Source of the DNA: an uncultured Gemmataceae bacterium
GTDB taxonomy: Bacteria; Planctomycetota; Planctomycetia; Gemmatales; Gemmataceae
Length of the DNA stretch: 64,000 nt
Direction of reading: 5' to 3'
NCBI GenBank assembly: GCA_963750165.1
Contig: CAVVPN010000003.1
Location: forward strand, 1,664,001-1,728,000
This document shows positions 1 through 64,000 of this stretch, in pieces. The notes under the pieces are model-generated. The model was not told where the DNA came from and did not search any database. It saw only the letters and a program-made list of their open reading frames with translations. Made by a program: the position numbers and the translations under genes. How positions within the stretch are numbered: the stretch's first letter is position 1; every line of letters starts with the position of its first letter.

Positions 1-1032
1 TTTGGCCTTGAGGCCCTTCAGGGCGGCCGGCGAACCCTCCGCGACGCTGCCGAGCACCACTCCTTCGCCGCGCCCCGCCGGGTCGAAGCCGACGCCCAGG
101 AAGCCATACTCGACTTCCTCGCCGCGGCGCAGCACGTCGATGATGCCCTTCATGCCGGCGTCGATGGGCACCGCGAAGCCGCCCGGTGTCTCGCCTCCGT
201 TTAGCCCTGCCAGAGCGCTGGTCAGGCCGATCAGCCGGCCGTTGAGGTCCAGCAGCGCCCCGCCGCTGCAGCCGACGTTGAGCCGCACATCGGTTTGCAG
301 CAGTGTGCCGTAGTGATGCAGCGTCTTGACGCGATCCTGCTCGCGCGGCGGCGACGGTGCCCGGCGGCGGACGTTGGCGATGATGCCGAATGAGGCGCTC
401 GGCTTGCCGTCGAAGAAGCCGGCGGCGAACGGGTTGGCCAGGGCGACGACGAACTGGCCGCGCTGCACCTTGTCGCCCGCGCCGAAGGGCAGCGGCCGCA
501 ATGTCTGTTTGCCGTCGATGAGACGCAGCACGGCCAGATCGCTGCGCGGGTCGGCGGCGTAAATGTCGGCGTAACCGCCCTTGTGCTCCGGCAGCCGCAC
601 GAAAACCTTGGTGGCATCGCGGACGACGTGGTAGTTGGTCAGGATCAGCCCCTTTGCGTCGAGGACGACGCCGCTGCCAAAGGCCTCGGGCACGTGAGCG
701 GGGTCGGCGAGATCGAGCTGTTTTTTGAGGCGGTCGCGCTTCGCGTCGGTCAGCTTGGCGGCGAGCGGGTGCTGGAGGAGCCGGTCCAGGTCGAGGGCGC
801 CGAGCTTGCCGGGCTGGTCGGCGGCGGGGCCCTGGTCGTAGTGCTGGTAGGCGTCGCTGCGCGAGACGAGAACGCAGGCGATGGAGGGCTCGGCGTCGTC
901 GATGACCTTCTGCACGACTTCCTGCAGGGCGAGGGCCTGTTTGAGCTGGGCGGCCTTGTCGTCCTGCTGCGCCGGCAGCGCCGCGGCGGTGACGAGGACG
1001 GCGAACAGGGTGGGCCAAAAGAATCGCGTCAT
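1..1032 (-). CDS. Trypsin-like (HtrA/DegP, S1C) serine protease with PDZ domain, runs off the window edge
   Basis: Hand translation from the ATG at 1032: signal peptide MTRFFWPTLFAVLVTAAALPA, then GSGVVLD..ILTNYHVV, DPRSDLAVL, LQTDVRLNVGCSGGALLDLNGRLIGL and YGFLGV leading into a PDZ. Missing from the ORF track because it has no stop in the window. Confidence 0.9.
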   Translation of the reverse strand, partial: MTRFFWPTLFAVLVTAAALPAQQDDKAAQLKQALALQEVVQKVIDDAEPSIACVLVSRSDAYQHYDQGPAADQPGKLGALDLDRLLQHPLAAKLTDAKRDRLKKQLDLADPAHVPEAFGSGVVLDAKGLILTNYHVVRDATKVFVRLPEHKGGYADIYAADPRSDLAVLRLIDGKQTLRPLPFGAGDKVQRGQFVVALANPFAAGFFDGKPSASFGIIANVRRRAPSPPREQDRVKTLHHYGTLLQTDVRLNVGCSGGALLDLNGRLIGLTSALAGLNGGETPGGFAVPIDAGMKGIIDVLRRGEEVEYGFLGVGFDPAGRGEGVVLGSVAEGSPAALKGLKAK

Positions 1033-1597
1033 GAGGCACCCATGTGCGAGGTTGGCGGCGGTACATCCTTGTTGTACCGCGACGGCGGTGGGCTTGCCAG
1101 CGTCCTTCGTTCTGCCGCTTGCGACTGCTGCACGGGATTGGAGCGGAAGGGGTCCAGGAGATGACGCCCCGAGTCCAGCGCCCGGAATTGAGCCGCCAGG
1201 TCAAACACCTCGTAACGCTTGACCTCACCGGGCTGGAGGATCTGAAAACGCTGCTCGGAGAGTTCGGAGAGGCCGTAACTCTCGACGCGGTAGGTATGGG
1301 GCAACTTGTGGCCATCGGGGCCAATGATGTCGATCAGCAGGTCGAGGTCCGGCGAGCCGGGGGCACGCAGAGATAGCGCTTCTTGTTGGAAGTATTTTTG
1401 ACCTCTACATGCACGGTGATGAGCTGACCGATCACGTAGGACGGTTGGACGAACACACGGCAGGCGATCCCGTCCCTGGGTTGCCCCCACGGGGCCTGGG
1501 CGTCGGCCTTTGCCGGTTGCGCGCGCGCCGCGCCGTTGGGCCAGGCCAGCAGCATCACCGCCAGAACGAGATGACCAAACAACGGCGTCGGCTTCAT
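1029..1597 (-). CDS. Secreted hypothetical protein, frameshifted near 1370
   Basis: ORF 1334-1597 gives a signal peptide plus WGQPRDGIACRV..ITVHVEVKNTSNKKRYL. Plausible coding continues in the 1029-1643 frame (IDIIGPDGHKLPHT..FQILQPGE). The stop overlaps the protease start (ATGA). Confidence 0.55.
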
Positions 1598-1691
1598 GGG
1601 ATCCTCCGAGTATTGCCGGCGTGGTGTTGACGCGCGCCGACACTATTTCCGGATTCCATTCCCTGGAAGGGCGTCCGTCCGGCGGACGCGG

Positions 1692-2600
1692 TTACAAACC
1701 TAGCTCTTCCAGCGATTGGATTTTGATGACCTGAAGAGCAGCCGACTGAAGGCGCTCCAGATCGTCGATGGCGTTGATCCGCGCCGCCAGGGCTTCGGGA
1801 AGTGCGCCGAATCGGTCCTCCAGCAACCGGCGCAACAGACTCCGATGTGCCCGCAATTCGCCTCGGACTTCGCCCCGGGCTTCCGCTTCGGCCTGCCACT
1901 CCAGCACCTGCTGCGATTGTTGCATGTTCCACTCCTTGAGGGCTTCCTTCCACTGCGGCCGGCAGCCAGTCAGTTCCGCGAACACCACGGCCAACGCGCC
2001 GTAGTCGCCGCGCTTGCGCGCCTCCGGTTCGGCCAGCGCGACCTCCTGCCACCGGGCGATTATACCGGCCTCACCGCCGCCACGCATCAGCGGTATGAAC
2101 GGCAGCGCGCACCGCGCCACCCGGGTCGCCGCGACCTCCTCCAGCGTCGCTGCCGCATCGTGGCGCGCCAGGTTGCATTCGGCCACTTGCAGGCACACCC
2201 GCATGCCGGCGCCGCCGAGCACGAAGTCGCGCGACGTGGCGCCGGCACCCGTGAGGTTGACCACGACCGCCCCCAGTTGGTAGCGGTCGCCGCGCTCCCC
2301 GGACGGCCGTTGCTGCCGCCACACGGCCCCGAGGTACTCCAGGAAGCGGTCGAACATGTCCGGGTCGGGCTCGCGCTGGAACTCGACGGGCACCGCCCAC
2401 GGCGGCCCGGGGTGTTCGGCGTCGTCCAGGCAAGCCACCGTGTCGCCGGCGCGGTCGCGCTCGCCGGGGAATGGCAGGTTGCGCGTGTCCAGCCAACGCA
2501 GGAAGCGCACGGTCGGCGACAGTCCGGGCAACAGCCAGCGCAGCAGCCCGAGTGGGTCGAGCCGGGCGGCGTACCGGCTGGCCTGGTCATACGGGTTCAT
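1692..2600 (-). CDS. Rpn/putative transposase-like (PD-(D/E)XK-related) hypothetical protein with DUF4351-like C-terminus
   Basis: N-terminal YDQASRY, central DTVA..PVEFQREPDPDMFDRFLEY, and C-terminal EARGEVRGE..LLRRLLEDRFGALPEALAARINAIDDLERL, typical of this family. Confidence 0.6.
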   Translation of the reverse strand: MNPYDQASRYAARLDPLGLLRWLLPGLSPTVRFLRWLDTRNLPFPGERDRAGDTVACLDDAEHPGPPWAVPVEFQREPDPDMFDRFLEYLGAVWRQQRPSGERGDRYQLGAVVVNLTGAGATSRDFVLGGAGMRVCLQVAECNLARHDAAATLEEVAATRVARCALPFIPLMRGGGEAGIIARWQEVALAEPEARKRGDYGALAVVFAELTGCRPQWKEALKEWNMQQSQQVLEWQAEAEARGEVRGELRAHRSLLRRLLEDRFGALPEALAARINAIDDLERLQSAALQVIKIQSLEELGL

Positions 2601-2808
2601 GGCCATGACACGCACCATCAATAGTTGCTTTTGTCCCGCCGTGCCAGCGCCTCCGGCACTGCCGACGTGCTCCGTGGGATGCGGGGGTTAACGTACCCGA
2701 ACGGGCAAGCCCGTCCCAGGGAAAAATGATGGGCCCCTTGCCCAGCAGGCATTGGTTGGTACACCCCAAAGAACGGGAGCGCGCGACGCTTTTCCGCCGG
2801 CCCTGCCC

Positions 2809-2836
2809 TTGACGGGACCAGCCCTACCCTTATGAT
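2809..2836 (+). promoter_or_regulatory. Sigma70-type promoter of rplM-rpsI
   Basis: TTGACG-16 nt-TATGAT about 40 nt upstream of rplM. Confidence 0.65.
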
Positions 2837-2877
2837 TACAATTTCCTGAACCGCCGTTTGGAAACGCAGGTAGAGCA

Positions 2878-3318
2878 ATGACCACGTACATGGCCCGCAA
2901 AGAGGATCTCGAGCCGCGCTGGCACGTCATCGACGCGGCCAACCAGGTCGTCGGCCGCCTGGCGGTGGTGATCGCCAACATCCTCCGCGGCAAGCACCGT
3001 CCCGAGTACACGCCGCACCAGGATCTCGGCGATTACGTCATCGTCATCAACGCCAGCAAGGTGCGCTTCACCGGCAAGAAGTGGGACACCAAGTCGTACC
3101 AGGCGTACTCGCACTACCCTGGCGGCCTGAAGATCACGCCGGCCCGCGAGGTGCTCGCCAAGCATCCGGAGCGTATCCTGGAAACGGCGGTGCGGCGCAT
3201 GGTGCCGCGCAACAAACTCGGCCGGCAGCAGATGGGCAAGCTGAAAATCTACGCCGGCAGCGAGCATCCGCACCAGGCCCAGCAACCGACCCGGTACAGT
3301 CTCGACAACATGAAGTAA
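2878..3318 (+). CDS. rplM: 50S ribosomal protein L13
   Basis: WHVIDA..VGRLA..LRGKHRPEYTPHQDLGDYVIVINA..HPHQAQQP. Confidence 0.99.
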   Translation: MTTYMARKEDLEPRWHVIDAANQVVGRLAVVIANILRGKHRPEYTPHQDLGDYVIVINASKVRFTGKKWDTKSYQAYSHYPGGLKITPAREVLAKHPERILETAVRRMVPRNKLGRQQMGKLKIYAGSEHPHQAQQPTRYSLDNMK

Positions 3319-3331
3319 GGGGAGCGCAGCC

Positions 3332-3799
3332 GTGGCTGACACGAAGCAGAAGACGTACAACGGCACCGGCCGCCGCAAGACCGCGGTGGCCCGGGTGCGC
3401 CTGGTCGAGGGCGGCACCGGCAAGATCGCCATCAATGGCCGCGAACTGGAGCACTTCTTCACCGAGGACAAGGACCGCAACGCCGTCGTCGGCCCGCTGC
3501 TGGTAACGGAGATGCGGACTCGCGTCGATGTACTGGTGAGCGTGCAGGGCGGCGGCATCACCGGCCAGGCCGGTGCCATCAGCCAGGGCGTCGCCCGCGC
3601 CCTCAAGGTGATGTTCGGCATCACGGCGCCGGCGGAGCCGGCGGGCTCCGCGGAGACCGACGGCGACGGCGAGGTGGCGGGCGGCATCGCCAAGAAGCTG
3701 CGCGACTCCGGCTACCTCACCCGCGACGGCCGCATGAAGGAACGCAAGAAGTACGGCCGCAAGGGGGCCCGCAAGAGCTTCCAGTTCTCGAAACGCTGA
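3332..3799 (+). CDS. rpsI: 30S ribosomal protein S9
   Basis: GTGRRKTAVARV, GGGITGQAGAI, LTRDGRMKERKKYG..ARKSFQFSKR; GTG start; directly follows rplM. Confidence 0.99.
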   Translation: MADTKQKTYNGTGRRKTAVARVRLVEGGTGKIAINGRELEHFFTEDKDRNAVVGPLLVTEMRTRVDVLVSVQGGGITGQAGAISQGVARALKVMFGITAPAEPAGSAETDGDGEVAGGIAKKLRDSGYLTRDGRMKERKKYGRKGARKSFQFSKR

Positions 3800-3916
3800 C
3801 GCCCGAGGTCAGAAGTCAGAGATCAGAGGTCAGGGGTGCGGCGCCGGGTAATTGCCCCGCGTTGCACCCCTGGCTGCTTTTCTGACTTCTGACCTCTGAC
3901 CTCTGACCTCGGGCGT
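3799..3916. repeat. Inverted array of 7-mer repeats forming a long hairpin after rpsI (possible terminator)
   Basis: acgcccgaggtcagaagtcagagatcagaggtcag ... ctgacttctgacctctgacctctgacctcgggcgt followed by a T run. Confidence 0.8.
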
Positions 3917-3992
3917 TTTGCCCTTGAAACCGCGCCGGCGCATGGTAGCCTGGAAAGCTGTTTCCACCGTCTATCACCAACGCTGACAAGGC

Positions 3993-4385
3993 ATGGACAT
4001 CCCCATGACACCAGACCTCAGCCAGGACCAGTCGTTCCACATTGAGCGCCACGGCGAAGTGGCCGTGGTGGTGCCGTCGCCGAAGGTCGAGGAGATGCCC
4101 GAACCGCTCATCGCCCAGGCCGCCAAGCTCGTGGTCAACTCTCTCAAGGAAGACCCGCCGGCCGGTATCGTCATCGACCTCAGCCAGATCCACTACGTCG
4201 GCTCCGTGTTCGTCTCCTTCCTGCTGCGCTGCCACATGCTGGCCAAGAAGCAGGGCAGTGAGATCGTTCTGGCCGGCGCCTCGGAGCCGGCGCGGGAGTT
4301 GCTGCACTTACTGGACCTGGAGACCATCTGGGCCCTGTACCCCAACCGCAAGGAGGCCGTGGAGGCCCTGAGCGGTTCGGACTGA
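3993..4385 (+). CDS. STAS-domain anti-sigma factor antagonist
   Basis: IVIDLSQIHYVGSVFVSFLL..IVLAGASEPARELLHLLDLETIW, 130 aa. Confidence 0.9.
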   Translation: MDIPMTPDLSQDQSFHIERHGEVAVVVPSPKVEEMPEPLIAQAAKLVVNSLKEDPPAGIVIDLSQIHYVGSVFVSFLLRCHMLAKKQGSEIVLAGASEPARELLHLLDLETIWALYPNRKEAVEALSGSD

Positions 4386-4391
4386 ATTGCG

Positions 4392-4481
4392 AATTGCAAA
4401 TTTGAGATTGCAGATTGCAAATTGAAAGACGGCAACGCTTCTGTCTTTCAATTTGCAATCCGCAATCTCAAATTTGCAATT
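4392..4481. repeat. AT-rich 7-mer-based inverted repeat (39-bp arms)
   Basis: aattgcaaatttgagattgcagattgcaaattgaaagac / gtctttcaatttgcaatccgcaatctcaaatttgcaatt. Confidence 0.85.
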
Positions 4482-4494
4482 GAAGGACACGGTG

Positions 4495-5556
4495 ATGGAT
4501 CAGCATGACAACGAGGAGGTCGGCCTGCCGATGGCCCGGCCGGTGCCGGACCCGCCAGCAGCCCCCGTCCCGCCGGTCCCGCCCCGGCCGTCGCGCCAGC
4601 CCCTGGCCGTCGAGCAGATGGTGGCGCAAATCAAGGAAACCGCCGACAAACTCATCCGCGATCACGCCAGCCGCGGCGATGTGAAGCTGCTCAGCACCGC
4701 GCTGCGCGAGTTGCGTTACGCCTTCAAAATCTTCGCGCCGTATCGCACGCGCCGCAAGGTGACGGTGTTCGGCTCGGCCCGGCTGCCGCAGGAGCACCCG
4801 GCTTGCGTGCAGGCGCGCGAGTTTGGCCGGCGCGTCGCCGAGGCCGGCTGGATGGTCATCACCGGAGCGGCGCACGGCATCATGGAGGCGGGCCACGTCG
4901 GCGCCGGCCGCGAGAACAGCATCGGCGTCAACATCCTGCTGCCCTTCGAGCAGGAGGCCAACGCCGTCATCCGCGGCGACACCAAGCTGATGCACCTCAA
5001 ATATTTCTTCACGCGCAAGCTCCTCTTTCTGAAGGAGTCCGACGCCATCGCCCTGTTCGCGGGCGGCTTCGGCACGCAGGACGAGGGCTACGAGGTGCTG
5101 ACGTTGTTGCAGACCGGCAAGAGTCAGATGTTCCCCATTGTCATGGTGGAGGAACCCGGCGGCGACTACTGGGCGAAGTGGCTGGAGTTCGTCCGCGACG
5201 TGCTGGTGCCGCGCCGCCTGATCTCGCCGGACGACCTGCACCTGTTCAAGGTCACGGACCACCTCGACGAGGCGGTGACGGAAGTGCTGGGCTTCTACCG
5301 CGTCTACCACAGCATGCGCTACGTCCACCGCGACCTGGTGCTGCGCTTGCAGAAGCCGCTCAGCGATGATCTGCTGCAGCGCATCCGAACCGACTTCCAG
5401 GACATTTTGAAGGCCGGCACGTTCGAGCAGAGCGGGCCGCTGCCGGAAGAGGCCGACGAGCCGGACCTGGCGAGTCTGTCGCGGTTGCGGTTCTGTTTCG
5501 ACCGCCACCACCAGGGGCGACTGCGGCTGCTCATCAACCTCATCAACCAGGCGTGA
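4495..5556 (+). CDS. LOG family (nucleotide phosphoribohydrolase-like) protein
   Basis: VTVFGSAR, VITGAAHGIMEAG, YFFTRKLLF, GGFGTQDE. Confidence 0.92.
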   Translation: MDQHDNEEVGLPMARPVPDPPAAPVPPVPPRPSRQPLAVEQMVAQIKETADKLIRDHASRGDVKLLSTALRELRYAFKIFAPYRTRRKVTVFGSARLPQEHPACVQAREFGRRVAEAGWMVITGAAHGIMEAGHVGAGRENSIGVNILLPFEQEANAVIRGDTKLMHLKYFFTRKLLFLKESDAIALFAGGFGTQDEGYEVLTLLQTGKSQMFPIVMVEEPGGDYWAKWLEFVRDVLVPRRLISPDDLHLFKVTDHLDEAVTEVLGFYRVYHSMRYVHRDLVLRLQKPLSDDLLQRIRTDFQDILKAGTFEQSGPLPEEADEPDLASLSRLRFCFDRHHQGRLRLLINLINQA

Positions 5557-5572
5557 CCCCGCTTGTCTCTGA

Positions 5573-5630
5573 TCGGAGCCCGAGCGCCAGCGCGGGGCCG
5601 CTGGGCCCCGCGCTGGCGCTCGGGCTCCGA
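5573..5630. repeat. REP-like perfect hairpin (27-bp stem)
   Basis: tcggagcccgagcgccagcgcggggcc-gctg-ggccccgcgctggcgctcgggctccga; the left arm recurs at 58225-58248. Confidence 0.85.
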
Positions 5631-5707
5631 CCCACCATGAATGGCCAAGGCACTGCCCCCGTCAGGCCGCCTCTGCCTCGATCCACCTTTTTTTTCGCGG
5701 AGCGCGC

Positions 5708-5735
5708 TTGACTTCCGGTGTGCTGCCCCTATAGT
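5708..5735 (+). promoter_or_regulatory. Sigma70-type promoter of the DUF1559-MFS-PhyH-ArsI operon
   Basis: TTGACT-16 nt-TATAGT, 75 nt upstream of the ATG at 5811. Confidence 0.6.
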
Positions 5736-5810
5736 GATGACGCTTGTACGATTGTTTGATTGTTGGAACGTCCTGCCCGCCTCATTCCCCACGCCCCCCG
5801 GAGGTGCCCC

Positions 5811-6866
5811 ATGCGACCGCGCCAGGGTTTCACGCTGATCGAGCTACTGGTGGTCATCGCCATCATCGCCATCCTCATCGGCCTGCTCCTGCCGGCGGTG
5901 CAGAAGGTCCGGGAGGCGGCGGCCCGCGCCCAGTGCGAGAACAACCTCAAACAGCTCGGTCTGGCCATGCACAACTACGAGTCGGCCAACAAGAAGTTCC
6001 CGCCGTCATTCAAGGGCACCCTGGCGCCGATCAACGCCGCTTATGCGACCTATCCCGGCTACTTCTTCAGCTGGTCGGCCCTGGCGTTCCTCAACCCCTA
6101 CCTGGAACAGACCAACATCTACAACAACATGGACCTGACGCTGCCGATCTACACGCTGCCCAACTACACCATCTCGGCGGCCAATCAGTTCGCCGTCACG
6201 CAGGTGGTGCCGCTGTTCCTGTGCCCCAGCGATCAACAGCAGCCGGTCAGCAGTGCCTACGGCGTCACCAACATGGGCCCGACCAACTACGCGGTGTGCG
6301 TCGGCACCGGCACCACCAACGGCGGCGCCCCCTACGGCTCGCTGTACAACGCCGACGGCATGTTTCAGGCCCAGCAGTTCACCCGGGCGACGGACGTGCG
6401 CGACGGCCTGAGCAACACCGCCATGCTGTCCGAGAGCACCCTCGGCGAGGGCGACGAGAACACCATGGGCGCGGCCCCCAGCGGCGGCACGCTGCAAACC
6501 ACTTACCAGTATGTCGCGTTCGGCACGGCGCTGACGCCGGGCAGTTGCGCCGCGGCGACGAACTGGAACAACGCCAACCGCCGTGGTTTCATGTGGGCCT
6601 CCGGTGAGATGCGCTGTCGCCTCGTACAACCACTACCTGACGCCCAACGCACCGACGCCGGACTGCATCACCAACGACATCAACCCCGGCCCCGGGCAGT
6701 ACACGTCGATCGGCTTCCGCGGGCGCGCAGCCGGCACGCCGGCGGCGTCAACCTGGTGCTCGGCGACGGCTCGGTGCGCTTCGTGTCCAACGGCATCCAG
6801 GCCGCCACCTGGCAGGCGCTGGCCACCCGCGCCGGCGGCGACATCCTTACCAACCCGGACTTTTGA
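5811..6866 (+). CDS. DUF1559 protein (prepilin-type N-terminus, H-X9-DG C-terminus) with two compensating frameshifts at about 6618 and 6722
   Basis: [65 protein letters not shown]. The family-like segment [12 protein letters not shown] lies in the alternative frame (6583 ORF). Confidence 0.93.
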
Positions 6867-6896
6867 GCACGTGGCAAGTTTGAGGAGTCCGTCGCA

Positions 6897-8252
6897 ATGG
6901 CCGTCCTGACCGAGTCGCGTCCGCTGGTTGTCGCACTGCCCTGGCGCTGGGTGCATGTCGCCGTCGCGGCGCTGGCGATGGTGGCGACGCTGCCCGGCCG
7001 CACCCACGGCCTCGGCCTCATCACCGAACCGTTGCTGGCGGACTTCCAGCTGGGCCGCCTCGCTTACGCCGCCATCAACTTCTGGGCGACGCTCCTCGGC
7101 GCCGTCTTCTGCGTGCCCTGGGGCTGGCTGACCGACCGCCTCGGCGTCCGCGCCGTGCTCAGCGCCACGCTGCTCGGTCTTGGCGCCGTTGTCGTCGCCA
7201 TGAGTCTGCTGCCGGGCGCGGCGGAAACGACGGGGCCATCGGTGGCGGTGGCGTCGCTGCTGTTCGCGCTCGTACTGCTGACGCGCGGCCTGGGCCAGAG
7301 CGCCCTGTCGGTGGTCAGCCTGGCACTGATGGGCCGCGCCGCCGGCCGGCACTCCGGTCTGACCGTCGGCGTTTATTCGCTGCTGACCGGCCTGGGCTTC
7401 ATGGCCGCGTATGTGGCGATCCGCCAGGTGCTGTTAAATTGGGATGTCTCCTGGCGGTTACTCTGGGAGAGCATTGGCTGGGTGCTCATCGGCGTCGCCG
7501 TGCCGGTCTGGTTGGTGGTGCGGCCCACCGCCCTCGCGGTGTCGCCCACCGACCGGATCGCGGCCGACGCCGCCGGCTACACCCTCGGCGAAGCGCTGGC
7601 CACGCCCGCCTTCTGGGTCTTCGGCCTGGCCACGTCGTTTTACGGCCTGATCGCCGCAGGCATCTCGCTGTTCAACCAGAGCATCCTTGCGGAGCGCGGC
7701 TTCGACCGCGAACTGTTTCTGACCATCACCGCCCTGGCGCCGCTGGTCGGCCTGGCCAGCAACCTGGCGACCGGCGGCCTGGCGATGCGCTGGTCGTACG
7801 GCCGACTGCTGATGATCGCCATGCTGCTGCTCGCCCTGGCCCTGGCGGTCTTCCCGCTGGTGCAGACGGTGGCGCAGGTGTACGCTTACGCGGTGACGCT
7901 GGGCATCGCCGGCGGCATGGTGACGACCCTCTTCTTCGGCGTCTGGAGCCGCTACTACGGCCAGGCCCACCTCGGCAAGATCCAGGGCGCCGCCCAGATG
8001 TTGACCGTGTTCGCCTCGGCGCTCGGCCCGGTACTGCTGGCCGCCAGCCAGCACTGGACGGACTCGTACACGCCGTTGTTCCAGGGTGCCGCCGCGGTCG
8101 CCGGCTTGCTGGCGCTGGCCGCCTGGCTGACGCCGTCGCCCCGCGCCCCGATTTTCCTTCGCCTCACCCCCGACGAGGTTCCCCATGACGCCGGCCACCC
8201 TGACCCCCTTGCCACCGCCGTCCGCGGCGCGGAAGAGCGACTACGACCGTGA
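6897..8252 (+). CDS. MFS transporter
   Basis: About 12 hydrophobic segments, motif A-like GWLTDRLGVR, and YYGQAHLGKIQG. Confidence 0.9.
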   Translation: MAVLTESRPLVVALPWRWVHVAVAALAMVATLPGRTHGLGLITEPLLADFQLGRLAYAAINFWATLLGAVFCVPWGWLTDRLGVRAVLSATLLGLGAVVVAMSLLPGAAETTGPSVAVASLLFALVLLTRGLGQSALSVVSLALMGRAAGRHSGLTVGVYSLLTGLGFMAAYVAIRQVLLNWDVSWRLLWESIGWVLIGVAVPVWLVVRPTALAVSPTDRIAADAAGYTLGEALATPAFWVFGLATSFYGLIAAGISLFNQSILAERGFDRELFLTITALAPLVGLASNLATGGLAMRWSYGRLLMIAMLLLALALAVFPLVQTVAQVYAYAVTLGIAGGMVTTLFFGVWSRYYGQAHLGKIQGAAQMLTVFASALGPVLLAASQHWTDSYTPLFQGAAAVAGLLALAAWLTPSPRAPIFLRLTPDEVPHDAGHPDPLATAVRGAEERLRP

Positions 8253-8982
8253 CGGCTTCGTGATCGTCCGCGGTCTGTTCGGCGCTGACGACATCGCCGC
8301 GGCCCTGGCCGAGGCGGAGCGTCTGCTGGTCGAACGCCGCGATTTGATCTCGACCAAAAATATCCGCTGTCGCTGGCAGCCGAACGTCGTCACCGGCGCC
8401 GCCTGCGAGTTCGAGACCTTCGACCCCATCGTGGACCTCGTGCCAGTATGCCGGCGGCTGGCCCTGGACGCGCGGCTGCTGGCCGTGCTGGCGGAACTGT
8501 ACGGCGAGCCCGCGTGCCTGTTCAAGGACAAGCTCATTTACAAGCCGCCGGGCGTGAAGGGTTACGGTCTGCACCAGGACTGGATCGCCTGGCCGGGCTT
8601 TCCACGCAGCTTCCTGACGGTGCTCATGCCCTTCGACGCGGCCGGCGTGGACAACGGCTGCACGGAGGTGTTTCCCGGCTACCACACGCACGGCAGTCTG
8701 TCGGCCGAGGACGGCCAGTATCACGAGTTGCCGGCGGCCACCGTGGACGAGGCGAAGGGCGTGCCGCTGGAGCTGGAGCCAGGCGACGTGGCGATTTTCG
8801 GCGGCTTCACGCCGCACCGCTCCGCTCCGAATCGCTCGCCGCGCTGGCGACGGCAGCTGTATCTTAGCTATAACAAACTGTCGGACGGCGGCGAACAGCG
8901 GGCGAAGCACTATGATGAATTTCACCGCTGGCTGCGCGTGAAGTACGCGGAGTATAACAAGACCGACGTCTACTTCGAGTGA
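8185..8982 (+). CDS. Phytanoyl-CoA dioxygenase family Fe(II)/2-oxoglutarate dioxygenase
   Basis: YDRDGFVIVRGLF, KPPG..LHQD, NGCTEVFPG.H, LEPGDVAIF..PHRSAPNRS..RR. Confidence 0.92.
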   Translation: MTPATLTPLPPPSAARKSDYDRDGFVIVRGLFGADDIAAALAEAERLLVERRDLISTKNIRCRWQPNVVTGAACEFETFDPIVDLVPVCRRLALDARLLAVLAELYGEPACLFKDKLIYKPPGVKGYGLHQDWIAWPGFPRSFLTVLMPFDAAGVDNGCTEVFPGYHTHGSLSAEDGQYHELPAATVDEAKGVPLELEPGDVAIFGGFTPHRSAPNRSPRWRRQLYLSYNKLSDGGEQRAKHYDEFHRWLRVKYAEYNKTDVYFE

Positions 8983-9000
8983 CCACTGAGGAATTCTCCC

Positions 9001-9885
9001 ATGAACGTTGCCACGCTGCCCGTCGCACCGGCCGTCCGCTTTCACCTGTCGCTGAACGTCTCCGACCTGGCGCGGTCGATCCCATTTTACAGCACGCTGT
9101 TCGGCACCGAGCCGGCCAAGGTGCGGGCCGACTACGCCAAGTTCGAGTTGAACGACCCACCGCTGGTGCTGTCGCTGGAGCCGGCGGCCGCGGGCAAGGG
9201 CGGCTGGCTGAATCACCTCGGCTTTCGCATGCCGGACGCCGCCACGCTGGTCGCCATGCAGCGCCGCCTGGAAGAAGCGGGCATCCGCGCCCAGCGCGAG
9301 GAGGGCGTCGAGTGCTGCTACGCCCGGCAGACGAAGTTCTGGGTCACCGACCCGGACGGCGCGCTGTGGGAGATCTACACCTTTGACGGCGACATCGACC
9401 ACCGTGGCGTCGGCCAGGATCTGAAGACCGTGGCCGCCCCGGCTCCCGCCGCCAATGGCCACGCCGCGCCGGTCGCCGGCGCGTGCTCGTGGGAGCACCG
9501 CCTGGGCGAACCGGTGCCCGCCACCATCCCGCTGGCGGACAACAGCGCGGAAGAAGTGCGGTTGCGCGGCACCCTCAACCTGCCACTGGAAGAAGCGGTG
9601 AAGCGCCAGTTATTGCAGGAGGCGGCGCGCGTGCTGCGGCCGGGCGGCCGGGTGTTCGTGCATGTGCTGGTCGCGGATCGGCCGCTGGTCGCGGCGCCAC
9701 AATTGCCCGGCCCGGCGGCGGTGGTGCAGTACGTGCCGCTGGAGGCGGAGCCGATCAAACTGCTGGCGACCGCGGGGCTCAAGGAGATTCGCCTGCTGAA
9801 GTTTGGGGCCAGGCCCTGCTTCACACAGGACGGCGTGGAGATGCGCGAATTGCAGGTCGAGGGCTGGAAGCCCGCGGCAGGTTGA
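9001..9885 (+). CDS. ArsI/CadI-family VOC metalloenzyme fused to a methyltransferase-like C-terminal region
   Basis: RFHLSLNV..FYSTLFG.EPAKVRADYAKFEL.DPPL, LNHLG, ECCYARQTKFWVTDPDG..WEIY; tail IPLADNS..LLQEAARVLRPGGRVFV. Confidence 0.85.
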   Translation: MNVATLPVAPAVRFHLSLNVSDLARSIPFYSTLFGTEPAKVRADYAKFELNDPPLVLSLEPAAAGKGGWLNHLGFRMPDAATLVAMQRRLEEAGIRAQREEGVECCYARQTKFWVTDPDGALWEIYTFDGDIDHRGVGQDLKTVAAPAPAANGHAAPVAGACSWEHRLGEPVPATIPLADNSAEEVRLRGTLNLPLEEAVKRQLLQEAARVLRPGGRVFVHVLVADRPLVAAPQLPGPAAVVQYVPLEAEPIKLLATAGLKEIRLLKFGARPCFTQDGVEMRELQVEGWKPAAG

Positions 9886-9922
9886 CGTTGTCAGGGCGCC
9901 GGGGAGGGTTGCGGAGCGCTTA

Positions 9923-9983
9923 GCCGCAAGCGGCAGAAAAGATGGGTTTGAGCGCGAGCCCCTTCTTTTCTGCCGCTTGCGGC
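9923..9983. repeat. REP-like hairpin between convergent genes
   Basis: gccgcaagcggcagaaaaga ... tcttttctgccgcttgcggc; same gccgcaagcggc core as 14284-14349. Confidence 0.8.
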
Positions 9984-9992
9984 CTGGTGCGC

Positions 9993-10409
9993 TTACTGCC
10001 GCGGTTGGCCGAAGCGCTTCGGCAGAACCACGCCCCACCCAGAACCGCCGCGGCGCAGCTGGACCGCCTCCTTGAAGCGGTGCTGTTTCTTCCGAACGGT
10101 GCCAATGAAGGTGACGTGCGCGATCGCCTCGGCCCCGTGTTCCTCGCAGGTTCGCAGTTTCACCTCCTGCGGTTCAAAGCCGAGCTGCCGGCGGTAGGTC
10201 TGGGCCAGCGCCTCGAAGCGTTCCGGCGGATACTTCGCCCGGCTGTCGAGGTGCAGCGCCGCGTGAGCGCGCCGCCAGTCCTTGTGCAGCAGTCCCTCGA
10301 AGAAGTCGCGCACTGCCTGTCGCGAGCCGGTGTCCGCGGGCTCCGCCGGCGCCTGGCCGCAGCCCGCCAGCAGGGCGAGCACCAGCAGACAGCAACCGCC
10401 GCGCCGCAT
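9993..10409 (-). CDS. Putative lipoprotein
   Basis: MRRGGCCLLVLALLAGC lipobox; RBS ggaggg; 22 nt downstream of the DUF1559 gene. Confidence 0.75.
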   Translation of the reverse strand: MRRGGCCLLVLALLAGCGQAPAEPADTGSRQAVRDFFEGLLHKDWRRAHAALHLDSRAKYPPERFEALAQTYRRQLGFEPQEVKLRTCEEHGAEAIAHVTFIGTVRKKQHRFKEAVQLRRGGSGWGVVLPKRFGQPRQ

Positions 10410-10431
10410 GTCCCCTCCCTCCGCGTCGGGC

Positions 10432-11199
10432 TCAGTACGGGTAGCTCATGTCCTGGGTGAAAACAACGTGATCGGGGAACAGGTCCGCCACGGCGTCATC
10501 CCACGCCAGGCTGACGACGTGGCCGTCCAGGTACAGGTAATTGGCGGCGCCGTTGTGCCGACGGTAGGCGATCCACGGCTGAAACGTGTTGGTGCCCAGC
10601 CAGATGTCGAAGTCGTCCTGTTTGGGGTCGCCGCCCGCCGCCAGGATGCCGTCCGCGTCGCGCTCCGTGTAGGCGATGAAGTTGGACGTGCCGACCTGCT
10701 GGATGAAGCGCAGCAGCGTCCAGCGCCCGTAGCGGCGCGTCTTGTGGCTCAGCTGCGAGTTCAGCAGGTAACTGGTGCGGTTCCAGACGCCGTCGCCGTC
10801 CGGCGCGGGGTAGCGCTGCGACGGGTCCGCCGGGCAGCGGTAGATGGTTTCGCTGGGCGTGATGATGCCCTGCTTGGACAGGGCCTCGTTGGCCTCGTTG
10901 TCGCCGCCGATGAAGGGCATGAGCTTGTCTTCCCAGTAAATCTCGGCGAAGCTGTTGGCATCCGCGGTGTTGGTGAGCACGTCTGCCTCGAAGGGGTGAT
11001 GCAGGAAGAATTGCCCGTTGGTGGCGTCGTAATACTCCAGGCTCGCCATGCCGATCTGGTGCAGGTTCGACTGACACTGCGTCCGCAGCGCGGCGGCCCC
11101 CGCCTGCTGCACCGCGGGCAGCAGCAGGCCGATCAGCACGCCGATGATGGCGATGACCACGAGCAGCTCGATCAGCGTGAACGCACGGCGGGTCGGCAT
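10432..11199 (-). CDS. DUF1559 protein (prepilin-type N-terminus, H-X9-DG)
   Basis: [59 protein letters not shown] aggag. Confidence 0.93.
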
Positions 11200-11231
11200 G
11201 GCGGGTCTCCTTGAGGGCCGCGGTTCCTGGC

Positions 11232-11258
11232 GTATGACGAAATCCAAAATCGTAATAC
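11232..11258. promoter_or_regulatory. NikR operator candidate
   Basis: GTATGACG-aaatccaaaat-CGTAATAC, a near match to the GTATGA-N16-TCATAC NikR consensus (15-nt spacer here); lies between the DUF1559 gene and nikR. Confidence 0.8.
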
Positions 11259-11355
11259 TGAGGCCCAGGGTGGACGGCAAGGCACGGCCGGAAAGTTTCT
11301 GGTGGCGGCAGGGGCCGGGCGGTACAGTGGAGGGAAACCCGGGGAGGAGTTGATC

Positions 11356-11823
11356 GTGTCAGAACTGGTGCGGTTCACGGTATCGCTGGAGGCCGATCTC
11401 CTGGAGGAGTTCGACCGTTATTGCCTGGAAGGCAAGTTCCCGACGCGCAGCGAGGCGATCCGCCATGTGCTGCGCGAGACGTTGAACCAGCACGCCTGGC
11501 TGGCGGACGCTCAGGACGCGGCGGCGACGCTGACGCTGGTCTACGACCACCACCGCACCCGGTTGTCGGAGAAACTGCTGGATTTGCAGCACCGGCACGC
11601 GAACCTGGTGGTGTCCACGATGCACGTCCACCTGGACCACGACACCTGCCTGGAGGTGATCGTGCTGCGCGGCCGGGCCGTGGCGCTGCAGGAAATGGCG
11701 CTGGAACTGCGCGGCCTCAAGGGCATCCACAAGGGCCAGCTGGTGCTGGCGGCCGCATCGCCAGCGGAGGAATCAAACCACGGAACACACGGAACACACG
11801 GAAAAAAGACAGAAGAGAAATAA
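11356..11823 (+). CDS. nikR: Nickel-responsive transcriptional regulator
   Basis: RHH N-terminus VRFTVSL..LLEEFD..RSEAIR, plus [24 protein letters not shown] metal-binding motifs. Confidence 0.96.
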
Positions 11824-11885
11824 TGAGTACCTGGGTGGAAGTCCCGGGGCGTGGACTCCCGTGTTTTCCGTGTGTTCCGTGGTTT
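11775..11885. repeat. 9-mer-based inverted repeat overlapping the nikR 3' end
   Basis: aaaccacggaacacacggaacacacgg ... ccgtgttttccgtgtgttccgtggttt. Confidence 0.8.
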
Positions 11886-11892
11886 TTTTAAC

Positions 11893-13053
11893 TCAAGTGA
11901 TGCGCTTGACGATCAGCGTGGCGTACGCCCCGCGCGGCAGATCGAAGCCCAGCGTCAGCTTGAGCCGGTCGGGGTGGCGCTCGTCCGCCGCGAACGTGCC
12001 GCGCAGTTCCGCCGGCACACACAGCGCCGCCCGATCACCCTTCGAGAAGAATAGTTCCTTCAGCCCCTTCAACCGCAGTTGCTCGAGCGTCACGCCGTCC
12101 TCCGCGAGCACGTCGCGCAGCAGCGCCAGCCGTGAGTCGTCGTCGGCCAGGCCGTGCCGTGGCGATGGCAGCGGCAACCGCAGGGACTCCAGCGCCGTGC
12201 GCTGTTCCGGCTCCAGGCTCCGCGGCATCGGCACGTCGCCCAGGCGCAGCCGGATCGACACCAGCTGTTCGGGCCGCAGCTGGGCGGTCAGCCAGCGGGC
12301 GAGCAGGCGGTTCCACAGATGACTCTGGTACGCCGCCAGATACAGGCCGCGCAGGTCCGGCTGCAAGCGCTCGACCGCCCCGCGGAAGTCCGTGGGGTGG
12401 TGGACCAGGTAATCCACCAGGCTGCGGGCGTGGCCGCGCGACAACTGCTCCTTCAGCGTCGGCCAGTCACCCCAGTGCTGCCGCAGCAGTTCCTTGTCGC
12501 GGCGCTGGGCGGCGCGGTCGTGCTCATACGGGGCCGTCAGCGCCAGCCGCAAGCCCTGCTCGAAGTTGCCCAGCGCCAGCTCCCGGGCCATGAAGCCGCC
12601 GCCGCCACTCACCGAACCGAAGCGCTGGTCGTCGAAATAACTGGGCACCCCAACAGCGCGCACCTCGTCCAGCGCCTGCTGCATCGCGGTCTGGTCCGCC
12701 TCCGCCACGGCTCGCAGCGTCAGCAGGAAACGGTTGCCGCGCATGTCCTGCGAGGTATACGCGGCCGGCACCTGACCGAGATACTCCAACTCGATGCCGT
12801 CCTGCGTCAGTCGTCGCTGTGGACCGTGGAAAATGGTCAGATACTGCACGGTCAGCGCGTGCCGATCCTTGAGGCCACCGTAGGACAGTCGGCGGTGCTC
12901 GATACGCCAGCGGCGGCGCACCAGGTTCAGGGCGTCCAGCGTCGTCCAGCCGCGCTTGGTCAGGCGGTAGAGCGCGAACGCGCCGGCGCCGGTCGGAACC
13001 ACGTCGGTCAGTTCCTCGACCTGAAAGTCTTCGGGTTGTTGCTTGAGCTTCAT
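11893..13053 (-). CDS. truD: tRNA pseudouridine(13) synthase
   Basis: MKLKQQPEDFQVEE, YGGLKDRHALTVQ, GNRF, SYFDDQRFG, AYQSHLWN, FDLPRGAYAT. Confidence 0.95.
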   Translation of the reverse strand: MKLKQQPEDFQVEELTDVVPTGAGAFALYRLTKRGWTTLDALNLVRRRWRIEHRRLSYGGLKDRHALTVQYLTIFHGPQRRLTQDGIELEYLGQVPAAYTSQDMRGNRFLLTLRAVAEADQTAMQQALDEVRAVGVPSYFDDQRFGSVSGGGGFMARELALGNFEQGLRLALTAPYEHDRAAQRRDKELLRQHWGDWPTLKEQLSRGHARSLVDYLVHHPTDFRGAVERLQPDLRGLYLAAYQSHLWNRLLARWLTAQLRPEQLVSIRLRLGDVPMPRSLEPEQRTALESLRLPLPSPRHGLADDDSRLALLRDVLAEDGVTLEQLRLKGLKELFFSKGDRAALCVPAELRGTFAADERHPDRLKLTLGFDLPRGAYATLIVKRIT

Positions 13054-13354
13054 GGCCGGGACTGAGCGCCATGGGAGGATGGCAAACAGTGGAGGGGAAG
13101 CCGAGCGCAAAAAAAGAGACCGAGAAATTTGGAATCCGAAACCGTCGCCCAGTCAGTTTCAAACTCGCATTTATTTCTCGATCTCTGCCCTCATCATAAC
13201 CGTTTCGTCCCGCATTGCAAGCGCAAGACACCCTTTTTTTAAAAAATCCGCAATTTTCTGGATTCTACCTGAAAAATTCATCGTAACTCTGGTTGTGCTT
13301 GCGGGTTATGCGAGCTGAAGCGTAATGTGGTGGGTCGGGCTTCGACCAGAAGCA

Positions 13355-13394
13355 AGAACAGCCAGGACTCCGGAACCCCGAAGTCCTGGCTGTT
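13355..13394 (-). terminator. Hairpin downstream of tsf
   Basis: aacagccaggact ... agtcctggctgtt, 13-bp stem just past the tsf stop. Confidence 0.55.
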
Positions 13395-13416
13395 GTCTGG
13401 TTCGGCTTGACGGCGA

Positions 13417-14256
13417 TCAGGAAACCACCTCGCCCACCTTGTAGCGGATGAACTTGACCAGTTTCAGGCCCGCCTTCTGCAGCAGTTCGCCAACGGTCTG
13501 CGTGTCGTCCTTGACGAACGGCTGCTCGACGAGGACATTCTCGGCGAACCAGGTTTTGAGTTTGCCCTCGGCGATCTTCTCGGCGATCTGCTGCGGTTTG
13601 CCGGTGGCGACCGCCTGGGCGGTGGCGATCTCCTTCTCCTTGGCGATGGTGTCCGGCGCCAGGTTCTCGCGCAGGGCCGCCAACGGATTGCGGGCGGTGA
13701 TGTGCATGCACACGTCGCGCAGCAACTGCGGATCGGCCCGCTCGCCCGCGACGACGATCAGCACGCCGACACTGCCGTCGTGGTGCGTGTAGCTGCCGAG
13801 CAACCCGTTCGCCTCGCGGCGGAAGCGTTGCACCTTCATCACCTCGCGGATCAATCCGATCGTCTCGGTGAGGCGATCATTGACCGTTCCCTGGCCGTCC
13901 ACGTAAGGCTGCGCCAGCAACTCCTCAACGGTGGCCGGGTTCTTCAGGGCGATCTGTTTCGCCAGATCATTGCCGAGATTGACGAACCCTTCCGCCTTCA
14001 CCACGGGCGGGCTCTCGCAACGGATCTCGGCGATGGCGCCGGTCTTCATATCTGGGGAGATCCAGACGGCGATGCGACCCTCGGCGGTCTCACGGTCGCC
14101 GCGCTTAACGATGAAGCCGGCGTGCTTCTTGCGCAGGTATTCAATGGCCTTGTCCATGTCGCCGCTGGAATGCGTGAGGGCTTCCTTACACTCCATCATG
14201 GGCAGGTTGGTACGGTCGCGCAGGGCCTTGACGACGGTGGCGGAGATATTCGACAT
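13417..14256 (-). CDS. tsf: Elongation factor Ts
   Basis: ISATVVKALRDRTNLPMMECKEAL, RETAEG, SYTHHDG, CMHITA, KIAEGKL, LVEQPFVKD; directly follows rpsB. Confidence 0.97.
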   Translation of the reverse strand: MSNISATVVKALRDRTNLPMMECKEALTHSSGDMDKAIEYLRKKHAGFIVKRGDRETAEGRIAVWISPDMKTGAIAEIRCESPPVVKAEGFVNLGNDLAKQIALKNPATVEELLAQPYVDGQGTVNDRLTETIGLIREVMKVQRFRREANGLLGSYTHHDGSVGVLIVVAGERADPQLLRDVCMHITARNPLAALRENLAPDTIAKEKEIATAQAVATGKPQQIAEKIAEGKLKTWFAENVLVEQPFVKDDTQTVGELLQKAGLKLVKFIRYKVGEVVS

Positions 14257-14283
14257 GGGGGTTCCTCTCAGGAGCAGAAGATG

Positions 14284-14349
14284 TCTTGCCGCTTGCGGCG
14301 TAGCGGCCGCGCTCGGAAGCGCTGGCCGCTTACGCCGCAAGCGGCAAGA
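14284..14349. repeat. REP-like hairpin in the rpsB-tsf spacer
   Basis: tcttgccgcttgcggcgtagcggcc ... ggccgcttacgccgcaagcggcaaga. Confidence 0.8.
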
Positions 14350-14362
14350 GAGGCAATCTCAA

Positions 14363-15349
14363 TTATTCCACGACAGCCGGGGCCGGCCGGGGGTTCGCGG
14401 CAGCGTTGCCGCCCTGCGGGCTGTCGCCCTCCGGACCACCGCGGCCGCCACCCGGCGGGCCGCCACGGCCGCCGCCCTGCGGGCCACCACGGCCGCCACC
14501 CTGCGGGCCGCCGCGACCGCCACCCTGCGGGCCGCCGCGACCGCCGCCCTGCTGCGATGGCGGTTCCGGCGCCGCCGCCCGCCCCTCGCGGATGGCGTCG
14601 GCCAGGCGGGCCAGGATCAACTCGATGGAGCGGATGCTGTCGTCGTTGCCGGGGATCGGCAGATCAACGGTGTCCGGATCGCTGTCGGTGTCGATCAGCG
14701 CGACGGTGGTGACGCCCATGCGCTGGGCTTCCTTGACGGCGATGTCCTCGCGGTGCGGATCGACGACGATCATGGCGTCGGGCAGCCGATTCATGTCGCG
14801 GATGCCCTGGAGGTTGCGCGTGATCTTGCTCAGTTCGCGGTTGAGCTGGGCGACCATCTTCTTGCTATAGGTGCGGATGGAGGCGTTCTCGGGGGCCTTG
14901 GTCAGGTCGAACTTGCCCGACTCGTTGAGCATGGTCTTCATGTAGGCGTTCATGTCGAGCTTGTCGGCGCGTTCGCCGGCGGGCAGCCACATCTGCTCGA
15001 GTTCCTGCAGGCGCTTGAGGCGGTCGCGGATGGTGCGGTAGTTGGTCAGGGTGCCGCCGAGCCAGCGTTCGCTGACGAAGGGCATGGTGCAGCGCGCGGC
15101 CTCGCGCTCGACGGCCTCTTTCGCCTGGCGCTTGGTGCCGACGAACACGACCAGGCTGCCGCGGCTGGCGATCTGCGTCAGGTAGCGGTAGGCGCGCAGC
15201 AGGCCGCGCACGGTTTCGCGCAGGTCAATGATGTGAATGAGGTTGCGTTTGCCGTAAATGAACGGCCGCATTTTCGGATTCCAGCGGCTGGCCCGGTGTC
15301 CGAAATGAACGCCGGCCTCGATCAAATCCTTCACTTGCACAATGGCCAC
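14363..15349 (-). CDS. rpsB: 30S ribosomal protein S2 with Gly/Arg-rich repeat tail
   Basis: [37 protein letters not shown] start with ggagg RBS. Confidence 0.98.
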
Positions 15350-15454
15350 GCACGGCCCTCCTGCCCCCACGGCGGTGATTCGGTGACAAATGTATTACCA
15401 GCGACCTACAACAAGGGCCATTGTAGTCGCCCGAGCAACAGGGTGAAGAGGTAA

Positions 15455-15483
15455 ATCGTACCATGACCGCAGACAACGGTCAA
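15455..15483 (-). promoter_or_regulatory. Sigma70-type promoter of rpsB-tsf
   Basis: Minus strand TTGACC-17 nt-TACGAT with an extended -10 TG. Confidence 0.65.
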
Positions 15484-15518
15484 AGCATTTCTGCGGGAAA
15501 TTCAGGGGCGGGTGTGCC

Positions 15519-16247
15519 CTACCTTTGCGGGGCGTGCGACTTCCGCCGGACAGCACGCTGGAACAATCCGCGGACCAGCAGACACGAGCCGGCGCCGGCG
15601 AACAGGAGCAGGCTGGCCGGCTCCGGAGTTGGCGCCGCCGCCGCTTCGTTCCCCTGGACGTTGCGGAGATAGGCCGTGGTGGTGTAGCCGTCATCGCCGC
15701 CGTTCAGGATGAACTCCAGCACGGGGTCGTTCTGCTGCGCGAGATCGCCGGTGACATCCAGGGTCACGAGCGTCCAGCCATCGGCGAGGGTCATGGTGCT
15801 GACGGGCGAAGGCGAATATGGGCCGGTAAATTGCTGTCCCGTGCGATCCACGCTGAAGAACGCTGGGAAGTCCAGCGGGTCATTGGGGTCGGTGGGGGCG
15901 TAGGAACCCGAAAAGTCCGAGTTCCAGAGCGTGGCCTGGAAGCTGTCGGGCGGATCGCCCACGTTGGGTTCCCCTCCCGTCGAGGTGAGGAGGTACTCGA
16001 AGCTGATCGAGGTGGCGTCCGTCGGCAGCGTGAAGACCTGTTGGAGTTGGACCTGGGCGAAGGTGGAACTTTCCGCGAAAGTCACCACCCCGCCGCTGAC
16101 GGTGGGAGCCGCGCCGAACTCGGTCGTCCAGGCGGGGGCCAGTGGATCGGAGAAGTTGCCGTTCTGAATGAAACCCGCCCTGGCGAACGGAGCGCCAACC
16201 GCCAGTTGTGCGCACACCGCCACCAGTATGAATGCCCAGCGCCGCAT
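15519..16247 (-). CDS. PEP-CTERM sorting-domain surface protein
   Basis: Signal peptide MRRWAFILVAVCAQLAVGAPFARA; C-terminal TPEPASLLLFAGAGSCLLV..RRK. Confidence 0.9.
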   Translation of the reverse strand: MRRWAFILVAVCAQLAVGAPFARAGFIQNGNFSDPLAPAWTTEFGAAPTVSGGVVTFAESSTFAQVQLQQVFTLPTDATSISFEYLLTSTGGEPNVGDPPDSFQATLWNSDFSGSYAPTDPNDPLDFPAFFSVDRTGQQFTGPYSPSPVSTMTLADGWTLVTLDVTGDLAQQNDPVLEFILNGGDDGYTTTAYLRNVQGNEAAAAPTPEPASLLLFAGAGSCLLVRGLFQRAVRRKSHAPQR

Positions 16248-16400
16248 GACAGTCTCCGAATTAAAGAGGGTGCATTGATGAATCCGGGAATTTCCCGCAC
16301 CTATTGATACAAATACTCCAGGCATCCAGTGTGCTGGCGGAGCGCCGGACAAGCAACAACAATTTCGCTTTTTCGCCCCACCCCTTGCCTGCCCCGCTGG

Positions 16401-19400
16401 TCAACCGCCCAGCCCGATCACCCGCCGCTCGTCCCGTTCGTCGCGTGCCAGCGTCGCCAGGCCGGCGGCCAGCAGCGCGCCCGCCATCAGGTCGGCAACA
16501 GTCGCGTCCTCCTCGGTCAGCCAGTTTGCCAGGGCCTGTCCGTGCAGGTCGATGGCGGTTCGGGCGGCGGACGCTGGGGCCTCCTGGGGTGTCGGGATCA
16601 GTTCCGACGGCCCCAGGACACTCGGGGAGCCGTCCGCCGCACGGCCCACGGCCGGGACGAACCGCAGACGCGACGGCACGGGCTGGAGGGTGACCGCCGG
16701 GCCCGATTCCCACGGGAGAGCCGCCGCGGACTCGGAGCCGTTCGGCAACGGCACGCCGGCCAGCGCCGCCGGGGTGTAGGTGCCTTCCCACAACGCGGGC
16801 ATCGGAGCGGGGGGCGGCCCCAGCGGCGCCGGAGCGGACGCGGCCACGCTGTTGCCGTTCGACACCGCCGGCAGGGTGAACACCTGCGGGATGAACGCCT
16901 GCGGGATGGCCGTCTGTGGGGTAACCGTCTGCGGGGCGACCGTTGGCGGCGTGTCCACCGGGAGCGTGCCGCCGTCATCCGCCACCACGAATTCCAGCGT
17001 CATGGGATCCCAGCTGCCGCTGGACTCCGACGGTAGCGGCGCCGAGGACAGGCCGAAGACACTGCGCAGGTAGGCGTCCGAACTGTACGCCCCGCCACCC
17101 TCGCGCGGTAGCACCGCGGTGGAGAAGACGCCAGGGCCGTTGATCTGCGTGCCGAACCCGGCGGACCCCATCAGGTCCGTCGTGCCGTTCAACGCGGTCA
17201 CGTCCCACAGGCCGAAGGTGTGGCCGGCTTCGTGACTGATGGCATTGGCAATCTGCTGCGCATACTGGTCGGCGGTCTCGCCCAGGAAGCTTTCGGCCTG
17301 GCCGACCGCCGCCGCGAACACGAAGCCGATGTCCGTGTACTGGTTGCCCGGATCGACCGGCGCCCCGCCCGCGGTCAGGCTCACCGAGCCCGTGTTGAAG
17401 ACCGGGTTGGTGCCCACCAGCCAGGAACCATCGCCACCCACGTAAATCACCGTGTCGCCCGTGTGGAAGAGTGGGTCGTCCTGCCAATCGTCGTCGCGCA
17501 ACACCTGCACGGGGTACGCCGCAAACTCCGCCCGCACCTCGGTCACGATCTGCTCGATCTGCGTCTCGCGATCAACCCCGCCGAAGGCGACGTAGGCCGG
17601 GTGGGTCACCCCGGTCGCTGCCGGCACCTGCTCCACAGCCGCCGGCGCCGGCAGCGTGCCGCCGGCGAAGTCCAGGAAAATATGCGTCTGTGGCGGGGCG
17701 GGAGCAGGCGGCAGCACGCCCAGAACCTGGCTCTCGAACGTGTAGCGGACGTTGTTCGGGTTGTACAGCGAGAAGCTCCGGGCGGTGGTGGTCTCTCCCG
17801 GGTTCAGGATGCCATCGCCACCGGCCAGGGCGGTCAGGTCGAAGTACGGCGCGCCGCTCGGCAGGGTGCCGGTCGGCTGCAGGACGCTCACGGTTGAGGG
17901 TGACAGGTTGAGCCAGGACAGCCAGATCGGCCCCTGAATCGGCGTGGAGGTGTTGTTCGTCACCGTCCCGTAGAACGAAGTGTTGTGCGTGCTGCGGTTG
18001 TACTGCGTGCCGTAATAGGTGATGGTCAGCATGGACGTGACGTCCACCTGGCCGATGATGGGCAGGACATCAATGACGAAACTGCGCGTCAGCGACAGGC
18101 CGCCCTGGTCGGTGACGCGGACGTCGAGGACCAGCGTGGCCGCGTTCGCGTACAGCACCGACATGCCGAGGTTCAACTCCAGGACATTGTTCACGACCGT
18201 GAAGCGCGCGTCGTTGACCACCGAGTAAGTGAGGGTGTCGCCCACGTCCGGGTCGGTGCCCGTCAGGGTGCCGACCACAGCCCCGGCGTCCTGTTCGGGC
18301 ACGGTGTTATTGCTCAGGGTCAGGTCCGAGGGCGGGTGGTTGACGTGCAGGACCGTGATGGTGAAGTTGTCTGTCACGGATAGGGCGCCCTGGTCGGTGG
18401 CGGTGATGGCCAGCGGCACCGTCGGCTCGGTCTCGTGACTGAGGCTGACACCGCTGGCGAGTTCGAGGACGCTGCCGACCACCTGGAAGCGCGGATCGGA
18501 AACCGTGAAGGTGTGGGTGTCGCCCACGTCGGGGTCGGTCACGGTCAGGTTACCAATGACGGCGCCCGGCGCGTCCTCCAGCACCGTCGTGTTGTCCAGT
18601 GTCACATTCGTCGGCGCGTGGTTGACGTGCAGGACCGTGATGGTGAAGTTGTCTGTCACGGACAGGCCGCCCTGGTCGGTGGCGGTGATGGCCAGCGGCA
18701 CCGTTGGCTCGGTCTCGTGACTGAGGCTGACACCGCTGGCGAGTTCGAGAACGTTGCCGACCACCTGGAAGCGCGGGTCGGAAACCGTGAAGGTGTGGGT
18801 GTCGCCCACGTCGGGGTCAGTCACGGTCAGGTTGCCGATGACCGCGCCGGATGGTCCTCCAGCACCGTCGTGTTGTCCAGCGTCACATTCGTGGGCGCGT
18901 GGTTGATGTGCAGGACCGTGATGATGAAGTTGCGCGTCACGGACAGGCCGCCGGCGTCACTGGCGGTGATGGTCAGCGGCACCGTTGGCTCGGTCTCGTG
19001 ACTGAGGCTGACGCCGCTGGCCAACTCAAGGACGTTGCCGACCACCTGGAAGCGCGGATCGGAGACCGTGAAGGTTGGCGTGTAGCCCATGTCGGGGTTG
19101 ATGACGGTCAGGTTGCCGATGACGGCGCCCGGATGGTCCTCCAGCACCGTCGCGTTGTCCAGTGTCAGGTCGCTCTGTCCCAGACTGACCACGGTGATAG
19201 TCACCATGCCCGGCTGGCTGAGCAGCTGACCGTCGCTGGCCTGGTAGGTGAAGCTGTCCGTACCGCTGAAGCCCGGGTTGGGCGTGTACAGGAACGAGCC
19301 GTCGGCGTTCAGGGTGACGGTGCCGTGCGCCGGCTGAGTGGCGATCTGGGCGGTGAGGGGGTCGTCCTCGGTGTCGGTGTCGTTGGCCAGCACGCCGTTG

Positions 19401-22400
19401 GCGGCGCTCACCTGGAGCGGTTGGTCCTGGCCCGTCGTGTAGCTGTCGGGGTTGGCGAAGGGGGCGTGGTCACCGTCGGGGCCGAGCAGCTGGACGTTGG
19501 CAATGCTCACCGAACTGGCGACGGCGTCGAAGCCGAGCAGTTCCAGGTCCAGCGTCGCCTGGCTGCCGATGGCCAGGCCGGCCAGGCTCACGGTCACGAC
19601 CAGCGGCGTGCCCGGGGTGGCCGTCTGGCCGGAGGTGGCCAGGCCGTCCACGGTGACCTGTGGGCCGAAGAAGGTTTGGCCGGAGGTCTGCACGTTGAAG
19701 AAGGCGTCAGTCTGGGTCAGTCCGGTGGCGGCGCCGACCAGGGTCGTGTTGGTGGTCGGGTTGAGCAGCGCCGCCTCGAAGGCGTCGGGCGGAGCCAGCG
19801 GGCCGTTCGAGCTGAAGTTGGTGGTGACGGTGAAGCGCAGGGCGGTGGCGCCTTCGGGAACGCTGAACGTCTGGGTGAGGCTGGTGAAGACGTTCGGGTT
19901 TTCGCTGAGCACGGCCTGGGCGTTGCTGTTGACCGCGACCGTTCCCTGCGTGGTCCAGCCGAACTGCGAATCGGCGGGGTTGGCGTCGGAGAAATCGCCG
20001 TTGACCAGGTCGTCGCCGGACCAACCGCCTTGCCGCGCGGGTGCGGTGCCGATGCCGAGGAGGCTCGGGACCAGGTTGCTGGTGACGCTGGCGTCCTGGC
20101 GCACGGTGTTGAGGATCTGCACGTCCAGCGGCGAGGGTAAACGGCGGACGCCCGGCTCCAGGGTGAGGCTCATCAGGTCATCGGGATACAGGGACGGGTC
20201 GAGGTCGTCCGCCTGTGGGGCTGCCAGGTTGGCGGAGTAGCCCTTGCCGACGAACATCATGGAGCCGGCGACAATGCCGACGTGGGCGGCGTAGCCGGGA
20301 ATCTGCGGGTCGATGCCGAGCACGTGGCCGACCTCGTGCAGCAGGACGGTGTCCAGGTCGTACTTGCCCGCGGCGGGCGAGCCGGGGAGTGCCTGGAAGG
20401 CGTCGGGGCTGAGCTGCCGGCTAAACGCGGAGTTGTCCAGCGGCGTGGGATCGACGTACCAGCCAACGCCCGCGGCGTCCGGGCTCAGGGTGATGGTGGC
20501 GGCCGTGGGCAGGCCGTCCGGGCCGAGCCCGTCAATGCGAGTCTCGCCCAGTTCGCCTGCAGGCAGTTCCGCAAACGTAACGTTGAACTGAGCGTTGGCG
20601 AGGCCGCCGCTTGGTATGTTCCAGGCCGCCAGGGCTGCGTTCAGGCTGAACGTCTGGAGGCTGTCCAACGATGGATCTTCACCCTGCAAACCGATTGCTG
20701 TGCCCAATTGAGGCGCCGGAGGCGGGACAGGGTACGCGGTGATCAAATTCCCTCGGGCGTCGGTGTAAATCTGGATCCAACTGGTTTGCTGCCCGCCATG
20801 CTTCAAGGAAGTCAATCCGACAATTTGTTGGGTGTCCACGAGGCGGCTGTAAGACGGATTGAGTGCTCCTCCTCCCTGCTGGACCGCCCGCACAGGGGAC
20901 TGAACCACCCCTCTGCTGGTGAGAACTTGTTCGAGTTGACCGACCGAGATGGTGAAGGTCGAGTCATGTTGCGTCGGGGCGGGCCGGAAGTGATTCTGCA
21001 CAAGGTGCACCAGGCCAGCCGTGGTGGATCTGCCATTCCCCGCCCCCTTGGGCGAAAAGCGGGTGGCGAAGTTGGGGACGTTGATGCGGTTTCGTACCAC
21101 GCCAGGAATCGGGGGTTGACTTCCACTCCCGCTTCCCCCGCCGGGATTGCCACCACCGGTCGAGCCACCACCGCCGCTACCGCCTGTGCCTGGTGGACCC
21201 GATGTCGAGTTGCCGTTGGCGGCGTTGGCCCGGCGAGAGGCCGCAATCCCAGCGGCACCGAGCGGGGCAAACGTTTCAACCATGCCACCGATGCCGGCGA
21301 CGCCCATGCGAATTTGCGGATCATCCGTGAACAACCCGGAAACCTGATATCCGAGACTTGAGCCGATCGTTTTATTGACATCGACGGCCGCGTTCACTCC
21401 GTTCTCCAATTGCTGCTGCGCGTAATTCTCTTGCGTGGTGGTCTGGCCATTGCCGCCCATGACCTGAAGACTACCCTGGTTCTGCAGCGGCGTCATGTGA
21501 CAGTTGGGGTCATCGCGCTTACACGAGGTGACCACGTCAATACCGGCCTCAATCCGCCAGTATTGCGCCTGCTGTTCCTGGATTTTCCTCTGCTGGGCCG
21601 CGAGGGCGTCCTGGACCCTGGGGTCGTAGTACCAGAAGGAACTGCTGAAATCGACCTCCTTCAGCAGCTTTTGCAAGGTTTCAGGGGGCAGTTGTTTCAA
21701 CTGATTGACTGGGTCGAACGGCGAAGCGCTCGCGCCGACATCACTCACGGTAGCCCCCCACTCGCCGGGCCGGTAGGACTTGTCGTGCACGGTCAGGCCG
21801 TCGGTCCCGGTGTCCGTCTTCGACTCCTTGACGACGCCGCTCTTCCGCGGCGGTCCGTGGACAGTCACCTCCTCCGGCACATCGTCCGCCGGAGTGTTCG
21901 TGTTAGTGGCTGGCGGCGTTGCCGGGGTTCCCAGGATGCAGCCGCCGGGGCCGCAGATGGCACTCGACGGGGATACCGTCGGCAAGTTGGGCGGAGGCGG
22001 GGGCGGGGGGGGCGGCCCTTGCGCCGCGGGCGCCTGCTGCTCTCCCGTCGGGTCGGTGTAACTCAGCGGGTTCGCCGAGACGTACAGGTAGCGGTTGAGG
22101 GTGATCGGGGCAGTCTCCGCCCCGAGGAAATCGTCCTGGGTGATGAACGACCCGACGGACGGGTCGTAGTACCGCGCCCCGAAATAGTCCAGCCCCGTCC
22201 CCGGGTCGGCGCGTTGGCCGGTGAACTGCACTGGGTTGTTCGACGCGCCGTAGGACGCCAGCACGTTGCCCCAGGGGTCGTACTGGAAGCCCTGGATCAC
22301 GCCTGCGGGGCCGTACAACTCCGAGGTGCTGCCCAGCGCGTCCACGAAGTAAAACTGTTCGACGGGGACCGAGCCGCCGGAGAGCGGGCTCAGCATCGAC

Positions 22401-25400
22401 ACGAGTTGCACGCCGTAGTTGTACTGAATCTGTGTCTGGCCGCTGCCGCTGTATTCGAGCAGCAGGCCGGACGGCCCATACAGATAACGCGTCTCCCCCG
22501 TGGAGTCGATCAGTTTGACCCGCATCCCGGTGTAGTCGTAGTCGAACGTGACCGGGTTGCCGGAAGCGTCCGTGGTCTGCGTCAGCTCGTCCAGCACGTT
22601 GTAGGTGTACGCCGTGGTGCTCGTCGTGCTGACAACGGTCACGACCGGGTTGCCGTTGCCGTTAATCGTGGTGTTGACCTGGCCGACGATCTTGCCGGTG
22701 CGGTTGCCGTTGAGGTCGTACGTGTAGGCGATGCTCTGCGTGGGGGCCATGTAGTCGGTGACGCTCGCCAGTTCGTTGAGCCGGTCGTAGGCGTAGCTCA
22801 GGTCCACCGCCTGGGACGGGTTCGCCGGGTCGGTGCCCGTTTCGCTCTTGCGGTTGCCGTCGTTGTCATATGTGTAGTGCAGTGCCGCCCCGTTGGCATA
22901 AAAGACGTCGGTCAGCCGGTCGAGATGGTCGTAGGAGTATGACGTTGTCTGCGGCGCGCCGCCGTTCAGCCACTGGTGGGACTCGGTCTGCGACGTGCGG
23001 TCGCTGTCGGCGTCGTAGACGTAGGTGAAGCTAGAAATGACAACCGGGCTCGGGCTCGTGGTGTGATTGACCAGCTGGACCAACCGGCCCGCGGGGTCGT
23101 AGCCGCTGTCGGCGGCGGTCCCGTCCGGGTACGCCACCGTGGCGACCAGGCTGTCCTTGTAGTAGGTGTAGGTCGTCGTGCCGGCGCCCGTGTAGACGTG
23201 CCAGATGCGGTTACGGGCGTCGTAGTCGTAGGTGGTCGTGCCGGCGCCCGGGGGCGGTGTCATGGGCGGCAGCGGCTGGTTCGGGCCGGGGTCCTCCACG
23301 CTCTTGAGGTTGCCCTGCGCGTCGTAGGTGTACCTCACGTGGGTGTAGACGTCGTTGGGTCCCAGGTTGTCGTCCCGGGTCTGTTCGGTCACGCGGTCCA
23401 GGGCGTCGTAGACGTAGACGTGCTGCTCGTAGATCGGCGTGGCGGCGTTCCCGTCCGCCCCGGCCTTGGTTTCGTTGACCTGCACGATGTTGTCGTCCGC
23501 GTCGTACTGGTAGACGATGGCCGACGGTTGGAACGGGACGTTCGGGCTGGCGAATTGCGAGTACGCTACCGTCAACAGCCGGTCCCGGTAGTCGTACGTC
23601 ATCGCCGTGACCTGGTTCTTGGGGTCCGTCACCAGCGTCTGGTTGCCGTTGGCGTCGTAGCCGTAATGCCAGTGAATCGCCACGCTCGTCGGGGGGGTGC
23701 CGGGGTACGGCGCGTACGGCGCGGGCCGCGCCGGCGTGGGGCTCAGGGTGCCGGGGGTCAGGTACTGCAAGGTATCCGTGAGCCGGTTCAGCGCGTCGTA
23801 GTAGAACGTGACCAGGTTGCCGTTGGCGTCCTGCTGGGCGATCTTGTTGCGGTTGCCGTCGTAGCGGTAGTAGGTGATGCCTCCGCCGCTCTGCGTCTCG
23901 TTCACGGACAGGAGCGAGCCCAGTTCGTCGTAGGTGTAGGAGGTCGTGTACCCCCGGGGGTCCTTCATGCTGAGGACGTCGTTGTTGGCGTCGTAGGTGT
24001 AAAAGGTCGTGTTGCCCGCGCCGTCGGTCTCGGTCATCATCCGGTGCAGCACGTCGTAGGTGTAGTAGGCGTCGAAATACCCGGCCCGGGGCGGGTTGCT
24101 GGCGTCGGTCGGGAACGACTGCGACGGCCCGGCGTGGGCGCGCGGGCCCTGCACCGACACCAGGTCGCCGACTGAGTCGTACGTGTAGGTGGTCGTGCCG
24201 GCCACGCTGGGGTCGTTGGCCCCCTCCGTCATGCTGATCTTGCGGTTCGCCCCGTCGTAGGCGTAGGTCGTCTCGTTATTGTCGGCGTCGAAGGACGCGG
24301 TCACGTTGTCGTCGCCGTCGTACTGCATCCGCTCCAGCGTCACCGTGCTGGTGCCGTAGCCGGACGACAGTTCGCTGTTCTGCACGCTCAGCGAAATCTC
24401 CCGGCCCAGCGAGTCGTTCTGGTGGATGGTGAGGATCGGCGCGCCGTTCACGATCCGCGGCCCCACGTCAATCACCTGGTTCTGGGCGTCGTGGTACTCC
24501 TCCAGGGTCGTGGTGATTGCGCCGCCGGTGGTGCCGTCCTCGTCAGTTTCGATCAGGCGGTTGTCGGCGTCGTACTGGTACAGGGTCACGTTGTGGTTCG
24601 CGTCGGTCTGGCTGCGCAGGTTGACGCCGTCGTAGACGGAAACGATGGTGGGGTGCACGAACGTCGTCGCTTGCGTGCCGGGGTCGGTAACGGGGACGCC
24701 GGGTTCCGTCACCAGCACCGGCCGGCCCACCGCGTCGAACTGCGTGACCGTGGCGTTGCCGTCGGCGTCCGTCGTGGTGACCTGGTTGGCGGGGTCGTTG
24801 TAGCTGGTGGCCGACAGCGTGAGCTGCTGGCCGCCGTTGCTGAACTGCTCGTACAGCGTCTGGTTGAGCACACGGTTCAGGTTGTCGTAGGTGGTCGTGG
24901 TAACGGTACCGCGCTTGTCCACTTGTTTGACCACGTCGTCGTTGCCGTTGTAGAAGACCGCCTCCGCCGGATTCAATTCGTCCTTGGACGTGAGCATCCG
25001 GCCCAGGCCGTCGTAGGTGTTGACGACGAAGGTGCCGGACGGGTCCGTGATCTTGACGGCGTCACCGTCCTGGTCGTACTGGGTGGTGGTGGTGAGGCCC
25101 AGGCCGCCGACGTCCACGGTGGCGCTGTGGACGCGGTCCAGGCCGTCCAGCACCGTCTCGGTCTTGCCCGAGACGTGCTCGGGGTCGGCCGAGTTGCCGC
25201 GCGGGTCGGTCACGATGACGGTGTTCTGGGCGTCGAGGCTGTAGTCGTAGGTCGTCACGTAGGTCACTTGCTGGGCGCCGCCGGTCGGGTCGCCGAGGTA
25301 CACGGTCTCATCCACTTCCCCGGGTCGATCCAGACCGTCGATCTTGGCCGACGGGGTGGTGATCGTGAGAGTGGTCACCTTGGCGCCGGTCGGGTTCGAC

Positions 25401-28400
25401 TCGTCCAGGGGGCTCTTGTGCGTCTCCAGGATGACGTTGCCGTTGGGGTCGTACTGGTAATCGACCTCGTTGCCCACCGGGTCGGTCTGGGTCAGCAGTC
25501 GGTTGGCGGCGTCGTAGGTGTACTTCGTGACGTGGTCGTCGGCGTCGCTCTGGCTGAGCGTGTTGCCGACCCGGTCGTAGGTCGTCAACTGGTCCGGCGG
25601 CACGGTGACGTACGAGCCGGACAGCGGCAGGTGCACGTCCGTCACGCGGAACAACCAGTCGTACTTGTACGTCGTGGTGTTGCTGTGCAGGTCGGTCTCG
25701 TACTGCTTGTTGCCGACCAGGTCGTAGTGGGCCTGCATGGTCGGTTCGTTGGTCGGGATCGACGGGCCGCCCACGATCACGGTTTCGATCAATCGGTTCA
25801 GGTCGTCGTAGGTGAATTGCTGGTGGATCGGCGCGCTGCCCGGGCCGTCGCGCAGGTCGTACTGGTCGGTGACGTTGTCGTCCTCGTCGTACCTGTACGT
25901 GGTGGAGATGGTGGTGGTCGAATTGTCCGCCTGGAGCACGCCCGGCTCGGTCTGCGTGATCAGGCGGTTGGCGGCGTCGTAGGCGTAATCGGTGACCTGG
26001 CCCATGCCGTTGATCGTCGCGCTGACCTGGCCGCCGGGCAGGTAGAAGGTGATCGTCTCCTCCGCCCACGCCCGGCCGGCGTCCGGGCCGGTCAGCGGGT
26101 GCAGCCCGTCCTGCGGCAGCACGAAGTTGTAAGCCTGGGCGTTCTGGTCGTCGAAATGGACCTCGCGCACCTCGCGGTCCAGGCCGTCGTACGCGTAATC
26201 GACGTGGTGGCCGAATGTGTCCTTCGTCGAGGTGAGCCGGCTGCGGGCGTCGAACGTCTGCGTCGTGGTGATCCCCTGGCTGCCCGAGGTCTGGGCGAAG
26301 GTCTGGGTGGCGTTGCCGTAGGCGTCGTACTGGTACGTGGTCACGAAGCCCTTGGGGTCGGTCTCCTGCGTCAGGTCGCCGGGGCCGACGCCGTTGGCGT
26401 AGGTCGTGCCGGTGTAATATGCGTACTTCGTCACGTCGCCGACGGCGTCGATGGTGGCCAGCAGGTTGCCGTTCAGGTGACCGGGGGTGGGCACGGAGGC
26501 GCCGCCCTGCAACGCCGGCAGCGCTGGCGGCGGGCCGCCCGTGCCGTCGGTCAGGCCGAACGCGGTGTCGTCGTAGACGTAGAAGGTGGTGTGGCCTTCG
26601 CCGTCGGTCGCGCTGGTCTTCTGGCTGAACAGCGGGTCGTAGGTGTAGGAGGTGGTCACGCTGCTCACCTGCCCCCCGGCGGCGGTGTAGACCGGGTCGT
26701 AGATCGACCCGGTGGGGGCGTGGATCGTCTGCGAAATCACGTTGCCGAGCACGTCGTACTTGTAATCGGTCTCCCGGAGTGTCGGGTCCGTCATGGACAC
26801 CAGTTCCACGTCGAGCTTGCCGTCCGCGCGGACGGGCACGGCGGCGGCGTTGGGCTGGTCCATGTTCCAGACCATGGTCGTCTTGGCGGCGCCCGCGTTG
26901 CCGTCCCCGTCCGGGGCGTCGATCTCAATGGCGGCCCCGTAGCTGTCGAGCACGTAGGTGGTCGCCGGGATGCCGGGTCGCGGGTCGGTCACCATGCGTG
27001 TGTTGGCCGTGCTCGATTGCACGCTGAAGTTGTAGCTGAACTGCGTCACGGAAATCCCGGAGCCGCCGGTGGCCGTGGAGGCACCGCCTGGCTCGTCCAC
27101 TTCCTTGACGACCTCGTAGAACGGCACGCCGAAGAAGGGGTTCAGGTTACTGTCCACGTACGAGGCGAACTGGTGGCCGTCGATCAGCGGGTTGCCGCTG
27201 CTGGTGCCGTCGAGGTGGTCGCTCACCTGGAAGTAGGTGTAGGTGGTCGTGTGGTCCTTGTAGTCCGGCGCCAGGCTGCCGTCCGCGTTGAAGCCGTTCG
27301 GCTCGATGTAACTGGTCAGGTTGTGGCCGGTGGGGCCGTTGCCGGGCGTGTAGGTGTAGGCCTGTTTCTGCAGGATCGGGCCGCCCTTGCCGTCCCGGCG
27401 CACCACGCTGGTGAGGTTGCCGGCCACCTCCGGCGGCGGGTCGGTCGGCGCCGCCCCGGGCGGCGGCTCGTCGTAGTTGTACTGAATGTCCAGGCCGCCC
27501 AGGGTGCCGTCGTCGGACGGGTCGGGGTCGTACCCCGTGATCTCCGTGATGCGGTAGGCGTTGTAAATGTACTGGTAGCTGAACAGGAGCGCCCGGCCCG
27601 ACGAGTCCGTCACCGCCTTCACCAGGGTGAGGTCCTGGTTGGCGGCGAAGGCGTCCTGGAAGGGCTGCGCCAGACTGCTGGCGCCGAGGTCGTCCTTGCT
27701 GTAGTACAGGGTGATCTTGTTGCCGTTGGCGTCCTCGATGTAGGCGAGCTGGTACACGGTGGTGCCGTCGTTGACGTCGGCCGGCAGCTGGAGCGGGCGC
27801 AGCACGAAGTGGTAGCGGACGTCCGCCGTGGTGAAGAAGTCGAAACTCGCCTGCCCCGCGACCACGTCCCGGGCCAGTGAGGAGTGGTAGCCGACCTGCG
27901 GGTAGAAGAACTGGGCGCCGGCCGGCAGTCCGTACTGCTGGGCGCGGGCGGCGTTCACGGCGGTCAGCACCGGGTCCAGGGCGCCGACGGTCGTGAAGGT
28001 GTTGCCGCTGCCGTCGCCGCCGACGATGGTGTACTTGCCGCTGCCGTTGTCCACCAGGGTAACGTTGTAGTTGTCGGTCCAGCCGGCACCGAGCGGCCCG
28101 GGGCTGGTGTCGCCAGAACTGGAGTAGCTGCGCGTGAAGGTCAGGTCCAGGCCGCGGCCGGGGACGGTGACGTCCGTGCTGGACATGGTCAGATGGCCGT
28201 CCCAGATGTCCACGCCCTTGACGATGGTGTGCGCGATGGGGTAGGACTGGTCCTCCTCCACGTCATGGTCAAGCTCGGCGGTCTGCGTGGCCGCGGCGTT
28301 GGTGTCGGTGACCGCGGTGACGGTGAGCGTGTAACTGCCTGGCTGGGACACGGCCGGGACGTTGGACAGGTCCGTGGTGTAGATGCCCGGGTCCAGCTGG

Positions 28401-31400
28401 ACATTCTGGAACGTGCCGAAGGGCAGCGAATACGTCTTGCCGGTCACCACGTTGTAGACCTCATCGTCGGGCAGGTCGGTCGCCGGTTGGCCGTCGATCA
28501 GCAGGGTGACCTTGGCCGTGTGATCGACCGAGAACGAAAAGGCCCCGCCCGTGGTGGTAACGGTGCCATTGACCGCATCCACCCGGGTAGTGATGGTCAC
28601 CTTGGTCAGCTTCTTGATGTTCACGCCGGGGTCGATGACCGGGCCGCCCACGGCCTCGGCCGCCAGTTCGGGTTCTTCAGCCGGGGCCGCCTGGATGGCC
28701 GCGGTGGGCTGCAAAATGTAAACGTGTGGCACCAGGCCGTGCATGACGGCGATGCCGCCCGGTCGGCCGCCGGTGGCGATGGGGGCGCGGGACTGGTCGT
28801 AGACGCTGAACGCGAGGGTGTTTGGGTCAGCAATCGGCGCGCCGTAATTGTCCGGGTTGGAGGACGAGAAGGAGTAGTTGGCCCGGTAGTCGGCCTGCAC
28901 GTCGATGGCGGCGTTGGGATTGCGCTGGCCCATCGTGTTGTTGGGGCTGATGGTGCCCATGTCGTCCAGCGGCAGGTCGTCGATCGGCAGCAGGGTCATG
29001 AAGCCGTAGACGAGGCCCTCCGCCTGTTCCGCGGCCTGCTGCTGCGCGATCAGCGTGAGCATCGCCTGGACGTCGAAGACGAAGACGCCGCCCTCCTGCG
29101 GCGTCGGGGTGGTGCCGGGGAGAGCCCCAAAAGCGGTGCCCAGGACGGGGACCGTCTGGTAGCTGACGTAGAGGTAATTGCCGTCGGCCGACAGGGTCAG
29201 GTCCGTGGGGTAGCCGTAGGGGATCGGCCGTGTCGCCGCGATCAGTTTCGGACTGCCGTGCAGGCCGAGCGGGTCCTGGATGATGCCGACGTTGCCGTCC
29301 TCGAACAGCGGGTTGGAGGTCTGGTCGAGGTAGCCGCTGATGCCGCCCGAGACCAGGTTGCCGAAGTCATCGGTGCCGCCGCCGAAGGTGGTCGGCACCA
29401 CGTCGGCGCGGCCGGCGATGAAGGCGTAGGAGTCGTCGGCCGTGAAGACGATGCCGCTGGCGTTGTGCACCTGCAGCCGGTCGTCCTGCGATACGCCGTT
29501 GACGTAATTCAGGTTCAGGGAAATCGGCGTCTTCGTGTTGTTGTTCGGGTTATCGACCTCGACGCCGTAGCTGTCCGTCTGGGCGTTGGTGAAGGCGACG
29601 ACGTCCTGGGGCGGCGTGCCCGACTGGTTCTGCTGGGCCTGCTGGTCCGGCGGCGTCGGCGCCACGGCCACGCCGTAGGTCTGCATGCTGCCGGGGACCG
29701 CCTCGATCTGGGACACCTGTGGCGGCGTGCCCTTGGGCTGGGTCGGGTCGTTCTTCAAAACGATCTCGACCAGGTTGCCGTTGATCAGGTCGAAGTTGCG
29801 GCCGGAGTTGGGGTCGCCGTTCTCGTTCGGGGCCGTGACGTAGAGGTGCAGGTCGTCGGAGCCGATGACCACCTTCCGCAACCCGGTGGGCGCGAGCAGC
29901 GCGTCCGGGCTGAAAGTCCCGTCCGCGTTCTCGATGCCGGCGCTGGCGAGTGCCGCGTCGGGGTTCACCTGCCGCACGATCTGGATGGTGTTGACGACCT
30001 GGTTGTACGTCGGCGAGGCTGGGTCGATGTCGATGACGTAGACGTTGGACGCCAGGTCGCCGGCGTCGAAGCCCTGGCCAGTCGTGGAGTGCTGGCCGCC
30101 GGCGATGACCGGCCGCGAGTCGGCGACGTAGGCGTACTTCCCGGCAGAGTCGATGGCGATGCCGTAAGGCTCGGCGCCGATGGGCAGGTCGATCTCCTTG
30201 CTGCTCGGGTTGGCGTTGATGCCGATGCCCACCTCGTCGATGACGGTGCCGTTGCCATCCGGCGCGTCCGGCGCGAGAGCCGCAGCCGGTAGAACCCGTT
30301 TTTCAGGTCGGCGTAGGCGGTCGGGTCGAAGCTGTCCAGGACGACCGTGTCCGCCGTGCCGGTGCCGGACGCCAGGTGCTGGACGAGGCTCCACGTTGGC
30401 GTCCAGGCCCCCAGGTCCAGCGTCCAGTCGCCGTCCGTGACGATACCGCGGATGTCGAACGGGCCGGTGATCGTCTTGAGACGCAGGGCGGGGTCCAGGC
30501 CGCCGCCGTTGCCCGACACCGGCACGGGCGTCGTCTCATCCTGGGCCGGTGGCGGACTGTTGCCGTTGACGTTGATCTCCTGCAGCGACAGGGTGTCCAC
30601 GACCGCCACCTGGCCGGAGCCGCGCAGGGTGACATAGGCGCGCGTGTTGTCCGGGGTGACGGCCACGTCGCGCGGCAGTGGGAAATCGGAAGGATCGCCC
30701 AGCGGGATCTGGGCGATTTCCTTGTTGAAGGAATCGGGAGTGTCGTTGGTGCCGTCGTGGGTGGAGTCGCCATCGATCACGGCCAGGGCGCCGTCGATGC
30801 CGGTGACCTGGTTGCCGGTGTAGTCATACTGCAGTTCCGGCAGGGCGACGAAGACATACTGTCCGCTCGGGTTGAGCTTGACGGCGTTGCCGGTGATCGG
30901 CGCCGGCTGACCCATGGTGGGAGCGTTGCCCTGGCCGTAGGGCGGCGACACGTTGGCCGTGTCGGTGCGCGTGACGCTGATCTCGGCCGTCCCGACAGCC
31001 AGGGTTGTGGGCGCCGGCACGTGGATGTCCATGGCCCCGGGCGCGACGGCGTCGTTGGGGCCGGGGGCGGTGAGGGTGAGGCCCTGGAGGACGCCCTCGG
31101 TGACGGTCAGGCCGTTCGCCGCGGTGAAGGTGACGGACAGGTTGTTCGGGTTGTCGCCCGTGCCGGTGGCGGTCACGACCACATCCGGTTGGAGACCGTT
31201 CGAGGTCGTGGACGGCTCGAAGTTGATCTGGGCCTCGACGATCTGCGGCCCCGGAGCCTGTGCGGCCACCTGGGTCGGGTCGAGGGTGATGGAAAACTTC
31301 GTGACCTGGTTCGCGTTGATCTGGACGTTGTTGACGGTCACGTCGGGCAGGCCGAACTTCGGGATGCGCTCGACCACGACGGGCACCGGGTCGCCGCCGT

Positions 31401-34400
31401 TGGTGGGCGTGGTCATGGAGATCAGGCCGGTGTTGGCGTCGATGATGGAGCCCAGGGTGACGCCGAAGACATCCGTCGTGTAGAGGTCCACGGCTTCCAC
31501 CGACGTGAGCACGTTCTGGATTTCGGCCTGGATGGCCTGCTGAGTCTGGCCCGTGGCCTGGCCGATCTGGTCGATGTCGGCCGCCAACTCCAGTTCGCCG
31601 AGGTCGTTGGCATTGCCACTCACGACCAGGAGCAGGTCCGATTCGTCGATACCGGGATACGGCGGCGAGGCGGTGTGGGCCAGGCCGTCAGCGCCGACCA
31701 CGCCGTCGTCGGTCTCCCACCAGATGGGCATGAGGTTGCCGCTGGCGTCCGGGACCTGGCCGGCGCAGGAATAACACCGGGGTGCCGACAGCGAGGCCCG
31801 GCGCCGGGATCGCCATCTGCACGGGGACGTTGAGCGGGTTGGAGCCGAGGTTGAGTTGGTAGGCGGCGAGGAAGTTGAAGCCCTGCGGAACGCCCTGGGG
31901 CAGACTGGACTGCGCCACCGGGGTGATGCTGACGGTCGTGGGCTGGGTCAGGTCGTTCGGCGCCACCGCCACCAGCGAACCGTCGCTACCCTCCACCACG
32001 CCACCGCTCTTGTCCACCGTCCCGGGGCCGACCTGCGGCGCCTGCACCGACACCGTGGTCCGCGCCTCGGCAGGCCCGTGGATGACCGTCACGGTCACGG
32101 TGCCGGGCGCCACCGCCGTCAGCAGCCCGTCGGGGCTGACCATCACCACGCCCGGTTGACTCAGGTAATACTGCGTCCCGGTGGCGCCAGCCGAGAGGTT
32201 GTTCGCCAGTTGATAGTCGTCGCCCGGGTACACGTCGAGCTGCCGGGTGCCGCCGGCGCTGCTCAGGGTCACCGACAGCGGATACAGGTTCAGTCCGGCG
32301 TTGAGCAGTTCCTGGTCGAGCCCGTCCGACGGTTTGCCGACGGTGACGGCGGTGGCGGCCTGCAGGCCCTGGGCTGTGGCGATCAGGGTCGTCGTCCCCG
32401 TGGCCACACCGACGAGCCGGCCATCGGCGGAGATCGTTGCCACCGAGGAGTTCGTGAGCTGCGTTGCCACATAGGACGGATCGAGCACGACGTTCTGCTG
32501 GTCGGCGAAGTTGCCGACAAACACCTCGGGTACGAAGCCGCCGATGGCCAGGCGCGGCGTGCGCTGCTGGAAATCCAGGCTGACCAGCGGCGCGGCACTG
32601 ACGTTGACCGTGACGGTGGCTGTGGGAGACACTTCCAGGCCGTCGTCGGCCGTGAACTCGAAGTCCGCCGTGCCGGTGAAACCCGCGGCCGGCACGAACG
32701 TGACGGTGTGGCCGTCGGGATTGAGGGTTGCCGTGCCGTTGTCCGCCCCGAGGAGGTGGAAGTACACCGGCTCGCCCTGAGGGTCGCTGGCCAGCGGAGC
32801 CAGGTCGAACTGGACCGGCAGGCCGGCGTGGGTCAGAACCGTGCCGTTCTGGGCTGTCGGCGGCTGAGTCACCTGGAAGCCGTAGTTGGCCGCGACCAGC
32901 TGCACGTCGGCCGCGTCAATGGTGCCGTCGCGGTTGGCGTCGGCGGCGACGGAATAACCGGTCTGTCCCGCCATCGTGCCGACGAGACTGGCCACCAGCG
33001 TGCCGTCCGTGCCGTTCACGTCGCCGTCCTGGTTGGCGTCGCCGGCGATGAAGAGGTGCAGCGTGTAGGCCCCGGAGGTGGCGGCGTTGGCGCCGCTGAT
33101 CTGGAGCAGTTCCAGACCGGCACGGCTGACGGCGAACAGGGCGAACGCGCTATCGCTGCTGCTGTGCTGCACCAGCGGCGTCAGGCCGGCAACGGCCGGC
33201 ACGGCCGGCTGCACCGTACTGCCGGCGGCGGCATCCACCTCGACTCCCAGGTAGACGGTCCCGCTCGGGGGCGAGGCGACTTCCGAGGCGGTCAGCAGGA
33301 AGGTGAAGGAGTTGGTACTGCTGGCCGCCAGGTTGCCGTTGTAGTTCCCGGCCAGGAACTGGCTGGTGCCGCCGAGGTCCGCCGTCAGCGGCACGACCTG
33401 GACGGGGTTGCTGTAGTTGATGGCCGCGCCGCTGCCGGCCACGGGCGCGGTGGCCAGGGTGAGCAAGTGTGGGTCGTTCATGGCGTAGCCGTAGCGGCTA
33501 CTCAGCCCGGTGGCCGCGTTGTGAGCCGAGACCAGGTTGCCCGCGGCGTCATAGGTGTAGACGATCCGCGTCCCGTCCGGCGCCTCAATCGTGCTGATCC
33601 GCCCGGCCGCGTCACGGATGAAGCGCACCGCGTCGCCGGTGGAGCTGGAAATACCGCCGCCGCTGAAGTAGAGCGTCTGGCCGCCGTGCAGGATTTCTTC
33701 CGTCACGCCGCGGGTCGCACTCACGTAGTACACCGTGCCATCGGGGCCGGTCAGGGTGTACTGGGGACCGGTGAACTGGCCGCTGGCGGGGTTGTACGGC
33801 AGGGCGGTCTGGGCGTCGTAGAAGCCGCTGCCGCCGCGAATCAGCACCGCCCCTGCGGAAGCGAGTTGCCAGCCCACGCCGGGGTCGGACTTGTACGCCG
33901 GGGTGTAGTAGGAGACGCCCGACTGGTCGTGGCGCTGCGGGGCGAAGGTGAAGCCGACCCGTTCGCCGTCGGGCAGAGTCAGGTAGACGCGCGTGCCCTC
34001 AACGAAGGGGTTGTAAACGCCGTCGGCCTCCAGTCCGGTCGGCGGCACACTGGTCCGCAGGTCGGTGTCCTGAACGGCCAGGCTCCAGCCGTAGCCGAAG
34101 CTGCCCAAGTCGTTGCGGTCCAGCGAATCGTACACGCGTGTCAGGTTGACCGTGGCCGCGCCCAGTTGCACCGTCAGGTCGGTTTCCGATCGCAGGTACT
34201 GCCCGGTCTTGGTGGCCGTGTCCACTTCCAGAGTCAGGGTGGTCTGGCTGGTCCGCCCGGAGATGTTGGTCGCCGTCAACAGCAACTGATAGACGCCGTT
34301 GCGCAGGGTGCTGGGATCGAGGGTCGCCAGGGTGGCGTTGTTCACGGACGTGGTGCCGCTCGCCAGAATGGTGTAGGTGGTGTCGCCGAGCGAGACGGCC

Positions 34401-37400
34401 TGCAAGGTCCAGGTATCGAGATTGCTGTCGCTCACCGTGCCGGTCACGGTGGTCGCGGTGGTAAGGATGACCCCGTTCAGGGTAGGGGCGAGTTCGACCA
34501 CGGGAGATCCAGTGTCATTGGGATCGCGGACCTTGACCACGGCGCTGGCCTGGCCCGTGTTGCCATCCACGTCCGTGGCGGTGGCTGCGAATTGCGCACG
34601 GCCCGGGGCGGTGGGCGTGTACTGATGGCGGCCCTGGGCGTCCAGCGTCACTGGCTGGCCGTCCTGGGTCAGCGTCAGCCCGGCAATGCCGGCAACGCCG
34701 GTGGCGGTGACGTGGACGATGACCGACTGGCCCGGCACGGTGGGGAAGCTCGGCGTCACCGTGACGGTGACGGTCGGGGCCTGGCTGGCGAGCAGAGCGT
34801 GCATCACCGCCGTCTGCTGGGCGGACAGCTGCCCGTCGGAAACCGAGAAGACGACGGGGTAATCGCCCGACTGGCCGGCGGCCGGCGTCCACGTGAACAC
34901 GCCAGTGGTGGCGGAGAACGCGGCCCCGGCCGGCAGTCCCGTGGCCGAGAAGGTCAGGACATCGCCCACGTCCGGGTCGCTGGCAGTGACCGTGAACTGC
35001 AACTGCTCCCCGACCAGGACGGAATGATCGACCACCTGAATCGTGGGCGGCCGATCCACGTTAGCGATCTGGATGGTCACGTTCTTGGTGTTGCTCAACC
35101 CGGACGGGTCAGTCGCGGCGAAGGTTAACATGTAGGTGCCGGCCTGCGTGTAGTCCGGCGTCCAGGTGAATTGCCCGGATGAGGAATCGAGCTGGGCGTG
35201 CGCTGGCAGGGTCGTGAGCGCGGAGAAAGTGACGGAGTCGTTGTCCGGGTCCGTGGCCGCCAGGGTGAACGCCACCGGCGCCCCCTCGCGTCCCGACTGG
35301 TTGCCGACGGGCAGCAGGGTCGGCGGCTGGTCGGTGTTGGTGACGTGGACGGTGATGGTCTGGAACACAGTCTGGTTGCCGTCGCTGGCCCCGAACACCA
35401 CGCTCGGATAAGTACCAGCCTCGAACAGGTTGGGCGTCCAGGTCAGGATGCCGTGCTGCGGGTCGAAGGTCGAACCGGGCGGCGCGTTGGCGACCGAGTA
35501 AGTCAGGCTGTCGCCGTCCGGGTCCGTGGCCGCCAGGGTCACCGTGAGCGGCTGGCCCTCCGCGACGGTCTGGTTGCCGGGGTTCTGCAATACCGGCGCC
35601 TGGTTGCTGGTACGCACCACCAGATGAATGGTCTGCTGATCGGAGGCGACCAGCGCGGGGTTGCCGTTGCCGGTGTTCGTCACCACGAAGGTGACGCCGT
35701 AGTCGCCCACCTCGTCGGCGGTCGGCACCCAGCTGACGGACGCCTGGCCGTAAATGGCACTGGGCACAATGGTCGCCCCGTCGGGCAGGCCCGTGGCAGT
35801 GAAGGTCAGCGGCTGCTGGTCCAGGTCGGTCGCCTGGAGGGTGAGCTGGAAGGGGGTATCGACGACGGCCACCTTGTTGCCAATGTAGCTCAGAGAGGGC
35901 GGTTCACTGGCCACCTGGACGGCCAGCACGAAACTCTCCTGCGTGGACCGCGGCGTGGTCTGGCCGTTGCGGCCGTTGTCGGCGGCCGTCACCGTGATGG
36001 TGTAGTTGCCCTTGTCCGGCAGCCCCGGCGTGAACTGGAACGTTCCCGTGTTGTTGCCGTTGTCGGTAAACGTGCCGAAGGCGGGCAACCCGGTCACGGT
36101 GAGGGCGACGTGGTCGCCGTCCGGGTCCGTGGCCGTCACCGGAACGGTCAGGGTGGACCCGCCCGGCACCGTCTGATCGACGATGGGCGTGAGCACCGGC
36201 GGCCGGTCCACCGGCAGCACGTTGAGGGTGACGGTGTCCGACGTGCTCAGGTCCACGCCGGTGCCGTCGCCGGTGTCCGTGGCCGTGAACGTCACCTGGA
36301 AAGGGCCGACCTGGGTAAAGCTCGGCGTCCAGGTGAACAGCAGTGTCTGGTTGTCGAAGGTGGCCCCGGCGGGCAGGCCGCTGACAGTGTAATTGACCGT
36401 GGCGGGCGGCCCGTCCCCGGGCGTGAGCGAGCCGTCGGGATTGCGGGTCGGCGGCGCGAAACTGGGGTTGTCGGGGTCGAACGCCTGGGCGATGAACTGG
36501 AGCTGTTGGTTTTCCAGCACCTGGAAGGTGGTCAGGTTCTGGAACACCGGCGGAGCGTTCACGTTCAGGATCGCGAGGTTCGCTGTTCGGGTCGTGCTGA
36601 CCTGGCCGTTGCTGACGGTGAAGTCCACCTTGTAAATACCGTGCTGCGTGTAGCCCGGCGTCCACGTGAACAGGCCGCTGGTCGGGTCCAGGACCGAGCC
36701 GTTGGGCAGGTTGTCGCTGGAGAAAGTCAGGGGCACGCCCGCCACGTCGCTGGCCTGGAGTTGAATGTGGACCTGGGCGCCTTCCTGGCCGATGGTGTCG
36801 GCGGGCTGCAGCAAGGTGGGCGGCGGCGGGTTCGAGGCGATGATGATCGTGATGTCCTGGCTGACCTGGCGCAGTCCGTCGCTGACGGTCAGGGTCACGT
36901 CCGGGTAGGTCCCGGCGGCCCCGTAGGCCGGTGTCCACGACAGGACCTTCAGGGTTGGGTCGAACACGGCTCCGGGCGGCAGGTTATCGGCCCAGTACGT
37001 CAGCGGGCTGTTTTCGGGATCGGTGGCCGCCACCTGAACGGTCAGGGGCACGCCCTCCGTGCCGGTGACCTGGGTGGGTAGTCCCGTGAACGCCGGCGGC
37101 TGATTCACACCACCGATCACCACGGTATACACCTGCGTGGCGACGGAACCGGCGTCGTCGTACACCTGCACCACCACGGTCGCCGAGGCCGGGCTGTTGG
37201 GGGTCGGTGTCCAGGAGACCAGGCCGGTCGCGGGGTTCATCGTCATCCCGGCCGGGCCGCGCACCAGCAAGTAGCTCAACTCGTCGCCGTCGGGATCAAA
37301 GCCGATGGCCTGGTAGCTGTAGGTCTGGCCGACGGTCGCGCTGGTGATCGGTTCGGTGACGAACACCGGCGGCTGATTCGCGGCGGTCAAGCCACTCACC

Positions 37401-40400
37401 GAAGGGTCGAAGGCCACGGGCTGGCCGTTCTTCATCACGACGGTGATGGTCTGGCCGGTGGAGCTTTGCCCCGGATTCAGGATGCCGTCCGCCGGCAGGC
37501 TGCCGCTCAGGTCGATCAACCACGAGCCGTCCGGGCCGCGGCCGAGGTTGCCTTGCGGTTCGCCCGGGAACTGATTCAGCGGGTTGAGGTGCAGCACCAC
37601 GGGCAGCAGGATCGCGTGACTGCTGACGTTGGTCACGGTCACGTCGAACGACACCGTCCCGGTGTTCCGGTCACTGCGGGACAGGCCGAACTGCAGGTTG
37701 AGGATGCCCGACAGGTCCGCCGTGGCGGTAAAGTCCGAATCATACTCCGCAGGCAGGGGAATGCCCCGGGCGCTTTTCAAGCCCGTGAGCACGCGCAGTT
37801 TGTAATGGTCCGCGCTGAGGGCGTTGAAGGACAGGGTGACCGTGCGGGTGGTCGGGTTGTAGGTGACAGCCTGGATGGCTTGCGGCCCGGTCGAGTCGCC
37901 GGTGAGGCGGTAGTTGTTCGGGTTGAGCACCGAGTTGGGGTCGGCGGCGCTGTCGGCCTGCATGTCCTGGTCGAAGACGATGCTGATGCTGCCCAGGGGC
38001 AGGGCCACGTCACTGCCGGGCGGCGGGTTGACGGCGATCACGTGTGGGGCCGTGATGGGGCCGAGCACATCGACCTGGTGCGACTGGCTGAGCAGCACGC
38101 GACCGTCCGCCGTGGTCTTGATCTCGTCGCCGCGGCTGCCACCGGTCGCCACCGCCAGCACCTGCATGGTCGCCAGGTCCACCATCGACAGCTCACTGCC
38201 CTGGGTGGCGGACACGGGTTCATCGTGACTGGCGAACAGCAGACCGGAGAGCGCAGTGCCTGTCTGGCCGAAGGCGATGGAGTCCACCTCGTCGGCGAAT
38301 TCCAGTTCCTTCACGGCCGTGCCGTCGGCGTTGAAGCGGATGATGTCGCCCGGGTCGGTCGGCCACAGGGCCGCCCACAGACTATCGTCGGCCGGGTTGA
38401 AGGCCAGGCTGCCGACGCGCAGGTTGCTGAAGTGCGTGAACGTCGCCGTGCTGGGGTTGAAGATTTCGACGCCCTGGCCGGAGGAGACGTAGATCAGGCC
38501 CGTCGCCGGGTCGATGGCCAGCGACTGTGTCAGGCTGTCGCCGTACTGGCCGAGGATGGCCCCGGTGTTCGGGTCGAGCTGGAGCAGGGGGCCGCCGCCG
38601 GTCGTGGCCCAGAGGTTGCCCGTGCCGGTGAAGGCGAAGTCGTAGATCGGGAACGGCAGCGTCGCCAGGGGGGCACCGACCGCACCGCCGGAGACGGGCA
38701 GCAGGAAAAGCTGATTGCGGCCCGGCCCGCCGCTGACCAGCACCGAGCCGTCCGGCCGCACACCGATGGCCACGGGGCCGATGTTGGCGTGACTCTGGGC
38801 GATGCCCGTGGCGAAGGCGCCGCCCGCGAACGGCTGCAACACCTTCGTGAACTCCGGCTTCTGGGTCGCCGGCAACGCCGAGGGGATGCCCTGCTGGGCC
38901 TGGGTGAACAGGGCGTTGGGCGTCGGCGGCGTGTTGTTCTGCGGCGGCGGCGCCGGCGGCACGTCGGGCGGCGTCTCCTGCGGCACAGACGGCAGCGCGC
39001 CCAGGTTGGCCTGCCCGCCGGCCGCGGGGACGGTGACGCCGGTGGACGGCTGCTCCTGGTTGCCGGCGTAGTCCGTCGCCAGGGCCAGGAAGGTGTAGGT
39101 GTGGCCCGCCTGGCCCTGGTACACGTCCGTGGTGTCGGTCGTCTGGTTGAGCCAGATTTGATAGTTGCCGCCGTTGTCGGAGACGTAGACGGTCACGCCC
39201 TTGACGCCCGAGCCGTCAGCGTCGTCCTGGGCGTTCCAGGTCACCTGGTAGTTCGAGCTGCCCGCCATCAGCGGCGTGGCGGTCAGCGTCGTGGTCGGGG
39301 CGGTGCCGTCGATGGTCCAGGTCTGGCTGCCGGTGTCCAGTGGCGGCGCGTTGTCGAACAACACGGTGGCATCGGCGCTGATCTGTGTGCCGGTGGCCAG
39401 CCCCTTCTGCGGCTGGACGGTGTAGCTGATGAAGCCCGTCTGCCCCGGGGCCAGCAGGCCGATACTCGGGTTTTGCAGGACCTCGCCGGTGTTGGGGTCG
39501 ATGGCCTGGATCAGCCAGGTGGCCGTGTTGGTGTCCAGGTCCATGCCGGCGCTGATGCGCAGGATGAAGCCGTGCGACTGCGAGTAGTCGATGTCGCCCT
39601 GGAAGGTGCCCCCCGCCGTGTCGGGCAGCGGCACGGACAGGTCGCCGATTTCGATGCTGCCCAGGTGGAAGGTGCGCGGGTCGAGGTTGGGGTCGAGTTG
39701 CTGCACGACGCGGATCTGGTGTACCGCGGCGCCCGCGTTGTCGGGGTTGGCGAAGCCGACGGTGAACGGCAGGTCCTGGCCCTCGGGCAGGAACTGCTGC
39801 GGCCCGTAGCCGGTCGGCCCCATCAGGGTGGTGTTGGTGCCGGCAACCGCGGAGCCGCTCAGGAACTGGTTGATGTCCGCCGCCTGCGGCCCCTGGGCAC
39901 CGACCAGGTCCGGGTAATAGATGTCGCCGTCCGGCTCGTCGCCGTCGCCGCTGTCATCGTCGTCGTCCAAAGTGGACACGTCGCGCACGTAGACGTTGAA
40001 CGCCTCGAAGGACGCCGGGGCGGCGCCGCCGAGGTTGAACTGGCTGGCGGTCGGCAGCGGGGCGGTGACGCCGATCGAGACAGGGTTGACGCCCGGCTCC
40101 ACGTTCGACTCGCTGCTGCCGTACCACTGCGCCACCTGGGCGAAGAACGCCGGCAGGTTGCCGGTGGTGATGATCTGGTCGCCCTGCGAGCCGGCGAGGA
40201 TGCCGGCCGCCAGCGTGTCGGTCAGGCTGGCGACGTCGGGGTCAAGGTGGACAGCGGGCGGCACGTCCACCGGCCGCAGCAGCCCCGCCTGCTGCAGTGC
40301 CGTCAGGTACAGCGCGTCCCAGGAGGTGGCGTCGGCCGCCAGCGCCTTCAGCGCCGGCATGGCCGTCGAGTCGTTCAGCACGCCCTGCCGCAGCGTCTCC

Positions 40401-43400
40401 GCGTACTGCGTCTGCTCGGCGACGTACTGGTCGGGCGTCAGCGGCGACGCCGCCGCCACCACGTTGTACGTGAAGGCGACGCCGCTCGCCGGTTCCTGCA
40501 TCGTCACCGCGTCCTTGGTCAGGTCGGGGTAGGTCTTGGCGGTGAAGTTCAGGCCGACGTAGCCCTGGTCGGCCAGGTCGATGGCGAAGCCCGTGGCCAG
40601 GTCGTAGCCGCTGGTGTCCGTGCTGGCGCTGAGCTGGTCCCAGGGCACGCCGGCCACGTTCGGGTTGCCCTGCAGATTGCTGTAGAAGCCCAGGTATGGC
40701 GTAAACGCCTCCTCGGAGTTGACGCCCAGGTTCGGCACGCCGAACTCGAACTGGACGTAGGGGATGTCCACATTGGTCAGGCTCTGCAGCGAGAAGCCGT
40801 AGTAGCCGGTGTCGCCGGCGTAGAGGATGCGTGTGCCGCCGAGGCCGACGGTCACCTGCGGCGGCAGGGCCGGCTCGACCAGGTAGCGGTACGGCGCGTC
40901 CGCCTCGGAGCCGTCGGGGTTGATGACGGTCACGTCATACAGGCCGTGCGGCGCGTCGGTCAGGTCGAAGACGGCGATGATCTCGGTGCTGTTCACCACC
41001 TGATAACTGACCGGCTCGTACTCGGCGAAGCCGGGCCGCACCAGCTTGACGAGGGCCTTCGGGTCGAACTGGGCGCCGCTGATGACGGTGGTGACGTACC
41101 GGCTGTCGCCGCCGCTGTCGGGGGTGACGTTGGTGATTTCAAAGGGCAACAACTGGGCCAGCAGTGTGACCGGGTTGGTGCTGCCGCGCACCAACACGTA
41201 GTAGGTGCCGGCCTCGGTGCCGGGGATGGTCGCCACCTGGTTGGCCATGAGTACGCCGCTGTAGCTGGCGTCGTACTGGAAGGCGTTGGGCACGGCGTTG
41301 TAGCGGATGTAAATCTGATTGGCCGCGTTGGGCGTCGTCGAGGTGAGCGACACCTGCAGCGTCTGATTCTCGGGCACCGTCACCTGGAACAATTGGTCCT
41401 TGCCGGCGGTGATGGTCGCGGCCAGGGGCACGCCCAGCTGCAGGCTCGGCACGGTCACCGCCATCTGGGCAGCGGACGGCGTGATGTTGTTCTGGAAGCC
41501 AGCGTCGCCCTCGTACACGTCATCGAACAGGTTGGTGCGCACGATCAGGTAATACGACCCCGGGACGGCCGGCGGCAGGACTGCGGTCAGCGTCCCGGTG
41601 TAGGTGCCGCCGTTGGCCAGGCTTGACTCCGAGTGCTGGACCTCGCCGACGAGCGGGTCGGTGACGTTCCAGATCGACGTGGGCGACAGGTAGACGGCGT
41701 CGGTCCAACTGCCGGCGGCCGGAAACTGGCCCTGGTTGGTGACGGTCCAGCTCACGGTCGTCGGCTGGCCCGAGCGCCCCGTCGCCTGGGGCGTGACGGA
41801 CGTGACCACCAGGTCGGCCGGCGGCGGCTGGTTGATGATAACCGGCAGCGGGCTTGCGGTGGTGTTGTTGAGTTCGTTCCCCTCGAGGACGGCGCCGTAC
41901 GTGGAGACTGACGGGTTCACCGGGTCCGTGACGATGATGACGTAAAACGTCCCGGTCAGGTTGTGGGGCGGCCGGATGGTGGTGTTGACCGTGTAGTGGT
42001 CGTTGACGGGGTCGCTGTTGCCGGCCAGGGCGCCGTTGTGGGTCAGCGTGCCGAGGTAGTAGTCGCTGTTCGGATCCAGGAACTGGTCCACCGACAGGTA
42101 GATGTTGTCGCCCCACTTCGTCTGCCCCGGCAGCGTCGCCGCCGGGCTGTTGTTGGTGACGGTATAGCTGAGGTTGAACGCCTGGTTCTCGGTGGCCTGC
42201 TGGTCCGGGGTGACTGCGGTCACCTGCAGGTCGGGCAGGACCGTGGGCAGCACCTGCTGGGGCACGGCTGTGATGTTGTTGCCCTCGTCCTGGAACTCTC
42301 GCACCAGGCCGCCGTTGGCCCGGTTGCGGTCGTCATCGACGAAGACGAGCAGGTAATAGTTCCCGGAGATGCCATAGGGGATCTGGACGTTCGCGGTCTT
42401 GGTGTACGACTGCCCCAGCGCCAGACCCTGGTTGCTGGCGACACTGCCCAGGTAAATAGACTGCGGGCCGAGCGAGGGGTCCGGCGCCAGGTAGATGCCG
42501 TCGTACCACAAGTTGGTGCGGGTGTCGCGCGTGCCCTGGTTGGTGACGGTCCAGGTCACAGGGATGATGTCGCCGGCGTGCGGCGTCATGGTCGGCGGCG
42601 TCAGGTGGCTGACCACCAGGTCCGGCTCGCGGTAGTAGACCGGCAGCGGCGCCGAGCCCTGGTTGTTCTGTTCGTTGGCGCCCTCGCCCTCGTAGACGTG
42701 GCTTTGGTAATAGTTGACGCCTGCGAAGGCGTTCAGCATCGGGTACGGGTCGGTGAAGATGTAGATGTAGTACGTGATGGGGGTGACCTTGGCCCCGATG
42801 CCGGCCGGGAGCTGGATGGAGGCCGTCCCGTTGTAGCTGGCGCCCGTCCCCAGCGGTTGCGTCGCGGTGTGAGTGACGGTGCTCGCCAGGATGGCCCGGT
42901 TGACGATGAAGGTCGGGTCGGGCGAGAACCACACCTGGTCGAGCCAGTACTGGGTGCCGGACCAGACTGGGGCGCCGAAGTTGGTGACGGTCCACGTCAC
43001 GGTGGTGGTTTCGCCCGAGTACGCCTGCGGCTGGGTGCCGACCGCGGTCACCTGCAGGTCCGCCGCGGCGGCGGTCACGATGCTCGGGGCGGAGGTGGCG
43101 TTGTTGGTCGAGTACGGCCCTTCCCAGATGCCGTCGGGCGGCGGGTTGGTCACCACGATGACGTACTGGCCGGTGAAGGACGGCGACAGCAGGATGGTCT
43201 GCTGGGTGGAGTACGACTGGCCGGGCAGCAGCGCACCGTTGTGCGTGAACGAGCCGAGATAAATCTGCTTCGCCCCCGATGCGTTCCAGGTCGGCGCCGT
43301 GGACAGGTAGACGTTATCGCCCCACTGGGAACTCTCGGTGGCGCCGTTGCCCTGGTTGGCGACGGTCCAGCTGACGGTGTAGTTGGTACCGGCCGCGGCA

Positions 43401-46400
43401 GTCGCCGGCGCGTGTACGGCGGTCACGACCAGGTCCGGCGGCGGCTCAGGCAGCACCGTGATCGGGGCCGCCTTGAAGTTGTCGGCGCGCAGGTCGTTGA
43501 GATCGTCGGGGTTGACGTTGGCAGGCAGCGTCGTCTCGGTGGTCTGCTGGTACAGGTCGGCCTGCGGCACCAGGTACAGCTGCCCGGAGGTGTGCGCCGG
43601 CAGCGTCACTGACACCGTCTGTGTGTAGCTGGTCGGCAGGTCCGGGTTGTGGATGTCGTTGGTGAGCACGCCGGTGTGGGGCTTCGTCGCCAGCAGCGCG
43701 CCGGTGACGTAGGGGTACTTCGACTTGTCGCTGGCCAGCCAGACGCCGTCGGTCCAGGCTGACAGGTCAGTGTTGCCCAGGCCGAGGTTGGTGACGGTGT
43801 AGGTCACCTGGACGGTGCTGCCGGCGATGGCCTGGCTGGGGACGATCACGTTGGAGACGACCAGGTCGGACGGCTGCAGCGGGTCGATGGTGATGGGCGC
43901 GGCGATCAAAGCGTTGTTGCTCTCGTTGGGGAATTCGTCCACGTCGTTGTTAACGTCGGCCTTGACGATCAGGTAATACGGCCCGCTCTTGTCCTTGGGG
44001 ACGAGCACGCTGGAAAGCGTGCTCAGGTAGTCCTGGCCCGGCTGCAGGGCGGACTGGTTGCCGATGGTCGCCAGCAGGAGGTCGTCGGGGCTCAGGGTGC
44101 TGTCCAGGGACAGGTAGACGCCGTCGGTCCAGTGCGGCGTGGTGGTCGCGACGGGGCCCTGGTTGATGACGCGGAACTGCAGGCCGAGAGTGCCGCCGGC
44201 CTGGAAGTGGCCCGCTGCCGGCGTGATCGACTCCACCTGCAGGTCAGGGTGCGATGGCAGAGTGATGGTGAGCGGATTGAAGTCGGTGGTGACGTTGTTG
44301 TTGGTGTTGGTCCCTTCCCACTGCTGCCGGCCGAAGCCGAGATCGGGGTTGGTTTCCACCACCACCTGGAAAACGCCCTGGATGTCCGTCGGCAGTGTGT
44401 ACTGCTCGGTGCGCGTGTAGGAGTGGCCCGCGGCCAGGGTGCTGCTGTAGCGGAAGCTGCCCACGTAGAAGGTGCGGTTGGCGCCGCCGATCTCCTGCAG
44501 CTTGACCTGATCGGGCCACGAGTCGTCGGCGTCGCCGGGACCGAGGTTCTCGACCGTCCAGGTGATGTCGATGTTCGACCCCGCGGGGGCGGTGTCCCTT
44601 GTCTGCACGTTGGTGACCGTCAGGTCCGGCGGGGGCGTGTACGTCACCGCGACCGCGCCCGAGGTGGCGGTGTTGTTGTTCGCGTAGAGGAACTCGTAGG
44701 GAGCGGTGAGGGCACCGGCGGCGTGGACCACCAGATAATAGGTGCCGCTGATGCCGTTGGGCAGCGTCACGGTGCCGGAGAGGTAGTAGTAGCCACCCGG
44801 GGACAGGGCGCCGGTGTGGCTGATGCTGCCCAGGATGGCGACGACGTGCTGGCCCTGCGGGTCGGTGGCCAGGCTGATCGTGTCGTACCAGCTGTCGGGG
44901 TTTGTGATGCCGATGCCCTGGTTGGTCACCATCCAGGACAGGGTCACGGCCTGGCCGCTGGCCGCGGTCGCCGGGGCGGTCACCGACGAGACGATGAGGT
45001 CGGCGTAGGGGATCGGCGTGACCGTGAACAGGCCGGACGCCGGCTGGGCGTAGTTGTTGGCGAGCAGGCCGTTCTCGAACACAGCGCCGCCCGAGTCGGT
45101 CTGGACGAACAGGTGGTACTGGCCCGAGAAGGCCGGCGGCAACAGGAACGTCTGGCTCTGGGGGTAGCTCTGGCCGACGCCCAGGTCGCCGGTGTGGGTG
45201 AACGTCTTCAGCACGATGTCGTCGCCGTTGCCCGGCACGTTGTCGGGCGAGGCGATGACGCGGTCCACCCAGGAGCCGGCGGTCGTGGCCGCGGTGCCGC
45301 TGTTGGTCACGGTCCAGTTGACGGTCACCTGTGCCGGGTCGCCGATGATCGGTGAGGCGGGCGAGAAGCTGACGTTGGACACGGCCAGGTCCGGGTAGGG
45401 GGCCAGGCCGCTGGTGGCGTTCAGGACTGCCGTGTCGTCTGCCGTGGCGTTGTGAGCGGCGTTATCCTCGAAGAGTGCGCCGCCGGAGTTGACCGTCAGC
45501 GTGAACGTCAGGTTGCCGACGCCTGCGTTGCCCGGCGGCAGCAGGACCGTCGTGTGCTGCATGAGGCCCTGACCCGGGGCGAGCGGGCTGTTGCCCGGCT
45601 GGGTGGGGTCGTAGGGGAGGGAAACGGTCGCCAGGGTGGTGTTCGTGGACGTGTTCTTGACCACTAGGGTGTCGGTCCAGGCGCTGGCCGCGCTGCCGGC
45701 GCCGTTGTTCACGTCACTCCACTGCACGGCGATGCTCTGGCCGGACTGCAGCCCGGTCGCCGGGCTGATCTGGAAGCCGGTCGGCGTCAGGTCGGGGTAG
45801 AGTGCCGCCGTGGTCGTGATACTCGCCGAGCCGGTGTTGTTGCTCTCGCCGGTGCCGGCGGCGTTGTACTCGGCGACCTGGTTGTAGATGTCGGTCGTGA
45901 CCGTGGCCGTGATGGTCCCGGTGCCGCCGATGCCGTCCGGCAGGTGGACGGAGTAAGACCGGGAGGCCGACGCGCCGGCCGCGAGGGCGCCGTTGGCGTT
46001 GGTGTCGTAGTACAGCGTGACGGTGGCCAGGGTCTGGTTCGTGGTGGTGTTCTGGACGACGAGGCGGTCGGTCCACGGCCCGGTGGTCGGGGCAGTGCCG
46101 GCGTTGGTGTCGCTCCAGCTCACCTGCACGGTCGCGCCGGATTGCACTCCGGTGGTCGGCGTGATGGCGGCGTTGGTGACCGTCAGGTCGGGGTAAGCCG
46201 CCAGGGTCGCGGACTGGGTGATGCTGGTGGTGTTGTTGGTAGTGGCGGTGCCGGCACTGTTGTACTCAAAGACGGTGCTGGTAGTGTTGACCGTGATGGT
46301 AAATTGCAGTTGCCCAACGCTGGCGTTCCCGGCGGGCAGCCGGAACATGTAGTGCTGCGCGGCGGACTGGCCGGCCCCGAGGTTGGAGCCGCCGGTGATG

Positions 46401-49400
46401 GTCGTGCTGAGCAAGATCGTGTTGGTCGTCAGGTTCTTCACGAGCACTGCGTCCACCCAGGGGGGGGTGCCGGTGCCGGCGTTCCCGGTGTTGGTGTCGT
46501 TCCATTGCAGGGTGACGCTCTGCCCGGATTGCAGGCCGGTGGCGGGCGTCGTGGTCAGACCGGTCACCTGCAGGTCGGGGTACGGCCCCGCAGTCGCAGT
46601 TGCGGTGGTGGTGGCGGTGTTGTTCGACTGGGCTGTGTGGCCGGGGTTGTCTTCAAACAGACTGCCGGTCGCGTTGGTGGTCACGGTCACCTGGACGGTG
46701 CCGATACCGGGGGTGCCGTCGGGCAGCGTCACCATGGTTTGCTGCGCATACGACTGGCCGGCAGCCAGGGGGCCGGCTCCCGTGGACGTGGCGTTGTACG
46801 GGACGTTGACAGTGTCCAGCGTCTGGTTCGTGGTCGTGTTCTTGACCACGACCGTGTCGGTCCAACTGGTCGCGGCGTCGGCGTTGCCGGTGTTGCTGTC
46901 GTCCCACTGGATGGTCAGTTGCTGCCCAGATAGCAGGCCGGTCGCCGGGCTGAGTTGCAGGCCTGTCACCTGCAAATCCGGGTAGGGGGCCAGGACCGAG
47001 GTCTGGGTGATGGTCGCGGTGTTGTTGGTTTCGCCGGTGCCGCCGGGGTTGTACTCGAAGATGGCGTTGGCCGAATCGACGGTCACGGTGAACTGAATCG
47101 AGCCGACGCCGGCCGCGCCGTCGGGCAGCGTCACCTGCGCCGACTGGGCGAAGGACTGGCCCGCGCCGAGCGGGCCGTGGCCGGACGCCGAGCCGTCGTA
47201 GGGGACGTTGACGGTGGCCAGCGTCTGGCTGCCGTTCTTGACCACGAGCGTGTCGGTCCAGGAGTTGGACGTGGCGGCGGTGCCGGTGTTGCTGTCGTTC
47301 CATTGCACCGTCACCGTCTGGCCGGACTGCAGCGTGCCGGACGGGTTCAGTTGCAGGCCGGTCGGCTGCAGGTCCGGGTAGGTCGCCAGGGTCGAGGTGA
47401 CGGTGGTGCTGGCCGTGTTGTTCGTCTCCCCCGTGCCGCCCGAGTTGTACTCGAAAATCGCGTTGGTGCTGTCGGTCGTGACGGTCACCTGAATCTGGCC
47501 GACGCCGGCCGTGCCGTTCGGCAACGGGTAGGAGAACTGCTGGTCCTGGGCGGCGCCGCGGCAATCGGCCCGCTGGCCGCGGCGTTGTACAACAGGTTCG
47601 TCGAGGTCAGCACCTGGTTGGTGGTCAGGTTCTTGACGGTGACGTTGTCGTCAAACGACGCATTGACCGCCCCGTTGCCGGTGTTGGCGTCGCTCCACGA
47701 CACCATCAAGGTGGTGCCGGACTGTACGCCGCTGGCCGGCTGCACGGCCAGGTTGGTGACCTGCAAATCCGGGTACGGCGCCAGCGTCGAGGTCGTCGTC
47801 AGGGTGGCGCTGTTGTTGGTCGAGGCGGTGCCAGCGGTGTTGGCTTCCTGGAAGGCCACGGTGCTGTTGGTGGTGACGGTGACCTGCAGCTGGCCGACCC
47901 CGGCCGTGCCGTTCGGCAGCGTGAACTGATACGAGCGGGCACGTTGTTGGCCGGGCTGGATGGCGCCGTTGCCGTTCTGGGTGGGGTCGTAGTAAACCTG
48001 CTGATTCACCAGCGTCTGGCTGGTCGTCTGGTTCACCACGGTGACGTTGTCGTAGAAACCGGCCGGCGTCGGGATGTTGCCGGTGACGGTGTCGTTCCAG
48101 TTGATCGTGACGGTGTTGCCCGACTGCAAGCCGGTCGCGGGCGTCACCGCCAGGTTGACCACCTGCAGGTCGAGCAGGTTGGTGCCGAGGTTGGTGACCG
48201 AGACGCTCGGCGGCGTCAGCTGGCTGTAGGCGGGGTCGCCGCTGACGGCGGCCGTGGCGTTGATCGTGTAGGCGATGTTGCCGTCCACGCGCTGATCGTT
48301 GGCCCCGGTGACGGTGACCGTCTGCGGCACGTTCCAGTTCGCCGGGGTGAAGGTCAGGCTGGCCGGGGACACGGTGCCCGCGCTGGTGTTGCTGCTCGTC
48401 AGGCTGAAGCTGACGTTGGCTTGCGGCAGAGAGGTCAGGGCCACGGTGAAGGTGGCGGTGCCGCCGGCCTGGCTGGTCTGCAGCCCCGTCGTCGGCGTGA
48501 CCGCGAAGCCCGCGAACACGGTGCCGAGGTTGGTGACGTTCACGTCGCTGGGATCGAAGCCGTTGTAGAGCGGGTCGGCGGAGACCGCCGGGGCCGTGAC
48601 GATGGTGTAGGCCACGTTGCCGTGGGCGATGTTGTCGTTGACGCCCGTGATGGTGACCGTCTGTGGCACATTCCAGTTCGCCGGCGTGAAGACCAGTTGC
48701 GACACCGACACGATCCCGGCGCTGGTGTTGCTGCTGGACAGGCCGATGGTGACGTTGGCGGCGGGCTGGCTGTCGAGGTAGACCGAGAAGGTGGCGGTGC
48801 CGCCGGCCTGGCTGGTCTGCAGGCCGGTGGTCGGCGTGACCTCGATGCCCGGCCGCTCGCTGACCAGGGTGAAGCCGGCCGGGGCATAGTTGGGCACCAG
48901 GGTTACCTGGCTACTCGTCAGCCCGTTGGTGGCGCCGAACTGGCCCGAGAGGCTGGTGTCGGTCACAACCGGGAAGGTGTTGCCGTTGGCGGGCGTGAAG
49001 CCGTTGATCTCATCGACGTTCAGGATGCCGCCCAGCGTGGCGGTGCCGTTGACGTTGAGCTGGTCGAACAGACTGCCGGCGGTGAGGCCGCCGAGGTCGA
49101 TGTTGAGGCTGCCGGCGGCGGTCTGCGTGTAGTTGCCGTTGACCAGCAGGGCGCCGGCCCCGGTGCCGCCCGGGCTGAGCGTGGCGGCGTTGGTCAGGTC
49201 GGCGTTGACCGTCCCGGTACCGGACAGAGTGCCGCCCTGCAGGGACACGGCGGCGTGGGTGACACTGACCCAGGACGCGCCGTTGACGGTGCCGTTGAGG
49301 TGGTTCGCCGTCCTGTCGTTGATGACCGTACCGGACCCCTCGTCCATCGGGTAGTAGGCGAGCAGGCCGGTTTCGCTGCCGGTCAGCGTGGAGTTGAGGC

Positions 49401-52400
49401 TGGCGGCAATTTCGGTGGCGCTCAGGGCGCGGTTGTAGACGCGCACGTCGTCGAGGCGGCCGCCGTAGTAGCCGTCGCTCGACCAGTTGCTGTGGCCGAG
49501 GTAGTTCAGGGTGCGGTTCACGTTGCGCGGCACCGCCGAGTAGCCTTCACCGATGGCCACGCCGTTCTTGTACAGAGTCACCAGCCCCGAGGGCTGCAGG
49601 ACCACCGCGAAGTGCTGCCAGGTGTTGAGTTGAATGGCGTTCGGAGCGTAGATCAGGGCGCCGGCGGTCGTGCCGTTGTACGACTGGAAGACGAGGTCGT
49701 TGGAGGTGCCCGACCGGGCCAGCAACAGGTTGTCGCTGCCCGCGCCGTTGCCGAAGTCGAAGAACCGCTGGTAACTGGCGACCGAGGTGGGGTACGCCCA
49801 CACCTCGAAGGTCAGTCCATTGCTGAAGTTGCTGAAGCCGGTGGCTGGCAACTGGACATAATTGTTGCTGCCGTTGAACGACAGCGCGGCGCCGATAGTC
49901 GGGTTCGGGCTGCCCAGGGCGGCGTTCGGCCCGGTCAGGCCGGCCAGGGTGACGGCGGTCCAGGTCGGCTCATTGGCCGGGACGCCGCCGCCGAGCGTGC
50001 CGTTGTTGCCGTTGGCCGTCAGGTCGTAGGCGGTGATGCCGCTGCCCTCGTCCAGCGGCAGGTACGCGGCCAGGTTGGCCTCACTGCCGGTGAGCGTCTG
50101 GCTCATGTCGGACTGGATCTGCGCCTGCGTCCGGGCGACGTTGTACAGGCGGAAATCGTCGAGGCTGCCGGGCAGGAAGTAGCGGATCGGCCCGCTGTCG
50201 ATGTCGGCGCCGAGCAGCAGCGGGTGGTTGTCGTAGACGATGGAGGACGCGGTCGTGCCGGTGGCGACCACGTTGCCGTTGATGTACAGCACCATCGTGT
50301 TGGACGGGTCGTCGAAGGTGAAGGCGACGTGATACCACGTGTTCAGCGTCGGGGACCAGCCGACGCTGATCTGGGACTGGCCGGAGGTGTCGGCGATGCC
50401 GCCGTACAGGGCGCCGCCATTGATCCAGACCGCGTAGGAGTCGAGGAACGAACTGCCCAGAGCCCGGCCGAACAGCGACAGCACGCCCGAGGGGTACTGC
50501 GAAAAATTGACCCAGCCCTCCAGGGTGAGGTTGGTCGGCCGCAGCGAGGCGGCGTCGGGGATGGTGACGTAGTCACTGGTGCCGTTGAAGGTCAGGGCGT
50601 TGCCGACGGGCGGGTGCTGGACGGGCAGTGTGCCGGCCTGGAGCTGGGTGGTGCCGCCGGTCTGCGTGTAGGTGCCGCCCAGGCCGAGGGTGCTGCCGCC
50701 GCCGACCGTCACGTTGCCGGCGTTGGTGAAGGCACCGGGGGTGTAGGTGCGGCCGTTCTGGACGGTGAGGCTGCCGCCGGCGGCGTTGGTGGTCAGGCCG
50801 GCCAGGGCGTCGGTGGTGGCGGTGTCGCGGTAGAAGTTCGAGCCGCTGCCGTCCAGGAGGATGCTGGCCGCGTTGGTGGTGATCGGCGTCGAGAGGATGA
50901 CGCGCAGGGTGCTGCCCGCGTGGACTTGCCAGTTGCCGCCGGTGAGGGTGCCGCCGCTGAAGTTGGTCACCGTGGTCGGCTCGACGTACAGGGTGCCGCC
51001 GCCGCCGGCCTGGAAGGTGCCCTGGTTGCTGGCGCTGGCGCCGGTGATGTACGTGGTGCCGGGGCTGTCGGGGCCGATGGTGCCCTGGTTGATGACGACG
51101 ACGTTACTGGGGCCGCCCCAGTAGCTGGAGTAGCCGACGGTGCCGCCGAAGCCGTGGACCGTGATGCCCGCGGCGATGGTGAGCTGGCCGGCGTTGCTCG
51201 TCGGCCGCAGGTTGTTGCGGCTGTCGTCGTTGGCGAAGTAGACGGCGCCGGTGCCGGCCAGCGTGGCCGGGGTGCTGTTGAAGTCGAGGCGGGCGCCGCC
51301 GGTCAGGTTGACGGCGGCGTTGGTGAGGGTGAGGTCGCCGGTGATGCCGGCGTAAGTGCTGTAGCCGTTCAGGTCGAAGACCAGCGGCTGGTTCTGGCTG
51401 GGGTCGCCCTGCAGGGTGACGCCGTTGAGGACGCCGCCGGACGTGGTGCCGACCAGCTTCGAGCCGCTCAGGCCGAGCACGGTGCCGCCGGTGATGGTGC
51501 CGCCGAGCAGCACCCAGTTGCCGCTGTTCGCGTCCAGTTGCAGGGTGGTGCCGGTGTTCACCAGGGTGCCCGTCAGGTTGACCGTGCCGCCGCTGCGCGT
51601 GAAGCTGCCCAGCTGCGCCAGCGTGAAGGGGCCGCCCCCCAGGTTTACGGTCGAGTTGGTCGAGGTGATGGTGCCGGCGTTGGTCCAGGTGTTGGCCAGG
51701 GTGAGGGTGCCGCCGTTGAGGCTGATCTGGCCGGCCGCGGCGTTGCTGCCGCCGGTGCCGCTCAGCGACAGGGTGCCGCTGTTCGCGGCCTGGAAGCTGC
51801 CCTGGTTGGTCCAGGCGGGGGAGGTGGTGCCGCCGCCGACGTAGACGGTGCCGCCGGCGTCGGCGGCGATGGTGCCCTGGTTGACGACGGCGACGGCGGT
51901 CGAGCCCTGCCAGTAGCCGCTGTAGCCGACCACGCCGCCGTTGCCATGCACCAGGACGTTCGGGCCGATGGTCAGGGTGTGGCCGTCGGTCGAGAACAGG
52001 CCGTTGCGGGTGTCGCCGTCGGCGAACAGGACCGTGCCGCTGCCGCCCAGCGTCTGGTTGGACCCCAGGAAGTTCAGGTAGGCGGCGGCGCGCAGGTCAA
52101 TCTGGGCGTTGCTCAGGGTCAGGCCGCCGTTGATGGTGACGCCGGCGTTGTAGCCGGTCATGTCCAGGGCCAGCACCGGCTGGCTGGCGTTGCTGGGGTC
52201 CAGCAACGTCACCCCCGCCAACGTATTGTTGTAGTCGCTGCTGGTGACGATCAGGCGCGAGCCGCCCGCGACGCTGACGGTGCCGCCGGTGATGGTGCCG
52301 CCGGCCAGCACCCAGTTGCCGGTGGCGGCGGTCAGCGCCAGCGTCGTGCCGGTGTTGGTCAGGGTGCCGTCGAGGTTGACGGTGCCGCCGCTGCGGGTGA

Positions 52401-55400
52401 AGCTGCCGAGCTGCGCCAGCGTGAAAGTGCCGCCCAGGTTGGTGGTGGCGTTCGTCGAGGTGATGGCGCCGGTGTTCACCCAGCTGCCGCTCAGGCTGAG
52501 GGTGCCGCCGGTCTCGCTGATGGGCCCGGCGTTGGCCCAGGAGCCGGAGAGGTTGACGGAGCCGCCGTTGGCGGTGATGGCCTGGCCGGTGGGGTTGCTG
52601 CCGCCGGTGCCGTTCGGCAACAGCGTGCCGCCGTTGGCAGCCGTCAGCGTGCCCTGGTTGAGCCAGGCGTTGGCGCTGCCGCCGCCGACGTAGACGGAGC
52701 CGCCAGCGTCGGCGCTGATCGTGCCCTGGTTGACGACGGTCACGGCGGTCGAGCCCTGCCAGTAGCCGGAGTAGCCGACCACGCCGCCGTTGCCGTGCAC
52801 CAGGATGCCACTGCCGATGGTCAGGGTGTGGCCGTCGGAGGACAGCAGGCCGTTGCGCGTGTCGCCGTCCGCGAACAGCACGGCGCCGCTGCCCGTGAGC
52901 GACTGATTGGCCCCGAGGAAGTTCAGGTAGGCGGCGGCGCGCAGGTCCACCTGGGTGTTGCTGAGAGTGAGGTTGCCGGTGATGGTGACGCCGGCGTTGT
53001 AGCCGGTCATGTCCAGCGCGAGCACCGGCTGGCTGGCGTTGCTGGGGTCCAGCAACGTCACCCCCGCCAACGTATTGTTGTAGTCGCTGCTGGTGACGAT
53101 CAGGCGCGAGCCGCCCGCGACGCTGACGGTGCCGCCGGTGATGGTGCCGCCGGCCAGCACCCAGTTGCCGGTGGCGGCGGTCAGCGCCAGCGTCGTGCCG
53201 GTGTTGGTCAGGGTGCCGTCGAGGTTGACGGTGCCGCCGCTGCGGGTGAAGCTGCCGAGCTGCGCCAGCGTGAAAGTGCCGCCCAGGTTGGTGGTGGCGT
53301 TCGTCGAGGTGATGGCGCCGGTGTTCACCCAGCTGCCGCTCAGGCTGAGGGTGCCGCCGGTCTCGCTGATGGGCCCGGCGTTGGCCCAGGAGCCGGAGAG
53401 GTTGACGGAGCCGCCGTTGGCGGTGATGGCCTGGCCGGTGGGGTTGCTGCCGCCGGTGCCGTTCGGCAACAGCGTGCCGCCGTTGGCAGCCGTCAGCGTG
53501 CCCTGGTTGAGCCAGGCGTTGGCGCTGCCGCCGCCGACGTAGACGGAGCCGCCAGCGTCGGCGCTGATCGTGCCCTGGTTGACGACGGTCACGGCGGTCG
53601 AGCCCTGCCAGTAGCCGGAGTAGCCGACCACGCCGCCGTTGCCGTGCACCAGGATGCCACTGCCGATGGTCAGGGTGTGGCCGTCGGAGGACAGCAGGCC
53701 GTTGCGCGTGTCGCCGTCCGCGAACAGCACGGCGCCGCTGCCCGTGAGCGACTGGTTGGCCCCGAGGAAGTTCAGGTAGGCGGCGGCGCGCAGGTCCACC
53801 TGGGTGTTGCTGAGGGTGAGATTGCCGGTGATGGTGACGCCGGCGTTGTAGCCGGTCATGTCCAGCGCGAGCACCGGCTGGCTGGCGTTGCTGGGGTCCA
53901 GCAGCGTCACCCCCGCCAACGTATTGTTGTAGTCGCTGCTGCTCACCAGCAGGTCGGCGCCGCCGGCGACGCTCACCGTGCCCCCCTGGATGGTGCCGCC
54001 GGCCAGGGTCCAGCTGCCGGTGGCGGCGGTCAGCGCCAGGGTAGTGCCGGTGTTGGTCAGGGTGCCGTCGAGGTTGACGGTGCCGCCGCTGCGCGTGAAG
54101 CTGCCGAGTGTGGCCAGGGTGAAGGTGCCGCCCAGGTTGGTGGTGGCGTTCGTCGAGGTGATGGCGCCGGTGTTCACCCAGCTGCCGCTCAGGCTGAGGG
54201 TGCCGCCGGTCTCGCTGATGGGCCCGGCGTTGGCCCAGGAGCCGGAGAGGTTGACGGAGCCGCCGTTGGCGGTGATGGCCTGGCCGGTGGGGTTGCTGCC
54301 GCCGATGCCGTTGGGCAAGAGGGTGCCGCCGTTGGCGGCCGTCAGCGTGCCCTGGTTGAGCCAGGCGTTGGCGCTGCCGCCGCCGACGTAGACGGAGCCG
54401 CCAGCGTCGGCGCTGATCGTGCCCTGGTTGACGACGGTCACGGCGGTCGAGCCCTGCCAGTAGCCGGAGTAGCCGACCACGCCGCCGTTGCCGTGCACCA
54501 GGATGCCACTGCCGATGGTCAGGGTGTGGCCGTCGGAGGACAGCAGGCCGTTGCGCGTGTCGCCGTCCGCGAACAGCACGGCGCCGCTGCCCGTGAGCGA
54601 CTGGTTGGCCCCGAGGAAGTTCAGGTAGGCGGCGGCGCGCAGGTCCACCTGGGTGTTGCTGAGGGTGAGATTGCCGGTGATGGTGACGCCGGCGTTGTAG
54701 CCGGTCATGTCCAGCGCGAGCACCGGCTGGCTGGCGTTGCTGGGGTCCAGCAGCGTCACCCCCGCCAACGTATTGTTGTAGTCGCTGCTGGTGACGATCA
54801 GGCGCGAGCCGCCCGCGACGCTGACGGTGCCGCCGGTGATGGTGCCGCCGGCCAGCACCCAGTTGCCGGTGGCGGCGGTCAGCGCCAGGGTGGTGCCCGT
54901 GTTCGTCAGCGTGCCCGTCAGGTTGACCGTGCCGCCCGTGCGGTTGAACGTGCCCAGCTGCGCCAGCGTGAAGGTGCCGCCCAGGTTGACCGTGGAACTG
55001 GTCGCGGTGATCGTGCCGGCGTTCGCCCAGGTGTTGGCCAGGCTGAGGGTGCTGGCGCTGCCGGTGATGCTGGCGACGGCGTTGATCTGGCCGGTCGCGG
55101 TGTTGGCGCCGCCGGTCCCGCTCAGCGACAGGCCGCTGCCGCTCACCGCCTGCAGGGTGCCCGCGTTCGACCAGGCGGTGATGCCGCTGGCGGTGCCGCC
55201 GCCGACGTAGACGGTGCCGCCGCCGTCGGCGGCGATGGTGCCCTGGTTGACCACGGCCACGGCGGTCGAGCCCTGCCAGTAGCCGCTGTAGCCGACCACG
55301 CCGCCGTTGCCGTGCACCAGGATGCCGCTACCGATGGTCAGCGTGTGCCCGTCGGTCGAGAGCAGGGCGTTGCGGTTGTCGCCGTCGCCGAACAGGACCG

Positions 55401-56016
55401 TGCCGGTGCCGGCCAGGGTCTGGTTGGACCCCAGGAAATTCAGGTAGGCCGCAGCTTTCAGTGTTGCCAGGCCGTTCAGCGTCAACCCGGCGTTGACGTT
55501 GATGCCGGCGTTGTAGCCAGTCAGATTGAGGTTGCCGTCCAGCGTCACGCCGTTCAGCGTCGATACCGTGCCACTGCCCTCGGTCAGGGTGGTGCCGGAC
55601 TGCACGGTGGCCGCGGCGAGGGTGCCGCCGGCCAGCGTAAACGTGGCACTCGACTGCAGCGTGGTGGTGACGTTGAGGGTGCCGTTCGACAGCGTGATCG
55701 CCGTGCCCGAGGTCAGACTGTGGATCGTGTCCGTGACGTTTTGCGTATGCGTAATGGTCGCGCCGGCGAGGGTGCCGATCGTCACATCATCACCGGACCC
55801 CGGCACGCGGTGAGCGCCGAGGTTGTCCGTCCAGTTCGCGGCCGTGTCCCAGTCGCCGCCGCCCACGGCGGTCCAGTTGACGTTCGCGGGCGCGATCCGG
55901 TCTTCCAGCAACTCCAGCCGGAGACGACGCGCTCCCCAGGGCCCACGCCGTTCGGGCCGAAACCTCCGGGCGCGAGCGTTCGCTCTGGGCAGAGATGAAG
56001 ATCCCGAACGTGTCAT
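16401..56016 (-). CDS. Giant multidomain surface protein (~13,200 aa if joined): LEDR motif, beta-helix-like repeats, 2 LamG, many CARDB, putative Ig, dockerin-like, Rhs/YD core, toxin-like domain, 2 HExxH domains, cadherin repeats; frameshifts near 47558, 31763, 30275 and 18849
   Basis: Five overlapping minus ORFs (2883, 5278, 588, 3855 and 807 aa). Each junction is repaired by adding 1-2 nt in a G/GC run, and two of the repairs restore the neighbouring repeat consensus (..QDQQFSYPLPNG; EDHPGAVIG). Restoring 5 nt gives 39621 nt, divisible by 3. Confidence 0.85.
18335..19165 (-). repeat. About 3 near-identical ~300-bp cadherin-like coding repeats
   Basis: FTVSDPRFQVVG.VLELASGVSLSHETEPTVPL recurs three times at ~300-nt period. 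Confidence 0.9.
22043..28230 (-). other. Rhs module within the giant gene (DUF6531-like start, YD repeats, Rhs core ending in DPxG)
   Basis: DVTVPGRGLDLTFTRSYSS..PLGAGW; many YD repeats; YDPWG, FTGQRADPGTGLDYFGARYYDP.VGSFITQD, LNRYLYVSANPLSYTDPTG. Confidence 0.92.
51840..55520 (-). repeat. 849-bp (283-aa) tandem coding repeats, about 3.3 near-identical copies with divergent flanks
   Basis: Identical antisense ORFs at 52244 and 53093 (offset 849) and a related one at 54791 (offset 1698); GHTLTIG..VHGNGGVVGYSGYWQGSTAV occurs five times. Confidence 0.95.
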
Positions 56017-56356
56017 GATAAACCTCAGAGAAAAGGGGCAATAATGCAGGAGAGGGGACCGAAATAGGTTCCCCATCCGACAGTCACGAGTCTTTGCGCG
56101 ATAGCAGGGAGTAAGTGCTGGAGTCGTCAGTCGCACTCAGGGCTCTTGTATACCTCGTACACAGGTGGAAGTCGAAAGTTATCTTGAAAAAAATGCGCAC
56201 CCGGTTCTGACCGCCGCGCTCGCGCACCCTGGCGTCGTGGCGGAGCAGGTCGTCCCCTGCCCCGGCGTCCCGACGAAACCCCCCTGAAGAATTCCAGGAA
56301 ATCCTGCGGGAATTGACGGAAGGTGCATGACCCGGCTTAGAGCGTTCGGAAGCAAA

Positions 56357-56519
56357 GAACCACGGATCGCGCGGATAACACGGGAGCACGTTGCGCCCGG
56401 GGGTAGCGGAAGTCGCCAGACTTCCGTGCGACGCTGCGCGGAAGTCTGGCGACTTCCGCTACACCCCAACGCCGCGCGCGCTAACCATTTTCTGTCGTGA
56501 TCCGTGTGATCCGTGGTTC
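56357..56519. repeat. Nested inverted repeats: 9-mer-type outer arms enclosing a REP doublet
   Basis: gaaccacggatc ... gatccgtggttc enclosing gtagcggaagtcgccagacttccg / cggaagtctggcgacttccgctac (56403-56462). Confidence 0.8.
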
Positions 56520-56544
56520 ATGCTTTCCGCACGCTCTTACTCGA

Positions 56545-56790
56545 TGTGGCTTGGTCTCCTGACCAAGCCACCCGGTCCGACCCTCGATGTGGCTTGGTCT
56601 CCTGACCAAGCCACCCGGTCCGGCCCCTCGTTGTGGCTTGGTCTCCTGACCAAGCCACCCGGCCCGACCGAAGGTCTCCTCCGGGTGGAAGCAGAGGAGA
56701 CCTTCGGTCGGGGGCCGTGGAACGGTCAGGAGACCGTTCCACAACGTTGGAGACCGTTCCACAACGTTGGAGACTGTTCCACAACGTTGT
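56545..56790. repeat. REPIN-like composite palindromic element with tandemly expanded arms
   Basis: Three copies of tgtggcttggtctcctgaccaagccacccgg at 43-44 nt period, a central cgaccgaaggtctcct/aggagaccttcggtcg hairpin, then three 20-nt ggagacygttccacaacgtt repeats. Confidence 0.85.
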
Positions 56791-57017
56791 GTGTCTGCCC
56801 ACTTTCCCGGTCTCGACGTGTGAAAAAGTTGGCCCCCTTGGCCTCCTTGGCCCCCTTGCTGTGGCAATGCAGGCCGCTGGAGGTCAGCCCGTGCCTGCTA
56901 CCCTACCACCCGTGCGCGAATCGCGCGGGAACCGCAGCCTCTTGCCCCCATCCCGCCAGCGGGCGACAATCACTCCGACCAGGCCAACTGTATCCCCGAG
57001 GTTCGGAGGTTCCCGCC

Positions 57018-58010
57018 ATGCGCTGCTTCGGATGTGCGCTGTTCTGGATGTCGTTGTTGTGCTCGCGCGTCACGGCCGGCGAACCAATCTTCGAGCCCGG
57101 GGCCAAGCTGAAGGTGGAAGCCGCGAAGGGCTCCGGCGGCGAGGGCCCGGCGTGGGATCCGAAGCTGGGCGTGCTGACCAGCGGCAACGGCCACACCTAC
57201 CGCCTCGACCGCGACGGCAAATCGACCATTTTCCGCAAGAACTCGGGCACCAACGGCCTGCTCTTCGACCGGCAGGGCCGGCTGCTGGCCTGCGCGGCAG
57301 AGGCGCGGCGCGTCACGCGCACCGACCCGGACGGCAAGGTCACCGTGCTCACCGACCGCTACCAGGGCAAGCGCTACAACCAGCCCAACGACCTGACCGT
57401 GGACTCGAAAGGCCGCATTTACTTCTCCGATCCGCGCTACGGCAGTCGGGACGGCATGGAAATCCGCGACGCCAGGGGGCAGACCATCGAGGGCGTCTAC
57501 CGTATCGACCTGGATGGCAGCGTGACGCGCGTCCTGGGCCGCGAGGTGGATCGGCCCAACGGCGTGCTGGTGTCGGCCGACGACCGTTACCTGTTCGTCG
57601 CCGACAACAATAACAACACGAAGGGCGGTGCTCGCAAGCTGTGGCGCTTCGACCTGCGCAAGGACGGCAGCGTGGACGTGACCAGCCGCAAGTTGCTTTA
57701 CGACTGGGGGGAGGGCCGCGGCCCGGACGGCATCAAGCAGGACCAGAAGGGCCGGCTCTACGTCGCCGGCGGTCTGAACAAACCGAACCCGCCGTTCGAG
57801 CCGGCGAAGGACAAAAAGGGGGGTATATACGTCCTCAGCCCGGAAGGCAAGTTGCTGGACTTCCTACCGGTGCCGACGGACGAGGTGACGAACTGCGCGT
57901 TCGGCGGCGACGACCTGCGGACGCTGTACGTGACAGGCGGCGGCACGCTGTACAGCATCCGCACCACAGCGCCGGGCCGTGTCGTGTGGCCGAAGGTCAA
58001 ACCAGAGTAG
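57018..58010 (+). CDS. SMP-30/gluconolactonase/LRE family protein, secreted
   Basis: EGPAW, TNGLLFD, YNQPNDL..IYFSDP.YG, PNGV, PDGIKQD, TNCAFGGDDLRTLYVT; ggagg RBS. Confidence 0.93.
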   Translation: MRCFGCALFWMSLLCSRVTAGEPIFEPGAKLKVEAAKGSGGEGPAWDPKLGVLTSGNGHTYRLDRDGKSTIFRKNSGTNGLLFDRQGRLLACAAEARRVTRTDPDGKVTVLTDRYQGKRYNQPNDLTVDSKGRIYFSDPRYGSRDGMEIRDARGQTIEGVYRIDLDGSVTRVLGREVDRPNGVLVSADDRYLFVADNNNNTKGGARKLWRFDLRKDGSVDVTSRKLLYDWGEGRGPDGIKQDQKGRLYVAGGLNKPNPPFEPAKDKKGGIYVLSPEGKLLDFLPVPTDEVTNCAFGGDDLRTLYVTGGGTLYSIRTTAPGRVVWPKVKPE

Positions 58011-58053
58011 TCCCAGGACCTCGGAGAAAAAGGGGACATTCAAGATTATTTTG

Positions 58054-58144
58054 GCCGAATCAGTCGTTGCACGTGACTGGCCAACTGAGGTTAGTAGCAT
58101 ACGCCCAGGTCACTCGGCCCGCACGTGAACTGGGCTTGTCCGGA
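58054..58144 (+). other. Degenerate attC-like hairpin
   Basis: GCCGAAT-cagtcg-TTGCACGTG-A-CTGGCC ... GGCCCG-CACGTGAA-ctgggctt-GTCCGGA; two unpaired bases at attC-like positions, R boxes imperfect. Confidence 0.45.
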
Positions 58145-58272
58145 CAGGAAATAAAGCGCCCCTTCCGGATCGCCAACCGGAAGGGACATTTCGTATCAGG
58201 TTGCTGACTATCCCGGATGGGGAGTCGGAGCCCGAGCGCCAGCGCGGGACAGCGCTGCCCCTCACGCGCGCA

Positions 58273-58346
58273 GATTACTCCGTCTCGGGCGGCTCGGGGA
58301 TGCGGAACTCCGCGGTACCGCTCACGTCCACCGTCAGCGGGCTTTT
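58273..58346 (-). repeat. Duplicate of the histidine kinase 3' end (direct repeat of ~58857-58930)
   Basis: gattactccgtctcgggcggctcggggatgcggaactccgcggt(a/g)ccgctcacgtcc(a/g)ccg(t/c)cagcgggct occurs in both places. Confidence 0.95.
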
Positions 58347-58351
58347 CATCA

Positions 58352-58609
58352 TCACGGGCCAACTCGCCAGACCTTCAACACCCGGACCAGGCAATCGTCT
58401 TCAAGCACCTCGTAATCCACCGCCAGGGGCGGGACGAATAAAACTCGCAAGTTATCGGTGCGCGATTCGCCAACCCCCAGTGGATCCCGCTTGAGCAGCG
58501 CATCAATCGTATTCGCCGCACGGGTGACCGCGGCGCGGTCAGGGGCGTTGTTCCACAGGTCAGCCAGCGTCGCTTCCGCGGTGGGCTGCCAAACCACCGT
58601 GAGGTTCAT
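58352..58609 (-). CDS. RelE/ParE-like type II toxin
   Basis: 85 aa, TVVWQPTAEATLADLW..IDALLKRDP..GESR..RVLFVPPLAVDYEV..VRVLKVW; ATGA overlap with the upstream small gene. Confidence 0.75.
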   Translation of the reverse strand: MNLTVVWQPTAEATLADLWNNAPDRAAVTRAANTIDALLKRDPLGVGESRTDNLRVLFVPPLAVDYEVLEDDCLVRVLKVWRVGP

Positions 58610-58845
58610 GGCTGCCCCAATCGCGCCCAGATTTCGGCAAGGGACTTGCCACCCAGTTCCTGGCTGATCTGGCGCAACTCCTCCTCCGTGGACTGCGCCT
58701 TCACCCAGTCGTAGACCAGGCGCCTGTACACCGCGTCGGGCAAAAAATGGCCCACCGTCTTGCCCGTTTCGTCACACACCTCCAGTTGATCGTCGAGCCC
58801 GTTCAGCACCGACCGCAACTGGGGATCCAGCGTGATTTTGCTCAT
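58606..58845 (-). CDS. Putative antitoxin
   Basis: 79-aa acidic protein with ggagg RBS, translationally coupled upstream of the toxin-like gene; ends GGKSLAEIWARL. Confidence 0.7.
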   Translation of the reverse strand: MSKITLDPQLRSVLNGLDDQLEVCDETGKTVGHFLPDAVYRRLVYDWVKAQSTEEELRQISQELGGKSLAEIWARLGQP

Positions 58846-58858
58846 AAGAAACCTCCGA

Positions 58859-60589
58859 TTACTCCGTCTCGGGCGGCTCGGGGATGCGGAACTCCGCGGT
58901 GCCGCTCACGTCCGCCGCCAGCGGGCTCTTGAGCGGCAATCGCAGAATGAACTTGCTCCCCTTGCCCGCCTGGCTCTGCACCAGAATGTCGCCGCCATGC
59001 TCGCGCAGAATCTTACGACTCACCGCCAGCCCCAACCCGGTGCCCCGCGCCCCCTTGGTGCTCACGAACGGCTTGAACAGGTCCGCCATCTTCTGCGGCG
59101 GTATGCCAACGCCGTTGTCCACCACCAGAATCCGCAGCCAACCGGGCTCCGGGTCCAGCCGCGCCCCCACCGTCACCTGCGGATTCTTGCGGTCCTCCAC
59201 CGCGTCCAGCGCGTTGCCCACGATGTTCAGCAGCGCGTGGTGCAACCCCTCCGGATCCACCGGCACTTGCGGTAGATGCTCGCCCGGGCTGTGCTCCAGC
59301 TTGACGCCCAGCTCCTTCGCCCGCGGCGCGCACAGGTCCACCACCTCCTGCGCCAGGGCGTTCACGTCCATCGCCTCCACCGCCGGCTCACGCTCCTTCG
59401 AGTAGCTGAGCATGTCCAGCACCAGATGGTAAATCTTCTCCTGGGCGCTCTCGGAAATCTTCCAGCCCTGCTGCAAATAGGCGTCGTTCTTCTCCGTGAT
59501 GCCCATGCGGAGGATTTCGTTGCCACTGCGCAGCTTTTGCAGGATGTTCTTGATGCCGTGCGACAGCGCCGCAATCGTCTGGCCGATGGCCGCCAGCCGC
59601 TCCGCCTGCAGCATCGCATGATGGTAGCGCGTCTCCTCCACCGCCAGCGCCGCCTGGTGCGCCACCGCGATCGCCAGCGCCAGGTGGTCCTCGGTGAACT
59701 TGCTGCCCGGCACCGGTTTGTCGAGGATGTCGCGCGGATTGCTGCGCGTATCGACGTAGAGCACGCCCAGCGTCTCGTGACGGCCCTTCATCGGCACGCA
59801 GATCACCTCGCGGATGCCGATGCGCACGATGCTCTGGCCGGTGTTGAAGCGCTCGTCCTGGGCGGCGTCGGTGACCAGCACGCCCTCCTTTTGCCGCAGC
59901 ACGTGCTCGACGATGGTGCTGCTCAGGTCGAACTTCTCGCCGCCGGCGCCGCCGTGCCGCCAGCGCACCGCCTTGGGCTCCAGCTGGTCGTCGTCGTTGC
60001 GAATCAGCACGCAGCCGCGGTCCGCCTCAATGGAGCGGAACACCAGCTCCAAAATGCGGTCCAGCAGTTGATTGAGGTCGAGAATGTGGCTGACCGCCTG
60101 CGACGCCTCATACATGATCGTCAGGTTGGCCAGCGCCGTCTTGAGCCAGGGGTTCTTGGCCTTATCGGGCTGCTTCAACAGCCGGCTGCCCTCGGTCTCG
60201 CTGATGGTCTTGATGATCGCGCTGGACATCTCCAGGTCGTGCCGCGTAATCATGCTGATCTTTTCGGCCAGGTCGCTGGCGGCGGCCGGGGTGTCGCCGC
60301 GGCCAGTGCTGTAGACCAGCGTGGTCTGGCCGATCTGGATGTGGTCGCCGGCCTGCAGTGCCGCCTCGGTGACCGGCTGGTTGTTGACGAAGGTGCCGTT
60401 GGCGCTGCCGACGTCCAGCACGCGGTAGGCGCCGTCCTCGGTCCGGACGAACTCGGCGTGGCGGCGCGACACCTCGGTGTCGTGCAGCCGCACGGCGTTG
60501 CCGGCGTCCCGACCGACGCCGAGCCGCGCCCCGGTCAGCTCGAATTGCTTGCCCTCGTCGGCGCCCTTGATGACCAGCACGCGCGGCAC
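58859..60589 (-). CDS. FHA-GAF-histidine kinase
   Basis: FHA (VGRDAGN..VSRRHA..SANGTFVN), GAF, H-box SHGIKNIL, N-box NIVGNALDA, DNGVGI, STKGARGTGLGL. Confidence 0.95.
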   Translation of the reverse strand: MPRVLVIKGADEGKQFELTGARLGVGRDAGNAVRLHDTEVSRRHAEFVRTEDGAYRVLDVGSANGTFVNNQPVTEAALQAGDHIQIGQTTLVYSTGRGDTPAAASDLAEKISMITRHDLEMSSAIIKTISETEGSRLLKQPDKAKNPWLKTALANLTIMYEASQAVSHILDLNQLLDRILELVFRSIEADRGCVLIRNDDDQLEPKAVRWRHGGAGGEKFDLSSTIVEHVLRQKEGVLVTDAAQDERFNTGQSIVRIGIREVICVPMKGRHETLGVLYVDTRSNPRDILDKPVPGSKFTEDHLALAIAVAHQAALAVEETRYHHAMLQAERLAAIGQTIAALSHGIKNILQKLRSGNEILRMGITEKNDAYLQQGWKISESAQEKIYHLVLDMLSYSKEREPAVEAMDVNALAQEVVDLCAPRAKELGVKLEHSPGEHLPQVPVDPEGLHHALLNIVGNALDAVEDRKNPQVTVGARLDPEPGWLRILVVDNGVGIPPQKMADLFKPFVSTKGARGTGLGLAVSRKILREHGGDILVQSQAGKGSKFILRLPLKSPLAADVSGTAEFRIPEPPETE

Positions 60590-60711
60590 GGTGCTCTCCC
60601 CGGAAAAAACGCCGCCCACCGCGGCGAAGCGCGTCGCCCTCCGTCGATGTTCACGATAAGCAGCGGCGCGGCCGGGGTCAACGGCAGCGCCGACCCAAGC
60701 TGGAGGAAGCG

Positions 60712-60805
60712 GATTCACCACAAAGACACAAAGAACACAAAGGGAAGACAGGGAGGAGAATGAGAATCCTTTTCCCTTTTCTTCTTTGTGTCTTTGTGGT
60801 GAATC
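60712..60805. repeat. 9-mer-based inverted repeat
   Basis: gattcaccacaaagacacaaagaa ... ttctttgtgtctttgtggtgaatc. Confidence 0.8.
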
Positions 60806-60809
60806 TCCT

Positions 60810-62633
60810 CTACGCCCCTGCCCGTTCGCGCTGCTCCTGTTGCCGGCGCCACAGCGCCGCGTAAGCACCGCCCAGTGCCAGCAGTTCGGCGTGCGTGCCG
60901 CGCTCGCGCAGCCGACCGTCCTCCAGCACGAAAACGTGGTCCGCCGTCACCACGCTGCTCAGCCGGTGCGTGATGGTAATCACCGTCCGCTCCTTCGCCA
61001 CCTTGCGCAGCGTCTCGGTCAGCGCCGCCTCCGTGGCGTAGTCCAGGGCGCTGGTGGCCTCGTCGAGCACCAGAATGGCCGGGTCGCGCACCAGGGCGCG
61101 GGCGATGGCCAACCGCTGCCGCTGACCGCCCGACAGCTGGCTGCCGCGCTCGCCGACCAGCGTGTCATAGCCCGCCGGCAGCGCCGCGATGAAGTCGTGG
61201 ATCTCCGCCGCCCGCGCCGCCGCCTCGACCTGTTCGCGACTCGCGTCGGGCCGGCCCAGGCGGATGTTCTCCAGAATACTGGCGTTGAACAGCAGGCTCT
61301 CCTGAAAGACCATGCCGATCTGCGCCCGCAGCGACTCCTGCGTCACCGTGCGCAGATCGTGACCGTCGATGCGCACCGCCCCCTTGTCCGGATCGTAAAA
61401 GCGCAGCAGCAGGTTCAGCACCGTGCTCTTGCCGGCGCCGCTGGTGCCGACGAACGCCGCCACCGAGCCGCGAGCGATGCGCACGTCCAGGTCCTCCAGG
61501 GCGAACGAACCCTCGGCGTAGCGGAAGCTCACATGGTCGAATACGAGGTCGCGCTGCAGGCGCGGCAGCGGCAGCGCGTCCGCGGCGTCGCGCACCTGCG
61601 GTTGCTGAGTGAACAGGTCGTTCAGGTGGTGAATGCTGCCGGCGGCCTGAGCCAGCGTCGGCACGTACTGCATCACGTAGGTCAGGGCGTAGCCCATCGA
61701 CAGGAACGTGGCCTCGAAGGCGACCAGGGTGCCGACCGTCAGTTCGCCCTGGTAGGCCCAGTAGGCGCCCAGGCCGAAGGTGAGCAGGTGGATGAGGTAG
61801 ACGCCGGTGTGCGACGAGCGCTCCACCAGCGCACCGAGAAAGTTGACGCGGAAGGCGACCGCCAGCCAGGCCCGATTGAGGCTCTGGAACCGGGAGCCGA
61901 CCAGGGCGTGCAGGCCGAACGCCTTGACCACCGTCTGGCCGGTGACGTTCTCCTGCACGGCGCTGAGCACCTCCGCCTCGCGCTGCCGCTTGTTGTAACT
62001 CAGGGCGAAGGAGCGCACGGCGAACGGCCGCGGCCCCAACAACAGCAGCGGAAACACCAGCAGCCCCAGCAGGCCCAGCCAGAAGTTGAACATCAACAGC
62101 AGCACGACGGAGTACATCACTTCCAGCAGCGGCACCAGGCACCACGGCACCGCGGTGATGAGAGTGCCCTCCAGGGCGACCAGGTCGCCGCTGAAGCGCG
62201 ACAGCACGCCGCCCGCCTGGGTGCGCGTGAAGAACGGCATCGACAGCCGTTGCAGGTGATCGAAGAGCCGCTGCCGCACGTCCAGGATCATGGTGGAGAA
62301 GACGCGGGCGTTGAGGTAGTCGCTGGCCAGGCCGAGCGCGGCCACCGCCACCGCCGCGACGCCGAGGAAGACCAGCACCAGCACGACCGCGTGAAAGTCG
62401 TGGCGGATCAGGCCCTCGTCCACGAGGTACTGCGTCGCCAGGGGGAAGGCGAAGTTGAAGACGGTTTCGATGAGCAGGACGACCGCCAGCAGCGCCAGGG
62501 GGCGGCGGTGCGGGCGCAGGTACGGCCCCAGGAAACGGGCGATGTCCCACAGGTCGCGGGCGTGGACTTCCTCGGTTTCTTCGGAGTCGTCCTCGTCTTC
62601 GTCAGCCTCGTCGGGAAGCGGCTCGGTTTTCAT
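60810..62633 (-). CDS. ABC exporter, fused permease/ATP-binding protein
   Basis: TM domain plus GTSGAGKST, LSGGQRQR, LVLDEATSALD, ITHRL. Confidence 0.97.
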   Translation of the reverse strand: MKTEPLPDEADEDEDDSEETEEVHARDLWDIARFLGPYLRPHRRPLALLAVVLLIETVFNFAFPLATQYLVDEGLIRHDFHAVVLVLVFLGVAAVAVAALGLASDYLNARVFSTMILDVRQRLFDHLQRLSMPFFTRTQAGGVLSRFSGDLVALEGTLITAVPWCLVPLLEVMYSVVLLLMFNFWLGLLGLLVFPLLLLGPRPFAVRSFALSYNKRQREAEVLSAVQENVTGQTVVKAFGLHALVGSRFQSLNRAWLAVAFRVNFLGALVERSSHTGVYLIHLLTFGLGAYWAYQGELTVGTLVAFEATFLSMGYALTYVMQYVPTLAQAAGSIHHLNDLFTQQPQVRDAADALPLPRLQRDLVFDHVSFRYAEGSFALEDLDVRIARGSVAAFVGTSGAGKSTVLNLLLRFYDPDKGAVRIDGHDLRTVTQESLRAQIGMVFQESLLFNASILENIRLGRPDASREQVEAAARAAEIHDFIAALPAGYDTLVGERGSQLSGGQRQRLAIARALVRDPAILVLDEATSALDYATEAALTETLRKVAKERTVITITHRLSSVVTADHVFVLEDGRLRERGTHAELLALGGAYAALWRRQQEQRERAGA

Positions 62634-62645
62634 GAGGGTGAGAGG

Positions 62646-64000
62646 TCACCGGGTCCGCGACAGCACCCGGCCGCGCTTCTTCGGGGCTGGCGGCCGCGGC
62701 GCGTTGGGCTTGCTGTAGAAGCAGTAGCGCATGCTCTCCGCGTCCGGATACCACGGAGCGTCGCCCTCGTTGGCGTCCGTCTCGATCTTCCACGCCCGGC
62801 GCAGCACCCTGGGGTTGCTCGTCGCCACGCGCCAGCCGTTGCGCACGAAGAGTTCGGACCACTCCCAGAGCGTGAACAGCGACCGTGCGTCCTCGAAGAT
62901 ATCGTACGCCTCGATGACCTCTGGCGTCATGTCCGCGGTGTAACCGCCGTAGAAGACGCCCACCCGGCAGACGCGGAACAGCTCGCGAATCGCCTGGTCC
63001 AGGTCCGCTTCCGGCAAATGGCACAGGCAGGTGTCATACGCGAAGTCAAAATGGTTGTCCGGGAACGGCAGCTTGCGCACATCGCCGAGGAGGTTGCGTT
63101 TCCGCCATTTCGCGGGAGTGCGGCGGTGGATGTACTCGCTGTTCTCGACGCCCCAGGCCTCGACGCCGAGCTTCGCGAACAGCGGCAGCGTCAGCCCACT
63201 GGCGGAGCCGCAGTCCAGCAGCCGATACGGCGGCGCCCAGCCCCAGATCGTTTCGATCAGGTCCGTCGTGTAGTGCTCGCAGAAATACTCCTTGAACGCC
63301 TCCTCGTAGGAGCGCTCGCCGTCGTACAGGTCGTGGTACTCGGCACCGACACAGCCGGTGTGGTAGCCGTTGGTGCCGGCGTGGCCGTTGACGGCGGCCG
63401 GCGGCGCAGGGGCGTACTTCTGCTTGCGCAGCCGCGTCATGATGAGATCGGTCACGTAGTCGGCGGAGTCATAGGTACCGTTGATGGTCGAGTCAAACAG
63501 GTAGTCGCCGGCGAGGTACAGGCCGGGGTGGCCGTGCGGCTCGGGCAGATGACGGCGGCGGATGTCGTGTGTCGGCTGGCCGCCGGGCTGGCCGCTGATG
63601 GTGCCGATCCAGCGATGCACCCGGCCTTCCAGGAACAGTTCGCGGCCGTGCGCCAGTGGTGCGGGCAGCGCGTCGAGGACCATTTCGATGAGTCGGGCTT
63701 CGTCGTGATTGCTCAGGGCCAGGGCGTCGTTACCGGCGAGCAGCCAGCCGAGCACGCCGTAGGGTTCGCAGGCGTGGCGGACGCCCTCGTCGTAGACGCA
63801 GCAGCCGCCGAAGGCGTCCGTCATGAAATAGGCGCCCGGCACCCGCTCGCGCCAGAAGGGCTGTTTGAATAGCAAGCTCACGCGCAGGTAATGGGCCGGC
63901 CGGTCGTAGTGGGCCAGGTGCTGCTGCATCGCCAGGCGCAGCTCACGGCTGCCCCAGTCCAGGCAGCCCAGCCAGTAGTTGGGCAATGCCAGCACCACCA
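62646..64000 (-). CDS. Flavin amine-oxidase-like domain fused to class I SAM methyltransferase (5' end outside the window)
   Basis: VSLLFKQPFW..RVHRW..LYLAGDYL..TINGTYDSA, then LLDCGSASG..GVENS..GDVRKLPFPDNHFDF..AIRELFRV. Confidence 0.85.
   Translation of the reverse strand, partial: VVLALPNYWLGCLDWGSRELRLAMQQHLAHYDRPAHYLRVSLLFKQPFWRERVPGAYFMTDAFGGCCVYDEGVRHACEPYGVLGWLLAGNDALALSNHDEARLIEMVLDALPAPLAHGRELFLEGRVHRWIGTISGQPGGQPTHDIRRRHLPEPHGHPGLYLAGDYLFDSTINGTYDSADYVTDLIMTRLRKQKYAPAPPAAVNGHAGTNGYHTGCVGAEYHDLYDGERSYEEAFKEYFCEHYTTDLIETIWGWAPPYRLLDCGSASGLTLPLFAKLGVEAWGVENSEYIHRRTPAKWRKRNLLGDVRKLPFPDNHFDFAYDTCLCHLPEADLDQAIRELFRVCRVGVFYGGYTADMTPEVIEAYDIFEDARSLFTLWEWSELFVRNGWRVATSNPRVLRRAWKIETDANEGDAPWYPDAESMRYCFYSKPNAPRPPAPKKRGRVLSRTR

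Follow-up and report, generated by a model that had tools for sequence, protein, structure and literature searches.

In an uncultured Gemmataceae bacterium, a predicted NikR-type operator lies over the putative promoter of an operon encoding a type IV pilin-like DUF1559 protein and a lipoprotein. Among homologues of this DUF1559 protein (clade A), the box is kept almost only where nikR is kept, which gives clade A a testable role in nickel starvation. The reading that we favour, at a probability of about 0.55, is that the clade A protein is an extracytoplasmic, pilin-anchored catcher of nickel or a nickel chelate that feeds an ECF uptake system. It rests on features read from sequence: the presence and placement of the box, the joint occurrence of box and nikR, a pilin-like fold, a set of conserved residues, and the canonical transporter and nickel enzymes of the genome. 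The window, that is, the whole stretch of 64,000 nucleotides analysed here, contains the following features at this locus.

11356..11823, plus strand: nikR, nickel-responsive ribbon-helix-helix repressor (NCBIfam NF003381, PF08753, and PF01402)
11232..11258, no strand: predicted NikR-type operator, 27-bp palindrome (matrix score, shuffles, and tracking with nikR)
11280-11275, minus strand: candidate -35 hexamer TTGCCG of the DUF1559 operon, whose -10 would fall within the operator
11199-10432, minus strand: DUF1559 type IV pilin-like gene of clade A, 255 aa (profile matches, predicted model, and fold comparison)
10990..11010, minus strand: FFLHHPF motif (His67 and His68), invariant in both alignments
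10409-9993, minus strand: lipoprotein gene, 138 aa, second in the operon (LAGC lipobox and NTF2/SnoaL-like predicted fold)

The NikR-type box and its distribution

The nikR product matched NF003381 in a profile search with 154 bits (2e-45; cut-off 105), and both its N-terminal RHH domain (PF01402) and its C-terminal Ni-binding domain (PF08753) were matched. When the product was aligned to solved NikR structures, YDHH and HxH-x5-C (HVH-x5-C) were kept, which we take to be the high-affinity Ni ligands (three His and one Cys). A genome-wide search gave a single nikR match. The divergent arrangement of nikR, the DUF1559 gene, and the lipoprotein gene, proposed from the sequence alone, was confirmed by profiles and coordinates, and the lipoprotein gene starts 22 nt past the DUF1559 stop. 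The palindrome between them, GTATGACG-aaatccaaaat-CGTAATAC, is separated by 97 nt from the nikR GTG and by 32 bases from the DUF1559 ATG (the sequence-only reading gave 33).

To score this site, a 27-bp matrix was seeded with GTATTA-N15-TAATAC from inspected upstream regions and then refined without the window locus; its family consensus was GTATTAC-N13-GTAATAC. The window box reached 33.8 bits and the runner-up site in the 64-kb window 4.5 bits. In approximate dinucleotide shuffles, the maximum was 12.0 bits over 2000 shuffles of intergenic sequence and 16.1 bits over 30 shuffles of the window. Therefore, the palindrome is far beyond chance. The strict E. coli NikR consensus, from which the family consensus differs, found few homologous sites as a search pattern and was rejected.

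According to the available excerpts of PMC545781, NikR boxes are 27–28 bp inverted repeats, GTATGAT-N13/14-ATCATAC in enterobacteria and GTGTTAC-N13/14-GTAACAC in delta-proteobacteria. The window box is likewise an inverted repeat of 27 bp, whose 7-bp arms flank a 13-bp spacer, and it lies near a putative promoter; the planctomycete arms are intermediate between the enterobacterial GTATGAT and the delta-proteobacterial GTGTTAC given in those excerpts. Since 27-bp spacing was also common to all matrix-scored homologous sites, the 15-nt spacer, once suspected of missing a base, is normal and needs no correction; a missing base was ruled out.

On the minus strand, TTGCCG (11280-11275) sits 17 nt before a TATTAC inside the box, and a TTG 18–22 nt ahead of the box was counted 26 times over 42 homologous boxes among the matches listed, which places the -10 inside the box. 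A strict sigma-70 scan of the window passed no promoter, TTGCCG-N17-TATTAC included. Thus, of the promoter suggested by the sequence-only reading, the -35 hexamer and a hexamer at the -10 position are in place, but the strict scan did not pass them; a sigma-70-type promoter overlapping the box is plausible but unproven.

A scan of genomes for clade A homologues gave at least 78 loci; 74 loci other than the window's own were scored, and four more were too short upstream. Among the matches listed, 42 of the 74 scored more than 10 bits somewhere in the 300 nt upstream of the gene, and in-gene control stretches gave 4.6 bits or less with the same matrix. We called nikR by a PF08753 search in the genomes of 69 of the 74 loci, excluding three same-genome second loci and two nikR-found loci. 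The box preceded the clade A gene in 39 of 42 nikR-bearing genomes versus 1 of 27 nikR-less genomes in which clade A persists, among the matches listed and with many of these genomes being incomplete MAGs. A class-wide sample of 29 further loci, reduced to 19 by removing nine training duplicates and one locus that was too short, served as a held-out set, and here the box was present in 13/13 loci with nikR and 1/6 without it. On a quick tree of 85 clade A proteins, from which four partial ones had been dropped, the states of box and nikR agreed in 80 of 85 proteins; independent evolution in simulation gave an agreement of 72 at most, and 80 was reached in 0 of 10,000 runs. A Pagel-type test of box versus nikR gave an LR of 46.6 (4 df), and an independent-pairs test on well-supported branches, comprising 3 pairs only, was not significant (p = 0.25). 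At nikR loci of distant Planctomycetota outside the training set, the matrix exceeded 12 bits in 22 of 28 cases, often just upstream of nikR, although this score was used without a shuffle control and some of the sites look AT-rich. Inside families, nikR was not enriched with clade A (6/11 versus 22/35, and 17/18 versus 33/35).

Among the matches listed, nikR was present at 6 of 76 clade A loci, adjacent in four, which rules out a conserved nikR adjacency, and the lipoprotein gene was present at 18 of 70 homologous loci. The supposed conserved synteny of nikR, DUF1559 gene, and lipoprotein gene was thus not borne out; the conserved unit is the box with the DUF1559 gene, and the lipoprotein is an optional part of the clade A locus. 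Singulisphaera acidiphila DSM 18658 is a cultured strain that has both the box and the gene. NikR very likely binds at the box and represses the DUF1559 operon, much as the sequence-only reading had it, given a predicted site that is conserved, overlaps the putative -10 region, and tracks the presence of nikR.

The clade A protein and its nickel context

The DUF1559 protein matched PF07596 barely above the cut-off (23.4 versus 23.3 bits), and both N_methyl (TIGR02532) and H-X9-DG (TIGR04294) were above cut-off. Clade A is a tight subfamily, in which the best 120 of 1758 database matches, self excluded, were 69–80% identical. With the DUF1559/SBP_bac_10 family (PF07596) it shares the prepilin N-terminus, CPxD, H-X9-DG, the small downstream lipoprotein, and many paralogues. 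In contrast, the clade A member is short (255 aa), borderline in its Pfam score, and unusually conserved, with an invariant HH and an acidic and aromatic set. In the excerpts of the literature found, DUF1559 is called a large planctomycete family without known function or a putative solute-binding family; these excerpts held no tested function for DUF1559 and nothing relevant on H-X9-DG.

The protein begins with a class III signal peptide bearing the prepilin signature A|FTLIE, with Glu5 invariant, and a long alpha-1 helix (residues 9–59). In its predicted model (pLDDT 86), an N-terminal helix of 50 residues is followed by an alpha/beta head. The best fold matches of this model were type IV pilins and were weak (Z 4.9, rmsd 3.7 Å, 121 residues aligned). 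Foldseek of the model against the PDB gave no match at E 0.001, and Atlas searches with the protein returned only unnamed pilin-like or hypothetical clusters. With type IV pilins and the pseudopilins of T2SS (PilA4, 6xxd; CofA, 9iuf; ComP, 5hz7) it has in common the class III signal peptide, Glu5, and the long alpha-1 helix, and its head is predicted to be pilin-like; however, the clade A head is larger, the matches are weak (Z of 4.9 or less), and no assembly genes adjoin it. ComP illustrates that a pilin head can act as a ligand receptor.

The FFLHHPF motif, singled out earlier from the sequence, occupies residues 64–70, and its HH pair turned out to be present without exception in two alignments of homologues (115/115 and 64/64 sequences). 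His67, His68, His152, Glu86, Asp91, Asp195, Asp196, Asp198, Tyr88, Trp89, Trp200, and Trp209 were invariant in both, and Cys42, Cys122, Asp125, His215, Asp225, and His227 were conserved family-wide. From this conservation, we infer that the invariant residues may be nickel ligands. The lipoprotein, which has a LAGC lipobox, gave a predicted model (pLDDT 86) with NTF2-like matches in Foldseek (E 3e-4 to 1e-3), indicating an NTF2/SnoaL-like fold.

A whole-genome matrix scan of the window's genome gave 23 positions above 12 bits. The clearest other gene-linked box (27.1 bits, C11:137098) lies 49 nt before nikK(DUF4198)-nikM(CbiM)-nikL, an operon that also carries a box in known NikR regulons, and a cbiQ gene is found elsewhere in the genome, away from nikKML on contig C11. 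A canonical ECF nickel system, as judged by its genes, is present in the same genome outside the window. With this boxed operon in the genome, the clade A protein would be an accessory and not a replacement transporter, and the idea of a non-canonical system in place of the known transporters does not hold. Neither gene of the DUF1559 operon matches a permease or canonical binding-protein family of NikABCDE, NiCoT, NikMNQO, or HupE. No box above 0 bits was found near cbiQ, larA, or the hydrogenases of this genome. In four other genomes, a search of 1.5 kb around the cbiM loci revealed no clear box (10.9 bits at best); co-regulation with the ECF system thus does not hold in every genome.

Nickel users in the window's genome are two NiFe hydrogenase large subunits, LarA-family genes, and a TIGR00300 ornithine cyclodeaminase, whose nickel-pincer cofactor is described in the excerpt of PMC13524815. 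HupE was not found in this genome. One weak NicO-family match was seen at C3:410050. Urease was present in one of five genomes tested. LarA homologues were present in 10/10 genomes tested, nikR-bearing or not, indicating that some nickel demand remains everywhere. Clade A showed no association with hydrogenases in a sample of 221 Planctomycetia, in which NiFe hydrogenase was present in 16 of 33 clade A genomes and in 79 of 188 others (p = 0.57).

By motif, the window's genome has 46 pilin-like genes; the window gene is the sole boxed one (1/46, next best 5.4 bits), and the HH pair at this position likewise occurs in 1/46. Boxes in other genomes were surveyed by a degenerate-pattern search of 37 genomes, covering the listed loci plus 20 regions picked by eye, a selected sample and not a census. 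Among the matches listed, 28 distinct sites exceeded 16 bits, six of them in repeats and seven before clade A genes. Twelve of the remaining 15 precede 11 other DUF1559 genes, and three precede none: one before a NikL-like gene, one before a small peptide, and one unassigned. These other boxed DUF1559 genes, again among the matches listed, are spread over several clades without a shared HH motif; three of them have DUF4198/NikK downstream, and one has DUF3526 ABC permeases there. As in the regulons outlined in the excerpts of PMC545781 (nikABCDE of E. coli; nik(MN)QO or nikKMLQO of delta-proteobacteria), the regulator is a NikR-family repressor, whereas the most consistently boxed planctomycete genes are DUF1559 prepilin-type genes and not permeases. 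The regulator and the box are ordinary members of a NikR system; the target class is not. A literature search, with most subscription journals and supplements outside it, found no work joining NikR to planctomycete pilin-like genes.

In the mechanism that we propose, Ni-loaded NikR on the 27-bp box over the -10 region would repress the DUF1559–lipoprotein operon, which would be expressed when nickel is scarce. The DUF1559 protein would be a prepilin-type subunit, anchored in the membrane or placed in a (pseudo)pilus, with an extracytoplasmic head. The invariant His, Asp, Glu, and aromatic residues of this head may capture Ni(II) or a nickel chelate, and the captured nickel would be handed to the co-regulated NikK/NikL/NikM ECF uptake system to supply [NiFe]-hydrogenases and nickel-pincer enzymes.

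An RNA leader in nikR-less relatives and other readings

At ten clade A loci, all in nikR-less genomes and in two separate clades of the tree, a leader was found where the box would stand. It consists of a sigma-70-like promoter followed by a hairpin of ca. 80 nt ending in a U-run (terminator). The ten loci are builders of the models R1 or R2 or were found in the R1 search. The leader was absent from every box-bearing locus among the 98 sources scanned and was not found in the window's own genome. Exact matches to it in metagenomes preceded a prepilin-type gene in 5/5 cases, three of them readable as clade A. A covariance model gave 18 strong matches in 150 genomes of the order, 17 before speY (one identified by NF002699 and the remainder by similarity) and one before clade A. 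Outside Planctomycetia, three weak hairpin matches of 34–36 nt in 150 phylum-wide genomes were not counted.

Rfam gave no match for the leader at the gathering score, and no literature match was obtained for a homospermidine or deoxyhypusine synthase riboswitch, although the leader might already be included in supplementary catalogues of RNA motifs. HMP-PP and guanidine-IV are terminator-embedded riboswitches. Like these, the leader lies just after a sigma-70-like promoter and has a conserved internal loop in its hairpin and a U-run before the gene; unlike them, it has no Rfam match and is tied to speY and clade A DUF1559. We regard the leader as a possible new riboswitch of the homospermidine pathway. 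It would support nickel capture if it is a divalent-metal sensor, and polyamine capture if it is a polyamine sensor.

Polyamine capture is a less probable, rival reading of clade A. Here NikR again controls the gene, but the solute bound by the protein would be a polyamine or guanidino-amine, such as homospermidine, its bis-guanidino precursor, or agmatine. The trigger would be faltering nickel-dependent arginine/polyamine metabolism in NikR lineages, or a polyamine-sensing leader reporting shortage in nikR-less lineages. The association of the leader with clade A at ten nikR-less loci and with speY in 17 of its 18 strong matches is in line with this, and so is the invariant set of acids and aromatics (E86, Y88, W89, D91, D195, D196, D198, W200, and W209), a combination that may resemble polyamine pockets such as that of PotD. 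Binding proteins of the SBP_bac_6/8 type near six clade A loci also fit. In the window's genome speY directly precedes the nickel-pincer ornithine cyclodeaminase gene; the excerpt of PMC13625781 gives the SpeY product as the bis-guanidino precursor of homospermidine.

On the other hand, the ligand of the leader could be a divalent metal, and the invariant His pair with His152 suits a transition metal. Other boxed DUF1559 clades pair with NikK, and LarA was kept in all five genomes tested that have the leader on clade A. A speY orthologue was absent from these five genomes (best 31–39%), but the two of them that were checked carry another homospermidine-synthesis homologue above the cut-off. 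The proposal that uptake replaces synthesis at the leader loci was thereby weakened, since uptake is not a simple substitute for synthesis where such a homologue is present.

It is unlikely that the protein is under NikR control without capturing nickel, as a Ni-responsive surface or pilus component or a general divalent-cation binder with a nickel-sparing or envelope-remodelling function. Such a role would agree with the absence of a hydrogenase association, with a plain pilin-like fold that has no solved metal-binding relative, and with the boxes before several unrelated DUF1559 clades lacking a common HH motif. Moreover, the excerpts of PMC545781 predict that NikR elsewhere regulates genes unrelated to transport, such as that of Fe-only hydrogenase. 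Against it, boxed DUF1559 genes are repeatedly linked to NikK and DUF3526 permeases, and clade A keeps 50–80% identity with invariant potential ligands, whereas the best non-self match of same-genome paralogues to other boxed clades is ca. 40%.

It is very improbable that the palindrome fails to work as an operator of the operon and is a relic of a REP-like repeat or serves nikR autoregulation only. In favour of this reading, the two flanking genes diverge, with the nikR start 97 nt away from the box, and 9 of the 23 genome positions above 12 bits fall within long inverted repeats, in which at least 15 of the 20 flank bases are complementary. Against it, the window box has no such arms (8 of 20 complementary), and in the majority of genomes it is the DUF1559 gene that keeps the box, nikR being encoded at another place without one in its vicinity. 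The box is also lost with nikR, and it appears decayed in four nikR-less Limnoglobus-type loci (-0.7, 6.2, 18.1, and 20.3 bits). Three more of the 23 positions resemble one-armed remnants, and box-like sequence fills the loops of REP-like hairpins, similar ones of which also occur in another genome (G442).

Implications for the DUF1559 family

DUF1559 is among the largest planctomycete families, with 68 paralogues in Planctopirus limnophila, two of them essential, according to the excerpt of PMC10632474. For one defined subfamily, the analysis supplies a probable regulator, a condition likely to induce it, and residues that may bind its ligand. With these in hand, a Ni titration and a binding assay could test solute capture by pilin-like proteins. 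In nikR-less relatives, moreover, the change of regulator has brought to light what may be a new riboswitch acting on homospermidine synthesis. Tentatively, DUF1559 prepilin-type proteins may form a planctomycete solute-capture system whose heads act as receptors, each under the control of the regulator that responds to its ligand. NikR would have recruited several clades for nickel, and clade A would have been swapped between NikR and a new terminator-embedded riboswitch that also governs homospermidine synthesis, which may link nickel and polyamine homeostasis.

Other DUF1559 genes and nikR copies

The NikR operon is faced in the window by a second DUF1559 gene, which converges on it and leads genes for an MFS transporter, a PhyH dioxygenase, and an ArsI/CadI-methyltransferase fusion.

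5805-9885 (+), second DUF1559 gene and downstream genes

This gene carries no box itself and matches the L246/L247 boxed clade at about 40%. In two other genomes (G488 and G492; loci L167 and L168), an additional divergent nikR adjoins another DUF1559 gene, at which no match to the clade A box was found. This second nikR/DUF1559 pair may have its own operator. At L043/L044, the DUF1559-lipoprotein pair was present twice on one contig in inverted orientations, possibly through assembly duplication, and was entered as a single locus in the counts.

Cys/His-rich small proteins of two families are encoded near clade A DUF1559 genes, and a Pfam/NCBIfam scan with one member per family gave no match.

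L041, L049, L053, L068, L073, L105, L106; L082, L083, L086, L097, small-protein loci

The window also encodes a YD/RHS-repeat protein of 3855 aa with a variable C-terminal region; downstream lie cadherin-like repeats and a PEP-CTERM-like protein (ends frameshifted).

18827-30394 (-) and 15519-16352 (-), YD/RHS-repeat protein region

Box-like repeats and the canonical nickel operon

NikR-box-like 27-mers were found to form the loop sequence of REP-like inverted repeats, the arms of which vary between repeats, in the window's own genome (G000) and in another genome (G442).

G000 C11:1082484, C4:1157939-1190744, C12:315510, C3:3368553, C3:2668831-2673233, box-like 27-mers
G442 L212, L251, L252, L259, L260, box-like 27-mers

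These 27-mers may be chance occurrences, may give rise to new operators, or may act as NikR decoys. In the window, a short inverted repeat (11779-11885) encodes the C-terminal tail of nikR (10 residues) in one of its arms, and another REP-like hairpin (9921-9985) is found where the lipoprotein gene ends.

The canonical nickel operon of G000 is boxed, and its nikL is split over two reading frames, reflecting either a frameshift or an assembly error. An IS200-like/RAYT transposase gene is located 3' of it.

G000 C11:134600-137125 (L169), nikK-nikM-nikL operon

An RNA leader shared by speY and clade A genes

The leader is a hairpin of ~80 nt with the core RAUGGCGG...CCGUAG, which ends in a U-run and is directly preceded by a sigma-70-like promoter.

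L068:7868-7955, L035:7662-7744, leader
L075, L079, L087, L102, L105, L106, L107, L316-L322, L330-L346, leader

When 150 genomes of the order were searched, 17 of the 18 strong matches were located upstream of speY; ten loci, all from genomes lacking nikR, carry the leader upstream of a clade A DUF1559 gene. Four base pairs showed two-sided changes in a structure drawn from the same alignment, and no Rfam family was matched by the leader, which is a candidate riboswitch.

G000 C4:1289680-1292696 (L367), redoxin-speY-TIGR00300 operon

The TIGR00300 member following speY in G000 is a nickel-pincer ornithine cyclodeaminase, and the gene after speY belongs to the GSU2086 family in four other genomes (one identified by scan, the others by similarity).

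A gene for a hydrophobic peptide of ~33 aa is located 3' of the NikR box in G527 (L243:4064), and a similar gene lies between the leader and the DUF1559 gene in G420 (L188, L316). These peptide genes are a second case in which the box and the leader front like genes.

Follow-up and report, generated by a model that had tools for sequence, protein, structure and literature searches.

Predicted toxin-type cargo inside the chain of a giant Rhs-containing adhesin from an uncultured Gemmataceae bacterium

Why would an Rhs core be followed, in one reading frame, by a toxin-like segment and then by further domains, with no immunity gene beside it? The question is posed by a giant gene on the minus strand of a 64,000-nucleotide stretch of DNA (the window) from an uncultured Gemmataceae bacterium, where an earlier note had described this arrangement. 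The Rhs core was indeed followed by 440 codons without a stop; ITAYPVP, the end of the toxin-like tip of this insert, closes at 20723, and the frame continues. The core ends with NPLSYTDPTG at 22072-22043, although the range first given for it, 22043-22054, covers DPTG alone. As had been described, HEVGHVLG (20338), NGDF (20002), and Big_9 and cadherin-like repeats lie downstream of the tip in the same frame, in an ORF (18827..30394, minus strand) that contains NPLSYTDPTG and stops at 18827. The reported chain of ~1,400 aa, however, holds only up to that stop, which comes 631 codons past the tip. The HEAGHTFG motif (17234) and a hydrophobic tail (16490-16446) sit in a separate frame, ORF 16401..18824, so that a count of about 1,430 codons crosses a frame break near 18,850 that had gone unmentioned. 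Fifteen other proteins likewise run on from the Rhs core into the same downstream domain, which shows that reading through at the tip is no isolated error.

The whole gene (16401..56016, minus strand) spans ~40 kb, or about 13,200 codons counted from an estimated start codon, in five overlapping frames. The four frame breaks, near 47,530, 31,765, 30,280 and 18,850, are probably assembly errors, although they could be real. Unbroken homologues align across both the second and the third break, and one unbroken relative of the giant protein (in G842) is 10,959 aa long. Across the assembly there were 567 frame-break candidates (7.08 Mb coding), and the density of breaks in the giant gene matches the genome background of 0.8 per 10 kb. 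In Pfam and NCBIfam scans, the N-terminal adhesin stalk (28214..56016, minus strand) contained beta-rich repeats, two Laminin_G_3 domains, CARDB, PPC, He_PIG/Big_9/cadherin-like domains, a dockerin and a beta-propeller repeat. The export signal of the protein is a putative motif that went unmatched in a Pfam scan, PF07595 giving no match at the N-terminus.

The stalk is followed by an Rhs/YD shell (22043..28213, minus strand) with DUF6531 (E = 4e-13), RHS repeats (RHS_repeat, E = 2e-84 in Pfam) and an Rhs-associated core (TIGR03696, E = 6e-21 in NCBIfam), while TEN_YD-shell and propeller models matched only weakly in profile scans. The autoprotease residues, whose roles are set out in an extract of PMC13018210, are present: the Arg, two Asp and DPTG (22054-22043) are all kept, and the first autoprotease motif is degenerate (QDDFLG). 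Long tails past DPxG also occur in the unrelated Rhs proteins P0010 (1,007 aa) and P0013 (969 aa), and tail length alone is therefore not special.

No Pfam or NCBIfam model matched the 440-aa insert. Its first part, the pre-toxin region (21245..22042, minus strand), comprises a Pro-rich stretch and then a segment common to P0165 (41% identity) and P0170 (32%), both of which bear other tips; the atlas gave only weak leads for this region, MafB and PT-TG at 0.84. A Gly/Ser linker evident in the sequence (21131..21244, minus strand) leads to the tip proper (20723..21130, minus strand), the final 136 residues of the insert. The codon usage of the insert is foreign: GC3 was 0.66-0.71 over 21754-20609 versus 0.88-0.94 in the flanks. 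At a cutoff of E <= 1e-3, a sequence search with the tip recovered 265 relatives. No Pfam model covers this family, and it was not found in the 400 other genomes of the phylum that were searched. In 148 of the 150 relatives listed, the domain lies within 10 residues of the protein end. Its carriers include LXG, PT-VENN/haemagglutinin, Rhs and PT-HINT proteins, with a family found in 12 of the 16 scanned. H42, H47 and R96 are invariant in the family and T131 nearly so (94%). The window tip keeps 32 of the 41 columns conserved at >=80%, including all those invariant in the other 51 rows of the alignment.

The tip is predicted to be a BECR-fold RNase. Its structural model (pLDDT 89) shows a helix followed by a meander sheet, as in BECR toxins, and the best structural match was the YxiD tRNase (Z 8.0, rmsd 3.0, 92 residues aligned). 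Among matches with Z >= 5, six of seven were RNase-type toxins, the others being MafB2-CT (6.9), CdiA-CT Ykris (6.4), BrnT (5.6), CdiA 7m5f (5.4) and Kp342 (5.2). The conserved H42 and H47, together with T131, supply the His and the terminal-strand Ser/Thr expected of such RNases. The fold match to YxiD is moderate. Foldseek returned no match to the tip at E <= 0.001, and a sequence search of solved structures with the tip alignment gave no real match. The Ntox50 profile (PF15542) did not match the window tip and was weak in 2 of 52 family members (best E = 0.0026), and the C-terminal His of the YxiD HxVP motif is absent, the window reading AYPVP. The toxin fold proposed for this segment is predicted by modeling, for a family that is C-terminal elsewhere.

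Is this layout peculiar to the window? Sixteen proteins share an Rhs core, 323-667 variable residues and a leishmanolysin-fold domain; they came from genome searches and from a protein-set search that covered proteins up to 6,747 aa. Among 14 of them, median identity was 42.7% in the core and 51.0% in the downstream domain versus 20.0% in the tips, against 19.2% for shuffled sequences, which bears out the suggestion that the internal segment varies between conserved flanks. Between core and downstream domain lie about 14 unrelated tip sequences, the majority lacking a Pfam family, and unrelated tips sit on sister cores in the window and P0003 (100/99) and in P0004 and P0007 (100/100). PT-HINT is found in 5 of the 16, with its Cys and His-Asn intact; other members carry nuclease- or papain-like motifs, and in the fragment P0175 the corresponding internal position is taken by Ntox47 (E = 5e-18). 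When the tips of P0174 and P0191 were searched by sequence against solved structures, only the HINT domain 2lwy matched. Members were found in 3 of 266 genomes of the own order, with G087 lacking the core, and in 1 of 251 genomes of another order; 12 further genomic regions inspected contained no Rhs core. Hydrolases also stand just upstream of the same domain in Rhs-free proteins, namely a subtilase in P0176 and Endonuclease_NS in P0182.

Past the tip, a read-through linker (20675..20722, minus strand) occupies the place where relatives have a stop codon. The model leaves it unplaced (pLDDT < 50), and its length matches that of other members, among which no reliable common cut motif was found; one candidate motif (6 of 16 members versus 5 of 46 others) had been picked after looking and was rejected. 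The adjoining metallopeptidase-like domain (20090..20674, minus strand), with HEVGH (20338) and a DDLMS Met-turn-like motif, is modeled as leishmanolysin-like (1lml: Z 11.9, rmsd 2.5, 157 residues aligned), and its fold, HExxH and Met-turn fit a leishmanolysin-like metzincin. HExxH is present in all 16 members; the presumed third ligand is His in nine, Asp in four (including the window), Glu in two and unparsed in one. Giant proteins without Rhs often have this domain too (five others in the own genome, and L025 and L094-L104), so it is not reserved for releasing toxins. Next come an NGDF jelly-roll resembling a carbohydrate-binding module (19475..20017, minus strand; CBM4/CBM16-type rows in Foldseek, Z 12.7 to 8xmz), Big_9 and cadherin-like repeats interrupted by the break near 18,850 (18060..19468, minus strand), and a second HExxH domain with approximate boundaries (17050..17690, minus strand), which has HEAGHTFGLWD (17234-17202) and TDLMGS (17180-17163) and matched Zincin_1 alone in Pfam (E = 0.24). 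The hydrophobic tail (16446..16490, minus strand) does exist, but its reading as a surface anchor is weak, since it is marginal (best 19-residue hydropathy 1.68) and homologues end otherwise, in dockerin, MBG repeats or low-complexity tails.

No immunity gene adjoins the locus, as the earlier note had stated. The next gene (15519..16247, minus strand), ~153 nt downstream, encodes a PEP-CTERM protein (E = 0.006) that is not immunity-like and includes a paralogue of the NGDF domain (E = 4e-7, with 31% identity across 126 aa). At canonical loci of the tip family, one of two immunity families follows the tip in 38 of 49 cases; neither turned up when the own genome was searched as 123,579 six-frame segments (best E = 6.4), where leave-out controls gave E values of 1e-14 to 3e-5. 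A coupled immunity-like gene was likewise absent from all four member loci with gene context, the other 12 members being database proteins, while a canonical Rhs-HINT gene in the same genome does have one. Six SUKH genes and a genome completeness of 93% leave room for unlinked immunity. We also considered a 189-codon ORF (20812..21381) overlapping the insert as a nested immunity gene; this reading was rejected, as 71 of 500 synonymous shuffles gave an equally long frame and the ORF had no relatives across the 49 loci.

With moderate confidence, we favor the reading that the gene encodes a giant planctomycete adhesin that is exported with swappable toxin-type cargo inside its chain, the cargo being cut at DPxG and probably again downstream and aimed at a non-kin target. 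The protein would leave the cell unfolded, and the RNase would never meet the producer's RNA, because export would precede folding. The Rhs core would cut at DPxG and free the N-terminus of the cargo, and in some members HINT domains would make another N-terminal cut. A cargo of ~45 kDa would lie in or at the shell and, because roughly 1,870 residues past DPxG cannot fit inside, the chain would exit through the wall in the manner of teneurins. On contact with prey bacteria or microbial eukaryotes the cargo would be set free by another cut within the linker, for which the neighboring metallopeptidase-like domain is the likeliest agent; against such non-kin targets no immunity gene would need to be kept. 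The cargo would be internal because giant proteins keep the metallopeptidase-like module near the C-terminus and received the Rhs-cargo unit on its upstream side. Export and a non-kin target make a simpler account than the self-protection by tethering first proposed. The observation in the earlier note is partly confirmed and its interpretation partly supported.

Other readings give the downstream part a different role. DPxG (or HINT) might be the only cut, and the enzyme, metallopeptidase, carbohydrate-binding module and cadherins together would be the toxin, a tethered A-B unit whose C-terminal part binds the target and which is processed there, as in MARTX with its central effectors; we consider this unlikely. 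A CBM-like jelly-roll and adhesin repeats do lie downstream, no conserved second cut site was found, and PMC4453568 describes in MARTX variable central effectors between conserved flanks. However, no translocation domain was recognized past the tip, and P0007 and P0008 have only 120-160 residues after the metallopeptidase-like domain, too few for a binding arm. Somewhat less plausible still is a non-toxic role, in which the cargo, as a domesticated or extracellular enzyme, remains on the surface and breaks down external RNA, DNA or protein, or takes part in teneurin-like recognition; no toxicity would then mean no immunity. The hydrolases preceding the same domain in P0176 and P0182 agree with this, as do animal teneurins, in which Tox-GHH is inactive and lies outside the shell (PMC5851990). 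Unlike teneurins, though, all 16 members keep the Rhs Arg and both Asp, and HINT and tip residues are kept; moreover, the cargo families stem from toxin carriers, and scavenging does not predict swaps between unrelated enzymes.

The layout might instead have arisen by accident. By recombination through the shared core, the adhesin could have acquired tips of ordinary Rhs loci, stripped of their stop codon and immunity gene, that are now tolerated or decaying; we judge this very improbable. The foreign GC3 of the insert and the frame breaks, four here and several in L016 and L026, fit such an origin, but the 16 fusions, all in frame and spread over at least two Rhs scaffolds, unbroken members of up to 10,959 aa, the background-level break density and the retained conserved tip columns argue against it. 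That misassembly deleted a stop codon and immunity gene after ITAYPVP is hardly credible: despite the many frame-break candidates in the assembly, 15 proteins from separate assemblies have the same read-through point and a matching linker length.

A swappable toxin-like enzyme placed mid-chain, with no antidote gene alongside, departs from two supposed rules of such bacterial weapons. We tentatively entertain, at somewhat lower confidence, a separate effector-carrier class, with cargo excised mid-chain by two built-in proteases and, in the absence of immunity genes, turned on prey or microbial eukaryotes. The two proteases would be the Rhs aspartyl site before the cargo and the leishmanolysin-fold domain after it, and the latter module would act generally as a processing signal in the giant proteins of planctomycetes. 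The layout itself suggests for such giant proteins a role that is concrete and testable. Such cargo has likely been missed because toxin mining seeks a variable C-terminus and an immunity gene; the conserved flanks offer a simple handle for harvesting it. The outcome includes an unnamed predicted BECR toxin family and two unnamed immunity families. In the literature, we found no description of swappable cargo mid-chain in such giant proteins.

Canonical Rhs/YD toxins (T6SS Rhs, WapA; PMC3482391, PMC12704120) likewise have DUF6531, RHS repeats and a DPxG core, and canonical polymorphic toxins share the variable payload past the core, PT-HINT in some and families carried by LXG and CdiA. Here, in contrast, the payload is internal, conserved domains follow in frame, no immunity gene is adjacent and the scaffold has ~13,000 residues. 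YxiD and MafB2-CT (Ntox50) tRNases (PMC12700104), which matched the tip best in structure (Z 8.0 and 6.9), share 12-15% identity with it, have the HxVP histidine that it lacks and differ in immunity families. PVC-metallopeptidase toxins (PMC3482391) also place a constant zincin, the proposed releaser, beside variable toxins, and many have no immunity gene, which has been read as aim at distant organisms. Their peptidase (HExxHxxQ-E) is N-terminal to a C-terminal toxin of a phage-tail system, whereas the leishmanolysin-fold peptidase here (HEVGHVLG) is C-terminal to the cargo. MARTX (PMC4453568) resembles the giant protein in central variable effectors, conserved flanks and an in-chain autoprocessing protease, but has RTX-type repeats, a cysteine protease and no Rhs shell, and homology was not seen. 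Bacterial teneurin-like proteins (PMC13018210) share a surface Rhs shell, an adhesion-type N-terminus, DPxG autoproteolysis and a polymorphic payload; unlike here, that payload is a ~15 kDa C-terminal domain with a downstream immunity gene in almost all, and the shell alone gave E. coli no protection. Animal teneurins (PMC5851990) are uncleaved at the site and have a fixed inactive tail, whereas in the present proteins the segment is exchanged and the protease residues remain. Their chain nevertheless runs on past the Rhs core and exits the shell through a gap, a structural precedent by analogy with which the giant protein may be a bacterial case of the teneurin-like route.

A single giant gene of about 13,200 codons occupies about 56,016 to 16,401 of the minus strand, spread over five overlapping frames in a 9.6-Mb genome (G000; 12 contigs, 93% complete). 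Pfam and NCBIfam scans placed DUF6531, RHS repeats, and the Rhs-associated core in the fourth frame (18827..30394, minus strand). DPTG lies at 22054-22043 (minus strand), and the ITAYPVP end at 20723, 440 codons further on. Beyond ITAYPVP, the frame stays open, as an earlier sequence-only note had held; it runs through HEVGHVLG, NGDF, Big_9, and cadherin-like repeats before ending at 18827. That note also described one continuous chain to the tail, which is correct for HEVGHVLG, NGDF, and the cadherin-like repeats but not for HEAGHTFG and the tail; these occupy the next frame, beyond a break at about 18,850 that it missed. The breaks are probably assembly errors. The second and third were spanned in alignment by the unbroken database proteins P0003, P0006, and P0007, and the third also by P0005; moreover, in a genome of another order (G842), the same body is encoded in one open frame of 10,959 codons. 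Codon usage was scanned across six contigs, heuristically and without a control genome; the scan recovered three of the four giant-gene breaks and flagged 567 candidate frame breaks over 7.08 Mb of coding sequence (0.8 per 10 kb), a background that four breaks in 39.6 kb fit. A small separate YD/RHS-like stretch lies by a dockerin at 33,500-33,700 (minus strand), inside ORF 31688..47524 and far upstream of the main shell, and short repeats (repeated peptide motifs, overlapping ORFs) occupy 56481-56870, upstream of the gene.

The same layout, a Rhs core followed by a variable insert and a leishmanolysin-fold metallopeptidase-like domain, recurred in other proteins. Both the core and the downstream domain were present in 7 of 13 matches among proteins of 2,120 to 6,747 aa (1,787 candidates scored) and in 5 of 58 among shorter proteins; genome loci contributed L024, L026, and L108, and with the window the members total 16, in which DPxG and the downstream domain are 323 to 667 residues apart. 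Locus L016 has this layout with a frame break at the core. Median pairwise identity among 14 members (P0192, where the pattern failed, and L108, a later find, were left out) was 42.7% in the core and 51.0% in the downstream domain, compared to 20.0% in the tip region (19.2% when shuffled), in agreement with the earlier proposal of a variable segment between conserved flanks. Tips are related only among P0002, P0003, and P0004. A tree built from the 250 residues preceding DPxG resolved two scaffold clades and paired the window with P0003 (100/99) and P0004 with P0007 (100/100), with unrelated tips within each pair. The window's pre-toxin segment (21245..22042, minus strand) is also found in P0165 and P0170, whose tips differ from the window's. 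PT-HINT, with Cys and His-Asn intact, lies within the insert of P0002 to P0005, P0172, and fragments P0166, P0169, and P0191, while Ntox47 (E = 4.6e-18) immediately precedes the downstream domain in fragment P0175. By eye, we noted what we take to be PD-(D/E)xK-like motifs in the tips of P0002 to P0005 and L026, papain-like motifs in those of P0006 and P0007, and nucleotidyltransferase-like and deaminase-like motifs in those of P0165 and P0191, respectively, all without a library hit. GC3 was 0.66 to 0.71 across 21754-20609 versus 0.88 to 0.94 in the flanks, where 136-codon windows never fell below 0.85; judged from sequence, the window insert is foreign and set in frame. We have high confidence in both the layout and its polymorphism. 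In the unrelated Rhs proteins P0010 and P0013, DPxG is followed by about 1,000 helical and low-complexity residues with no Pfam family.

A search of 1.84 billion representatives at E ≤ 1e-3 recovered 265 relatives of the tip, the last 136 residues of the insert (20723..21130, minus strand). Among the matches listed, the domain lay within 10 residues of the protein end in 148 of 150 and within 30 in all 150. Sixteen relatives were scanned for carrier domains, yielding RHS (5), hemagglutinin or PT-VENN/DUF637 (3), LXG (2), other families (2), and none (4). Close relatives terminate in YP[VI]PKP; the window instead reads YPVPPPAP, and the chain goes on. When the tip model (pLDDT 89, built from 52 sequences) was compared to 48,161 chains, seven matched at a Z of at least 5, and six of these are RNase-type toxins. 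YxiD ranked best (Z 8.0, rmsd 3.0, 92 residues), followed by MafB2-CT (6.9), Yersinia kristensenii CdiA-CT (6.4), BrnT (5.6), and two other CdiA-CTs (5.4 and 5.2), with an unrelated protein at 5.8; a Z under 8 may reflect a common structural arrangement, and the weight lies on the agreement among rows. Foldseek returned no match to the tip model at E ≤ 0.001, ranking 7m5f first and 9v8i fifth. Atlas neighbors included EndoU, RNAse_A_bac, Ntox35, and Ntox50 clusters at 0.88 to 0.91, with recognition under the atlas threshold. Of the 41 columns that at least 80% of the other 51 rows conserve, the window tip retains 32, H42, H47, R96, and T131 among them; the nine lost include one that is just the start-Met column. 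It differs from YxiD, described in passages of PMC12700104, in lacking the HxVP histidine. Given the agreeing toxin rows and the conserved columns kept, the tip probably represents an unnamed family of BECR RNases and is probably intact. The toxin-type payload expected after DPTG thus gains a predicted fold, and we consider it fairly likely that the tip is an active toxin.

Among 49 canonical-tip loci (46 from metagenomes, 3 from plasmids), 48 have a stop within 8 codons of the tip. The calling rule identified a complete coupled ORF at 38 loci and none at 9; at the other 2, it was cut off. Of the 38 ORFs, 35 belong to a first immunity-type family (about 160 to 185 aa, with two CxxC), in which 28 sequences are distinct and many are close relatives, and 3 belong to a second (111 to 123 aa). 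Pfam models are absent for the tip family and both coupled families (L028-L072, L074-L076). Profiles of both families found no match among 123,579 six-frame segments of G000 (best E, 6.4); leave-out controls of the first detected 11 of 11 (E, 1e-14 to 3e-5), while the second was built from only three sequences, without a control. Member gene ends are visible at four loci. At the window, the next gene (15519-16247, minus strand) encodes a PEP-CTERM protein. It contains a jelly-roll paralogous to the NGDF domain of the giant protein (31% over 126 aa) and may be a partner or a stand-alone surface lectin. Next at L016 is a DUF3854-like fragment (E = 0.002, below the cutoff), at L026 a BBP7 porin >500 nt away, and at L108 a DUF4291 gene 680 nt away. 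The earlier statement that no immunity gene is present is supported, as regards an adjacent gene and these two families, by the window's neighboring gene and the G000 search. In contrast, a canonical 3,751-codon Rhs-HINT gene in G000 (contig C11, 709,000-721,000, minus strand), with a frame break at the HINT end, has a low-GC C-terminal tip and a coupled 146-aa ORF. On the same contig (903,000-910,400, plus strand) are two further Rhs cores with short C-terminal tips, the first followed by an LRR-like gene. G000 contains six SUKH genes, so unlinked protection is possible. After the locus lie what we take to be rpsB- and tsf-like genes (13417-15454, minus strand), with promoter-like sites at 15483 and 15447; the surroundings look like a chromosomal core-gene neighborhood. 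Two small coupled genes at 58352-58845 (minus strand), the downstream one ParE-like (E = 2e-4), are a probable type II toxin-antitoxin pair.

In each of the 16 members, the Arg and the first and final Asp of the Rhs protease can be seen, which makes a cut at DPxG likely on sequence grounds. The approximately 1,870 residues beyond DPxG would far exceed the capacity of the shell, so the chain would have to leave it, as passages of PMC5851990 describe for the teneurin chain. After the cut, the cargo would hang by its C terminus, and release would need a second cut; the metallopeptidase-like domain next to the cargo would be the obvious candidate to make it. A model of 20770-19475 (pLDDT 81) predicts a leishmanolysin fold after the cargo (1lml, Z 11.9, rmsd 2.5, 157 residues) and a CBM-like jelly-roll in the NGDF region (8xmz, Z 12.7), with the linker between tip and metallopeptidase-like domain unplaced. 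HExxH is present in 16 of 16 members, and the presumed third ligand is His in 9, Asp in 4 (the window among them), Glu in 2, and unparsed in 1. The distribution of the domain speaks against the dedicated release protease envisaged earlier: it also occurs without a Rhs core in five other G000 proteins, L025, and L094-L104, mostly 115 to 250 residues from the end, and behind ordinary hydrolases in P0176 and P0182. Rhs-free giant proteins with a near-terminal copy lie at C3:556149-566672, C4:235127-259477, C11:1496162-1508740, and C12:1103496-1105958 of G000. In L094-L103, the domain directly follows a dockerin-like motif. The domain appears to be a general module that these giant proteins carry near their end, possibly for processing or sorting, and the cargo may be internal for this reason. 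Release of the cargo by the neighboring peptidase is a tentative reading, somewhat short of an even chance; alternatively, the whole C-terminal fragment may act undivided as an enzyme-plus-binding unit. The hydrophobic tail proposed as a surface anchor is present, but it is marginal as an anchor and homologue ends differ. Export before folding and a non-kin target would accord with the missing immunity gene, and passages of PMC3482391 read PVC toxins in the same way. Protection by enclosure is weakened because, in passages of PMC13018210, the shell of chimeric teneurin-like proteins by itself failed to protect E. coli.

No description of this layout was found in the literature searched, mainly open-access papers, among them PMC12704120, 10.1101/2023.11.21.568195, 10.64898/2026.08.28.747851, PMC9424270, and PMC4453568. 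Architectures of this kind may be listed in Additional File 1 of PMC3482391, and the tip family may be among the profiles of the BECR preprint. Passages of PMC12057145 report Rhs-like domains in a PVC giant protein and contain no payload analysis; those of PMC11573180 mention neither Rhs nor toxin. The window protein is a Rhs protein, yet it lacks two features that define canonical polymorphic toxin systems, a C-terminal toxin and an adjacent immunity gene; like those systems, however, its family swaps toxin-type domains.
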